Positions 1 to 64,000 of a DNA stretch of 64,000 nt are shown one piece after another; position 1 is the stretch's first letter, and each line of letters begins with the position of its first letter. Source of the DNA: Macrostomum hystrix (taxonomy: Eukaryota > Animalia > Platyhelminthes); assembly GCA_950097015.1 (NCBI GenBank), contig CATNEN010000035.1, positions 1,488,001 to 1,552,000 on the forward strand, given 5' to 3'. A program made the translations under genes and the position numbers. The notes under the pieces are model-generated. The model worked only from the letters and a program-made list of their open reading frames with translations. It was not told where the DNA came from and did no database searches.

Positions 1-366
1 AAAAGTTCGTCTGTCCGTTTTAAATTAATCCCCAGTGATTTTATTCATGCAGCTTTTGAAAAATCTGACATGAGATATTTTGTAAGCTCTAAGTTAATCA
101 TTCTTTCGAAAAATTTTCTTGAAGGGACTCTGTGATCCTTTTGAGTTTTAGTGCATTTTTAATAAACATTTTTACTTCGTAGAAATCGTCAGCAAATTTT
201 TACCAGCTCGGACTTACCTCTACTGATAAAGTTCCGACTATGCTACCAACAGTAGGCACAAATGAAAATTCACTTAAGTCTACAAAAGCTAGCAGAAAGT
301 TGAATCAGAGTCAAAGACAATTAAGATCAGTTTCACAGTCGCTTCCGGATTGGCTGGGCATAAAAC

Positions 367-404
367 TATAAAGACTGCAGGCATCAATTAGCAGCTGTTC
401 AGTT
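367..404 (+). promoter_or_regulatory. Core promoter of toxin-like gene 1: TATA (367-373) plus Inr-like TCAGTT (399-404)
   Basis: TATAAAG lies ~34 nt upstream of TCAGTT and ~100 nt upstream of the ATG. Both motifs are retained in copy 2 (TATA at 9993). Confidence 0.5.
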
Positions 405-474
405 CACTTTTCCCCTTGACTATCAAACTTCGAAACTAACAAGCATTAGATTGGAAATGACTGCTTCGTTGCGG

Positions 475-3400
475 ATGCCGACGAAGCAATTGACGCTGAT
501 ATTTAATGTGCTGCTATTGGCGCTACTGCAAGAAGCCGCAGCAGCTACGGAGTCGCCGATGTCATGGACCACGCGTGCTCCCACGACACCAGCACTTATG
601 CCGATCTCGACACCGGCGTCACCAGTCGACGGCTACTCGACGCAGCCGAGAGTGGCCGCAGCCCAGCTAGACCTGGCAGACCGAATGGCGGCCGAGCTGT
701 CCGACTGGGCCGGCCAGCTGGCCGAGTCTGGAGCTGATGTGGACAGCGTTCGACAGGCCAGGTACACGCGGACTGCAGCGGGCGCCATCGAGATGATCGG
801 AAACTTTCACAAGGTAATGAGCGCTCAAAAATGTTGTCTCTGTGAAATTCTCACTTTTCAACTTTTAGTTGTCAGTTTTTACATTGTTATTTTTCATTTA
901 AAGTAAAGTTTTTCGAGGCGCGCATTTTAAATTTTTGTTCCGATATGGTGCATTGTAGGTAATCCGAATTTCTGGAAAGGGACAGAACTTTAAATGGTGT
1001 CTGAGAATAATTTTCCATCTTCAAGTCCTGTCTAAGTAAATGCAGAAGGAGTTAAACAAAAGCTCACTGAAGACACTAAACTGCGCATTCAGCAATTCAG
1101 CTGTCAGATAACGATAAGCCAATGCGAGTCACGCGATCTACTTGGCATTCTTCGCAAACAGTTCTGCGAGTGTGCGCATGCGGTGCTGGCAAAATGGCTC
1201 CAATTAGGTTCGGATAAACAAAACCAGCCTGACGTTGAAAGCATTCTAGGCAGGCGGTGCAGAGGATGGATGGTCCGATAAGGGGCACAAAGGAGAGATA
1301 AATATTGGGAAAGCCAGCCTTTTGCTGGGTACATATAAAATGTACATTGACTTTGAATCATCAAGTTCGAAGGCATCTGAACCTTGAAAACTGCACGTGA
1401 CAAACTGTAAGCATAAGCAAGGACCTATTTTACCCCACAGAAGCAACAAGGCAAGAAGCCATTCCCAAAAGGCCAAAATCGCACCACATTCGGCCCAAAT
1501 AGGATTTATGTTCGCAACTAACCACATCGCAACAGCAACGACAATGATATATAAAGTTTGATAGATTTTAGGCTAGTAATACTTTAGATTAGCATTATAT
1601 ATCGACAACTCCGACAGCATAATATTACTTACCTAAAAAGCTGCTTTTGTATGCCTCTATGACGTCAAAAAAGAAAACATTTTTCATCGCATTAGCAATG
1701 TGATCATAACATGTCACAATTGAATTTGAAAACAAAAAACACTTCCAATTGTGACAAGATTAGCTTTTGTATCTTTACAATGAACGCTAAAGTGTAAATG
1801 CAACAGGGAAAATCATTTGAAGTTATTAAAAAGTCAGCTTTCCAAACTGAATGCAATTAAAAGCAAACGCAAAAACTTATTCACACAGAAACTGGGCATC
1901 GCTGCGAAATTGACTGCCTTTGTGGCCTCCATGCTGCTGCCCAGTGAGACCGAGGTGCTCACCGGCATCGTACTCCGTCGCTTCAGCGAGGTCAACCAGC
2001 GACTGACCAACATCGAGCAGCAGCTGCGACGAGCCACAAGCTCCATTCGAGTGTTGCAGGAGACGCAACAGACCCTCGCACCGTATCGCGATTGCCACAA
2101 TGCTGTGCGCAACGGAGCACAGAAGCGCTCCGACATTCTGTCCAGGATGCAGACGGCTACCACGAAGCGGCAGCTCGCTCGATTGGCCGAGGAGTTCTGC
2201 GTCTGGTACGAGACGTCCGAGATGGATGCTCGACTCTCGAATCTGCTCCGAGCGGCTACTCGAGAGACCACATCCGATATCGGAGCGAACCTGTTCCAGT
2301 CGTACGCTGAGCTTCACGGATGCAGCACGAGCCGACTCATCGAGCTCATGCTCGGACTTGTGCATGACATGGAGCTGGGAGCTGAGCTTCAACTCACCTA
2401 CCATTTCTTCAGAAATGGAGCGGAACGAGCGTCTGAGCATCGGCTCAAAGCAAAGACTGATCTCTATCGATTGCGATCAGCATTTGATCGACATTACTGG
2501 TACTGTCTTGAGAACACAAAAACAATGGCATCTCAAGCTGTTCGGAACCTGATGGAGGAGGCCACGAGGCGTGACATATTTGGCACTGCTAGCCACATTC
2601 TCGCAGGCCTAGAGAGTAGATTCCATCGATTTCGTTGGACAGTGGCCGTCGGTGCATCTGAGCTTCTGCCAAGCAGCTCATTTGATGCTGGAAACTTCTT
2701 CACATTGCCGACGACTCCAGCAGTGTTGGTGTCGTTCGCGGACAGCGGCCAGACTCTCCGGTGCTCAGACGCGAACTTGACGAGCACTCGTCTGATCTTC
2801 CGATGTCCGTCAGACTCTTGTGCGCTGGTAGCATCGAGAGGAACCATAGGAAGTCGGTCATGTCGAGGAGTGTCCGCAATCGGTGCTGATCGAGACTCTG
2901 AGTGGCTCGTCTCGATTCTGAGACACCGCGATGATCCCTGCTCATCTCCTGATGCGTGCAGCAGTCATGGTGTGTGTCGCCACAGTGCCGGCCTGACCGG
3001 TCCATTTTGTCAGTGCGAGCCAGAGTACCAAGGAGATCGATGCGCCATCAAGGAAGATACATCCGCAGTGTCGGCTAAGCTCATCGCCGACATGAGGGAC
3101 TCGGTCGGTCAGTTCGCTGGTGTCCAGACCACTGTGGATGTGTACTACCAACTGTTGGACGTGCAGTCGAATCTGGCCAGAGAGCTGCGAGGTTTGAGTG
3201 CCTGTACTGAGCTCAACAGACTCGTGAACTCAGAAACCATCAGCGAAGCATTGTACATGGCCGATATGAATGGCCAGTATCTCAAGAGTCGAAGAACGCA
3301 AAATCAGTTCGGCGAGCTCATGCAGCAACACATCGGTGCTCGAAACCTGGACTACTTTTTGAGAACCCTACTCCACCAACTTCTCGGAACAAATCAGCTC

Positions 3401-4717
3401 GGTCTTCCTGGTCGAGGAATAGTCAAACTGTTCAAGAGGTGCTGGGCCACGACTTTGGATTTTCCGCTATGTGGTCAGCGATACTCGCAATCTGTACAGC
3501 GTCTCATGACTGCTTTGGTTCTGATGGACGAGGCTGTAGGCGAAGCACTGATCAGCTACTTTAGTTGGAAGAAGAATGGAGTTAATACTGCTGACGAACT
3601 GGTGCTTTCATATTTGACTAGCGAGTATAAGAATCGCACAAGTCTATTGAGAGACCACTGGACAGCTCAGTCATGCCCTGCTTTAGTCTCCACGGATAAG
3701 CCACTCGGTCCGGGCATAGGTGACTGGAATCAGCGATTCTGCAATGACAGCCACAGTTTTGAGGGCCTCACAGTGAACGTCACTTGCTCCGCTGGTCTGT
3801 GGCGTCCTCGATCACCTCAGATCACGTGTCGTCGCGACCCCGACGGTCGTCTGAGCTGGTCGTCTGAGCCTCGATGCGATCGAGCCTGGTCAGCATGGTC
3901 AGAATGGTCCCGCTGTTCTGTGAGTTGCGGCAGCGGTCTGCAAACAAGGCACCGGTGTCTTGGAAACGATTGCATCAGGCGCGAGTTTGAAAGTCAGTCT
4001 TGCATCATAATCGATTGCTGTGTTGCTAGGTATGGCGATGGGAACTTCTTTAGGTGTCATCACTCACGTGGAAAACAATGTATTCAAAAGGACCGCGTTT
4101 GTGACGGCTTGCCAGACTGTTTAGATGCAACCGATGAGTCCGACTGCAAGTTTGTGCACGCCGGAGAGAGAGTCACACTACGCATCCAGTGGGGGAAAGC
4201 ATACGCGATCAATTGCTACTGTACTTCTCGTTGCCCCTTCCAGCCGAAATACTGCAAGCTGAAGTACTGCGCGAACTGGCAAACGGCGTGCGAGAGTCAG
4301 CACGCCCATTTCTATATCTACTCTCCGGATCGCAACTGGAGAGAGGTGATTCATAGCGGCGATACCATTGGTCTCATGTACGACTGGCATCCACACAACT
4401 GGCTGAGCTGCGGCGGTGGCGACAGTTGCAAGACGAACAGCTGCCCTGGTGGCGATGTCAGTCGCTTGAATCGCGGCTGTAGGGGAGAGAAGTTCGACAT
4501 CTACTCAGTCCAGAACGACGGGCGCTGCCGAGGCCAGTCGAATTGCAATGGACGGCCCATCAGGCGCGGAGAGTTGGTTGCTCTACGACACGCGTCCGGA
4601 TGGCTGAGCGCTCTGGCCATTGATACCGAAGTTCGACTGCGCAGCTGTCTTGGTCGACGTTCATTGGCCTGGGCCCAGGGTTGTCCGTATGAGGTGTGGA
4701 GGATCGATGTCCTGTGA
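475..4717 (+). CDS. SE-cephalotoxin-like secreted protein, copy 1; exons 475-813 and 1889-4717, ~1055 aa
   Basis: Signal peptide MPTKQLTLIFNVLLLALLQEAAA. Donor AAG|gtaatg at 813/814 and acceptor cacag|AAA at 1888/1889 join in phase 0. Motifs in order: EGF (CSSPDACSSHGVC..CQCEPEYQGDRC), Sushi-like (SFEGLTVNVTC..WSSEPRC), TSP1 (WSAWSEWSRCSVSCGSG), LDLa (CIQKDRVCDGLPDCLDATDESDC), then a Cys-rich tail with IHSGDTIGL/IRRGELVALR repeats. This order and size match SE-cephalotoxin of Sepia esculenta as I recall it. Confidence 0.88.
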
Positions 4718-6147
4718 GGATTGCCTAGAAGCAGGAACTATTTACATTTTGGCAACAATACAAACGAAAGTCTTAGTTTTATAATTTGCTGCAAGTTTAT
4801 TTCAAAGCACTAATTTAATTGCTCAAAGCCGTGCATGAAGGCAGTTTGTACTATTTTGTGATCTGTGAATTGCTGAAAATTCCAGAACCTTTCTGCACAA
4901 TAAACTTTTCCTCAGTGCAGAAAAGTTTCTCTAGATTTATTAAATATTTATCAAGTAGGGCTAGGAGAAACCACAAAAGCTAAGGGAAGTGCAATAGCCG
5001 TACTTACGAGGTTTAATACGGTTTCATTGTGGGGTCACAGATACTTTACATATGACAATCAATTGCATCCTCAATTCCTTCATCCATGAACTAATTTACA
5101 TCACGTGAAGTGTCTGCAGCTATAGTGAAAATATCGAGTACGATTATGCAACAATAAAATTTATGGGCTAAGCTATAAAAAATTGTGTTTTTTCAAATAC
5201 TTTTAATATACTTCAGTACCTTTACATTTTCAAGAGCAATAAGCTGAGGTTTTTCATCACAAATGCTTCTACCAGATAATTACAGCAATATATAGTTACA
5301 CCAGTTTTGGAAATCCTGCTTTAAACTCAACCTAATTTTTTCAATAATGTTGTTGAATGAAGTTCAGATTTGGCTTCTGTGTAGTCTTTATTACTAGAGC
5401 AGCATTCGTTTGAATATTGCACATTCTTTTTGTTTGCTGTCAATTACTGAATAGTAGTAATAGTAGTATGAGCACAGCTTGAAGGCTACCACTATTATAC
5501 TGTATTCAATCATGCAGCATCCGGTACTAGTCATCATTTTAGAGCCGATAAAATTCCGTCAACACTACCAAATCGATGGCAGATGCGGCATTCAGCGATG
5601 TTAAGTCATGTCAGCATGTCAACAGACGTGGTGCAGAACAAAGTCAATCAAAATGCACAGAGAGAACATTGAGTTTGAGTTCTTAAGACACTGGACATAA
5701 AGGATATAGAAATAAGTTAAATTCAGCCACTTTTATTACAAGTTTAGGAGAGATTTCTCCTGAGAATTGTACCTAACAATAATCTCCAACCAAGAGCACT
5801 GACGCACCCTGTCTGGGGAACCACAAACTGGCTGGCCGACGAGGCATTGCGAACTGCAAGACCAAAAATTGCCTTTCATCATTTAATACTTCGAATTAAT
5901 TCAAGCCGCAAATAGCTTTCAGTATCAATTCGTCCCTACATTAGATAATGGATACGTTCACATCTAATGTTTATCAGTGTTAACATCGTTAGACTAGATC
6001 TCTTTGCTCTCTTAAAAAGCAAAAGTGTTCACATTGAAATAAAAATTGCTTAACTTTTTCTTCATTGAAATGTTTCAAAACAGTTTGCGGTAAAGACTGT
6101 GGTTTATTCTGTTAACTAAAACTGTAAAATTGATTAATATTGATCGA

Positions 6148-6667
6148 ACAGCCGACAGAACACTCCAGCTATTGCGTGGCGCATCTGAAGGCTGCGTACA
6201 GCTGTTCATTAAATTGAATGGAGGATGCCCCACACTCGTACCCCAGGTGATGCTGCTTTGAAAGCTAAGTTTGCTACAAAAACCAATGCCTTCTTCAAAA
6301 CAAACAAAGACGAGTATAAATTTACTTTACAAATGCATCATTGAAGTCGTCTCCTCTTGCGCACATCGTTCGGCCGACGAAATATTGCACATAAATTGGT
6401 TGGCAGCACCGAGGAACTTGCTCTGAACCTCAGCGTTCTGGCGAATTTCTTCTGCCAAAATCTGCCAGCAGTGTCTGGCCAACTCAAACATTACTTTCGT
6501 CGGCCTTTAAAGGCCACCGCGTTTGATGTTAACTGGAGACGTCCTTGGCTGAAGCAATGCAGAGTTAAGTGTCTGGCTAAACACCAGGAGTTATTCCAGT
6601 GGAGTCAGGAAACGAGCCCCCGACCTTCAAATAGTGAGTCCGACACTAACAACCAGACTATAGCCCC
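6148..6667 (-). mobile_element. tRNA-derived CORE-like SINE, split by a ~290-bp insert (about 6257-6546)
   Basis: 6547-6667 matches the head and core of the copy at 35781 in reverse complement; 6148-6256 matches its 3' part. Confidence 0.65.
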
Positions 6668-6738
6668 TTCATTAATTATTAATTATTAATAAATTAGTGC
6701 ATTCAACCATTAAGTTTCATTAGTAAATTTTTATACAA

Positions 6739-6996
6739 GAGGTTGTAGCCCTTGTGGTTAGAGCGTCTGACTCAATACTTGAATGTCGCGGGGGTCGATT
6801 CTTGACTCCACTGGAACAGTTTGTGTGTTTTAGCAAGACACTTAACTCAGCATTGCTTGAGTTCACTCAGCTGTTAAATCGGTACCAGCATTAGCTGGGG
6901 TAATTGAGGGTCGGTTGAGTTGGGTGTGGGATGTCCCCTCCAGTCCATGGACTGAACAGCCGTACGCAGTCTTTAGATGCGCCGCGCAATAGCTGC
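6739..6996 (+). mobile_element. tRNA-derived CORE-like SINE
   Basis: A-box-like TAGCCCTTGTGG and degenerate B-box, then TTAGCAAGACACTTAACTC..CAGCTGTTAAATCGGTACC (CORE-like), then a 3' part shared with other copies in the window. Confidence 0.8.
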
Positions 6997-8025
6997 TGTA
7001 GAGAGTAGTAACATATTCCATTTGCTTAACGCGCTACTTAAAGTAATGTCACAAGGAGACCTAAGCTATAACTTTTAATCTATTTTTAGGAATGAATCAT
7101 ACTCTGTTTTTAGAAACAAAGTCATGTGAAATGAAACCGGAGAACCGGTTCTCGACAGCTGTATTTGTTTGAATTCCAAATATGGTAATGTTCACCTGAA
7201 AAACCCCCAAATCGCAGCTGAACAAACAAGTTTGACGTCACTGTGCAAATATGTATGCCCAATGTAAACACCCGGTCCTAAACCGGTTTTCTCCCAAAAT
7301 TTTACTATAAATACAAGCGAAAATCCGAGCTGAAAATTCAGACCCGGAGCGGTCTACCGGACTTCAAAACATCCTTTACGATGAAGAGGACTCATCTCTG
7401 AGGGAAAGTTGTAAGCGCTTTAGTAGACAGAGTTATTTATTGCTAGCAATAGTTGTTGAACTGAACTAGGTTTACGAGAGCCACATATCGTCGATACATT
7501 TGAGAAAGGCCTTCTTGTTTCCTAGGATACATTCCTAGAGGATTATTGATTGATTGATTTGAGTTATCCGTTATCTTTCAGAGGTAACGAAGAAGACGCC
7601 CATCAGGAGGACCTATTAGAGAGGCACAAGAGAGATTTCAATTGTTCACTAGGGCGCACGCTTCTATTGTGAATTCCGAGCTTGAGGAAACCGACAAGAA
7701 ATCAGATTCGCTCTCGTCCCTTATTGGCCAACAGACAAATTCAAGCGCAACAGACACGATCGACTAGCAGCTGTCAAGAAGACAAAGAAGACAAGAAGAC
7801 TACAAAGACTCAAGAAGCAGCAGAACCGATACTTCACGGTCCGATCAGCACAAGGAGAAGAAGAACCGCCGGCTTTCGAAGACCAAAGACTACGAACTAC
7901 CTACTACCAAGGAAGACGAAGCAACTGCAGTAAGTGTCACGTGACTCTTATAAATTCCTAGGCAATTTTCCCCATTGTCTTGAAGTGGGAGTTTTGTGTG
8001 TCTGATCAGAAAACAAAGCTCTTCA

Positions 8026-8110
8026 CTGCGGCTGTGCTGTCGGCTGCACATCTGGCCCAATCGGGGCAGGTGTAATCAAATAGTATTGTTATTATTAAAT
8101 TTATAATTAT
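8026..8110 (+). mobile_element. Isolated 3' tail of the same SINE family
   Basis: CTGCGGCTGTGCTGTCGGCTGCACATCTGGCCCAATCGGGGCAGGTGTAATCAA plus a TTA-rich tail is nearly identical to ~36030-36108. Confidence 0.7.
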
Positions 8111-8129
8111 ATTTGCAGAGCCATTATAT

Positions 8130-9190
8130 TTGCACATCTGTGCAAATAGTGCCGACACCTCCTGGCATCGTGGTCAGCCTATCAGGCCACGGATGACCTC
8201 GGTTGGCTCCGAAGTCCGTGCCTCGGCTGCGGCAGACAAGATCGGCACATCAGGGACGAGCAGAGGACAGCGCAGCGCACAACGTCGCACTGAGCGACGG
8301 CGTGAGCGCAACCGGCGTGGGCGACTTCAAGACGCCAGTCGTCCTCGGTCTCTGCCGCTTGAAGTACCCTATTCGCGGGCGCGTTCGCTGAGTATTCGCG
8401 TAGTATGCTGACATTAGCACTACCGTGAGAGCTACAGCTGAGAAGACGGTCCCGCTGATGCGACCGGCGGAGCGATCGCAGCCAGTCTGGCAGAGCGATC
8501 CGATGATCAGGCAGGCGCGGTTGTAGATCGAGCGACTCCGAAAATCCCGACGGCCCACTGATGACGCCAAGGACCAGTGGGCAGTGCAGCTGGCACTGAC
8601 GTGAGGAGCCGCGCAGTGTGGACGGCCGTTTGGACCCTGACGGGGCGCAAGAGGCGTGTGGCGCTAAATCTGACCGGCGACACTCCGTAGGAGCGCAGGA
8701 ATGAACTGCGCGACTTCTTCGCCGGCATTGTGAACGCGCCCTCGCCCCCGCTGCCAGCCAGTTTCGCACTGCCGACAGACACGGCCCTGCCAGCTGAGGA
8801 GGATTTTCGCACCAGCCCAGTCACCGTGGAGGACGTTGTGCGGTTCGCTCGGAGAATATCAGGCGGTAAGGCGCTTGGCCCCGACAAGGTTCCAATCGAT
8901 GCGCTGCTGCTCCGCCGTGTGGCTTCCCAAGTCACAGGCGCGATAAACCACGTGCTCGCTGGCGCCCCGGCGCCCCTGTTCGATGATGTAGCGCACTTCG
9001 TACCGATCCCGAAGAGGGCCGGGACAACGCGGAAAAAATATCAGCGCGGGATCTCGCTTATGTCCTGCATGCACCGCGAAGTTTTTCAACTGACTGCTTC
9101 CCGATCGCCTGCAGTCGGTGCTGGACTCGAACCTCCATTTCGAGCAATTACGGGTTCCGGTACAGTGACCCAGATCCTCGCACTCTGCGA
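8130..9190 (+). mobile_element. Degenerate RTE-clade LINE fragment (linker plus RT N-terminus), 3'-truncated
   Basis: KALGPDKVPIDAL, FVPIPKRAG..YQRGISLMS and TVTQILAL correspond to non-LTR RT pre-motifs. Stops and frameshifts upstream. Confidence 0.8.
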
Positions 9191-9513
9191 TCCTTTCAAG
9201 TTTTAGTGCATTGTTAATACTCATTTTTTACTTCGTAGAAATCATGAGCAAGTTTTTAACAGCTCGGACTTACCACTACTGGTAAAGTTCCGACTATGCT
9301 ACCAACAGTAGGAACAATGAAAATTCACTTAAATCTACAAAAAAACTAGCAGAAGGAGTCTAAGACAATTATGATCGGTTTCACAGTCGCTTCCGGATTT
9401 GCTTGGGATAAAACTATGAAGACTGTAGGCATCAAATAGCAGCTGTTAATTTCGCTTTTCCCCTTGACTATCAAACTTCGAAACTAACTAACATTTGCTT
9501 GGAAGCGAAGCAA
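9182..9513 (+). pseudogene. Relic third copy of the toxin-gene promoter/5' end; start-codon segment deleted
   Basis: Aligns with 127-488 at roughly 85% by eye. TATAAAG has become TATGAAG. ttggaa[atgactgcttcgttgcggatgccga]cgaagcaa is collapsed to ttggaagcgaagcaa. Confidence 0.75.
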
Positions 9514-10101
9514 AGTCCTCGAACATCTGCAGCCAAATGTTCACATCAATATCTGCAGAACCGGAAAACTTTGGGGGTAAAAGTGCGTTTTTTGGATGCC
9601 ATGGTAAGCTGATATTGTCAAGCTGAGTTACCGCTGCCACACATGTAAGATTAGCCTTTAGGTAGGCACGAAGCCCATGAGAGACAGCCTAAGCTGACTG
9701 CAGGTTAATATTTGAAAGCTTTGGGGTTGCGCCGACACGCACCCCAGCACGTTGCACGATGCACATTCGAGAATGTACATAGTGTACACAGTCGATACCT
9801 TACAATAGAAATCGTCAGCAAGTTTTTACCAGCGCGGACTTACCTCTACTGATAAAGTTCCGACTATGCTACCAACAGTAGGCACAAATGAAAATTCACT
9901 TAAGTCTACAAAAGCTAGCAGAAAGTTGAATCAGAGTCAAAGACAATTAAGATCGGTTTCACAGTCGCTTCCGGATTGGCTGGACATAAAACTATAAAGA
10001 CTGCAGGCATCAATTAGCAGCTGTTCAGTTCACTTTTCCCCTTGACTATCAAACTTCGAAACTAACAAGCATTAGATTGGAAATGACTTGCTTCGTTGCG
10101 G

Positions 10102-13100
10102 ATGCCGACGAAGCAATTGACGCTGATATTTAATGTGCTGCTATTGGCGCTACTGCAAGAAGCCGCAGCAGCTACGGAGTCGCCGATGTCATGGACCACG
10201 CGTGCTCCCACGACACCAGCACTTATGCCGATCTCGACACCGGCGTCACCAGTCGACGGCTACTCGGCGCAGCCGAGAGTGGCCGCAGCCCAGCTAGACC
10301 TGGCAGACCGAATGGCGGCCGAGCTGTCCGACTGGGCCGGCCAGCTGGCCGAGTCTGGAGCTGATGTGGACAGCGTTCGACAGGCCAGGTACACGCGGAC
10401 TGCAGCGGGCGCCATCGAGATGATCGGAAACTTTCACAAGGTAATGCGCGCTCAAAAATGTTGTCTCTGTGAAATTCTCACTTTTCAACTTTTAGTTGTC
10501 AGTGTTTTACATTGTTATTTTTTATTTAAAATAAAGTTTTTCGAAGGCGCGCATTTTTAATTTTTGTTCCGATATGGTGCATTGTAGTCGATCCGAATTT
10601 CTGGAAAGGGACAGAACTTTAAATGGTGTCTGAGAATAATTTTCCATCTTCAAGTCCTGTCTAAGTAAATGCAGAAGGAGTTAAACAAAAGCTCACTGAA
10701 GACACTAAACTGCGCATTCAGCAATTCAGCTGTCAGATAACGATAAGCCAATGCGAGTCACGCGATCTACTTGGCATTCTTCGCAAACAGTTCTGCGAGT
10801 GTGCGCATGCGGTGCTAGCAAAATAGCTCCAATTAGGTTCGGATAAACAAAACCAGCCTGACGTTGAAAGCATTCTAGGCAGGCGGTGCAGAGGATGGAT
10901 GGTCCGATAAGGGGCACAAAGGAGAGATAAATATTGGGAAAGCCAGCCTTTTGCTGCGTACATATAAAATGTACATTGACTTTGAATCATCAAGTTCGAA
11001 GGCATCTGAACCTTGAAAACTGCACGTGACAAACTGTAAGCATAAGCAAGGACCTATTTTACCCCACAGAAGCAACAAGGCAAGAAGCCATTCCCAAAAG
11101 GCCAAAATCGCACCACATTCGGCCCAAATAGGATTTATGTTCGCAACTAACCACATCGCAACAACAACGACAATGATACTGTATATAAAGTTTGATAGAT
11201 TTTAGGCTAGTAATACTTTAGATTAGCATTATATATCGACAATTCCGACAGCATAATATTACTTACCTAAAAAGCTGCTTTTGTATGCCTCTATGACGTC
11301 AAAAAAGAAAACATTTTTCATCGCATTAGCAATGTGATCATAACATGTCACAATTGAATCTGAAAACAAAAAACACTTCCAATTGTGACAAGATTAGCTT
11401 TTGTATCTTTACAATGAACGCTAAAGTGTAAATGCAACAGGGAAAATCATTTGAAGTTATTAAACAGTCAGCTTTCCAAACTGAATGCAATTAAAAGCAA
11501 ACGCAAAAACTTATTCACACAGAAACTGGGCATCGCTGCGAAATTGACTGCCTTTGTGGCCTCCATGCTGCTGCCCAGTGAGACCGAGGTGCTCACCGGC
11601 ATCGTACTCCGTCGCTTCAGCGAGGTCAACCAGCGACTGACCAACATCGAGCAGCAGCTGCGACGAGCCACAAGCTCCATTCGAGTGTTGCAGGAGACGC
11701 AACAGACCCTCGCACCGTATCGCGATTGCCACAATGCTGTGCGCAACGGAGCACAGAAGCGCTCCGACATTCTGTCCAGGATGCAGACGGCTACCACGAA
11801 GCGGCAGCTCGCTCGATTGGCCGAGGAGTTCTGCGTCTGGTACGAGACGTCCGAGATGGATGCTCGACTCTCGAATCTGCTCCGAGCGGCTACTCGAGAG
11901 ACCACATCCGATATCGGAGCGAACCTGTTCCAGTCGTACGCTGAGCTTCACGGATGCAGCACGAGCCGACTCATCGAGCTCATGCTCGGACTTGTGCATG
12001 ACATGGAGCTGGGAGCTGAGCTTCAACTCACCTACCATTTCTTCAGAAATGGAGCGGAACGAGCGTCTGAGCATCGGCTCAAAGCAAAGACTGATCTCTA
12101 TCGATTGCGATCAGCATTTGATCGACATTACTGGTACTGTCTTGAGAACACAAAAACAATGGCATCTCAAGCTGTTCGGAACCTGATGGAGGAGGCCACG
12201 AGGCTTGACATATTTGGCACTGCTAGCCACATTCTCGCAGGCCTAGAGAGTAGATTCCATCGATTTCGTTGGACAGTGGCCGTCGGTGCATCTGAGCTTC
12301 TGCCAAGCAGCTCATTTGATGCTGGAAACTTCTTCACATTGCCGACGACTCCAGCAGTGTTGGTGTCGTTCGCGGACAGCGGCCAGACTCTCCGGTGCTC
12401 AGACGCGAACTTGACGAGCACTCGTCTGATCTTCCGATGTCCGTCAGACTCTTGTGCGCTGGTAGCATCGAGAGGAACCATAGGAAGTCGGTCATGTCGA
12501 GGAGTGTCCGCAATCGGTGCTGATCGAGACTCTGAGTGGCTCGTCTCGATTCTGAGACACCGCGATGATCCCTGCTCATCTCCTGATGCGTGCAGCAGTC
12601 ATGGTGTGTGTCGCCACAGTGCCGGCCTGACCGGTCCATTTTGTCAGTGCGAGCCAGAGTACCAAGGAGATCGATGCGCCATCAAGGAAGATAATTCCGC
12701 AGTGTCGGCTAAGCTCATCGCCGACATGAGGGACTCGGTCGGTCAGTTCGCTGGTGTCCAGACCACTGTGGATGTGTACTACCAACTGTTGGACGTGCAG
12801 TCGAATCTGGCCAGAGAGCTGCGAGGTTTGAGTGCCTGTACTGAGCTCAACAGACTCGTGAACTCAGAAACCATCAGCGAAGCATTGTACATGGCCGATA
12901 TGAATGGCCAGTATCTCAAGAGTCGAAGAACGCAAAATCAGTTCGGCGAGCTCATGCAGCAACACATCGGTGCTCGAAACCTGGACTACTTTTTGAGAAC
13001 CCTACTCCACCAACTTCTCGGAACAAATCAGCTCGGTCTTCCTGGTCGAGGAATAGTCAAACTGTTCAAGAGGTGCTGGGCCACGACTTTGGATTTTCCG

Positions 13101-14351
13101 CTATGTGGTCAGCGATACTCGCAATCTGTACAGCGTCTCATGACTGCTTTGGTTCTGATGGACGCGGCTGTAGGCGAAGCACTGATCACCTACTTTAGCT
13201 GGAAGAATGTTTCAGTTGATACTGCTGACAAACTGGTGCTTTCATATTTGACTAGCGAGTATAAGAATCGCACAAGTCTATTGAGAGACCACTGGACAGC
13301 TCAGTCATGCCCTGCTTTAGTCTCCACGGATAAGCCACTCGGTCCGGGCATAGGTGACTGGAATCAGCGATTCTGCAATGACAGCCACAGTTTTGAGGGC
13401 CTCACAGTGAACGTCACTTGCTCCGCTGGTCTGTGGCGTCCTCGATCACCTCAGATCACGTGTCGTCGCGACCCCGACGGTCGTCTGAGCTGGTCGTCTG
13501 AGCCTCGATGCGATCGAGCCTGGTCAGCATGGTCAGAATGGTCCCGCTGTTCTGTGAGTTGCGGCAGCGGTCTGCAAACAAGGCACCGGTGTCTTGGAAA
13601 CGATTGCATCAGGCGCGAGTTTGAAAGTCAGTCTTGCATCATAATCGATTGCTGTGTTGCTAGGTATGGCGATGGGAACTTCTTTAGGTGTCATCACTCA
13701 CTTGGAAAACAATGTATTCAAAAGGACCGCGTTTGTGACGGTTTGCCCGACTGCTTGGATGGCTCTGACGAATCCGGCTGTAATTTTATCCGCGCTGGCC
13801 AGCTGATTTCGCTTCGGGCCTTGCCATTTCCTGCCTATACAGTAAACTGCTACTGCGCGTCTAGGTGCCTCTTTCAGCCAATTTACTGCAACGTCAAGTA
13901 CTGTAGCAACTGGCACACCGGGTGCTCCGATACATACGCCTTGTTCTACATTTACTCACCGACGCGCCGACCCGGGGAGGTTATCCACAGTGGCGACACG
14001 GTTGGTTTCATGTACGATTGGGGTAGGCACAATTGGCTCAGCTGCACCTGGCGCGACAGCAGGTGCACAACGCGCAACTGCCCTGGTGGCGACGTCAGCC
14101 AAGTGAACGCTCGCTGCGGCGGCGAGAAGTTCATGCTCTTGTCGGTGCAAAATGATGGCCGTTGTCGAGACCAATTGAACTGCATAAATCGGCCTATCCG
14201 GCGTGCCGAGGCTGTGGCACTGAAGCACCCGTCAGGATGGCTTAGTGCCCCAGCCATGGACACGGATGTTCAGGTGCGAGGCTGTCTACAGCATCAATCA
14301 ATGTTGAGAGCGCCCGGCTGCCCGAATGAGGTGTGGCGAATCTACAACTGA
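10102..14351 (+). CDS. SE-cephalotoxin-like secreted protein, copy 2; exons 10102-10440 and 11523-14351, ~1055 aa
   Basis: Same splice sites as copy 1 (AAG|gtaatg at 10440; acag|AAA at 11523). Intact ORF with the same domains and a divergent C-terminal domain. Confidence 0.88.
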
Positions 14352-17300
14352 ACAGCCGAGTTATTGGCGTTTTGGTCACCTGTGCTGAAGAAACCTAATT
14401 GTGTTTTTGTGTAGGTTCAACTATTATCAGCTTAACTTTTAAATGTAAAAGGCTTTTTAAGTTTACTAAAAATGTAATACTCGTAACTTTCAATAATGTT
14501 TTTATTTTTAGTTAGCATGTCATTGTTTGCATACAAGATCGCATGTATAGCACAAGCTGATACGATCGTTTTTTCAGTCAGGAAACATCTTTTTTGTTCT
14601 ATTTACCGCGCATGCTGACCTGAGAAATAATTTAAATCAATTTGAGGACTTCGTCGTTTTAAAAACAATTAGGCATCATTTTTTAAAGATAATTGTTTAA
14701 AGTAAATTAATTTCTGCATTATAAGTCCTCATTAAGTATGCTAATCAATAGATGCAGCTTTTTTGCTTTCAGAAATTAATAAATTAGACGTCAACTTTAC
14801 TTAAAGCTAGCTTCTTTGTCTAGGTAACTCTTCATAAATGGATAGATGGGCGATTGAATATACGATGATCCATGATGGGTGGGTGAAATATACGACTGGA
14901 TGGATCGATGATTGGATGGGTAGAGAGATAGAATTCTAGAAAATGGGCTAAATATTGGTTGCGCACTTTCTGAAAGAATAGTCAAGCCTCTCGAGAAAGT
15001 CGAGATACGAGTGCTCAAAGATTCCGAGAACTTTTCACTCAGCGCAAGTGCATTAAGTACACCCTGTATAATAATCAGCACTGTACAGGTTTGCCAAGCG
15101 TTCAAATTTCATCAGCTGGTCAACCAGATTTTTCTGTAATCATAGCGTGGCACCAGCTGACTTAGAGCAGTATCTAAAATCATTTAAATTCTAATTATTT
15201 TTTGCTAATACGTTTACTAGATAATTCGATTTTTCAGGGGGTCAGGGGGTTGCATGTTTCCTACTAATATCTAAGTTCGTACCTTGCTTCGATAAAAGCC
15301 TCGCAGAGATAACGCTAAGTGTTGTTGCGCCTACTTTCAGTAAAGTATTCCGGTTGAAGCTATCGGGAAATACACTCGTACAAGCAAAATATGAAACGCC
15401 AGAACGACAGTCGTCAAAGCTTAGCAATTCGGTTTCTGTTGCTGGGTGGAAATTCCTTGAAGTCTGGCGGCGAGTTTTATGCGGTAAATAATGCTTGGCT
15501 TTTTATCAATCCGACTCATTCAGTGACTATAGATAATAGGTATTTCAAACTCGAAACGCACTTGGAAACAGGTTAAAACAACTACGAGCTAACTTTGATC
15601 GTTATCTCATTTGGGCGGTCTCAAGGAAAACATGAGAGGCATAAAATTTGGTTAGTATTTTTTCAGAACCGTTCGAGTTCCCAGTTAAATTGACAGTTTT
15701 GATAAGCCCATAGTAAATTCTAGAAATATGCGCGCATAGGTAAGTGCGCAATGAGTTGCATTTGGTGGTGTAAATGGTGGTGACAGATTTGAGTTATTGA
15801 ACCCTGCAGATATTGACGAATGCACCGACCTTTTATCGAATTGGATCTAAAGTTATGCCTTTTGCACCTGGCGAAAACCGAAAAATAATCACAAATCCGA
15901 TGTTGCACTTTTACATTTTCTGGCTTCATAAAGCTGCCATATGGTATTCATGGCTTAAAACCTTCTGTGCAGTGAGTGGCCCTTATGTACAACATGAAAT
16001 GCCAACATGTGGCCACATTTTCGACCAACTTCCTTCTGTAGCGTAGCGCTTTGTGCACGCGCATCTTTTTTCTTGACTTATTCGCTTTCAATATCATTTT
16101 GTTTTCTTGTCTTCTAGGTAGAGAGCGAACCCTAAATCACTTTACTGTACACCAACTATATGCGCCTTGCCCACCTCTGTACCCTGTTGCTAGCGCTTGC
16201 CAACAATCGTTATAGCGCCCCCCCCCTAAGGTGGATTGGTGCGGCAGCTCCAGGAATTTCATTTTAGTCCGAGCTTTTTGGCACTGGTGCACACCTACGC
16301 CATACACAAAGAGGCTGCTAGGCGCAGACTGCTATACGGGGAGTTCAGACTATTTTTAGAACCAGAGGGAGGGAGAGAAAGAGCAAAAAAGCACGTGATG
16401 CCGGGCTGGGGTGGGTGGTCGGCTGCCGGAGGGAGACGGGGCTGAGGGCAGTCAGTCTGCGAGGACCAACGAGGGGACAAATTTTCTAGTCCCGTCTCTT
16501 ATATCCAGTCTCTCAAATCGTGTGTATCTATCTCTTCCTTTGCACACATCGCAGACAGCTTGCCTGGCAGTGCGCCAAGCCCCTGTCCAGCATCTGACGA
16601 ATTTCGCCAAGGAAAATAAAAATAGATGAAAAGATACAAAATGGACATAAGCAAAGCTAGATGCTTCGGCATTAGGAAATGATGCATTCTTTATTGCCAA
16701 CTTGCTGGCCCGGAACTGCTATATGTATGTACGCCAACGATGTCTTGCTTGGTATGTGCTCTTCAATCATATTTCTCATGCAGCTCAGACAGCACGGCTC
16801 GTGAAAAGAAAAAAAGTTGTCAAACTAGGCACGCATCATGGAAGAATCACTCCCTGTCTAGCCAATGAGTTCAGCCGCACTTATTTACGCCAACGACTTG
16901 AATGACTTTTTCCAATCGTAAAGGAAACTGCGACTCTTTTCTATGCCAATTAGTCGTGACAGAGACAACATTAATGGTCTATGTTTCGCAGAGTCAAGTC
17001 CTCATCTTTATTGATCCCAGGCTTGGCTGTTTTGCAACTGACTGCACTATTAGGTCAAGTGTTGGCTATCGGCGGCAAAGCGTTATTTTTTTCTCCCAAC
17101 CGCCGCCACAAGGCATGTACTTTTGAGCATCGCTCGCATTAAATAGCGAAGGGAGGAAATCTGTGCCTCTGTACTAGTAGGCTTTCCAGTCTGCAACACG
17201 TCAGTGAGTGCGTTGTTGTTGTTGTCCCTGTCTGTCCTTCTCTACTATAGAAGGCCCTCAGACCGGATCAGAGGGCAGGGCGCGGCCTGCCGATTTTTCT

Positions 17301-17925
17301 GCTGTCGCAGTTTCTCACGCCTATCAGGGTCTGTTGAACTGGAGACGGGCACGTTTGCAGATCCCACTGCGCAGTCTGTGATAATAACAAACAACTGAGC
17401 TTCTTTTGTCTTGTCTACTCTGAGGCTTTCTTTTTGCTTTCGTTTTCCTCGGTCAAGTAACCGCAATGCTCACCCACTTATCGAAGATTTATTGTTCGCA
17501 AAGTCGCGTACTTCTTAGTTTCTTGCAGCAGGGCATGTAAACACGCTGATTGTTTCTGGACATAAATCTGAGCTATTTTGAACTGTCGTAGGTGGACTCA
17601 CCTACATTTTGGGCTATGAGCGGAGTGGAGTGTCGACTTTGAAGTTGGTGACAAACGAATTGCAAGGACAAGAAATGTTGGAACGTGAGACAAACAACTG
17701 GGATTAGAGAAGGACAAATCGTTGATTTATCTAACTATATCGTGACATTTTAGCTACGAGTAGAAAATGTCGACTGCGTTGCTGTTTTGTGACGCCTTTG
17801 AAGCTTCTTTTTTGAACATTTTTTGTATTTATGGTGTTATTAACCTACCAGCTCCGTCAGGTAGTTGCTGTGCTACTATCTAAGGCATAAAAGTTCAAGC
17901 AAATGGGAGCGATTCTGACGGCGCA

Positions 17926-18170
17926 GCCGGAAGGTTGCCAGCCGAGAGGTTTGCCAGCCGGAAGGTTGCCAGCCGAGAGGTTTGCCAGCCGGAAGGTTGC
18001 CAGCCGAGAGGTTTGCCAGCCGGAAGGTTGCCAGCCGAGAGGTTTGCCAGCCGGAAGGTTGCCAGCCGAGAGGTTTGCCAGCCGGAAGGTTGCCAGCCGA
18101 GAGGTTTGCCAGCCGGAAGGTTGCCAGCCGAGAGGTTTGCCAGCCGGAAGGTTGCCAGCCGAGAGGTTTG
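17926..18170. repeat. 31-bp minisatellite (GCCGGAAGGTTGCCAGCCGAGAGGTTTGCCA), ~8 copies
   Basis: Direct reading; 31-aa periodicity in the overlapping ORFs. Confidence 0.95.
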
Positions 18171-19578
18171 ACAGCAGAAGGAATGCAGAAGGAATCAAAA
18201 TAATATCAAAGTAAATGATAAAATCTGCGCATCGTTGCTCAATAGAGACAAAAACAGCTTGAGAAGTGCTAATGCACAAATTGCGTACTGGTAGCCACAG
18301 TTAGAGGAACAGAGGACTCGCTTCTCATGCAACGCCATATTTGTGGAGTCAGGTTTAGACCCTAGTCTATAAATACACTCGTTAATGGAGCTTCTGCTAC
18401 AATGGGTTATTTGGCATGTGTGACGACAGCTGCCCGCGCATTGCTACTACCAATTATCCTGTTCTCCCCAATATACTCCACCCATTCTTCTGCTAGCTCC
18501 CCGCTGATAGATCACTCAGCATTATTGCCAACCCGACGTTTTGCGTCACGCCAGTATGCATTGTGCCTATTTTTAGCAATAGAAAAAATAGAATTAGAGA
18601 ACCACTGAACCGGCGGTGGCACTACCAACATGCAGCTGGTGGACTCGAGAGTCTAAATTTGTGTGTGAAGAGAAATCGAATTACGCTCGGATAGACTAAA
18701 ATAGACCTGGCTTTCAAATAAGCCAAGCAACTGACATGACAAAACTGACTTCAATTTATTTTAGTTGGAATGAAAATGTGAGAATTTAAGTTTTTATCAA
18801 CAGTGACTCATTTGATCCCAACGGTGAAAACAATGTTTCAAATCCATTTTGCAGCAACAACAAACTATTTTAGCAACGGCACTCAATCGGCCTCTTTAAA
18901 AAATAACTGTTTACCGGTTAGATTTTTTTTAAATAGCGAGCGCTTGAAGGCTAAGTTAAGATAAGGCTTTGGAGAGGCAGAATTAGCGAGTCAGCACAGC
19001 AGCAGATACTCGAGGCAAGAAAAGTACTCAAGGGAAGATTTCACTGCTGCTTAATCTTTCGTCAGCTGGCTAATACGAGTATTTTTCTCTTTATTCCTCA
19101 TTTCCACTCCTGTGACGTATAAATAAAATCGGCAGTCATGCGACACAATGTACCATGTACATGATGTACATACTCATAATGTACACATGAAAGCGCCGAA
19201 GATTCAGTGCCATGCAAAGGGCAACGCCATTAATTATAGAATGTTAAAAACGGGCAAAAATAATAGATAAGAAGCAACAACCGATAGGGAGGAAGAGAGG
19301 GAGAGCAGAAGAGAAGTCAAAAGTACCACTGCAAGAGACAGCTTATCTTTAGCTTTGGCAAGCTCGGGGACTGCTTCACTTTAACAAGAGGACGGCAGGC
19401 TTGGCATGGCGCGCTCACGTGATTATTTCTGTATTTTTCAAGCTAAAAACACATGATTCGGTGACTTTCGAAGGCAAGGAATGCTAGCAACGTTCTGCTA
19501 TGCGAGCGTGTGGACTTTCCGGTCAGAGGCCAAACTCCACTGTTTTAGTCCGCGAACGATTTTACAAAACAGGAGAAC

Positions 19579-19988
19579 CTATTCTTTGGGGCGATTCTCT
19601 CGAGTGATTCTTTGGGGCGATTCCTAAAGTGATTCTTTGGGGCGATTCCCTAAAGTGATTCTTTGGGGCGATTCCCTAAAGTGATTCTTTGGGGCGATTC
19701 CGTCGAGTGATTCTTTGGGGCGATTCTCTCGAGTGATTCTTTGGGGCGATTCTCTTGAGTGATTCTTTAGGGCGATTCTCTCGAGTGATTCTTTGGGGCG
19801 ATTCTCTCGAATGATTCTTTTGGGCGATTCTCTCGAATGATTCTTTTGGGCGATTCTCTCGAGCGATTCTTTGGGGCGATTCTCTCGAATGATTCTTTTG
19901 GGCGATTCTCTCGAGTGATTCTTTTGGGCGATTCTCTCGAATGATTCTTTGGTGCCATTCTTTTGAGTTATTCTTTGGGGCGATTCCA
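19579..19988. repeat. 26-bp minisatellite (GATTCTTTGGGGCGATTCTCTCGAGT)
   Basis: Direct reading. Confidence 0.95.
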
Positions 19989-22069
19989 TTCAAAGACAAG
20001 GAATGCTAGCAATGTTCCGCAATGCTAGCGTGTGGACTTTCCGTTCAGAGGCCAAGCCTTTTCCCTTACGATGTACGATGTGCAGAAATCGATGAGCCTA
20101 AATCTACAGTGTGTGGATATTGTAATTGATACTCTAGTCACAATTAGAGGATTAATATTAGGATAGTGCGTGTTAGGATATTGCATACCTTTATCTAGCA
20201 CCACACCCTGCTATGAGTGACTGGGGTGAGTTTAGCTGAAAACTAAAACCTTGCCCAATTCGACTACTCAGGGCATCCAGCGCCTCAGTAAGAGAACCTC
20301 AGTCAGCCGAGTCTCTCCTGTCTATAAATGAGATCTGATAAACCTGTCAAAAGTACATGTGACCGATTAGCATGACTGCAGCAAACAGGCCAGTGCCACT
20401 GCACTTAAGAAGTCTGTTTGTGCAACCGTAACGGCTGACACTTGCACTACAGCTTGTAGTTTAGTAGTTCTGTGTCTCTAATTTTCTTCTCAGCTCAAAT
20501 AATTTGACAAAGCAAAAGATAAGTTTCAAATTTGTATTAACTTTCAAAAGCGGGTCTCAAAGCGTTTGAAAAAACTCGGAGAATATTTATTAGTTTTAAA
20601 GGACAGAAATTCCGGATTAACTCATAATATGACACGTAGCTGAGGCCTTTTAAAATATTTACATGCCTCACGGATTTGTACACATCACATGTGATGGCAA
20701 AAGGTGCGAAGAAAAGAAAAATCTTGACTCTGTTTAAACCGGAGGATGGGACAAGGACAGACCAAAAGCAATAATATTTAACGGGGCGGTCACAATTAAT
20801 TAGGAAATATCGCATTTCATAGAAGACTTACACAGCGGGCTAAGGTCAGAAAGTCAAGTGCGAAACACTGATTGATTGGCCATAAAATATGCAGGAAAAT
20901 ACAGGTGCGAAACAAAGTAAGGGAAGAAAGTCATGTATTTACAGACTCGACAAATACGGCTTTACCAATATAAGGAAATTTCATAGGATTGGGCTTGGCT
21001 AATAGCTGAGAATTAAAAAACGCCAAGCAAAGGTGTGGCTTAGCAAAGATTGCCCGCCGGCTGCAAAAGAAAACGAGGCCAGGTATAGGCAGGTGGACAC
21101 TAAACTAAACTGTACAATAACTTCATGGGCGCAATGAGTGGGCTATCTTTTATAGATCAGTTTTCTTGAGCAGACTTCGAGAAGGGCGCGATAGATAATG
21201 CATAAAGAGAAAAAACAACAACAACAAAAAACACAAAGCTTGGCGCAGAATCTACCGTTTAGGCTGAGAAAATCCATGTCGCGCCTTTACGGTGTAACTA
21301 GAGTAGAGAACAAACAGAACCGACTTCAAAGTCAATAGACAGCATAGAAAACAACTGGATTATGAAAATGTAATACACAGAGGATTGCATTGTGTGAGCG
21401 GCTTGCGATGACGCAGTTGGGACACTGGGCACTAAACGAAACGAAAATGATTTTAGTTCACCTGTTACTATAGGTTAATAGAACACAATGTTAGATACTT
21501 GTAACACAAACAGCAAGCGGTAGGAGGTAGCAGAGAGGGGACAAGGAGAGTGGGGGCGAGACAAAGACCTATCTGGAACCGCAACAAAAAGGTGGCGAGG
21601 TATTTGGTGTCAAATATATAATATTACCTAAATTTAGGCTTAGCCTAAATTCAATTTTTGCTAATACGAACTATTGAACTAATGTGCACTAATTTTAATA
21701 TTTATAATTAACCTTAAGGCCGATGCCACAGCCATAATAATTAGGGTGGGGGTTTGGTAGCACTTCGAATCAGGCGCCGATACGTAATTGTTGATGTTAA
21801 GGCAATTATAGGTGACAGCAGTCATTTTTTATTACACCCTGGCCTAAATTAGTGTCAATTTTACAGCAAGCACGCATACGCTACAGTCTCAACTATTAGC
21901 GTTAATAAACTGATCTATAAATAAGTAATTTTATTACTCGAGTGGCTAATTAGAAAATTCCTAAAACAGTTAGGTATTTACGAGCGAAAACAAGTGGAAT
22001 TGCTGGGAGCGGGCAGTTAGTTAGGTAGGTAGGCAGGTAGGCAGGCAGGTACGGCGTGCGCCGATCTTG

Positions 22070-23752
22070 TCAGGACAGGATGCAGCGCAGCAGGGCACTG
22101 CGATTGCGCTGGGCGGGCAGCGAGGCAAGGGCTTCGGCGGCGGCCTCAGGTGCGACGACTGGCAGGCGAGTGACGCGCGGTGTCTGGTCGTCGGCGTAGA
22201 AGTCGAATATTCCGCGCTTGCTGGCGTTGCCAGCGTGACCGTTAGAGAAGATGACGTTGTCCTTGAACTTGACGCAGTTTTCCTCGGCCTGATCTGTCCG
22301 GCTGCTTCTCTGCATGCGACTGCCATAGAGGAACATTTTCGGCCTGGACAGATTGGAGCAGGCAGGTGAGATACTGCTTATGTGCTTACACAGTTAGCTA
22401 CACAATATGTTGACTGCACTGCAGTTTATCTGATACGGGATGAATTCAAAACCATGCGGGCGCACTATTATTTTTCCTGGGCAGAGTGCAACTGATGAGA
22501 GTAGTAACTGCGGATGTGACTCAACAATTTAAAATCTCGTCACGTGACAACGTAAGGACATAAGGGGCTTATACTATTTGTGGACTTAGTTTCCTGACAT
22601 ATGACCTAAAACCTGGCTTACAATTTAAATGCATGGCCCAGTAGTTGCATATGCCATATGTATTTTGTAAAGTGCAGAGTTAAGTGTCTTGCTAAAGGAC
22701 ACAATTTGTTCCAGTTGAGTCGGGAATCGAACCCCCGACCTTCAAGTCGTGAGTCCGACGCCCTAACCACCAGGCTACAACCTCTTAAAGTACAGGAAGC
22801 ACAGGACAAGAAGGAAAGTATTAGCTAATTATTGTTGGCTAAATGCCAAAAATCTATTAGTTTATGCGCTATCGCAAGATATGCTGATCCCAACAGCTAC
22901 TCACTTGAGCCGCAGAACGAGGTCGTCGTAGAGCGAGTTAGTCGGCACCGAGTGGGAAATAAGCACGTCGATATTGTCAGGCACATTCGACCAGACCGTC
23001 TTCAATTCATTGACAGACTTGCCGAAGCCGCGGCCAACAGCGCCACGCCGGCTGGCGGACCATGGAACGCCGTAGAAGCGGACGCCCTCGATGACACACT
23101 CAGAGTCCTGCAGGTAGATGCAGTTAGGCAACAGCGCCTGCACTCTTTCCCGATCCTCCGAGTCGAAGAAGATCTCGTTCGGTCCGGGCACGAAGATCTT
23201 ATAGCGATGCGGCATGGCAGCGAAGAAGCTGTTGATGGCCTTGACCTGGTTCACAAACTCGGTGTCCTTGAAGAAGTGCTTCCGAAACTGGTAACTGCAC
23301 AGGTTGCCAGAGTGGACTAGTACATCGGCTTCAAACACAGCAGAACAGCCATTGTCGGACAAGTCGCAGGTGTCGCTAACGTGGGCAATACGAAGGAACG
23401 GCGACTTTGGATTCGGGCTGCCGACAACATAGACCTGCGGCTTGACCATAAGGTGTTCCTGCGGCTTATTTACAATTGGGTCCTCCTGGTCCCACTGCGA
23501 AGTGGAATTGCCAGTCTGCTGTGTCTGCTGCGAGCCGTTCATGTAGGCGTTTCCAGTTGCCACGTTGCCGGCTGGAAAAACAATCTGCCCTTGATGGCAG
23601 CGATGTGGCTGCTTCAAGCGGAACAGCCGCTTGAACGGCTTCAGTATCTGTGGAGATTTGCTGCTGACGGCTGCTGTAGATGCTAGTACTGCCGGGGCTG
23701 AATGATATGGGCTGTGCTCGAGAATGCCGTGGCTGGTTTGGCCAATGCTCAT
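22070..23752 (-). CDS. MPPED1/MPPED2-like metallophosphoesterase-fold protein, probably catalytically impaired; exons 23752-22905 and 22343-22070, 373 aa
   Basis: HVSDT, DVLVHSGN, YKIFVPG, IYLQDSEC.IEGVRFYGVPW, IDVLISH and RLKPK follow MPPED2 in order. Donor CTCAA|gtgagt and acceptor tccag|G give phase 2; spliced length 1122 nt. An in-frame stop at 23786-23788 lies upstream of the ATG. Confidence 0.85.
22670..22784 (-). mobile_element. SINE head and core inside the MPPED-like intron
   Basis: Reverse complement is GAGGTTGTAGCCTGGTGGTTAGGGCGTCGGACTCACGACTTGAAGGTCGGGGGTTCGATTCCC... Confidence 0.8.
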
Positions 23753-26684
23753 AATATGCCAACTTTGATGTACCAACGACTTTCTTCACTCGGCTTCACA
23801 GTAACGAGTGCTAATGAACTCTAGAGAGATCTGAGCTTTGAGTCGAGTTGCGCTGTGTCCGCAGAGGTGCCGATTTTATATTTGAAAACAATCTCCCTTT
23901 TCTGTCTACCAGTGAGCGAGAACTGCTAGACAGGGGGAAACGGCGTGTCTTGTGTTGTTGGCGTGCCACTGGCGTGCAATGAGTCCGCCTTTACTAATTC
24001 CGACTGCCGCTTATGAGAGGAAAGTAGGCTAGCTGGCACAGAGGACAGAGAAGAGACGAAGCACGTGATTCCAATGCGAGGGCGTTGCCTACGCAAATTA
24101 TAAACCCAGCCCATGCCTGCACCCCCGTATTACAACCCCACGGCCAGCCATTTGCTAGCGGCGCTCAGCCAATAGGGTGCATACGACCTTTTGCGAGACA
24201 GTCACATGCTTCGTGAGATGCCTGCCCAAAAAGCCACCCCACCCTTGGCCCCAGTTTGTCTGCGCGCGCGGCGGGGGTGGAAAATCAATGAATGAGGGGG
24301 CGTGAGTACAAAGCAAAAAAACTGACTCCTCTAAAGTCTATCCAACCCTTCCCCTGTCTGGGCCACCCACCCCTCCCGCCCGCCTCTCAGCCGCCCCCTT
24401 GCGCCCAGCCTCTCCCAACTAACCTGGTTAGTTCAAGGCCAGACAGTGAGGGGGATGGAGCTTCCTCTTGGTGTAGAAGAACTTTTCTAGGGCTAAGGCC
24501 TAAGGGCGCAGCAGATTTTGAGGGCGCAAAATCTACTACGAGTATCTGGCACTGGAAGGAAGACGCGGAAGAGAGGCCTGTAGAGAGGAAGTCGGAATTG
24601 GGGACGAACAAGAAAGAGGAGCGATGAAGTAGCACGGCATGCGAATTCCTTTCCTCTTCGGTTGCCGGGGCTCGCGGGGGAGTGGGCTACCCGCCAATAT
24701 GAATAAGCAATGCAAAAATAATGCAGTTAGCTTTGTAAAGTATACAACGGACTTGGCACTGAATTCCCAGACAGGATAAGCTCCCCACTCTCTCATTTAC
24801 GTACTCGTACTTTCTCTGCCAATCCCGATCGGATCTATAAACAAATCCACATTTATTCCAGTCCCAAAAAGCAGTGAGACTTGTGGGATTCGCGCGAACT
24901 GCACACACTGGCACTCCTCCCGTTGCCCCGTGAGCCTGTGCAATTTCGACCTTTCCTAATCCTATTCCTATCCCAGCAACTTCCCTTTTTTCCGCTCAAT
25001 TTGTCTCCCGTTCACTTCCCAAAGCTGTCTCGACCCAGCACTGAGATCCCAAAATCCCTAGTCTGGCTTTTTGACGGCTTTAGTATATACTCGTATAAGT
25101 GCAGAGTGTGCGGGGAGACAGACAGTGCAAGTGAATTGGTGAAGCTAGCAGTTGGCCCATACGCCACATATCCCCCTGACTGACGCATTGGAAGTTGTGC
25201 CCGCTTCCCAGTCTTATTGCCTGTTTTATGTGCACAGAGGCATTAAAATACTGTCCAACTTTTCTCCTGGGCTCGCAAGATCGAGCCTGGTGGGGGTGCA
25301 AATGTCAGACACCGCGCCACCAACGCTACCAACACGGCACCCGGCACCGATCTCTAACAACGCGCGCAAATGTCCCTCCTCCTTCCACTGCCCCTCCTAA
25401 TCCCTAGAGGGAGATCTCCTGTCTCTTCCTGCAGTGGATATCCCAATAGCAACTATGGTAGGAGGGAACTGCATGGACTGACAGCTGCTGGGTGAACTGA
25501 GTGTATCAGGTGAGGGTAACAGTCTGGCGCCAAATGGCTGAGTAAGGAGCGCCCTGACCCCAACTGCTGGCGTGAATTATTAATTATGAGCTTTCGGGTA
25601 CACAAGATGATACAGGCTTCGGCCTTCTCCCGACCCATCATGCTCTAAAGAAATCCAGTGGTACAGCGCGGGCTTTGAGTTTTTCAGTTGCTCACTGCTT
25701 CGAATTGGCACTACCAGCTGGAACACGTGACCGGCTATTGTGGACAGGTCGGGGGTTGAAAAATCGACAATGCAGCTGGTGCAGGCACAGGTACAAGAAT
25801 TATGGAATTTAGTGCAAGCAGTTTGTCTTAAGCAGAAGTGTTCAACAATTAGAATTGTCCAAAATTCTCTTTGATTCCGCACAAGGGATGCTCCCAACAT
25901 CCCTCTGGCAATTATTCCGCCCCCTCAAATTCTCACATGGTTGAGCAGATGCCTGAGCAGCTATTGTCTGCAATTGGCCTTCATGCGTCTTAGCATCTTC
26001 ACCCAGTTTTCTTATCGATTTCGCAGAAACACATCACTTGACTTGTCTATCTGAATACAGACCGGTAACCCGTATCTCATTAATTCTAAAAATCCACATG
26101 CCTAACCCCGCTTCAAATAGGTGCCACTTTCACCATGTCCTAAGCCTCTTTCCTATTTATAATCTTTAGAATCTCCTGCTTTTTATAGTTTCCTTCTCAT
26201 TCTCCTCTTCTCCCGAAATGCCTACTATTTCCCAATGCCATCGACCCGGCCAGCCCAGTCTCCTAGAAACTTGGCAGTTCTCTTGCGCGCATGCAGAGCA
26301 CTAAGAAAGTGCACGAGCCAACTGAGGCCAAGATGGAGGGAGGCGACAGGGCGCGAGAGGAAGAGAACGGCGGCCAAAGGGAGACGAGACAAGTCTGGGG
26401 CAAGGAGTTTTAGGGAACCCGATAGGGACAGGCCACAAGAGGAAAATTGGGAGCGACATGGCCAAGTTTGCACTTTCGGGTGGGGGGAGATTCACGTGAC
26501 TTTCCTGTTAGAGCGATGCGGTCTGACAGACTATGCCCAGCGTCGCGTTTTTTTAAGGACACGGCGCGAGGGGTATCGGATTCAGAGTGGCCATCTGAAC
26601 TGCCCAGCAGAACTGCAAACGGATGCCCAAGAAGCTGGGGAGACCAGGCACCTGTTGACAGTGTCCTCCGACCTCCGACCCCTG

Positions 26685-27150
26685 TCTTATCTCTCCCCTG
26701 TCTCATCTCTCCCCTTTCTTATCTCTTCCCTGTCTCATCTCTCCCCTTTCTTATCTCTTCCCTGTCTCATCTCTCCCCTGTCTCATCTCTCCCCTGTCTT
26801 ATCTCTCCCTGTCTTATCTCTCCCCTGTCTCATCTCTCCCCTGTCTCATCTCTCCCTGTCTCATCTCTCCCCTGTCTCATCTCTCCCCTGTCTCATCTCT
26901 CCCCTGTCTTATCTCTCCCCTGTCTTATCTCTTCCCTGTCTCATCTCTCCCCTGTCTCATCTCTCCCCTGTCTCATCTCTCCCTGTCTCATCTCTCCCCT
27001 GTCTCATCGATCTCTCCCCTGTCTCGTCTCTCCCCTGTCTCATCTCTCCCCTGTCTCGTCTCTCCCCTGTCTCATCTCTCCCCTGTCTCGTCTCTCCCCT
27101 GTCTGTCTCGTCTCTTCCCTGTCTCATCTCTCCCCTGTCTCATATCTCCA
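26685..27150. repeat. 16-bp CT-rich minisatellite (TCTCATCTCTCCCCTG)
   Basis: Direct reading; same unit as 51144-52470. Confidence 0.95.
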
Positions 27151-28339
27151 GTCTTATGTCTTCAATGTCTCATCAAGTTGACTTTTGTATATTTGTCTCT
27201 CGAGATATATGCGGGTACCGGTTCCCTGATCAATACGAGCTATAAAAGCGTAAAAATTCCAAATGAGGAAAATCTGTGACGTGATTACTCAGAAGTCAGC
27301 AAAATGCAAACCGAAAGTTGCTTTCGCCTAGTTTTCCTTCCAAGAAAGTTTTCATTCCACTCGACCAGCTCACAGTGTGTTTTGGGTAATCCGAACAGAT
27401 TCAAGTTTTGTCCTTAAATGTGACGATATATTGAAGGTGAAAAGCATCTCTTTCTAGAAATCAAACGAGTCAGTCGATTTCGCTGGTGTAGTCAGATCTA
27501 GGTCAAGTTCCGTTTGAGTCTATCAAACATAAGCGAGCCAATTAAAATATTTCGCTTCATTGAATATTGATTCATAAATTAATACAACCGTTGAATTTCA
27601 AATCCGCTTTTGGGTTTCATTTCTGGCTGCCTAGGCAGGCAGATTCACTTTTTAAAGTGGGGCAAAATAGGTGCAACTCGAGTTTTGATTTTAAAACGGT
27701 ACAATTTAATGCCGAATTGCGGCCTCGAACCTTGTTGAATGCACCTTTGCCATCGCCAATTAATGGAAGAGTGCATATTCCGTCTGTTCGCTCCTGAGTT
27801 AATCGCGAACTCTTAACGCCCACCCAATCGACAAAAGGCCGAGCGGATTCAAAAGTACAAAAGCGGGGCAAAGGACCGTATTACCTGTGGAATTCCTAAT
27901 TAGCTAGTACTTTTCGACATCACAGGAATCGATTGCTGTCTGTCAATCAAACATATCGTATTACATGAAGCAGGAGGTAGGGAATAGTGATGACAGAAAT
28001 TAATAATTTACATGAGTACATGACTAGTCATCCGCTCCTCGCAGACCGGAAGTAATTTTGTGGCCAATTTGACGAGAGCAGAGACGTGACATCCCTTTCC
28101 ATGTCGCGTCTGTCACAATAAACTGTGAGTACTTTAATTGACTTATCCCAATGCAGTGCAAAATCGTAGCTCGTAGCTAGCGAGCGTAAAGGGAATTAGT
28201 GAAACCGATGCTTATCAAAATTAGAATTGTCCAAAATTCTCTTTGATTCCGCACAAGGATGCTCCCAACTTTGGTATCCAAAAAGTTGAACAAAAGTCGA
28301 CCTAGACAGAATGGGACTGACTTGTGAGACGAGACAGCG

Positions 28340-28570
28340 ACCTGTTAGATAGGGTGCTAACCTGTTAGATAGGGTGCTAACCTGTTAGATAGGGTGCTAA
28401 CCTGTTAGATAGGGTGCTAACCTGTTAGATAGGGTGCCAACCTGTTAGATAGGGTGCTAACCTGTTAGATAGGGTGCTAACCTGTTAGATAGGGTGCCAA
28501 CCGGTTAGATAGGGTGTTTACTTGTTAGATAGGGTGTTCATATGTTACATAGTTTAGCTGTTAGATAGGG
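28340..28570. repeat. 20-bp minisatellite (ACCTGTTAGATAGGGTGCTA)
   Basis: Direct reading; its reverse complement resembles the 60560-61100 array. Confidence 0.9.
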
Positions 28571-29299
28571 AGCTAACCAGCATGTTAGGCAAGGTGTCAG
28601 CATGTTAGGCAGGTTGTCAAAATGTTTACAAGAAAAGTCCTACCCGTACTCAAAGGGCCCTAAGTAGGCCAAGTAGTCAATAGTTATAGTCAATAAGTCA
28701 ATAGTTAAATATTGTATCCAAAAAGCATGACGATTCCGGTCGCTAACGGTTAGCTCGAGACTCGAGAGTCGGCAGGCAAAAGCAACCGTGAGCAGCCAAG
28801 CGTAAAGAAAAAAAAAACAGACGCGCCAAGAAAAGTGCAAAAGGACTTTTATGTTTTGTGTTTACGTTTATGGCTTGTTTACAAATGAAAGCCCCGGGGG
28901 GGGCTCCGGACGCGTCTGGCGAAGTTGGCCAAAGTAGGCGCCTGGCAGGCTGGGTTAACCTCAACTCCTCGGTGTTCCAACTTCTAACCCCACTATAACT
29001 CATTTGAGTCATTGCTCACTTTGATTTGCTCGCCTGACCCGTGATTGAATCAAAAAGCAGCAGCAGCGGAAGTAGAGAAAGAAAATTGGCAAGAAAAAAG
29101 AAAGTCTGACCTTTGAAGTCACGATAGGCAACAATCAAACCTCGGTTGCAACTTGCAAGTCATCATTTATAGTCACGGCGAATCACTAACAGTGCCAGCT
29201 ATTTGCGAGTGATCATGGAGCAGAGACTGAGAAACTAGAAATACAATTACGCTCAAATTTAAGGTTTGGGACTAACACTGATCTGAGATCTCAAATAGG

Positions 29300-30148
29300 G
29301 TGCTAGATCAGCTAGAACATAGAGAGATTTGAGATGGGTCAGCTAGAACATAGAGAGATTTGAGATGGATCAGCTAGATCAGAGAGAGATTTGAGATGGA
29401 TCAGCTAGATCAGAGAGAGATTTGAGATGGATCAGCTAGATCAGAGAGATTTGAGATGGATCAGCTAGAACATAGAGAGATTTGAGATGGATCAGCTAGA
29501 TCAGATAGAGATTTGAGATGGATCAGCTAGATCAGAGAGAGATTTGAGATGGATCAGCTAGATCAGAGAGATTTGAGATGGATCAGCTAGATCAGATAGA
29601 GATTTGAGATGGATCAGCTAGATCAGAGAGAGATTTGAGATGGATCAGCTAGATCAGAGAGAGATTTGAGATGGATCAGCTAGATCAGAGAGAGATTTGA
29701 GATGGATCAGCTAGATCAGAGAGATTTGAGATGGATCAGCTAGAACAGAGAGAGATTTGAGATGGATCAGCTAGATCAGAGAGAGATTTGAGATGGATCA
29801 GCTAGATCAGAGAGATTTGAGATGGATCAGCTAGATCAGAGAGAGATTTGAGATGGATCAGCTAGATCAGAGAGATTTGAGATGGATCAGCTAGAACATA
29901 GAGAGATTTGAGATGGATCAGCTAGATCAGATAGAGATTTGAGATGGATCAGCTAGATCGGAGAGAGATTTGAGATGGATCAGCTAGATCAGAGAGATTT
30001 GAGATGGATCAGCTAGATCAGAGAGAGATTTGAGATGGATCAGCTAGATCAAGAGAGATTTTAGATGGATCAGCTAGATCAGGGATATTTGAGATGGATC
30101 AGCTAGATCAGAGAGAGATTTGAGATGGATCAGCTAGATCAGAGAGAG
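29300..30148. repeat. 29/31-bp minisatellite (GAGATGGATCAGCTAGATCAGAGAGAGATTT)
   Basis: Direct reading. Confidence 0.95.
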
Positions 30149-30725
30149 ACCAGGTCACAGAGGGTTCAGTAATGATGATCATACATCACTAATTAGTTTA
30201 AGATAATTGGCAGTTTGATTAGGAATGCAACCAACAAGCTGAGAGCAGGTTGCGATACAAAGCCTGTGTTTTTCGTATTTCTGAACTCAGCTGACCTGAG
30301 AGAAACATGCCGCTTGTGTCTGAAATGAATAAATGCGTAGGAGTGAAAAATGCAGACTTGGATACCGCGCATCAGAAAATGCATAAAGTTAGGCATCAGT
30401 GAATCAGACGATGACAGCGGAAATACAAACTAAAAATGCTGGATTGATCAATGAGTAGGGAGAACACTTGTATTAGAGTATGCAAGTTGAGCTGCTATAG
30501 CTCGTATTTATTAAACTGCAAATAATTATTTTCCATACAAAGAAAGCAAACGAATCATTTCTCTGCAAGTACGGCAATATATTACAAGCAGATACGCTGA
30601 AATAAAGTTTTCTTCAACAGACACTATAAAAATTTTCTCAGCAGTAGCAGCACAATTTATTCTCGTTGAGAGTATACTCGTTGATTGCACCTTGCTCCAA
30701 TTGTTTGCTCCAACGAATGATGGCA

Positions 30726-30862
30726 CCCAGTGAACAGCTGGATGAGCTCAAGCAATGCTGAGTTATTTTCCTTGCTAAAGAGACACAGATTTTTCCAGTC
30801 GGGAATCGAATCCCCGACCTTCAAGTCGTGAGTGCGACACTCTAACCACTAAGCTACGCCCT
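30726..30862 (-). mobile_element. SINE head and core
   Basis: Reverse-complement match to the family head (tRNA-like A/B boxes). Confidence 0.7.
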
Positions 30863-31286
30863 TTAAAGAAATGATTAAATAATTTTCGGATTGTTTGAGA
30901 GCATTTGGAGCTCTGTTACTATACTTGTTATACTGACTGAAAGAAAAAAATATATTGCTTTTATGCTCGGATTTTACTACAGTAAGTAAAAAAGTATATT
31001 GAATGTTAATAAACTACTCTCAAGCCACATCAATCTACTCGCTGATTATCTTAAACTTAGCTAGGCTCGTACATGTCGCCAGCTTACTCAAATTTGGGCT
31101 AACTCGAGCGACTCAAACCGAACTCTCGTCAAAATGGGTCCGCTTAGCCTCAGGTAACTTTGCCAACAGAGCGTCATTCTGGTTAACTCCAAAATTTAGA
31201 GAAAATGTTAGTAAATGGCCTCCTAATTACCCTCTTATTTTGGATTGCTTAGAGTTTTCAGGTTAAAGATACATGACTCTACTATA

Positions 31287-32628
31287 GACGCTAAATGACT
31301 CCACCAGACGCTAAATGACTCTACCAGACGCTAAATGACTCTACCAGACGCTAAACGACTCTACACCAGAGGCTACGCACGACTCTCCCAGAGGCTACAA
31401 GATGCTACCAGACGCTAAACGATACGACCAGACGCTAAACGATACTACCAGACGCTAAACGATACGACCAGACGCTAAACGATGCTACCAGACACTAAAC
31501 GATGCTACCAGACGCTAAACGATACTACCAGACGCTAAACGATACGACCAGACGCTAAACGATGCTACCAGACACTAAACGATACTACCAGACGCTAAAC
31601 GATACGACCAGACGCTAAACGATGCTACCAGACGCTAAACGATGCTACCAGACGCTAAACGATACTACCAGACACTAAACGATGCTACCAGACGCTAAAC
31701 GGTGCTACCAGACACTAAACGATGCTACCAGACGCTAAACGATGCTACCAGACGCTAAACGATACTACCAGACGCTAAACGATACTACCAGACGCTAAAC
31801 GATGCTACCGGACGCTAAACGGCGCTAAACGATACTACAAGACGCTAAACGATGCTACCAGACGCTAAACGATGCTACCAGACGCTAAACGATGCTTCCA
31901 GACGCTAAACGATGCTACCAGACGCTAAACAATGCTACCAGACGCTAAACGATGCTACCAGACGCTAAACGATGCTACCAGACGCTAAACAATGATACCA
32001 GACGCTAAACGATGCTACCAGACGCTAAACGATGCTACCAGACGCTAAACGATGCTACCAGACGCTAAACGATGCTACCAGACGCTAAAACGATGCTACC
32101 AGACGCTAAACGATGCTACCAGACGCTAAACGATGCTACCAGACGCTAAACGATGCTACAAGACGCTAAACGATGCTACCAGACGCTAAACGATGCTACC
32201 AGACGCTAAACGGTGCTACCAGACACTAAACGATGCTACCAGACGCTAAACGATGCTACCAGACGCTAAACGATGCTACCAGACGCTAAACGATGCTACC
32301 AGACGCTAAACGATGCTACCAGACGCTAAACGATGCTACCAGACGCTAAACGGTGCTACCAGACACTAAACGATGCTACCAGACGCTAAACGATACTACC
32401 AGATGCTAAACGATACTACCAGACGCTAAACGATACTACCAGACGCTAAACGATACTACCAGACGCTAAACGATGCTACCAGACGCTAAACGATTATAAC
32501 AGACGCTAAACGATTATAACAGACGCTAAACGATTATAACAGACGCTGAACGACTCTAGCTGAGGCTACATGATGATACCAGACGCTAAACGATGCTACC
32601 AGACGCTAAACGATGCTACCAGACGCTA
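31287..32628. repeat. 20-bp minisatellite (CAGACGCTAAACGATGCTAC)
   Basis: Direct reading. Confidence 0.95.
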
Positions 32629-33221
32629 TGTGACTCTGCAAGACGCAAAATGCTATACGTCGCTATGCGAATTGAATTATCTGTCTTTTAATTTCTCAAT
32701 TTTTCTTCGACACAATGCGCATATTGAATGGAAAAAGTGTATTCGAAAAAAGCCACGGCGGCAATTTGAAAGAAATCCGATAAGACTGAACTTGAGTTGA
32801 CTTTCTAGGTAGCATTTAAAAACAAACCTTTAAAGTTTCAATCCCTAAAGGAAGAAATGAGCGATTAAAACTGGCCGTAACCAGTTCTGCAGATAATAAA
32901 AAGATAAAAATGGTAAAAGTGCGAAATTCCTGACCAATCTTGCTAACTACTTCATTTTTGAAAATTCTGAGCTAATGAGAGCGTTATGCAAATATAGGCT
33001 TGGCTTTTTCTAGGAGCAAAAATAGTTTCCATAAAACTAACTTGTCTCACCGCACTGTAACTTAAACATCACGCTAAGTACATTTAAAGAAGGATATAGT
33101 CTAATATCATTTTACTCAGATTTTCAAGGATTACTATTTAATTCTTGTAGTGCACAACATGTCAAACCATGCTGCCTGCAACTCAAATGATTCTCTTGAA
33201 ACCTGTTTACTGATCTGTTGA

Positions 33222-34362
33222 AACCATTCTACTGAAACATTCTGTTTACTTCTCCTGAAACATTCTACTGAAACCTTTTGTTTACTTCTCCTGAAACCAT
33301 TCTACTGAAACATTTTGTTTACTTCTCCTGAAACCATTCTACTGAAACATTCTGTTTACTTCTCCTGAAACATTCTACTGAAACATTCTGTTTACTTCTC
33401 ATGAACGCATTCTACTGAAACATTCTGTTTACTTCTCATGAACGCATTCTACTGAAACTTTCTGTTTACTTCTCATGAACGCATTCTACTGAAACATTCT
33501 GTTTATTTCTCATGAACGCATTCTACTGAAACATTCTGTTTACTTCTCATGAACGCATTCTACTGAAACATTCTGTTTACTTCTCATGAACGCATTCTAC
33601 TGAAACATTCTGTTTACTTCTCCTGAAACCATTCTACTGAAACATTCTGTTTACTTCTCATGAACGCATTCTACTGAAACATTCTGTTTACTTCTCATGA
33701 ACGCATTCTACTGAAACTTTCTGTTTACTTCTCATGAACGCATTCTACTGAAACATTCTGTTTATTTCTCATGAACGCATTCTACTGAAACATTCTGTTT
33801 ACTTCTCATGAACGCATTCTACTGAAACATTCTGTTTACTTCTCATGAAACCATTCTACTTAAACATTCTGTTTACTTCTCCTGAAACATTCTACTGAAA
33901 CCTTTTGTTTACTTCTCCTGAAACCATTCTACTGAAACATTCTGTTTACTTCTCATGAACGCATTCTACTGAAACATTCTGTTTACTTCTCATGAACGCA
34001 TTCTACTGAAACATTCTGTTTACTTCTCATGAACGCATTCTACTGAAACATTCTGTTTACTTCTCATGAACGCATTCTACTGAAACATTCTGTTTACTTC
34101 TCATGAAACCATTCTACTTAAACATTCTGTTTACTTCTCATGAACGCATTCTACTGAAACATTCTGTTTACTTCTCATGAACGCATTCTACTGAAACATT
34201 CTGTTTACTTCTCATGAAAGCATTCTACTGAAACATTCTGTTTACTTCTCATGAACGCATTCTACTGAAACATTCTGTTTACTTCTCATGAACGCATTCT
34301 ACTGAAACATTCTGTTTACTTCTCATGAACGCATTCTACTGAAACATTCTGTTTATTTCTCC
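33222..34362. repeat. 37-bp minisatellite (CTACTGAAACATTCTGTTTACTTCTCATGAACGCATT)
   Basis: Direct reading. Confidence 0.95.
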
Positions 34363-34524
34363 TGAAAGCCATGTCCTTGAAACCTCTGAAACCTATAACT
34401 GCTTACTTTTCCTGAAACAAGCAGTATGTCGAATCCCAAATCCGAAGGGATCTGTTAAAGGGATCTGGCAGGATTTCTAATTCAAAGCCTACCATTTCCG
34501 GTCTGCAGGTGGTTAGTTAGCAGT

Positions 34525-34765
34525 GGAATATGAAGCCAAGTCTGCAGGAGGTCTTGCTGTACACGCAGCAGGGCCCGTTCCGGCGGGGGCAGGCGCGGAC
34601 CCGGAGGTTCGTCGACTGTCTGACAGAAGACGCAAGGGCGCCTGATCAGATCAATGGCGCTACCTTCATCAGAGACTGCGCAGCTAAGCGTGCTTTTTGA
34701 CAATGTCCCCCTTTCCTGACCACTTGTGGCCGGTGGCCATTGTATTTATTGTATTGTATTGTATG
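34525..34765 (+). mobile_element. 3' end of an RTE-like LINE with an (ATTGT)n tail
   Basis: SLQEVLLYTQQGPFRRGQARTRRFVDCLTED resembles RTE C-termini; followed by attgtatttattgtattgtattgta. Confidence 0.55.
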
Positions 34766-35780
34766 AAGCCAATGAGCAGTCTGAGTGGCTGCACGTCAAC
34801 TGGAAAGCGCTCATACTGAAGGACTAAACAAGAAGCGCAAATTGTCAGACCAGACCTTGAGCTGCGTGTGATTCACCCCCTTTGAAGCGAAGCGAGTTCA
34901 AACGTGTAAACAGAAAGAAAACCTTTCTAACAGCGACTCGTTTTTTAAAGACAGTGTATTTAGTTATTCCCCCATGCAGAGTGAGAATGCTAGTTGAATG
35001 GTAATTGTGCGCGGCACTCGCACAAATGACAATGGCCAAAGCAGTCACAGCAGAAATTGTGTTTCATAAGCTTATATACTTTACTGGCAAGGAAACTTGT
35101 CTACTTGGCAGCGGCAGTTAAGATCGCCTCTGTTGAGTTAAAAGGCACTCAGTTGAACTCACAGACCAACACTCTTTCAACATGAATTAGCTTCGCTACA
35201 CAATCAATGTTGGATTCCTCCTGGTTCAGATCCCAGTAATCCCATGAACGCGTGCATGGGATATCACACAAATTGAAGCACTTTCTATTTTTATGGCCTG
35301 TTTGTTAACGAGCGCAGTAGTGGTCACAACCACGATTATGAATCCAATTTGCACTAAACCGAACCTAAAATGTTAATGTGTTTAAATTCTGTCAAAAAAC
35401 GAGTAGTTAATTTTCCTGCATCGATTGGTTCTCTAAGATAATTCAGGAAAGATATTAGCTGCAGGACAATTACATTATTAGTTTAAATTCAAGATAGTCA
35501 TACTTATCAACTGGCATCATCAGTTTAACTAATAATGCCAGTTGAATTTTGACCTAGTTTTTTAGCCTTTGCATTAGTCTACAAAGTCATGCGAACCATT
35601 GTGCTGAGCAGACCTAGAAGCGAAATAGGCAAAAACCTGTTGAAAATTGAGAGTGGAGAGACAAGTGACTTTAGGGTCAACAGATCCCCAGTCCATGGTC
35701 TGAACGGCTGTACGCAGCCTTTGGAACTGGGTCAAGTGTCATTTCAATTCTGTCGCTTTACCTCGAACATAATGCATGAT

Positions 35781-36108
35781 TATGTAGAGGTTGTAGCCTA
35801 GTGGTTAGGGCGTCGGACTCACGAATTGAAGGTCGGGGGTTCGATTCCCGACTCCACTGGAACAATTTGCGTCCTTTAGCAAGACACTTAGCTCTGCATT
35901 GCTTCAGTTCACCCAGCTGTTAAATGGGTACCAGCATCAGCTGGGATAATTGAAGGTGGGTGTGGCGTCCCCCCAGTCCGTGGACTGAACAGCTGTACGC
36001 AGCCTTCAGATGCGCCGCGCATTAGCTGCGGCTGTGCTGTCGGCTGCACATCTGACCCAATTGGGGCAGGTGTAATCAATTATTATTATTATTCAATTAT
36101 TAATTATT
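35781..36108 (+). mobile_element. Full-length tRNA-derived CORE-like SINE with 12-bp target-site duplication
   Basis: A box TAGCCTAGTGG, B box GGTTCGATTCC, CORE-like body and (TTA)n tail. ATAATGCATGAT occurs at 35769-35780 and 36109-36120. Confidence 0.85.
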
Positions 36109-36664
36109 ATAATGCATGATGCTAGCATGACACTAATAGTTTTTTTGTGTTCTTTGCTGTGCGTGGCCCGCAACATGTAAATTCAGAGCTGGCCTACTCG
36201 CACAGTTCATATCATAGGCGCACACTGTGGCTGCAGGGAGTGCGCAGCCAACCAGTTTCAATAGCAGAGCAAGGGGCGGCAGCTGCAGAGCCGTAGAGAC
36301 GTGGAGGAGACGCGTTGCGGTTGAAGACACGCAAGACTGTCAGTTGTCTGACTGACTGACAGCTGCTAACAAAAATTCCTCTAATGTTGTTGCCTAGCCG
36401 CATATACACATATGGTTTTGTGGTATTCTGTGCACAATGGAATACAATATTCTTTGCCTTATATTCTGTTCTACACCCAGAGGCCAGATTACAGGGCTCC
36501 GGCTGCTTAAAAAACTCCACAGATAATGCGAACAATAAGAAGCTAGTTACAAATGCCAGCACTCTGAATACCCTTTTGAGTCAATATATTTTAGAGTTAT
36601 CTTAATAAAACTAATTCGTTCATTATTCAACCCCGACTAGTATGAGTGCGAACCTAATAAACAA

Positions 36665-36695
<31 letters not shown>

Positions 36696-36700
36696 CAACA
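36665..36700. repeat. (CAG)n(CAA)n microsatellite
   Basis: Direct reading. Confidence 0.85.
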
Positions 36701-37096
36701 ATAACAGTGATAACTAAGGAGAAAGCCTTCTATTCGAGATCTTATATAGAACACTATCTGGTAGCTTAGGACGCGAAAACTGGAACCTAGCATACTGAAT
36801 GAAGCGGTATCAGTGAATATTATCAGTAGAATTCAGAATCTGTATTCAATTGTTCTACTTTATTAGGATGTTTTATTTCATACAGCATCCAACTGGTAGG
36901 GCAAAAATATGACCTCCGATTCTCTGGGGTAAAATAAGTCATCTAAAAATCTCTATGAAAACGGATAAAATACTAACGTAGAAGGTTGATTTTTAAAGGT
37001 TAATTATAATTATTGCTAAACAATCGAAACATCTACTGTCAGTAGCTAAAAAGTGTGTCAATTTTTTTGTACGAATCTAAAAAAAACGAAAATAGT

Positions 37097-38673
37097 GGGT
37101 CATGAAGAGGTGTTAGTCAACTAGATTTTGAGTCATGAAGAGGTGTTAGTCAACCAGTTTTTGGGTCATGAAGAGGTGTTAGTCAACTAGATTTTGGGTC
37201 ATGAAGAGGTGTTAGTCAACCAGTTTTTGGGTCATGAAGAGTTGTTACTCAACTAGTTTTTGGGTCATGAAGAGGTGTTAGTCAATTGGTTTTTGGGTCA
37301 TGAAGAGGTGTTAGTCAGCCAGTTTTTGGGTCATGAAGAGTTGTTAGTCAACTGGTTTTTGGGTCATAAAGAGTTGTGAGTCAACCAGTTCTTGGGTCAT
37401 GAAGAGGTGTTAGTCAACAAGTTTTTGGGTCATGAAGAGGTGTTAGTCAACAAGTTTTTGGGTCATGAAGAGGTGTTAGTCAACTAGTTCTTGGGTCATG
37501 AAGAGGTGTTAGTCAACTAGATTTTGGGTCATGAAGAGGTGTTAGTCAACCAGTTTTTGGGTCATGAAGAGTTGTTACTCAACTAGTTTTTGGGTCATGA
37601 AGAGGTGTTAGTCAACTAGTTCTTGGGTCATGAAGAGGTGTTAGTCAACCAGTTTCTGGGTCATGAAGAGGTGTTAGTCAACCAGTTTCTGGGTCATGAA
37701 GAGGTGTTAGTCAACCAGTTTCTGGGTCATGAAGAGGTGTTAGTCAACCAGTTTCTGGGTCATGAAGAGGTGTTAGTCAACCAGTTTTTGGGTCATGAAG
37801 AGGTGTTAGTCAACCAGTTTCTGGGTCATGAAGAGGTGTTAGTCAACCAGTTTTTGGGTCATGAAGAGGTGTTAGTCAACTAGATTTTGGGTCATGAAGA
37901 GGTGTTAGTCAACCAGTTCTTGGGTCATGAAGAGGTGTTAGTCAACAAGTTTTTGGGTCATGAAGAGGTGTTAGTCAACAAGTTTTTGGGTCATGAAGAG
38001 GTGTTAGTCAACTAGTTCTTGGGTCATGAAGAGGTGTTAGTCAACCAGTTTCTGGGTCATGAAGAGGTGTTAGTCAACCAGTTTCTGGGTCATGAAGAGG
38101 TGTTAGTCAACCAGTTTCTGGGTCATGAAGAGGTGTTAGTCAACCAGTTTCTGGGTCATGAAGAGGTGTTAGTCAACCAGTTTTTGGGTCATGAAGAGGT
38201 GTTAGTCAACTAGTTCTTGGGTCATGAAGAGGTGTTAGTCAACCAGTTTTTGGGTCATGAAGAGATGTTAGTCAACTGGTTTTTGGGTCATGAAGAGGTC
38301 TTAGTCAACCAGTTTTTGGGTCATGAAGAGGTGTTAGTCAACTAGTTCTTGGGTCATGAAGAGGTGTTAGTCAACTAGTTTTTGGGTCATAAAGAGGTGT
38401 TAGTCAACTAGTTCTTGGGTCATGAAGAGGTGTTAGTCAACCAGTTTCTGGGTCATGAAGAGGTGTTAGTCAACCAGTTTTTGGGTCATGAAGAGATGTT
38501 AGTCAACTGGTTTTTGGGTCATGAAGAGGTCTTAGTCAACCAGTTTTTGGGTCATGAAGAGGTGTTAGTCAACTAGTTCTTGGGTCATGAAGAGGTGTTA
38601 GTCAACTAGTTTTTGGGTCATAAAGAGGTGTTAGTCAACCAGTTTCTGGGTCATGAAGAGGTGTTAGTCAACT
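37097..38673. repeat. 33-bp minisatellite (TTGGGTCATGAAGAGGTGTTAGTCAACCAGTTT), ~48 copies
   Basis: Direct reading. Confidence 0.95.
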
Positions 38674-39504
38674 ATTAGTTAGTCGACTGAGTGTCTCACA
38701 ACTTGAGGTCGATGGTCGCCTTGACCCAGCCAGCACCGGTTGTTCTGCCGTTTACCAGTGTTTTTAAGGTACACCCACGTCTCGTCCTCCACCACGTACT
38801 TGTTGCAGAAGCTGGTCATGCCCTCGGTATGAAAAATCCGACGTATTTGCTTGGCACAATTGACGCGAGCAACCTTGTTCTCCTCGGAGAGAACATGCGG
38901 GACCCACACGGCAGACACATTGCGAAGTTGCAGGTCTTCAGTCAATATTTCATGCACTGTTGATTTCCCAACCTCCATGAAGTCAGCAAGATCTCTGACA
39001 CTCACTTTTGGGTCTTCTTTCACGAGATTTCTGCAGGTCTCGATCAGCTCTGGTGTTCTCGTCGATCTCGGCCGGCCAGTACGGGCAGCTTGGGCCAGTG
39101 GGTACGACTCGTCACGGAACCTTGTGTACCATCAGTACACTGACGACAGACCAGGCGCCACATCTCCATGCACTTTCAGCAGTTCTCCATGGCAATCAGG
39201 AGCAGATATACCAAGCTTATACCTGGTATAAGCATAAGCTTGAAACTCGTCCATCTCAAAGCAGCAGCAAGGATCAATGAAGAAAAAAGTAACGATAGAT
39301 ATTTGCTTTGCCTCTGCGTTGCAGTGGCCTAGACTTCTAAGTTATAACCATCAGCCTTACCCCCAAATTTGAAGCTAGAATCTAGCTCTTTCAGCCATAG
39401 ACATATATTAAGTCAAGTGTTAGAATGGTACAGTATCTTGTCAATAGCTTGTGTCTAAGTAGTTAGAATAACACATTCTCATGACTTTCCGGACACCCGA
39501 AGTA
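38674..39504 (-). mobile_element. Mariner-family transposon, 5' half only (transposase ATG at 39254, premature TGA at 39132-39134, truncated after the first catalytic Asp)
   Basis: HTH region plus WVPHVL and DETW motifs. Candidate terminus TA-CTTCGGGTGTCCGGAAAGTCAT on the minus strand at 39504-39481. Confidence 0.85.
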
Positions 39505-40051
39505 GAATATGTGTTTAAAAAATGATGTAAAAATTGAAATCAGGCAAAACCTGAATTGATGTTACTTAAAATTTACGGAGGCACTTTGCCGCAATTTTTA
39601 GGAAATATAATTAGCCGACCTGTATGAGAAATAATCTGATCGATTGTGTTATGAAAGTGCAGAGCTATTGAAACTGTTGTCACTATTATGAAGATATCAA
39701 AGCAATCATATTAAATAATCATGCTATTTACATTAGTATTAATAAAATGACAGCACGAACGTAACGATGGCTTTAATCAAACTTGTTTAACTTTAAGAGG
39801 CTGCAGGAATGGTACACCACAGAACAAATGTGCAAATAAATGAAAGTACACGCATATACAGAAACAGAAATGAGACTAAAGTATAACAAAATTGGTTAAC
39901 GATAATAGGAAAGGCCTCTTCATATTAAACTGGTCAATCATGATTCAGCTTTCTAGAGTTGACGAATACAGACAGGTACATTGCATACCTGTAAAATACA
40001 TTAGGAAGTTCAAGAAACAAACGTCTGGAAGGATGTCAATCTCGAATCATA

Positions 40052-41066
40052 AGGGGATCTGTGAGGATATCGATCCCAAACTGGATGGGACCTGTGAGGA
40101 TATTGATCCCAAACTGGAAGGGATCTGTGAGGATATCGATCCCAAACTGGAAGGGATCTGTGAGGATATTGATCCCAAACTGGATGGGACCTGTGAGGAT
40201 ATTGATCCCAAACTGGATGGGATCTGTGAGGATATTGATCCCAAACTGGAAGGGATCTGTGAGGATATCGATCCCAAACTGGAAGGGATCTGTGAGGATA
40301 TTGATCCCAAACTGGATGGGACCTGTGAGGATATTGATCCCAAACTGGATGGGATCTGTGAGGATATTGATCCCAAACTGGATGGGACCTGTGAGGATAT
40401 TGATCCCAAACTGGATGGGACCTGTGAGGATATCGATCCCAAACTGGAAGGGATCTCTGAGGATATCGATCCCACAGTTGAAGGGATCTGGGAGAATGTC
40501 GATCCCATAGTTGAAGGGATCTGGGAGAATGTCGATCCCACAGTTGAAGGGATCTGGGAGAATGTCGATCCCACAGTTGAAGGGATCTGGGAGAATGTCG
40601 ATCCCACAGTTGAAGGTGTCTGGGAGAATGTCGATTCCACAGTTGAAGGTGTCTGGGAGAATGTCGATCCCACAGTTGAAGGTGTCTGGGAGAATGTCGA
40701 TTCCACAGTTGAAGGTATCTGGGAGAATGTCGATTCCACAGTTGAAGGTATCTGGGAGAATGTCGATTCCACAGTTGAAGGTGTCTGGGAGAATGTCGAT
40801 TCCACAGTTGAAGGTGTCTGGGAGAATGTCGATTCCACAGTTGAAGGTGTCTGGGAGAATGTCGATTCCACAGTTGAAGGGATCTGGGAGAATGTCGATC
40901 CCACAGTTGAAGGGATCTGGGAGAATGTCGATCCCACAGTTGAAGGGATCTGGGAGAATGTCGATCCCACAGTTGAAGGGATCTGGGAGAATGTCGATCC
41001 CACAGTTGAAGGGATCTGGGAGAATGTCGATCCCACAGTTGAAGGGATCTGGGAGAATGTCGAATC
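40052..41066. repeat. 33-bp bipartite minisatellite (12 type-A units, 1 hybrid, ~18 type-B units)
   Basis: Type A GATCCCAAACTGGAAGGGATCTGTGAGGATATC; type B GATCCCACAGTTGAAGGGATCTGGGAGAATGTC. Confidence 0.95.
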
Positions 41067-41159
41067 CAAAGCCTACAATGTCCAGCCTGCAGGTGGTTAG
41101 TTGGAAACGGATGATTAAGGCGCAACTGTCAGCTGTGTCCCACTCTGGTGCATCCCAAC

Positions 41160-44100
41160 CTAAACCCTTTTAGTGTCCAGCTGCAGCTCCCTGTCGGCGG
41201 GCAGCGGCGCGAAGTAAGCGTCGACGGACTCGTCAGACACGTCCTCGACAGTGGCCGGACGCCAGGCTGGCTTCCTGCGATCGACCAGAGCGGCGCGCAC
41301 TCCCTCAACAAAGTCGTGCCCGGCCATGAAGCGCTGGGATATGCGATATTCCATCTTGAGCACACCAGCCAGGCTAAGGTGCAGGCCAAGGCGCAGCTGG
41401 CGCAGAGTGACCCGGAGCGAGGTCGGCGACATTCGGCTCAGAATCTCCAGCTGGGCGGCGGCCCACGGAGATGGGTCGGCGCGAAGGCTAGCCAAGATCT
41501 GCGGCATGGTGTCGTGCCGGAAGTGCCGCTCGATGTCAGCCATCTGGCGATTCAAGCTGAATGGCAACCGCATGTCGAGGGCGCTGCGGGCTTCAAACTG
41601 CTGCAGCAGCTCAGAGATGCGGGACACTGTGCCTGTGTAATGGGTGGCAATGGCGAACTGTTCAGTACAACCATTCCATATTTCAAAAATGTAACTGGGA
41701 ATAGAATCTGCAGCTATCGCATTAGGGAACTGGGAGTAGAATATACAGTTATCCCAAAATGGAACTGGGAGTAGAATATACAGTTATCCCAAAATGGAAC
41801 TGGGAGTAGAATATACAGTTATCCCAAAATGGAACTGGGAGTAGAATATACAGTTATCCCAAAATGGAACTGGGAGTAGAATATACAGTTATCCCAAAAT
41901 CGAACTGGGAGTAGAATATACAGTTATCCCAAAATGGAACTGGGAGTAGAATATACAGTTATCCCAAAATGGAACTGGGAGTAGAATATACAGTTATCCC
42001 AAGATGAAACTGGGATTAGAATCTGCAGTTATCCCAAGATGAAACTGGGAGTAGAATCTGCAGTTATCCCAAGATGAAACTGGGAGTAGAATCTGCAGTT
42101 ATACCAAGATGAAACTGGGAGTAGAATCTGCAGTTATCCCAAGATGAAACTGGGAGTAGAATCTGCAGTTATCCCAAAATGAAACTGGGACAATCTGCAG
42201 TTATCCCAAAATGGAACTGGGAGTAGAATCTTCAGAGAATCTTAATAGATTCTTCCATTTACTTTTTGATTGTGAAAATCCTTCTTAAACTAGAACAATC
42301 AAAAGTAATTTCTTCCGTTGAAAAATAACAATTTCTAAGAAGACAGCTCGGTCGGCTTGTCACGAAAATCAAATATTTCGATAAAATACATTATTCGTAA
42401 ATCCAAAACAAAAATTGATTGAATCCGATTTTTTTAATATAGCGAGATTAGCCAGAATGGCATCGAGTAAAAATGTAGCTAAAGTCTGGGAAAGAGAAAA
42501 ACAGAAACACACATAGTCTAGAGCACACGGTCAAACACGGTCAAAAAGAAAACAGAAGCAAAGAGCACAATAATATTCTCAATGCTTAGCATTCATAAAC
42601 CAATTGAGCAGGCTAAAATGCTCCAAAAAATTTAGTTTACTAGTCTACTTAAAGTAACAACATTTAAAGAGCTTTTTAGAAATTATGATAATAATCCTTA
42701 GGATTGAATGCTAAGTACAGGTGAGGAACACATCCAAAATGACACAAGGGGTCCAGGGCAGTGCCCAAAAAACCCCAATGACCCTTGAATGTGTCCAACA
42801 GACCACAATGACCCATGAATGAGTCAAACACACCAATGACCCATGAATGAGTCAAACACACCAATGACCCATAAATGAGTCAAACACACCAATGACCCAT
42901 GAATGAGTCCAACAGACCACATTGACCCATGAATGAGTGCAACAGACCACAATGACCCATGAATGAGTCCAACAGACCACAATGACCCATGAATGAGTCC
43001 AACAGACCACAATGACCCATGAATGAGTGCAACACACACCCAATGACCCATGAATAAGTCCAACAGACCACAATGACCCATGAATGAGTGCAACACACAC
43101 CCAATGACCCATGAATGAGTCCAACAGACCACAATGACCCATGAATGAGTGCAACACACACCCAATGACCCATGAATGAGTCCAACAGACCACAATGACC
43201 CATGAATGAGTGCAACACACACCCAATGACCCATGAATAAGTCCAACAGACCACAATGACCCATGAATGAGTGCAACACACACCCAATGACCCATGAATA
43301 AGTCCAACAGATCCCAATGACCCATAAATGAGTCCAACAGACCACAATGAACCACGAGCCCAACAGTGCCTTACCGAATGTGCCCTCGGTTGCCAGCCAG
43401 TCGCCGTTGCACAGGCGCTCCTCCAACGCGCCCAGCTGGTCCGAGTTGACAAAGTGAGACGCTATGCCGCATTTCTTCACGTCCTCGCCAGATAGCCGGT
43501 GCCCGGTGAGCGCCAGGTAGACGCCAATCTGTGCGTGCAGCCTGGGCAGGAAAAAGCCGCCGCCGACATCCGGAAAGAAGCCGATGTTGGTCTCGGGCAT
43601 GGCAACCACCTGGAAGCCGCGGCCGATTTCAGCGCTGAAACACCTCCTCACTTTTGTATGCATAGACAGCCGCCAAGCCTATATGGGCATCTGACTCATA
43701 CCCACACCCTCAAAGTCTTCTTCCCACATTTTCAAATTCTTCTTCTAACACCCTCAACTTCTTCCCACATTTTCAAATTCTTCTTTCCACACTTAAGTCT
43801 TATTCCCACTTCTTTTGTCTTTTGAATCTGATTCCTATATTCCAAACGGTACCATACCCAAAAATACCGTTAAACTCTAACTTCTAGTCTTCCCACACCC
43901 GATTCTAGTCTTCCCACACCCGATTCTAGTCTTCCCACACCCGATTCTAGTCTTCCCACACCCGATTCTAGTCTTCCCACACCCGATTCTAGTCTTCCCA
44001 CACCCGATTCTAGTCTTCCCACACCCGATTCTAGTCTTCCTACACCCGATTCTAGTCTTAACACCCGATTCTAGTCTTAACACCCGATTCTAGTCTTAAC

Positions 44101-45961
44101 ACCCGATTCTAGTCTTAACACCCGATTCTAGTCTTCCCACACCTGATTCTAGTCTTCCCACACCCGATTCTAGTCTTCCTACACCCGATTCTAGTCTTCC
44201 TACACCCGATTCTAGTCTTCCCACACCTGATTCTAGTCTTCCCACACCCGATTCTAGTCTTCCCACACCCGATTCTAGTCTTCCCACACCCGATTCTAGT
44301 CTTCCCACACCCGATTCTAGTCTTCCCACACCCGATTCTAGTCTTCCCACACCTGATTCTAGTCTTCCCACACCCGATTCTAGTCTTCCCACACCCGATT
44401 CTAGTCTTCCCACACCCGATTCTAGTCTTCCCACACCCGATTCTAGTCTTCCCACACCCGATTCTAGTCTTCCCACACCCGATTCTAGTCTTCCCACACC
44501 CGATTCTAGTCTTCCCACACCTGATTCTAGTCTTCCCACACCCGATTCTAGTCTTAACACCCGATTCTAGTCTTAACACCCGATTCTAGTCTTCACACCC
44601 GATTCTAGTCTTCACACCCGATTCTAGTCTTCACACCCGATTCTAGTCTTCACACCCGATTCTAGTCTTCACACCCGATTCTCGTCTTAACACCCGATTC
44701 TAGTCTTAACACCCGATTCTAGTCTTCCCACACCCGATTCTAGTCTTCCTACACCCGATTCTAGTCTTCACACCCGATTCTAGTCTTCACACACCCGATT
44801 CTAGTCTTCCCACACCCGATTCTAGTCTTCCCACACCTGATTCTAGTCTTCCCACACCCGATTCTAGTCTTCCCACACCCGATTCTAGTCTTCACACCCG
44901 ATTCTAGTCTTCCCACACCTGATTCTAGTCTTCCCACACCCGATTCTAGTCTTCCCAAACCTGAAGCCGTCTTAAATATCAACTCCGAAATTACAGTTCT
45001 CTCGGTAGCCACTCGGTAGTCGCCGTGGACGGAGAGTCCAACTCCGCCGCCCATAGTGATGCCATCGATGAAGGCAATGTAGGGCTTCTTATAGGTGCCA
45101 ATGGCGTGATTCAGCGCGTACTCTTCGCGAAAAAAATCGCGCGACAGATCGCCGCCGCGGCGACCGGAACCGGCGGCGGTATCGCCGTTCTGGACGCTGA
45201 CGCAGTCGTCGGCTATCGCGCGGATGTCACCACCGGCGCAGAAAGCCTTCAATCAAGGGGCGTTAAAAGCTTAAAGTTGTAAATAGACGATATTACGAGT
45301 AATAATTGCAGGAGGGCTACGGGAAATGGCACATCATTTGGTGACAGTAGACTGCTCATTATATAGAACTAACTAATCTGCCGATTTCGCTGACTCCTGA
45401 GCGCACACTCACACAGATGTGTACATCTGCCCCTGACTTTCTCATCGTCTTTTTCGTTTAGAGGTTGGCGCAAATTGAACGACAAGCCTCGAAGCCTTCT
45501 CTCCGCGGCTGCGCCCCAAATGAATGTGGCCCTTGCTGCGGAATCGAGCTCAGGGACCTTGGTGCGAGAGGCAAACGCGTTAGACCGCTCTTGCACTAAC
45601 CCAATAAACGTTTCTAATAGACGATGTACTTTATAGAACTTTCGAGAAAGGAACCAAACTATGCAGAAGAAACGATTGTGGCCACCTTTCCACTGCCAGG
45701 CGCCGGTTTGATGAGCACCAGGGCCACCTCCGGATCTGCCTCCCAGTCCAGCAGTCGCGGATGCATAGCCCGAATCATGGGCAAGTTGAGCGCATTCAAA
45801 GATTTAGGCCGGTTGAGCTCTACGACTCCAGCACAGCCGCGTCGGCTTAGCACAACCTCTGTGTCTGTAGCTGTTGAAGCCATCCTGACTAGAAGGCCAC
45901 GACAACGGGAACTATGCCGAGTTGGCAACAATGGCAACAGACGGAGCAGCCTAACTGGCAT
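41160..45961 (-). CDS. HIBCH: 3-hydroxyisobutyryl-CoA hydrolase, mitochondrial; exons 45961-45686, 45246-44995, 43609-43375, 41632-41160; 411 aa
   Basis: [16 protein letters not shown]|[57 protein letters not shown] and W.P motifs. Arg-rich transit peptide. GT-AG junctions total 1236 nt in frame; the intron 1 donor GTGGCC is weak. Confidence 0.93.
41700..42232. repeat. 35-bp minisatellite in HIBCH intron 3
   Basis: Unit GGAACTGGGAGTAGAATATACAGTTATCCCAAAAT. Confidence 0.93.
42790..43350. repeat. 30/31-bp minisatellite in HIBCH intron 3
   Basis: Unit AATGACCCATGAATGAGTCCAACAGACCAC. Confidence 0.93.
43881..44957. repeat. 21-bp minisatellite (with shorter variants) in HIBCH intron 2
   Basis: Unit CACCCGATTCTAGTCTTCCCA. 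Confidence 0.95.
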
Positions 45962-46937
45962 GCTGCACAACTGAATAGAATGGAAACTATATTCATTATT
46001 TATTTTGTTTTAAAAAACTTAGTTTAACTAAATTTTTTTACATTGCTTTTTAATTTATGCACAACATAATTTAATTTATTGCAGAATAAGCATTGAAATG
46101 TATCATAGTAAGATTATCAACTTGTTAGAATAGAAAATGCTTGTACTCTTTTCTGCTTAAGCTAATGAAAATAAGAAAAAACAGATTTTCCTTAAAATTC
46201 TTCTATAAAAATGCTTTCATTATAAATATTTTACTTAAAAATATTGATATTGATAATTAGGCTAGGCATAACTTAACTTTTTTCCTTTTGAAGTTTAAAT
46301 GATAGTAGGAAAATGTTACCTTGCCCAGAATAGCTAGGGTCAAGGCTTACTAAAGATTTAAACTTTCAAAGCAGTAAATTAATCAGTTTGTTCAAAGCTC
46401 TTATTCTATCATGTTTTGATAATTGTGCCTACTTTTACTATCTTACATTTTTAGTGAAAGATAAAGATAGGCTAGCTAACTAAGTCATAAAAAGCCAAGA
46501 TAACTAGTTAGCTATATTATTTTTTATGTAAGGGTAGGCTACACAGGCTTCCCATTTGTGATATAGAAACAATAATAGGCCAAGCTAATTTATCAAACTT
46601 GTGTTAGGGCCTATTGCTTCAGATTCACCTAATAAAAACTGCTAAGTGGAGCATTAGATCATTGATGGATCATTGGATCATTGATTTATTGCCACTTCCT
46701 TTTTTAATTTTAAAAATGTACAAAGGCACAACTTTAGGACAGGCGATTAGTGAAACAAGTGAATTTTTTTATAGTTATTTACTTGTAAGAAACACATCAA
46801 CCTCGCTACTAACAGTTATAATTTAACATTTGAAAATGAAGAAGCAATAAATAAATGATCCATACCATAATACTTATAGAGAATAGGTATAATTTACTGC
46901 CACCAACATGTAATATGTTATTAATGAAATGCAGGCA

Positions 46938-47481
46938 GTTGTCACTGCAGGCAGTTGTCATGTAGGCAGTTTTTGCTGCAGGCAGTTGTCACTGCAGGCA
47001 GTTTTTGCTGCAGGCAGTTGTCACTGCAGGCAGTTGTCACTGCAGGCAGTTGTCACTGCAGGCAGTTGTCACTGCAGGCAGTTGTCACTGCAGGCAGTTG
47101 TCACTGCAGGCAGTTGTCACTACAGGCAGTTGTCACTGCAGGCAGTTGTCACTGCAGGCAGTTGTCACTGCAGGCAGTTGTCACTGCAGGCAGTTGTCAC
47201 TGCAGGCAGTTGTCACTGCAGGCAGTTGTCACTGCAGGCAGTTGTCACTGCAGGCAGTTGTCACTGCAGGCAGTTGTCACTGCAGGCAGTTGTCACTGCA
47301 GGCAGTTGTCACTGCAGGCAGTTGTCACTGCAGGCAGTTGTCACTGCAGGCAGTTGTCACTGCAGGCAGTTGTCACTGCAGGCAGTTGTCACTGCAGGCA
47401 GTTGTCACTGCAGGCAGTTGTCACTGCAGGCAGTTGTCACTGCAGGCAGTTGTCACTGCAGGCAGTTGTCACTGCAGGCAA
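46938..47481. repeat. 16-bp minisatellite (GCAGGCAGTTGTCACT)
   Basis: Direct reading. Confidence 0.95.
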
Positions 47482-49583
47482 TTGTTGTGCTACTGGCTGG
47501 GATATCCCAATCCCAAGGTTGACAGAATTAATAGAATTAAATTATTCTGCAATCCACAATAGTCTAATACCAACTACATAAAAAGAGAAGTAGCTAATTG
47601 TGTTTTGTGCATAACTAGCTATAGGCCTATAGCTAATTGCATATTGATTCACATGCCTATTCACATTTAGACTTTTACAAATAAATTAGCCTATCTGCAC
47701 ACAATGTAATATAAGTTCAGCTTTGTTTCTGCTTACAATAATATGGCATTATAGATATAGTATTAGTACAATTAATTTTTACTTTATAAGTAGGACAGAT
47801 TTTTTTGTTTGAAGGCCAAGAACACCAGAAAACACAATATTGGTGTACATTGATTGGGTAGGCCTAGTACATCTTTCAAAATTGAGTCAAGCCAAGTAAT
47901 GTATAAATATATTTTTATTAAAAGAGAAAGTTTATTTTGAGCTTTGCAACGTCGCACACTGCCGATGCTGAACATTTAGCACCTTGAATAATAGCAATAA
48001 AATACAATTATAAAAGTAATTAGCGATTCTATGTACCGCCGCCTAACGTGTATATACGGGTGGTGTGGTCCAATACAAAAGGACCGCTACAAGAAGAATT
48101 TTTCTAGTGGTCCTTGCTCTAGTCCAAAATATATGAGTGACCCAATGAATGTGTCCAACACACCCCAATGATCCAGTAATAAATAAATTACTGAATTCCT
48201 AACTTTACATTGTTTTACTAATTATGTTTAAATGGCACCGTTTCAAACCTATTTTAATTATTTGAAGGTAAAATTTTCTGGATCGAAAGCACCCGATATT
48301 TTAATATCATTCTCTATTTATTCAGTTGTATCTATTTTTACTTTCAGGTGTTTATAAAATGTTTTTAAAGAGCCAGGACGGCCTTGATATCAGGTTCACC
48401 ATATGATAATTTCCCTTTTCTCAAATTTGTAATGCATTAACTTCTTCAATTTTATCTTTTTGTCGCTATGGGTACATTTGCCTGTGCCCCTGCACCACAG
48501 AAGTTACACAGAAGGCTAAATCGCCTATTTTTTAAATACAATAAAGTGAAAATCGTATTGCACTCTTCTTGTGAAGCATAAATGGGTGGCGTTGAGTTTT
48601 TGTCATAAACTTCAGCGATCTGAGTTCATTTTTATTTGCTCATCGGGCTGCCATTTTGAGTTCGTCTGAGCTGTCTCTGTGAAATAGTTGGAAAATCCAG
48701 ACTTCTGTTCGCAGCGAATGGGTTCTCCAGCAAACTGCAAAAAGCAAGTAGCAGAAAATGCAAAAGCTATGCGTGCGATCTAGTGAAATGCCTTGATGAC
48801 ATGAATTTTAATTTGAACTTGACACCGTTGAAATTTGATCCAAATTACGTATTTATCATCGGGTTTGAAGATAGTGGCCCTCGCGTGGGTCTCTGGACCT
48901 CCACGGTTGCGGGTGAGTCTGTAATCGTCTGGGTTAGAAGATTCTACACTCAAAAGCAAAGCAACTTTGAATTTCAAATATTCAAGTTTGAGTGCAAGTG
49001 TGAGGAGTGCCAGCAGGCGTTGAAAGGCAATGGTTCGGAAGAGATGCGCTTTCTGAAGATCAATGGAAACCAGTGGAACTGGAAACTAGGTCATACCAAA
49101 CAAGGCACTCATATCTATAATCTGCCAGATAGAGAGCACGCTTCACGACAACAGATAAAGAACTGTTTGTTCCAATGCCAAAATTTTTAGCCTACGACTT
49201 TCAAGTAAAATGTTTTAGCACCAAAGGAAGAATCCGCTGTGGTCCTTGATTTTAGCATAAACTTCTTGAGTTCAGTATGTAGTACAGCCTTTCGAAGCGC
49301 CGCGCAATAGCTGCGGTTGTACCACACGTCCTGTGCGTAATTTTTATTCTATATATCTTGTATAAATTTATGACTAGATCTATATGACCTGAAAATGAAT
49401 TTTGAATTATGAAGCCAGACGGCGAGTTTTGCCATTCACCTTTAAATTTTATAAGATGTTGTGAGTATATTTTTGCTATTGCGCCCTAAAATATTAAGGA
49501 GGGCGGTCTTTATGGTTCGCTTCAGCCATAAGCTCTAATTCCAAGTTTGAAGTTAAAGTGAAACAGCTGCTGCAGGGGGACAT

Positions 49584-50338
49584 TCACTTCTTGCTGGGAT
49601 AGGCCTGCAGTGTGACGCGCTTGATGTAGGCATAGTAGCATGTGCGCAGCGCGGCCTCGCTCTCAACCTCGTAGTCGCACTCGTCAGGCAGGGAGTACAT
49701 CCTGACAGCCTCGGCAACCTGGCTGCTGATCATGGAGTAGGTGATACCGCCAGCTAGCTCGCAGTTCTTGTTCTCCAGGACGCACGGCTTGTAGCGGGTC
49801 TCGAACAGTTCAGTAATTTGTCTGTCGGCATTCTGCAGTGCCCGCGAAAGTAAAGTAATTCATGAGTATAAATAATTAATAATGTAACAGTATGAGACAG
49901 AGCAGCCGTGTTAAAACGTACAGCAATCTCGGTGGGGTCGGTTTTGCCGGCAATGGCACCCATCCTGTAGGTCTTCAGCAAGTAAGCGTAGTAGCACGCA
50001 CGGTTGCAGGTCTCAGTGGCGGTGTCACACCTGCACTGGGCCGGCAGCCTATAGGCGATCAGCTGGCGCATAGTAGGGGCAAAGTTGCTGTACTGGAAGC
50101 TCGGGTTATTCGGCGGGCAGTTCTGATCGCGCAGGATGCAGGGCTTCGCGTAGGTCTCCAGATAAGCCAGGATCTGCTCGCGATCGGTCTGAAAAAAGTA
50201 AATTAAATGATTGCGTAAGTGTGCGGCATTTCCAGTAAACCAATCTAATTTGAGAATGAGGCCACGTCTCACCGGCACGGAGGCTTCGTTGCAGAGGGCA
50301 ACGATTGGCAGCATCGCGAGAAGCAGGAAGCGAAGCAT
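49584..50338 (-). CDS. Uncharacterised secreted protein with two homologous Cys-containing domains; exons 50338-50273, 50188-49922, 49832-49584; 193 aa
   Basis: Signal peptide MLRFLLLAMLPIVALC. All-phase-0 junctions CCG|gtgaga, ttcag|ACC, GCT|gtacgt, gcag|AAT. Internal repeat ETxxKPCxLxxxNC...YxLPxxC...RxCYYAY. TATA-like ATATAAG at about 50443-50449. Confidence 0.8.
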
Positions 50339-51143
50339 TGTGGTATTATATTTTTGGTCCGAATTAAGCTGCGAAAACAAGGTGCTTAGTAGTCAGCTGA
50401 TTTAGAGGTGAATAAGGCTTTTTTGGCGACACACCCTTGGTCCTTATATGCAGCTTTTCCAACCTGAGGTTGTTCCAGTTTAAACAGCTGATTAAACACA
50501 ATTAGGCTGCTCAAAGCCTGCTGAAGCTTACTTAAGTGATTTTATGCATTTATTTACTCGTAGCTAAATCGTTATTGGATTGATATAAACAATAAAATTT
50601 ACACTATAACAAGTTATAGCCATCGTGCAGTCTCTGAAAAATTACGTCTTTTAACCATTGTTCCGATAATTAAACAAAGTTCTTAAAGTCAAACAACTAA
50701 CTACTCGTAGTACGTAATCACCTAGTGCAATTTTACCATAGTACAAACGCTACTATTCTATTCCTGTATAACTGTGTAAAATCAATTAGCAAACTTAACT
50801 ACCCGTTGTGCATACTGTTGTGTAAGCAGCTCTTTCTATAAATTCAAACCTAAGTTCATTTGTCAAAATCAATCCCAGGTAATTATTAAAGTTAGAATAA
50901 GTCGACTTTGTTTTAACGCATGCGCCAATCTTGCTTTTCTCATAAAAAAGCTTTTGCTTTAACATGAGAGAATGTTAAAAATAGACTTTCATTTTCTATA
51001 TTTTTTTAGCTTGAATTATTAAAGAGACTCAAAACTCTCCTTTGTCTCATTCTCCAGATGGTTATGCGTCGAACGAATGCTGATGCTAAAGATTTGGTGA
51101 TGCTGAATATTTGGCGATGAAGACTTGAAGACTTGAAGACCTA

Positions 51144-52470
51144 ATCTCTCCCCTGTCTCATCTCTCCCCTGTCTCATCTCTCCCCTGTCTCATCTCTCCC
51201 CTGTCCCATCTCTCCCCTGTCTCATCTCTCCCCTGTCTCATCTCTCCCCTGTCCCATCTCTCCCCTGTCTCATCTCTCTCCTGTCTCATCTCTCCCCTGT
51301 CTCATCTCTCCCCTGTCTCATCTCTCCCCTGTCTCACCTCTCCCCTGTCTCATCTCTCCCCTGTCTCATCTCTCCCCTGTCTCATCTCTCCCCTGTCTCA
51401 TCTCTCCCCTGTCTCATCTCTCCCCTGTCTCATCTCTCCCCTGTCTCATCTCTCCCCTGTCTCATCTCTCCCCTGTCCCATCTCTCCCCTGTCTCATCTC
51501 TCCCCTGTCTCATCTCTCCCCTGTCTCATCTCTCCCCTGTCCCATCTCTCCCCTGTCTTATCTCTCCCCTGTCTCATCTCTCCCCTGTCTCATCTCCCCC
51601 CTGTCTCATCTCTCCCCTGTCTCATCTCTCCCCTGTCTCATCTCTCCCCTGTCCCATCTCTCCCCTGTCTCATCTCTCCCCTGTCTCATCTCTCCCCTGT
51701 CTCATCTCCCCCCTGTCTCATCTCTCCCCTGTCTCATCTCTCCCCTGTCTCATCTCTCCCCTGTCCCATATCTCCCCTGTCTCATCTCTCCCCTGTCTCA
51801 TCTCTCCCCTGTCCCATCTCTCCCCTGTCTCACCTCTCCCCTGTCTCATCTCTCCCCTGTCTCATCTCTCCCATGTCTCATCTCTCCCCTGTCCCATCTC
51901 TCCCCTGTCTCATCTCTCCCCTGTCTCACCTCTCCCCTGTCTCATCTCTCCCCTGTCTCATCTCTCCCCTGTCCCATCTCTCCCCTGTCTCATCTCTCCC
52001 CTGTCTCATCTCCCCCCTGTCTCATCTCTCCCCTGTCTCATCTCTCCCCTGTCTCATCTCTCCCCTGTCCCATCTCTCCCCTGTCTCATCTCTCCCCTGT
52101 CTCATCTCTCCCCTGTCTCATCTCTCCCCTGTCTCATCTCTCCCCTGTCTCATCACTCCCCTGTCTCATCACTCCCCTGTCTCATCTCTCCCCTGTCTCA
52201 TCTCTCCCCTGTCTCATCTCTCCCCTGTCTCATCTCTCCCCTGTCTCACCTCTCCCCTGTCTCATCTCTCCCCTGTCTCATCTCTCCCCTGTCTCATCTC
52301 TCCCCTGTCTCATCTCTCCCCTGTCTCATCTCTCCCCTGTCTCATCTCTCCCCTGTCTCATCTCTCCCCTGTCTCATCTCTCCCCTGTCTCATCTCTCCC
52401 CTGTCTCATCTCTCCCCTGTCCTATCTCTCCCCTGTCTCATCTCTCCCCTATCTCATCTCACCCCTCTCT
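51144..52470. repeat. 16-bp CT-rich minisatellite (TCTCATCTCTCCCCTG), ~80 copies
   Basis: Direct reading. Confidence 0.95.
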
Positions 52471-52504
52471 CATCGTTCCAGTGTCATGTCTCCGAGTCTC
52501 AACT

Positions 52505-53430
52505 CTTCAGGCACGCACGCTTCAGTTGGACCTGATTTTCATCTTCATTGACTTAATGAAGGCTTTCGACTTGCTACCGAGGGCTGCGCTCCCGCATGTG
52601 CTCCGTTCGTATAATGTGCCAGAGCAGCTGATCCCTGCCATCATGGCATTGTAACACCGAGGTACAACATGTGCTCCGAGTCCTCCGGGTGCTCCAGAGG
52701 ACACTCTAGCGCCGTCCTGGTGCTTGACTGGGCGCTTCAAAATGCTCTGCCTACCGACGACGTAGATGGCTTCCTACTGCGGCGACGCGTCGACGTCAAG
52801 GCGGCGAAGCATGCGTGGCTACGCCGACGACCTCGCCCTGCTGGCCGCGACTATAGAGGGCGCCCAGCGCCAGCTGGACAACCTGTTTGGCCTTGCAGCG
52901 AGCATCGGCCTGGTGGTCAACACGAGTAAGACCGTCTTGCTATGCGTGCCGGGCGATATCGAGGCTGCAATTTTCTGCCGAGGCGCAGAGCGACGGAGCT
53001 TCCGCGCTGTCAGCAGATTGCCTACCTCGGTTGTCTGGCACCTGACGGCTGCGAAGATCTGCGGCGTCGCGGCGCCTCACCTGGGCTGCTTTTCGTTCTG
53101 TGAGGGCGGTCCTGCAGTCCGAGTTCTGCGCTATCCTAGGCGGTGGTCGATACCGTCCTGCTGTGCAACGCGAGACCTGGACGCTGACGGACTCGCTCGA
53201 ACAGCAACTTAACGCGGCGCACGCCAGGCTGCTGCCTGCCGCCTTCAAGATCAGCGACGAGCGAGTCACGTCTCGCGGCACACTTTATCACCGCGCCGGC
53301 CTGACCCATCTAAGTGAACTGCTGCACCGTCGGCGACTCCAACTGGCTGGCCACATCGTCCGTGCCGAGTCCAACTGCCCACAGCCGGTGTAGGGGGTGC
53401 TGCAGGTCACGCTGGTCTGCAGACAGGCAG
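52505..53430 (+). mobile_element. Degenerate RTE-clade LINE reverse-transcriptase fragment
   Basis: FIDLMKAFD, GYADDLALL, IGLVVNTSKT, ETWTLT and RRRLQLAGHIVR across frameshifts and stops. Confidence 0.85.
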
Positions 53431-54263
53431 CATTGGCGAAATAAGTTGTAGAAGAACGATTCAAAATAGACGTGTACCATGTCGGCATCCGGGAGATCAG
53501 CCATTAACTGTGAGATCTTTCCTCTACTTAAATGCACAATCCCTTGAAATAAAAATTCAAATCGATTGCAGGTTAAAGTTTTAGTAATTTTTCAGAAGAG
53601 ACTTGCCGTTTTCAAACGGCAATAAACAGTAACTAAATCACGGTATTTTATAATCAGGTTGCGATTGCAGCTGTGTATTTTATAATTCGATGGCAAATAG
53701 ATTTTTTAGCACCGACGAAAACAACAACAAAAAGTAATCTTGTTAATACAATGCCACCTTGGCTTAGGCAAGCAAAGCTATTTAATTTTGAGTGTTTTTA
53801 CTAATGTAATGAAATTTTTCATGTAAATATAAACATCATAAATAAACGCAAGGGCGGGGTCAGTATACCGGTCGTGTTTATGCGCCCTTGTGATTGTGAT
53901 AGCAATCTTTTGACCCAACCAAATGACTCATCGCTGGCATTTGTAGCTGCATGAGCATCTACTTGCACTCTTGACAATCAGGAGTGTATAAGCCCCATGG
54001 CTACATGCATGGACATGGCTAAATACCCAAGCTAATTCGCTTATTAAGGCCAGCTAGCAGACTCAGTATGCGCACATTTTCCGCTTAAGTACTGTACATT
54101 TTATAACCTATTTTTAGCTTCACTGGTCAGAAAACTAACTGTAGAGCCGAGAATACAGTTGTTATATAATGCCAGACGTACTGTGAATAAAATTACATTC
54201 TGAATACATGTCTAAGCAATTTCACAGAGTCCTGCGTCATATTTTGATATGGTCGATGCTCGC

Positions 54264-54742
54264 TCACTGCAGCAGCCGCAGTGTTGCCGCTACGCACAGC
54301 CCGCTGACAGTGCCGAAGAAGAGGCCATTCGACGATGACGCAGGCGAGGCCGCGTTGAAGCCGCCCCACGGATTATTGAAGATGTTGTGAATTGACCTGC
54401 TCGAGGTTGTTGTTTGCATCGTCGCGCTAGTGGCGCCGCCACTAGCGCGAATTGTCGTGCCAACCGTCGTGCCACCAGCTGGCGTGGAAGTTGTTGGCGC
54501 CGGTGGCGTAGCGGTGGTGACCGGATGTTCAGTTGTTGACGGTGCCACCGTCCTGCAGTCAACATCTGCAAATAGTTGATTTGATTATGATTAAATGAAA
54601 CGTGAAAGCTGTTGCTGCCTCTATATTAACTAGTTTCAAATTGAAATGATCGGTTCTGGAGATTGGATGCCATCAATGACTCACAATTGTAGGCAGTTAG
54701 CAGGCTCACGAGAAATCCCATCTGCAGTACTTTCCAGTCCAT
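54264..54742 (-). CDS. Small Thr/Ser/Pro-rich, probably GPI-anchored mucin-like protein; exons 54742-54685 and 54565-54264; 119 aa
   Basis: Signal peptide MDWKVLQMGFLVSLLTAYNYVDC. Phase-1 junction T|gtgagt..ttgcag|AT; 360 nt in total. Hydrophobic C-terminus ..ASSSNGLFFGTVSGLCVAATLRLLQ. Confidence 0.72.
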
Positions 54743-55139
54743 GATTGTTGTAGCGGAGTATGCAAGACAGTCAAATTTGAAAAAAAGATACACTCAAGGA
54801 AAATGTTTCTATCGAAGTCTCGCCGGAGTCATACTTGGTACGGGCTGTCGATGATGGCAATATATAGGCCTGCCCGAACCGGGCTTTCCGGTGCTTGTTG
54901 TTACTCTCGCCTACTCCCAAAATTGCACCCTCAGCAACAAAATTCCATGCTGCAATGGTTGGGGTCGAGAAAACATGTTTCTCTAAACCAATTAGTCACT
55001 ACTGAGTCAGAATTGTGGAAAACATTTTAAATTACATGGAATTAGAATGAATCATTCACATGAGGCAGAGTGTTTGAAAAGCTAATGATAAATAAAAATC
55101 TGGGTTAGGCAATCAAGTGAGTCTTGGAAAAAAATCATT

Positions 55140-55292
55140 GCTGTTCAGTCCATGGACTGGAGTGGCACTCCACCCACCCTCAATTATTTTCCCGAGCTAG
55201 TTCTGGTACCCATTTAACAGTCCATTGCCCAAGATACAAATAGTTCCAGTGGGGTTGGGAATTGAATCCCCGACCTTCTAGTCGTGAGTCCT
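55140..55292 (-). mobile_element. Degenerate SINE copy
   Basis: CTGTTCAGTCCATGGACTGG and GGGAATTGAATCCCCGACCTTC match the family. Confidence 0.65.
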
Positions 55293-55580
55293 AGGACTAA
55301 TTCTTTCCTTGTGATTCTTAAGGCCTTGTTGTTTTTAGACTGTCATTTTGCTTTAATTATACTAATAATTTTACGTGAAAATGCCTAAAATAAATTTGCC
55401 AGACAAGTGAATTGATTTTACTTATAATTCTCATATTTGCTTAGTTTTAATTGAACTTCAATTAATGTGTGTGCTCACCTGAGGTACTTAACATTGAACA
55501 TGAAAAACCTTAAAAATTAATAGACACTGAAATTTGGCAATCGAAAGATTAGCATCGGATTCATAAAAATAGTTATGAGC

Positions 55581-56186
55581 ATGAAGCTACTGGTTTTGCT
55601 GTTGGTCCTAGGTCTGTCGACCTTATCTGTTGGTGAGTTAAGATACGAATATGAGTAATTACTCAGCATCAGGTAAACAACCCAGCTCAGCGATCCTGTG
55701 TTTTTCACTTCAGGCGCTTGTCCAACGCTCTACCTGACTAACAATGGCAGCGGAGTCATGTCGTCAAGTCACGGCTTTCCACGCTTCTGCGGTGTTGAGT
55801 ATTGCCACCGCTTGGAATGCAACTACGAACTGTTAGCTGGAGGCAACAACACGGGACACGGGCTCAACTTCCAGTTCGACTTCTTTGACACCGAGTCGAG
55901 CTTTGACTACCTGCAGCTGCAGTTCACGGACAAGCAGGGACGCATTGTGAATGGAACCTTCTGGGGTAGCATTGGCCCGTTGGTAGGACACCTGGACGCG
56001 GCCCGCGGCTCCCCAGTGAGGCTTCGATGGGTCACCGACGCCACAGTGAACAGCTTCGGCTTCGTCATGAGATTCCAAGCCACACCGCCACCACCAACTC
56101 GATGGTACAGGCTGGGCGGCCTGCTGGCTGTTGGAGAGGCCGGCGTCCAGGGCTCAATCAGTGTTGTGCCGGCCAGGAGAAAGTGA
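55581..56186 (+). CDS. Secreted stand-alone CUB-domain protein A; exons 55581-55632 and 55714-56186; 174 aa
   Basis: Signal MKLLVLLLVLGLSTLSVG (an alternative in-frame ATG lies at 55575). Junction G|gtgagt..ttcag|GC. CUB motifs CNYEL, FDTESSFDYL and RLRWVTDATVNSFGF. Confidence 0.85.
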
Positions 56187-56336
56187 ACTGAGCCTTAAGA
56201 CTTAACTAACAATAAATATGGACTTGACTGAACTCACAATGAGCCCACTATAATGCTTCGCAAATAGGATTCGATGAGTTTCAACATTTATTAATTTACT
56301 AATGATAAGAGGGAGTTTTTAACTAAATCTGTTCTC

Positions 56337-56497
56337 TGACCGAGAAATCGGGATTTCGACTCTCAGTCGAAGGGAAACAGTTTGTCTTTGAGCAAAGCAA
56401 TTCACAGCTGATTGCTTCAGCTCAGCCCACTAGAAATTTTGGCGGGTGTTACGGCCTCCCAAGTCCACGGACGGAACAGCTGTACACAGCATTTAGA
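56337..56497 (+). mobile_element. Degenerate SINE copy
   Basis: Weak match to the family core and 3' part (ttgagcaaagc..ttgcttcagctca..gtccacggacggaacagctgtac). Confidence 0.5.
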
Positions 56498-56824
56498 CAA
56501 TTTTCACTTCAGGCGCTCTACCTGACTAACAATGGCAAAACGGACAAGTTGCACAATTTCTGCGACTGGCTGTACATCCTGGCCCTAACTGGGGGCCTCA
56601 TCGCTATAGCCGCGGGTCAATTGACGACAAAGTGAGGCATTAGCACACGTAAAATGTTTAAATGTGCACCAGTGAGTGCAGTGACTGTACGTACATGGAC
56701 ATACATGTATTGCGTGCATCGATGCGTAATGTTTTGATGTATCAAAAATTGCTTTCCCAATGCAGTTTCGTAAATCGAAACCCAGAAATGCGTCAGAGCT
56801 TATTGTCATTGTGAAATGCGAGTT

Positions 56825-57887
56825 TACACTCAGCAACAGTCAAAAGTTCCACCCTATCACGCCTAGTCAGAGATAACTTCTCGCTCACAATTCAACCCGT
56901 GAGTACGCAACTACGCCGCGAGGAGGGAAGGCTGATTGAATCAATCACAAGTTTATTTTTTATGCAATATGCAGTTAGAATCGCTATGCTTAATACCGCG
57001 TGTGGGCAGAAGAGCGGCGACTCTGCGGGGCATCCCCAAGATGAGGCGGCGCAGAAAGTCCTGGGGAAGTTGCTGCCAAGCGTTTGCAATGGCGTGACGC
57101 AGCTCCGCAACATTCTGTAGGTGCATTCTCTTTTCGAATGCTGCGCTTTTGAAAGTCCCAGACATGCTCGATTGGATTCATGTCAGGGGACCGGGAAGGC
57201 CTGCGCAGAGTGCGGATCTGTAGCTGCTCTTTCACTTGACTAATCGGCTCGATGTGGCGGCGCGTTATCATCCTGGAGAATGCAGGTGCCAACTCCTCCG
57301 AAAGCAGCGTCGGCAAACGGTAGGAACCGAGTCTGCAGAAGGTCTGCGTAGCTATTCCGTGTGGACGCGCTGCATCGCCCACTACTCTCGGCTGGCGATG
57401 TGGGCAGGACTGAGTCGTCGAGGCCGCTTGCGCATCTTGCGAGAGCGGAGGCCGGCCTCTCGAATTCGACGTCGAACTGTCTGGGCGCTCAGGATGTTTC
57501 CTGCTCTGCTTCTCTCACCCCACATCAGACGGAGCAGGGTGGCTGGCAGGGTGGGAGTTCGCCTTACTATTCGCAGCAGACGGCAATTTGCTCTGGCTGT
57601 TGAGCCACGGAGATCAAGGCGCTGACTGCCTTTCGCAGCGTGCTCCACTGCTGCCAGTCTCACGGGACTTTGTCAGCAGTTTTCGAATTGCCACTCGCGA
57701 TCTTCCAAATCTGCGAGCAACTTCGCTGATGGACACAACGACTTCCAGCATTCCAACAGCACGCAATCGTTCAGCACTAGTCATTTGCCGGACCATTTTT
57801 GAAATCGTGTGTGTGTGTGTGGATTAGACTGAAAATGTGTCCTCTTAAAGTTACGCAGGCGAACCTCCAAGGCACAGTGAGAGTGTA
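56825..57887 (-). mobile_element. Tc1-like transposon relic with decayed, internally deleted transposase (ATG at 57796)
   Basis: HTH (SISEVARRFG), TVRRRIREAGL, SPDMNPIEHVW and AWQQLP..LILGMPRRVAA motifs. Both ends begin TACACTC. Confidence 0.8.
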
Positions 57888-58549
57888 CACTGCCTGACGA
57901 TGAGAAAGTCAGGGCAGATGTACACACCTGTGTGAGCGAGTGCCTGCGTGTGTTATCTGTGTGCGTGTGTGCTCAGGAGTCAGCGAGATGAGCAGAATTG
58001 CCTCCTTGCTGGCTGCGGGTCCAGTGTCACCAAGTGATGTGCCATTGCCCGCAGCCCTCCTGCAATTATTACTATTATTATATGAATCATTCGCGTATAG
58101 ATCTGGGGTACTGACTGATTCTCCGGTAGAACGAAATCGTGAAATTAGTATTTTGAAGCAAACAGGTGTCCCAAATCCAGTTTGTGGAGCAATTTCTTTA
58201 TTTGATATCCATTAGCAATGACATATTCATTACCCATAATCTGTCCGCCCGATTTCAGTTAGCTAGCTAGCCAATAAATCATTTTTTAAACAGTTGTTTA
58301 AACAACTGAACAATTATTTTTAAGGCTAATGGCTATGACCAATTACAAAAAAACGCGAAATTCGAGCAGATTAGTAAAACAGGTTTGGTGATCAATTTCA
58401 TTTTAAGAAATAAATCCATGTGGACAAAGGTGCAGGTGACTTTCAACTTTTTTCGAAGAACCCGTCTATATAAGTGTGGGTCGGAGAAGATTAAAATCCA
58501 TTAAGGCTAACTCTTTTTTTTTTACTCAACCCGTTCAGCATCAGCGAAG

Positions 58550-59795
58550 ATGAAGCTGCTGGACATTCTGATCCTGGCCTGCCTGGCGACAGCAGTTTGC
58601 GGTAATTAGTCTCAGTTTTGCGCATCCAACGGCATAGTGCCGGGCACAAACAGGACGCACTACCCCTCACAGGTGTCCTACTCCCCTCACAGGTGTCCTA
58701 CTCCCCTCACAGGTGTCCTACTCCCCTCACAGGTGTCCTACTCCCCTCACAGGTGTCCTAATCCCCTCACAGTTGTCCCAATACCTTCACAGGTGTCCTA
58801 CTCCCCTCACAGGTGTCCCAATCCCTTCACAGGTGTCCTACTACCCTCACAGGTGTCCTACTCCCCTCACAGGTGTCCTACTCCCCTCAAAGGTGTTCTA
58901 GTCCCCTCACAGGTGTCCCAATACCTTCACAGGTGTCCTACTCCCCTCACAGGTGTCCCAATACCTTCACAGGTGTCCTACTACCCTCACAGGTGTCCTT
59001 CTCCCCTCACAGGTGTCCTACTCCCCTCAAAGGTGTTCTAGTCCCCTCACAGGTGTCCTACTCCCCTCATAGGTTTTCTACTCCCCTCACAGGTGTCCTA
59101 CTCCCCTCACAGGTGTTCTACTACCCTCACAGGTGTCCTACTCCCCTCACAGGTGTCCTACTCCCTTCACAGGTGTCCTAATCCCCTCACAGGTGTCCCA
59201 ATCCCTTCACAGGTGTCCTACTCCCCTCACAGGTGTCCTACTCCCCTCACAGTAATTGAAAGTGAAGTAAGCAGTAATCGCGCAGGGTTTCTGGTGCAGT
59301 GCAACCCACCCACATTGCTTCCAGGCAATTGCCCCACTCTATACATCTCGCGCAGTTCGAGTTTCTCGGGCGCCCTTTCGTCGGAGCAAAGCTATCCGCA
59401 CAGGTGCAACAACTCGTACAGTCACAACCTGAGGTGCAACTACGAACTGGTCCCGGCCCGAGACAACCTGGGAGCCGGAGTGAACTTCGTCCTTCATTAC
59501 TTCAATACAGAGATTGGCTACGACTTTGTCCTGCTAGATTTCACAGACGAGTCTGGCTACAGCGTTACAGCCAAATTCTCTGGCAGCGTGGGCCAATACA
59601 GCGGCAAATTGCTAACCAAGCCATTCACTCCGATAAGGCTTTCCTGGATCACCGACCATTCGCGTTGATAACTATGGCTTCCTAGTCCGCTACTATGTTG
59701 TACCAGCCATCAGATACCGCCTGGGCGGAACCGTCGACGTTTCGCAAGACGGAGTTCGCGGCTCCTTCGATGTTCAGCGGATCTTGAAGAAGTGA
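58550..59795 (+). pseudogene. Stand-alone CUB-domain paralog B with a +1 frameshift at ~59663; exons 58550-58601 and 59325-59795
   Basis: Signal MKLLDILILACLATAVCG and CUB motifs. After WITDHS one extra base gives TGA; removing it restores VDNYGFLVRY..RLGGTVDVSQDGVRGSFDVQRILKK, matching paralogs A and C. Confidence 0.75.
58660..59252. repeat. 20-bp minisatellite (CACAGGTGTCCTACTCCCCT) in the CUB-B intron
   Basis: Direct reading. Confidence 0.95.
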
Positions 59796-59994
59796 AACCG
59801 GTTTGAACCAGTTGACACTTCCTATAGTGGCAATACTAAATATACATTCGCTTATCTGTGACAGCGTGGACCACACAAGCTTAATTAAAATAGCTTTTGT
59901 TATAACGGAATTACTGATTTTCAAAAATTTGCCGAAAATTTCATTGATGAGAATCATTAAACAGACGACATTTATATTCCTATGCACGTCGGCT

Positions 59995-60247
59995 GGGCCA
60001 GATGTGCCGCCGACAGCACAGAGGTAGGTATTGCGTGGCGCATCTGAAGGCTGCGTACGGCTGTTCAGTCCATGGACTGGGGGGACGCCACACCCACCTC
60101 ATTCACCCCAGCTAATGCTGGTACCCATTTTACCGCTTGGTGAACTGAATCAATGCTAAAGCACACAAATTGTTCCAGTGGAGTCGGGAATCGAACCCCG
60201 ACCTTCAAGGTCGTGAAACCGACGCTCTAATCACTAACTTCAAGGCC
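59995..60247 (-). mobile_element. Near full-length SINE copy
   Basis: Reverse complement of the 35781-36108 family. Confidence 0.8.
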
Positions 60248-60559
60248 ATTATGTAAAACCAGCGTACTTATTATTAAACTTAAATGAAACATTAGCAAAA
60301 TTCTCTGCAAATCACTGACAATTATCCAAATCCAAACCCTATATGTGATGAAGAATTGCTTATCTAGCTTCTATTGTCTTCAAGTGTGTACTAAAAGTAC
60401 ACATGATTTTTTACAAGGCAATGTATTTTTTCTGCTCCATACAAAATTACCAATATTCTTAATTCGTGTTTCAAAACTCATTTCATAACTGTCTGTGAAA
60501 TCAGCATGTGTAAACACAGCCAGAATCTATCTAACAGCTAAGGCACTCATATTTATCAT

Positions 60560-61100
60560 CTAGACACCCAAATCTTACAGCTACGAGTAGAAACAATTCT
60601 AAAAGCTAGAAATTCCAATCCAACAGCTAGACACTTATATCTAACATCTAGACACCCAAATCTAAACGCTAGAAATTCAAATCTAACAGCTAGACAATCC
60701 TATCTAACAGCTAGACATTCCAATGTAACAGCTAGACACCCAAATCTAACCGCTAGAAATTCAAATCTAACAGCTAGACATTCCAATCTAACAGCTAGAC
60801 ATTCCAGTCTAACAGCTAGACATTCCAGTCCAACAGCTAGACACCTAAATCTAACAGCTAGACATTCAAATCTAACAGCTAGACACTAATCTAATAGCTA
60901 GACATTCAAATCTAACAGCTAAATATTTAAATCTAACAGCTAGACACTAATCTAACAGCTAGACACTAATCTAACATCTAGACGTTCAAATCTAACAGCT
61001 AGAAATTCAAATCTAAAAGCTAGACATTCAAATCTAAAAGCTAGACATTTAAATCCAAAAGCTAGACATCAAAATCTGACAGCTAGACACCCAAATCTAC
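60560..61100. repeat. Degenerate ~20-21-bp minisatellite (AATCTAACAGCTAGACATTC)
   Basis: Direct reading. Confidence 0.85.
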
Positions 61101-61435
61101 GAGCGCGCTATCCTAGTTAAAAATAAGTAAATAATTTGATTTTTAACTTTACTTTTACTTAACAATTTTGGTCTGGTTAAATCAACCAGTTTAGAAGTGG
61201 AAAAAGGAATTCGTTAATTGAAGATTGCCATTTGTTTAAACAAAAGTCATGCGATAAATCCTGAAACGAGTGTGTATCGTGATTTTATTTGCTTGCTTTG
61301 TTAGCCGACGCGACAGGTGAGTTTTTTAGCAGTTTTATTCCTGATAATTTGTCTATAAATAGGCTAATAGATTGACTTAAAGCACTTCAAAGCTGACCAA
61401 TATTGCTGACTGTACTCAACCCAACTGTACGGAGG

Positions 61436-62374
61436 ATGAAACTCTTGAGTATTTGTTTGGCCATCTGCTTGGTCACAACTTTTACAGGTACGCACAGTTC
61501 CCTGTCTGTCAGATCCCAGTTCCCTGTCTGTCAGATCCCAGTTCCCTGTCTGTCAGATCCCAGTTCCCTGTCTGTCAGATCACAGTTCCCTGTCTGTCAG
61601 ATCCCAGTTCCCTGTCTGTCAGATCCCAGTTCCCTGTCTGTCAGATCCCAGTTCCCTGTCTGTCAGATCCCAGTTCCCTGTCTGTCAGATCCCAGTTCCC
61701 TGTCTGTCAGATCCCAGTTCCCTGTCTGTCAGATCCCAACTGTCTGACAGATCCCAACTGTCTGACAGATCCTAAGTGCCTGACAGATCCCAACTGTCTG
61801 ACAGATCCCAACTGTCTGACAGATCTCAACTGTCTGACAGATCCCTGATCCCTGTCTGACGCATTCCATGAAACATGTTAGCTACCGTCAAATGTGTATT
61901 GCAGAGGGTTGCCCAACTCTGTACATGGCTGCTAACTACAGCAGTGGGATCTTGTCCTCGGACGCTAGATTCCCCAGCTACTGCAGCTTCACCTACAGCA
62001 ACAACCTGAACTGCCACTACGAACTGGTTGCTGGGCGCAGCAACCAGGGCAGGGGTGTGGCCCTCCAGGTTGACTATTTCTCCACCGAGGTGAACTACGA
62101 TCGGGTCTACGTTGACTACACGAACAACCAGGGCCACAATGTGTCTGGCTATTTGACTGGCTTCATTGGCAGGTACAGTACTGTACTACCAGCTCTGGCT
62201 GGGACTCCAATCAGGCTTCGTTGGCTCACTGATGGCTCCGTTAGCAGCTACGGCTTCCAGCTGAGGTACCAGGTGGTCCCCAGACCACGCCGCTTCAGGC
62301 TGGGTGGCTCCGTCGAGGTTAACGACTCCGGCGTACACGGATCAATCAGTGTTGAGCCAGAGAAGAGGAAGTGA
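61436..62374 (+). CDS. Secreted stand-alone CUB-domain protein C; exons 61436-61487 and 61905-62374; 173 aa
   Basis: Signal MKLLSICLAICLVTTFT. Junction G|gtacgc..ttgcag|AG. CUB motifs CHYEL, FSTEVNYDRV and RLRWLTDGSVSSYGF. TATAAATA at 61354. Confidence 0.85.
61495..61857. repeat. 22-bp array followed by a related 18-bp array in the CUB-C intron
   Basis: CAGTTCCCTGTCTGTCAGATCC, then AACTGTCTGACAGATCCC. Confidence 0.93.
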
Positions 62375-63737
62375 TAGGTCACGAACAATGGCTTTGAAAG
62401 TTATAAATAAATCATAGACTTATATTAAACTTTGCAACAATGGCACACAACTTGTACAAAAATAGCCTAAGTTCTTCAGTGTCTTTTTCTAATTTATTGC
62501 TCGTTATCGTAAAAACTCGTAAATCGTTAAAAAGCTAGTCTATTTTAATCGTTACTTCAAATTCGCTACACGTTCAACTGGCTGCTTAAAGAACTTGCTA
62601 CTTAGAGAACTCGTTCGCTAGATTTCGTTACTTGAAAAACTCGCTCAAGAAAGAACTTGTTACAAAAAGAAGCGCGTTGCATGACGAACTCGATAAACAA
62701 AGAACCTCTTTACATAAATAAATTGTTTCTTAAACAAACAAATCGTTACTAGAAGGACAAGAATAAAGAAAACTGAAACTCACAAAGTTTGTGTGGCTAA
62801 AGAAAAGAAAACTGAAAATATGAGTTATAGGTCAACTGTTGGAACTAGACGTTTGAAAATAGCGGGACCTGTACCGCCATCTGTTTCCAGCTCTCTAGGG
62901 ATTCGGTAATTACTGGAGAAATACCAGGCAGCTTGGAAATTGTGTGCCAGTTGACTAAAATTGAAACTCAGAAGTGAAAGTGTGGGAAAAATCTGTTGGG
63001 AAATAGACGAGTTACGAGTCCGACGAATATTATTCGTATTTTATTCGCTCTGGTTTACGCTCAAGCTGACGTGACGCTTCATTCGGTGTCGGGGCGCCTG
63101 CAACAGAGGAGCCCGCTGAATTTCCTCTGACCCTAATGGAAGTTTATTCCTCAACCTAAAGAAAGACCATTGGAGGGAGGAGGTGGGCGCCAGTCCGCTC
63201 TGCACCTGCTCCCCCTGCCCCTCCTCACCCTCCTGGTGCTGTCGCTTCACACACCGCTTCTGTGCGGCCAGAGTTGAGTAGTAAAACGATCTTGAGCTCA
63301 GTTACTTTCGCATCTCGATTTCCTCACTACTTGACTTCAAAGCCCCCCCTCCCAAAAATATTACCAACGTTTTTTGCTTTCGCAGTGGCAGGCAGAGGAG
63401 CTCAGTCAAGGACTGGTCGGGTGACTCGGAACTTGTTGGGGAGTTGCGGGGGTAGTTGCCAGCCGCTGTCGCTGACGTCTCCTATTGCTACGTGGACCAA
63501 TCGACCCAGAGTTCGACCAGAGCGCACTCAGCATTGCACAATGAGCTAGAGCTGTTGAGACTGACTGCATTGTTAGAATAGAGCCGAGGAGGAAGGGGTT
63601 GGGATCGGTGGTTGCTTTTAAAAAGGCAGCCGTGTTTCGAAGTTTCGGACACCTCACTACAAAAACATTCTTGGTCAGTATTCTCCTGCTTTTCTTAGTT
63701 CATTTTTGAAAGACAGCGCAACGCAGATCTGGTAGCA

Positions 63738-64000
63738 ATGTTCAGCAAGGCTCCTGTATTGTTCATCCTGGTGCTGCTGACTGTCACAGCTCTGTTGGCG
63801 GGCGCCGAGGGCGACAAGGGAGACAAGGGCGGCAAGGAGCACCACAAGGACCCCAGAGTCTACGACGCAAAGCCGTCGGACGCCGAGCATGAAGACGATG
63901 ACGACGATGATAGTGACAGCGGAAGAGACCATCACGACGATGACAAACATCACGAAGATGGTGAAGATGATGCCGACCATCATGACCCGAAATATGATCA
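63738..64000 (+). CDS. Secreted His/Asp-rich protein, 5' part (open at window end)
   Basis: MFSKAPVLFILVLLTVTALLAGAEG signal peptide followed by DKGDKGGKEHHKD..EHEDDDDDSDSGRDHHDDDKHHED..; no stop before the window end. Confidence 0.75.
   Translation, partial: MFSKAPVLFILVLLTVTALLAGAEGDKGDKGGKEHHKDPRVYDAKPSDAEHEDDDDDDSDSGRDHHDDDKHHEDGEDDADHHDPKYD

Follow-up and report, generated by a model that had tools for sequence, protein, structure and literature searches.

Probable overwriting of gene bodies by conversion beside two old beta-trefoil tips in a tandem pair of SE-cephalotoxin-like genes of the flatworm Macrostomum hystrix

Introduction

Interlocus gene conversion that is limited to part of a tandem duplicate has its textbook cases in the globin, opsin and RH gene pairs of primates. 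A different route to proteins with a constant part and a variable end is found in bacterial polymorphic toxins such as the Rhs and CDI systems, in which the tip is the toxic domain, occurs in many types, moves by recombination and is followed by orphan tips and immunity genes. SE-cephalotoxin-like proteins turn up where the venoms and toxins of cephalopods, cnidarians, nemerteans and fish are surveyed and, to our knowledge, conversion of part of a gene has not been described for this family. [quoted passage not shown]

Here we describe a tandem pair of SE-cephalotoxin-like genes in a 64-kb stretch of the Macrostomum hystrix genome, hereafter the window. A first-pass annotation of the window had noticed two toxin-like paralogs sharing a nearly identical body with different C-terminal domains, and had likened them to polymorphic toxins with an exchangeable tip, made by gene conversion or chimeric duplication. 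A literature search found no paper on these Macrostomum genes, which are not known to be toxic or to be tied to a venom gland.

Results

Gene structure and family assignment

The window contains two genes of two exons each, arranged head-to-tail on the + strand, in a very repeat-rich genome; minisatellite arrays occupy much of the window. Exon 1 of copy 1 (457..813) comprises 119 codons from an ATG at 457 to a phase-0 donor (GT at 814-815), and its translation starts with what is, judged by eye, a hydrophobic signal-peptide-like stretch. It is followed by a GT..AG intron of 1075 nt (814..1888) and by exon 2, the exon junction matching that of two M. lignano protein models, P0002 and P0025. The body part of exon 2 (1889..4107) encodes an EGF module (2939-3049), a TSP1 module (3890-4006) and the first half of an LDLa module (4046-4107), and the remainder, designated the type 1 tip (4108..4717), encodes the second half of LDLa (to 4147), a predicted beta-trefoil (4148-4714) and the stop. 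Copy 2 consists of exon 1 (10083..10440), a GT..AG intron (10441..11522) whose splice-site bases are the same as those aligned to them in copy 1, the exon 2 body (11523..13741; EGF 12573-12683, TSP1 13524-13640, LDLa first half 13680-13741) and the type 2 tip (13742..14351; LDLa second half to 13781, beta-trefoil 13782-14348, stop), all on the + strand. Exon 1 of copy 2 carries one single-base length difference relative to copy 1, and a later in-frame ATG leaves 113 open codons to the donor, the signal-like stretch included.

The open frame of exon 2 is 966 codons long in both copies and continues through the junction of body and tip. The encoded proteins, of ~1055-1061 aa, look secreted based on a signal-like N-terminus judged by eye, and both are ordered as a helical N-terminal region, EGF, a helical CTXL_M region, TSP1, LDLa and a predicted beta-trefoil with 16 cysteines; in residues of the exon-2 frame, Pfam placed EGF at 375-411, TSP1 at 692-730 and LDLa at 744-777, with the trefoil at 778-966. 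No Pfam family was found for the ORFs examined between and beyond the two copies, including the downstream neighbour gene on the - strand (22073..23776) that served as synteny anchor with M. lignano.

A BLASTP alignment of exon 2 of copy 1 with the lungfish protein XP_043921898.1, annotated as 'SE-cephalotoxin-like', extended over 1023 columns (E 1e-93, 26% identity), from the N-terminal helices through the last strand, and the order of domains in the lungfish protein (EGF, TSP1, LDLa and a C-terminal Cys-rich domain) was that of the window proteins. The closest relatives of the window proteins, 74-76% identical, were from M. lignano; a word-indexed protein search seeded with the aligned window, M. 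lignano and lungfish sequences returned two M. lignano clusters only, and a search of the same kind with the lungfish protein returned a coral homologue as the sole family member. Precomputed annotation of the M. lignano orthologues included PF27742 (CTXL_M), TSP_1 and Ldl_recept_a. In the window proteins, Pfam identified EGF, TSP1 and LDLa and gave no CTXL match at E up to 0.1, using a copy of Pfam that possibly lacked CTXL_M. As judged by sequence, the window pair belongs to the SE-cephalotoxin-like (CTXL) family, membership being established via proteins annotated as '-like'; it is as a family assignment that the earlier term toxin-like holds.

Extent and edges of the homogenised tract

Self-BLASTN of the window paired 180-4705 with 9806-14342, within which 180-4107 and 9806-13741 were ~99% identical. 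In windows of 100 alignment columns, identity was 98-100% from ~264/9890 to ~4100/13740, fell to 56-73% between that point and the stops, and past the stops was ~40%, as for unrelated sequence; the 3' flanks gave no BLASTN match to one another. The tract begins in upstream, promoter-side DNA (180..456 in copy 1 and 9806..10082 in copy 2, + strand, delimited by BLASTN and alignment), where the copies differ at 4 of 277 positions (1.4% divergence). Exon 1 contributes one substitution in addition to the single-base length difference, the intron 14 differences in 1075 nt (1.3%) plus 7 gap columns, and the exon-2 body 14 in 2219 (dS 0.005), so that 33 substitutions and the indels are spread over upstream, intron and exon sequence. 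Both edges are sharp. At the 3' edge, dense mismatches begin exactly at 4108/13742, within the codon that follows C-D-G in LDLa, with 40 differences in the 93 positions of 4108-4200, while at the 5' edge 69% of positions 100-179 are mismatched and identity starts at 180/9806. These comparisons, which include the sliding-window and dS analyses that the first-pass annotation had proposed, bear out its description of a near-identical body that ends after CDG and of unrelated 3' flanks.

Identity of 99% over 3.9 kb adjoining saturated synonymous sites cannot be due to chance and, as it spans an intron and upstream DNA, selection at the protein level cannot account for it. The few differences between the two bodies are mostly non-synonymous (12.5 non-synonymous vs 2.5 synonymous). 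Sequence comparison located 10 of the 16 exon-2-frame differences before 4109 in one variable patch (3531..3596 in copy 1, 13165-13230 in copy 2, + strand), which has eight amino-acid changes and one synonymous change, with an N-x-S sequon gained in copy 2. GC3 was 0.57 in the converted body and 0.66-0.67 in the tip; as the body is not above the tip, this gave no sign of GC-biased conversion.

The same gene pair in Macrostomum lignano

Two M. lignano loci, L001 and L002, are syntenic with the window and each contains the same tandem pair, genes A and B in L001; the neighbour gene at 22073..23776 has 78-88% amino-acid identity to a minus-strand gene ~8 kb downstream of gene B' in L002. Genes A and B have bodies that are ~100% identical and tips that are 61-69% identical, with the same pattern in L002, and the break in L001 corresponds to 4162 of the window, whose own break is 54 nt away at 4108. 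Gene B of L001 has one frameshift which, like the single-base length difference of copy 2 exon 1, may indicate a decaying copy or a sequencing error. One M. lignano GenBank model appears to combine exon 1 from the first gene with exon 2 from the second.

Body identity was 98.6% between copies 1 and 2, 97-100% between A and B and ~75% between species, with dS ~1.4 and dN ~0.155 between species vs a dS of 0.005 between the window copies. The tips gave a different grouping. The copy 2 tip was 78% identical to that of gene B vs 62% to that of copy 1, and the copy 1 tip was closest to that of gene A; for these four sequences, informative amino-acid sites were 16:4:2 in favour of ((c1,A),(c2,B)), with a bootstrap of 1997/2000, although the final third of the tip gave a mixed signal (2:1:2). 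Tip orthology was derived from the amino-acid sites and dN of the four sequences, because synonymous sites there are saturated even for presumed orthologues. In these alignments, then, bodies group by species and tips by gene position, indicating that the duplication and both tip types predate the species split. Lineage-specific changes are ~2.5 times more numerous in type 1 tips than in type 2 tips, in both species (19 and 11 vs 8 and 4).

The order of the tip types is the same in the window and in both M. lignano loci. TBLASTN of the window, L001 and L002 detected no third copy, further body fragment or orphan tip, and the M. lignano protein set contained these two tip types only, in two 90% clusters. 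The additional tip variants expected from the first reading were thus not found in these sequences.

Divergence and predicted fold of the tips

From exon-2-frame residue 765 onwards, 125 of 201 amino acids (62%) are identical between copies 1 and 2, and 61% in the trefoil alone. All 16 tip cysteine columns are kept in copy 1, copy 2 and both M. lignano genes, which together with the equal open frames corroborates what had been noticed from the letters. Synonymous sites are saturated (pS ~0.75 in all pairs); tip dN, by comparison, ranges over 0.15-0.29 (0.149 between copy 2 and B, 0.292 between copies 1 and 2), which indicates purifying selection overall. Substitutions showed no clear clustering by secondary structure, as strands, loops and helices were all hit and no obvious hot surface was seen.

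An AlphaFold2 model of the tip had a pLDDT of 85, and its best Foldseek matches were N-terminal domains of IP3R/RyR, an SDF2-like protein and the MIR domain of Pmt4 (TM 0.57-0.66 and E 2.5e-6 to 1e-4 against solved MIR domains). The tip is predicted by this model to be a beta-trefoil whose nearest solved folds are of MIR type, in line with the fold suggested at first reading from its repeats. At sequence level, Pfam MIR gave no match on the window proteins at E up to 0.1, and searches of PDB sequences with the tip, as single sequence and as profile, gave nothing significant (best profile E 0.56); a distant relative, P0006, had a sub-threshold Pfam MIR match (E 0.007). A full-length AlphaFold2 model based on a five-sequence alignment was poor (pLDDT 53), and Foldseek on this model recovered the trefoil only, so that no statement is made on the fold of the helical body; matches of the full-length model to lysenin and to clostridial trefoil-containing proteins had high rmsd and were discarded as not meaningful.

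Continuing exchange and a relic upstream copy

L001 and L002 are ~98% identical. Their bodies contain six locus-specific, four gene-specific and two cross sites, and their tips 198 gene-specific and no locus-specific sites; the mosaic of body sites between the two loci shows that exchange is still under way. Within the window, a partial third copy of the upstream region (9182..9504, + strand) is 86.5% identical to 127-456 and 86.4% to 9806-10082. This older relic, at 86% identity, attests to an earlier round of exchange. It stops one base short of where the ATG would lie, with 301 nt of unique sequence after it. Such an arrangement is at odds with clean replacement by homology at the 5' end, and the latest event was perhaps more complex.

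Discussion

Probable overwriting of bodies in an old gene pair

We consider it probable that this is an old pair with two trefoil types whose bodies have been repeatedly overwritten by non-allelic gene conversion. A tandem pair with two different trefoils would have been present before the window species and M. lignano separated, and afterwards one body would repeatedly have replaced the other by conversion between the neighbours. In the window species the putative conversion tract starts 277 nt ahead of the ATG and ends in mid-LDLa; in M. lignano it starts ~45 nt before exon 2 and ends just beyond LDLa. The ~600 nt encoding the trefoil would never have been crossed. Conversion had been one of the processes proposed for the locus from its letters, and it is favoured by the conflict between body and tip grouping in the comparison with M. 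lignano, by the identity of non-coding DNA and by the mosaic sites.

Two forces may hold the boundary: strong divergence of the tips may stop heteroduplex extension, and selection may purge conversions through which one of two trefoils with different functions would be lost. The protein would be secreted and the trefoil would be its ligand- or target-binding module, giving one common body with two binding versions, in which the tip may determine target or glycan specificity. That selection pins the boundary at the LDLa/trefoil junction, so that an animal gene pair provides one body with two targeting domains, is put forward tentatively. If it does, conversion would keep the body co-adapted and spread improvements of one copy to the other, and the two old trefoils would direct the protein to different ligands, prey or tissues. 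A weaker possibility depends on the fused M. lignano GenBank model: were it genuine, splicing could connect one promoter to either tip.

Alternative explanations

The alternative that survives best, and which we regard as possible though doubtful, accepts the same history of conversion and holds that the boundary is purely mechanical and the trefoils functionally equivalent. The boundary does sit where identity collapses, its 54-nt shift between species could represent tracts creeping to a divergence barrier, and amino-acid differences spread over strands, loops and helices point to no particular surface. Against it, both tip types have remained open with all 16 cysteines over a dS of ~1.4 and with dN far below dS, and in each lineage the boundary, under continuing conversion, has kept to within 54 nt of a domain junction; the faster change of type 1 tips also suggests different constraints.

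Much less likely is a cassette-like exchange of tips of the polymorphic-toxin kind, the analogy first drawn for this locus, in which a constant body would gain alternative tips by recombining with relatives in the family or with stored fragments of tips. It would account for a sharp junction near a domain boundary, the relic upstream copy represents at least one event with a non-homologous end, and stand-alone or fragmentary trefoil-only proteins occur in environmental data. This reading is opposed by the presence of only two tip types, arranged alike in the two species and at both M. lignano loci, by the absence of extra tip or body fragments in the three regions searched by TBLASTN and of further types in the M. 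lignano protein set, and by the 54-nt offset of the junction, as independent conversion tracts would produce but a fixed recombination site would not. With positional orthologues of both old tips in M. lignano and purifying selection on the tips, the analogy with an exchangeable tip is not supported: it is the body that has been overwritten, recently and repeatedly, rather than the tip that has been exchanged.

An assembly artefact, in which a collapsed or mis-joined repeat has given two different genes one body, is very improbable. The genome is rich in repeats and minisatellites, and the copies are known from the assembly alone; yet they differ by 33 substitutions and indels over upstream, intron and exon sequence, both frames are open across the junction, and the same architecture occurs at two separate loci in the independent assembly of M. 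lignano. Recent duplication of the whole gene with very fast divergence of the tip under positive selection, to which the ~1% difference in body and non-coding parts and the mostly non-synonymous body changes might point, is hardly credible given that a tip pS of 0.75 stands directly beside a body pS of 0.005 and protein selection does not raise dS, that each tip type is closer to its M. lignano counterpart than to the other copy in its own genome, and that the 3' flanks are unrelated.

Significance

Conversion is a known process, seen cleanly here in a little-studied toxin-like family. The locus divides the protein into a part that is uniform within the genome and a beta-trefoil kept in two old versions, which makes the trefoil the candidate specificity-bearing module and provides a concrete hypothesis for the family. 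As a dated case of conversion of part of a gene, with replicate M. lignano loci and an orthologous pair, it is also useful for studying what stops conversion tracts. Bodies as alike as these are also a practical hazard: short-read assemblies, transcript quantification and gene models will go astray on them, and both genes appear to be fused in at least one GenBank model.

Comparison with known systems

The Macrostomum proteins resemble the SE-cephalotoxin family in their length (~1050-1075 aa), in full-length alignment to annotated members and in the common order of domains, and the pair shares with decapodiform deca-ctx1 and deca-ctx2 a duplication within its lineage. SE-cephalotoxin-like proteins are found in corals, nemerteans and lungfish, and the host here is a flatworm; the N-terminal family PF27743 is present on the lungfish and coral proteins and has no recorded match on the Macrostomum proteins. 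With the MIR trefoils of IP3 and ryanodine receptors, SDF2-like proteins and protein O-mannosyltransferases, the tip has a three-fold repeat and the predicted fold in common. MIR domains are, however, cytosolic or located in the ER, whereas the Macrostomum trefoil has 16 cysteines, is predicted to be extracellular and shows no significant sequence match to them.

The likeness to bacterial polymorphic toxins is one of outcome only, namely a long conserved N-terminal part, an abrupt junction and a divergent C-terminal domain. Unlike in those systems, the tip has a binding-type fold and occurs in two old types only, with neither orphan tips nor a conserved downstream ORF, the downstream ORFs examined being without Pfam family. 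The closest parallel is partial gene conversion, in which paralogs are near-identical within species and diverged between species, silent and intronic sites included, tract ends are sharp, flanks retain an older, gene-specific history and mosaics occur at recently separated loci. In contrast to the textbook conversion pairs, the segment that has been exempt in Macrostomum is a whole protein domain, and the tract ends within 54 nt of one domain junction in two species separated by a dS of ~1.4.

Identity profile and gene models of the two copies

Self-BLASTN of the window paired 180-4705 with 9806-14342, two head-to-tail tandem two-exon genes referred to here as copy 1 and copy 2. Identity between them, read from a global alignment in windows of 100 columns, was 98-100% from ~264/9890 to ~4100/13740, fell to 56-73% from there to the stop codons at 4717 and 14351, and past both stops was ~40%, as between unrelated sequences. 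The copies differed at 4 of 277 upstream positions (180-456), by one substitution and one single-base length difference in exon 1, at 14 of 1075 positions in the intron and at 14 of 2219 in the exon-2 body (1889-4107), against 40 of 93 at the start of the divergent C-terminal end, or tip (4108-4200). Dense mismatches set in exactly at 4108/13742, the codon following C-D-G in an LDLa module. The exon-2 frame had 966 codons in each copy; from the break to the C-terminus 125 of 201 residues were identical and all 16 tip cysteine columns were kept in both, and the 3' flanks did not match each other. These results bear out the coordinates and description of the first-pass annotation, including its statements that every tip cysteine is kept, that the open reading frames are of equal length and that the 3' flanks are unrelated.

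A patch of 10 nucleotide differences lay inside the otherwise identical body (3531-3596/13165-13230), with eight amino-acid changes, one synonymous change and an N-x-S sequon gained in copy 2. We considered it as an unconverted relic and rejected this because synonymous changes were too few.

In copy 1, exon 1 (457-813; ATG at 457, 119 codons) has a hydrophobic, signal-like start as judged by eye, the intron begins with GT at 814 and ends with AG at 1887-1888, and exon 2 spans 1889-4717. The predicted product of 1061 amino acids is as long as Macrostomum lignano protein P0025 (PAA57781.1), and the exon junction matches the M. lignano gene models. Copy 2 uses the same splice sites (10440/10441 and 11522/11523), with its first ATG placed in another frame by the length difference in exon 1 (10083-10440); a later in-frame ATG opens 113 codons that include the signal-like stretch. 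Sequencing error, a shift of the start or incipient decay could each explain this length difference. Exon 1 and exon 2 were searched separately.

Long arrays of minisatellites, with unit lengths of 16-37 nt, took up a large part of the remaining window (17924-61738), among them a 20-mer in 67 copies (31286-32628), a 33-mer in 48 copies (37096-38672) and a 16-mer in 83 copies (51144-52474), the last family also being present at 26679-27149. An ORF adjoining a minisatellite (42827-43663, minus strand) had a strong Pfam match to ECH_2 (enoyl-CoA hydratase/isomerase) and probably belongs to a metabolic gene as one of its exons.

The homologous locus in Macrostomum lignano

The same head-to-tail pair, gene A (protein P0001) and gene B, was found on M. 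lignano contig NIVC01000469.1 and again, with B' as the second gene, on NIVC01002446.1, which is ~98% identical to the former. The loci are syntenic with the window, since downstream of the second copy, at a distance of ~8 kb, a minus-strand gene (22073-23776, without a Pfam family) is conserved, with 78-88% amino-acid identity between NIVC01002446.1 and the window. In a four-way DNA alignment, identity between genes A and B was ~100% for the body and dropped to 61-69% for the tip, their first dense mismatch being equivalent to window position 4162, 54 nt downstream of the window break and just past LDLa. On its 5' side the M. lignano tract begins only ~45 nt ahead of exon 2, and A and B are ~76% identical in their exon-1 regions; the tract in the window takes in 277 nt of sequence upstream of the ATG as well. 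Gene B on NIVC01000469.1 (~17597-20459) is in two pieces with one frameshift, its counterpart on NIVC01002446.1 being uninterrupted, and the frameshift may be an assembly indel. In the GenBank model PAA57781.1 (NIVC01002446.1, 10001-21413), exon 1 comes from the first gene and exon 2 from the second, exon 2 of the first being left out; either the identical bodies misled the annotation or the transcript reads through from one gene into the next.

Separate histories of bodies and tips

Bodies clustered by species, with dS of 0.005 for copy 1-copy 2 and 0.018 for A-B' within species, and dS of ~1.4 and dN of ~0.155 between species. Tips clustered by gene position: informative amino-acid sites in the four tip sequences split 16:4:2 for ((copy 1, A),(copy 2, B)), a grouping recovered in 1997/2000 bootstrap replicates, and dN was 0.149 for copy 2-B, 0.231 for copy 1-A and 0.27-0.29 for the remaining pairs. 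Synonymous sites were saturated in every tip pair. Between the two M. lignano loci, six body sites carried a variant common to both genes of a locus, four were gene-specific and two were cross sites; in the tip, 198 sites were gene-specific and none locus-specific. Lineage-specific amino-acid changes numbered 19 (copy 1, 4108-4714) and 11 (A) in type 1 tips and 8 (copy 2, 13742-14348) and 4 (B) in type 2 tips, by which count type 1 tips evolve faster in both species, with ~2.5 times as many such changes.

A third, partial upstream copy (9182-9504) was 86% identical to 127-456 and 9806-10082, stopped one base short of the ATG-equivalent position and was separated from the start of the 99% unit by 301 nt of unique sequence (9505-9805). 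This suggests an older round of exchange, layered events and a non-homologous 5' junction of the latest event. As far as the sequences tell, the conflict between body and tip groupings, the M. lignano site patterns and this upstream copy show that the tandem duplication is old and that gene conversion has homogenised its bodies repeatedly, separately in each lineage and up to the present, with a separate history retained by the trefoil-coding end. Gene conversion, one of the two origins that the first-pass annotation had put forward for the constant body with differing tips, accounts for bodies that group by species, tips that group by gene position and mixed M. lignano body sites.

Protein family and fold of the tip

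Pfam domains in the exon-2 frame were EGF (375-411), TSP1 (692-730) and LDLa (744-777), with no Pfam match in the last 189 residues or in exon 1. The nearest proteins were two M. lignano clusters (74-78% identity), both with a precomputed match to PF27742 'CTXL_M'. In an exhaustive search by phmmer, the tip alone matched the C-terminus of a 1062-aa lungfish 'SE-cephalotoxin-like' protein (XP_043921898.1), which aligned with copy 1 over the whole length (E 1e-93) and shares its order of domains; a coral 'SE-cephalotoxin-like' protein was another member. Judged by the full-length lungfish alignment, the common domain order, CTXL_M in the M. lignano relatives and the coral member, both copies are assigned to the SE-cephalotoxin-like family, by way of proteins annotated as '-like'. 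Only one paralytic protein of the cuttlefish salivary gland has been sequenced, SE-cephalotoxin, and how it works is not known (PMC4986456; bioRxiv 10.64898/2026.04.09.716377). The family is known by name, not by mechanism.

An alignment of 17 tip-like sequences revealed a three-fold repeat in the tip, for which the AlphaFold2 model was confident (pLDDT 85, pTM 0.85); the structural model of the body was poor. The top PDB matches of the tip model in Foldseek were MIR-type beta-trefoils (TM 0.57-0.66, E 1e-6 to 1e-4), namely the N-terminal domains of IP3 and ryanodine receptors, an SDF2-like protein and the Pmt4 MIR domain. The tip sequence had no significant MIR match, so that of the earlier description as 'beta-trefoil/MIR-like' the fold stands and membership of the MIR family does not. 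Environmental proteins P0003-P0020, mostly from ENA, Logan and JGI contigs, are ~130-250 aa long and made of the same Cys-rich trefoil; one of them has an LDLa piece ahead of the trefoil, and Prymnesium protein P0006 matched in five stretches. Such proteins may represent fragments of genes or, alternatively, a broader family of stand-alone domains.

The conversion boundary and comparison with known systems

Conversion probably stops at the LDLa/trefoil boundary because the diverged tips block extension of the tract, and selection probably purges tracts whose spread would wipe out either trefoil, the two acting jointly to hold the boundary. Three points speak for a role of selection: both tip types have stayed open with all cysteines across a long divergence, the boundary has been kept within 54 nt of the domain junction despite ongoing conversion, and type 1 changes faster in both species. 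Against it count tip differences that were not concentrated in any secondary-structure class, and GC3, which gave no sign of biased conversion.

The first-pass annotation had likened the pair to polymorphic toxins, an analogy that fails on their defining features: tip types number just two in the window and the M. lignano loci, neither orphan tips nor an immunity-like neighbour are present there, and the variable part is, by the model, a binding-type fold. The finding is real and tidy and not a new kind of system; the process is an ordinary case of partial interlocus gene conversion, and the finding offers a usable hypothesis, that in cephalotoxin-like proteins the trefoil acts as the specificity module.
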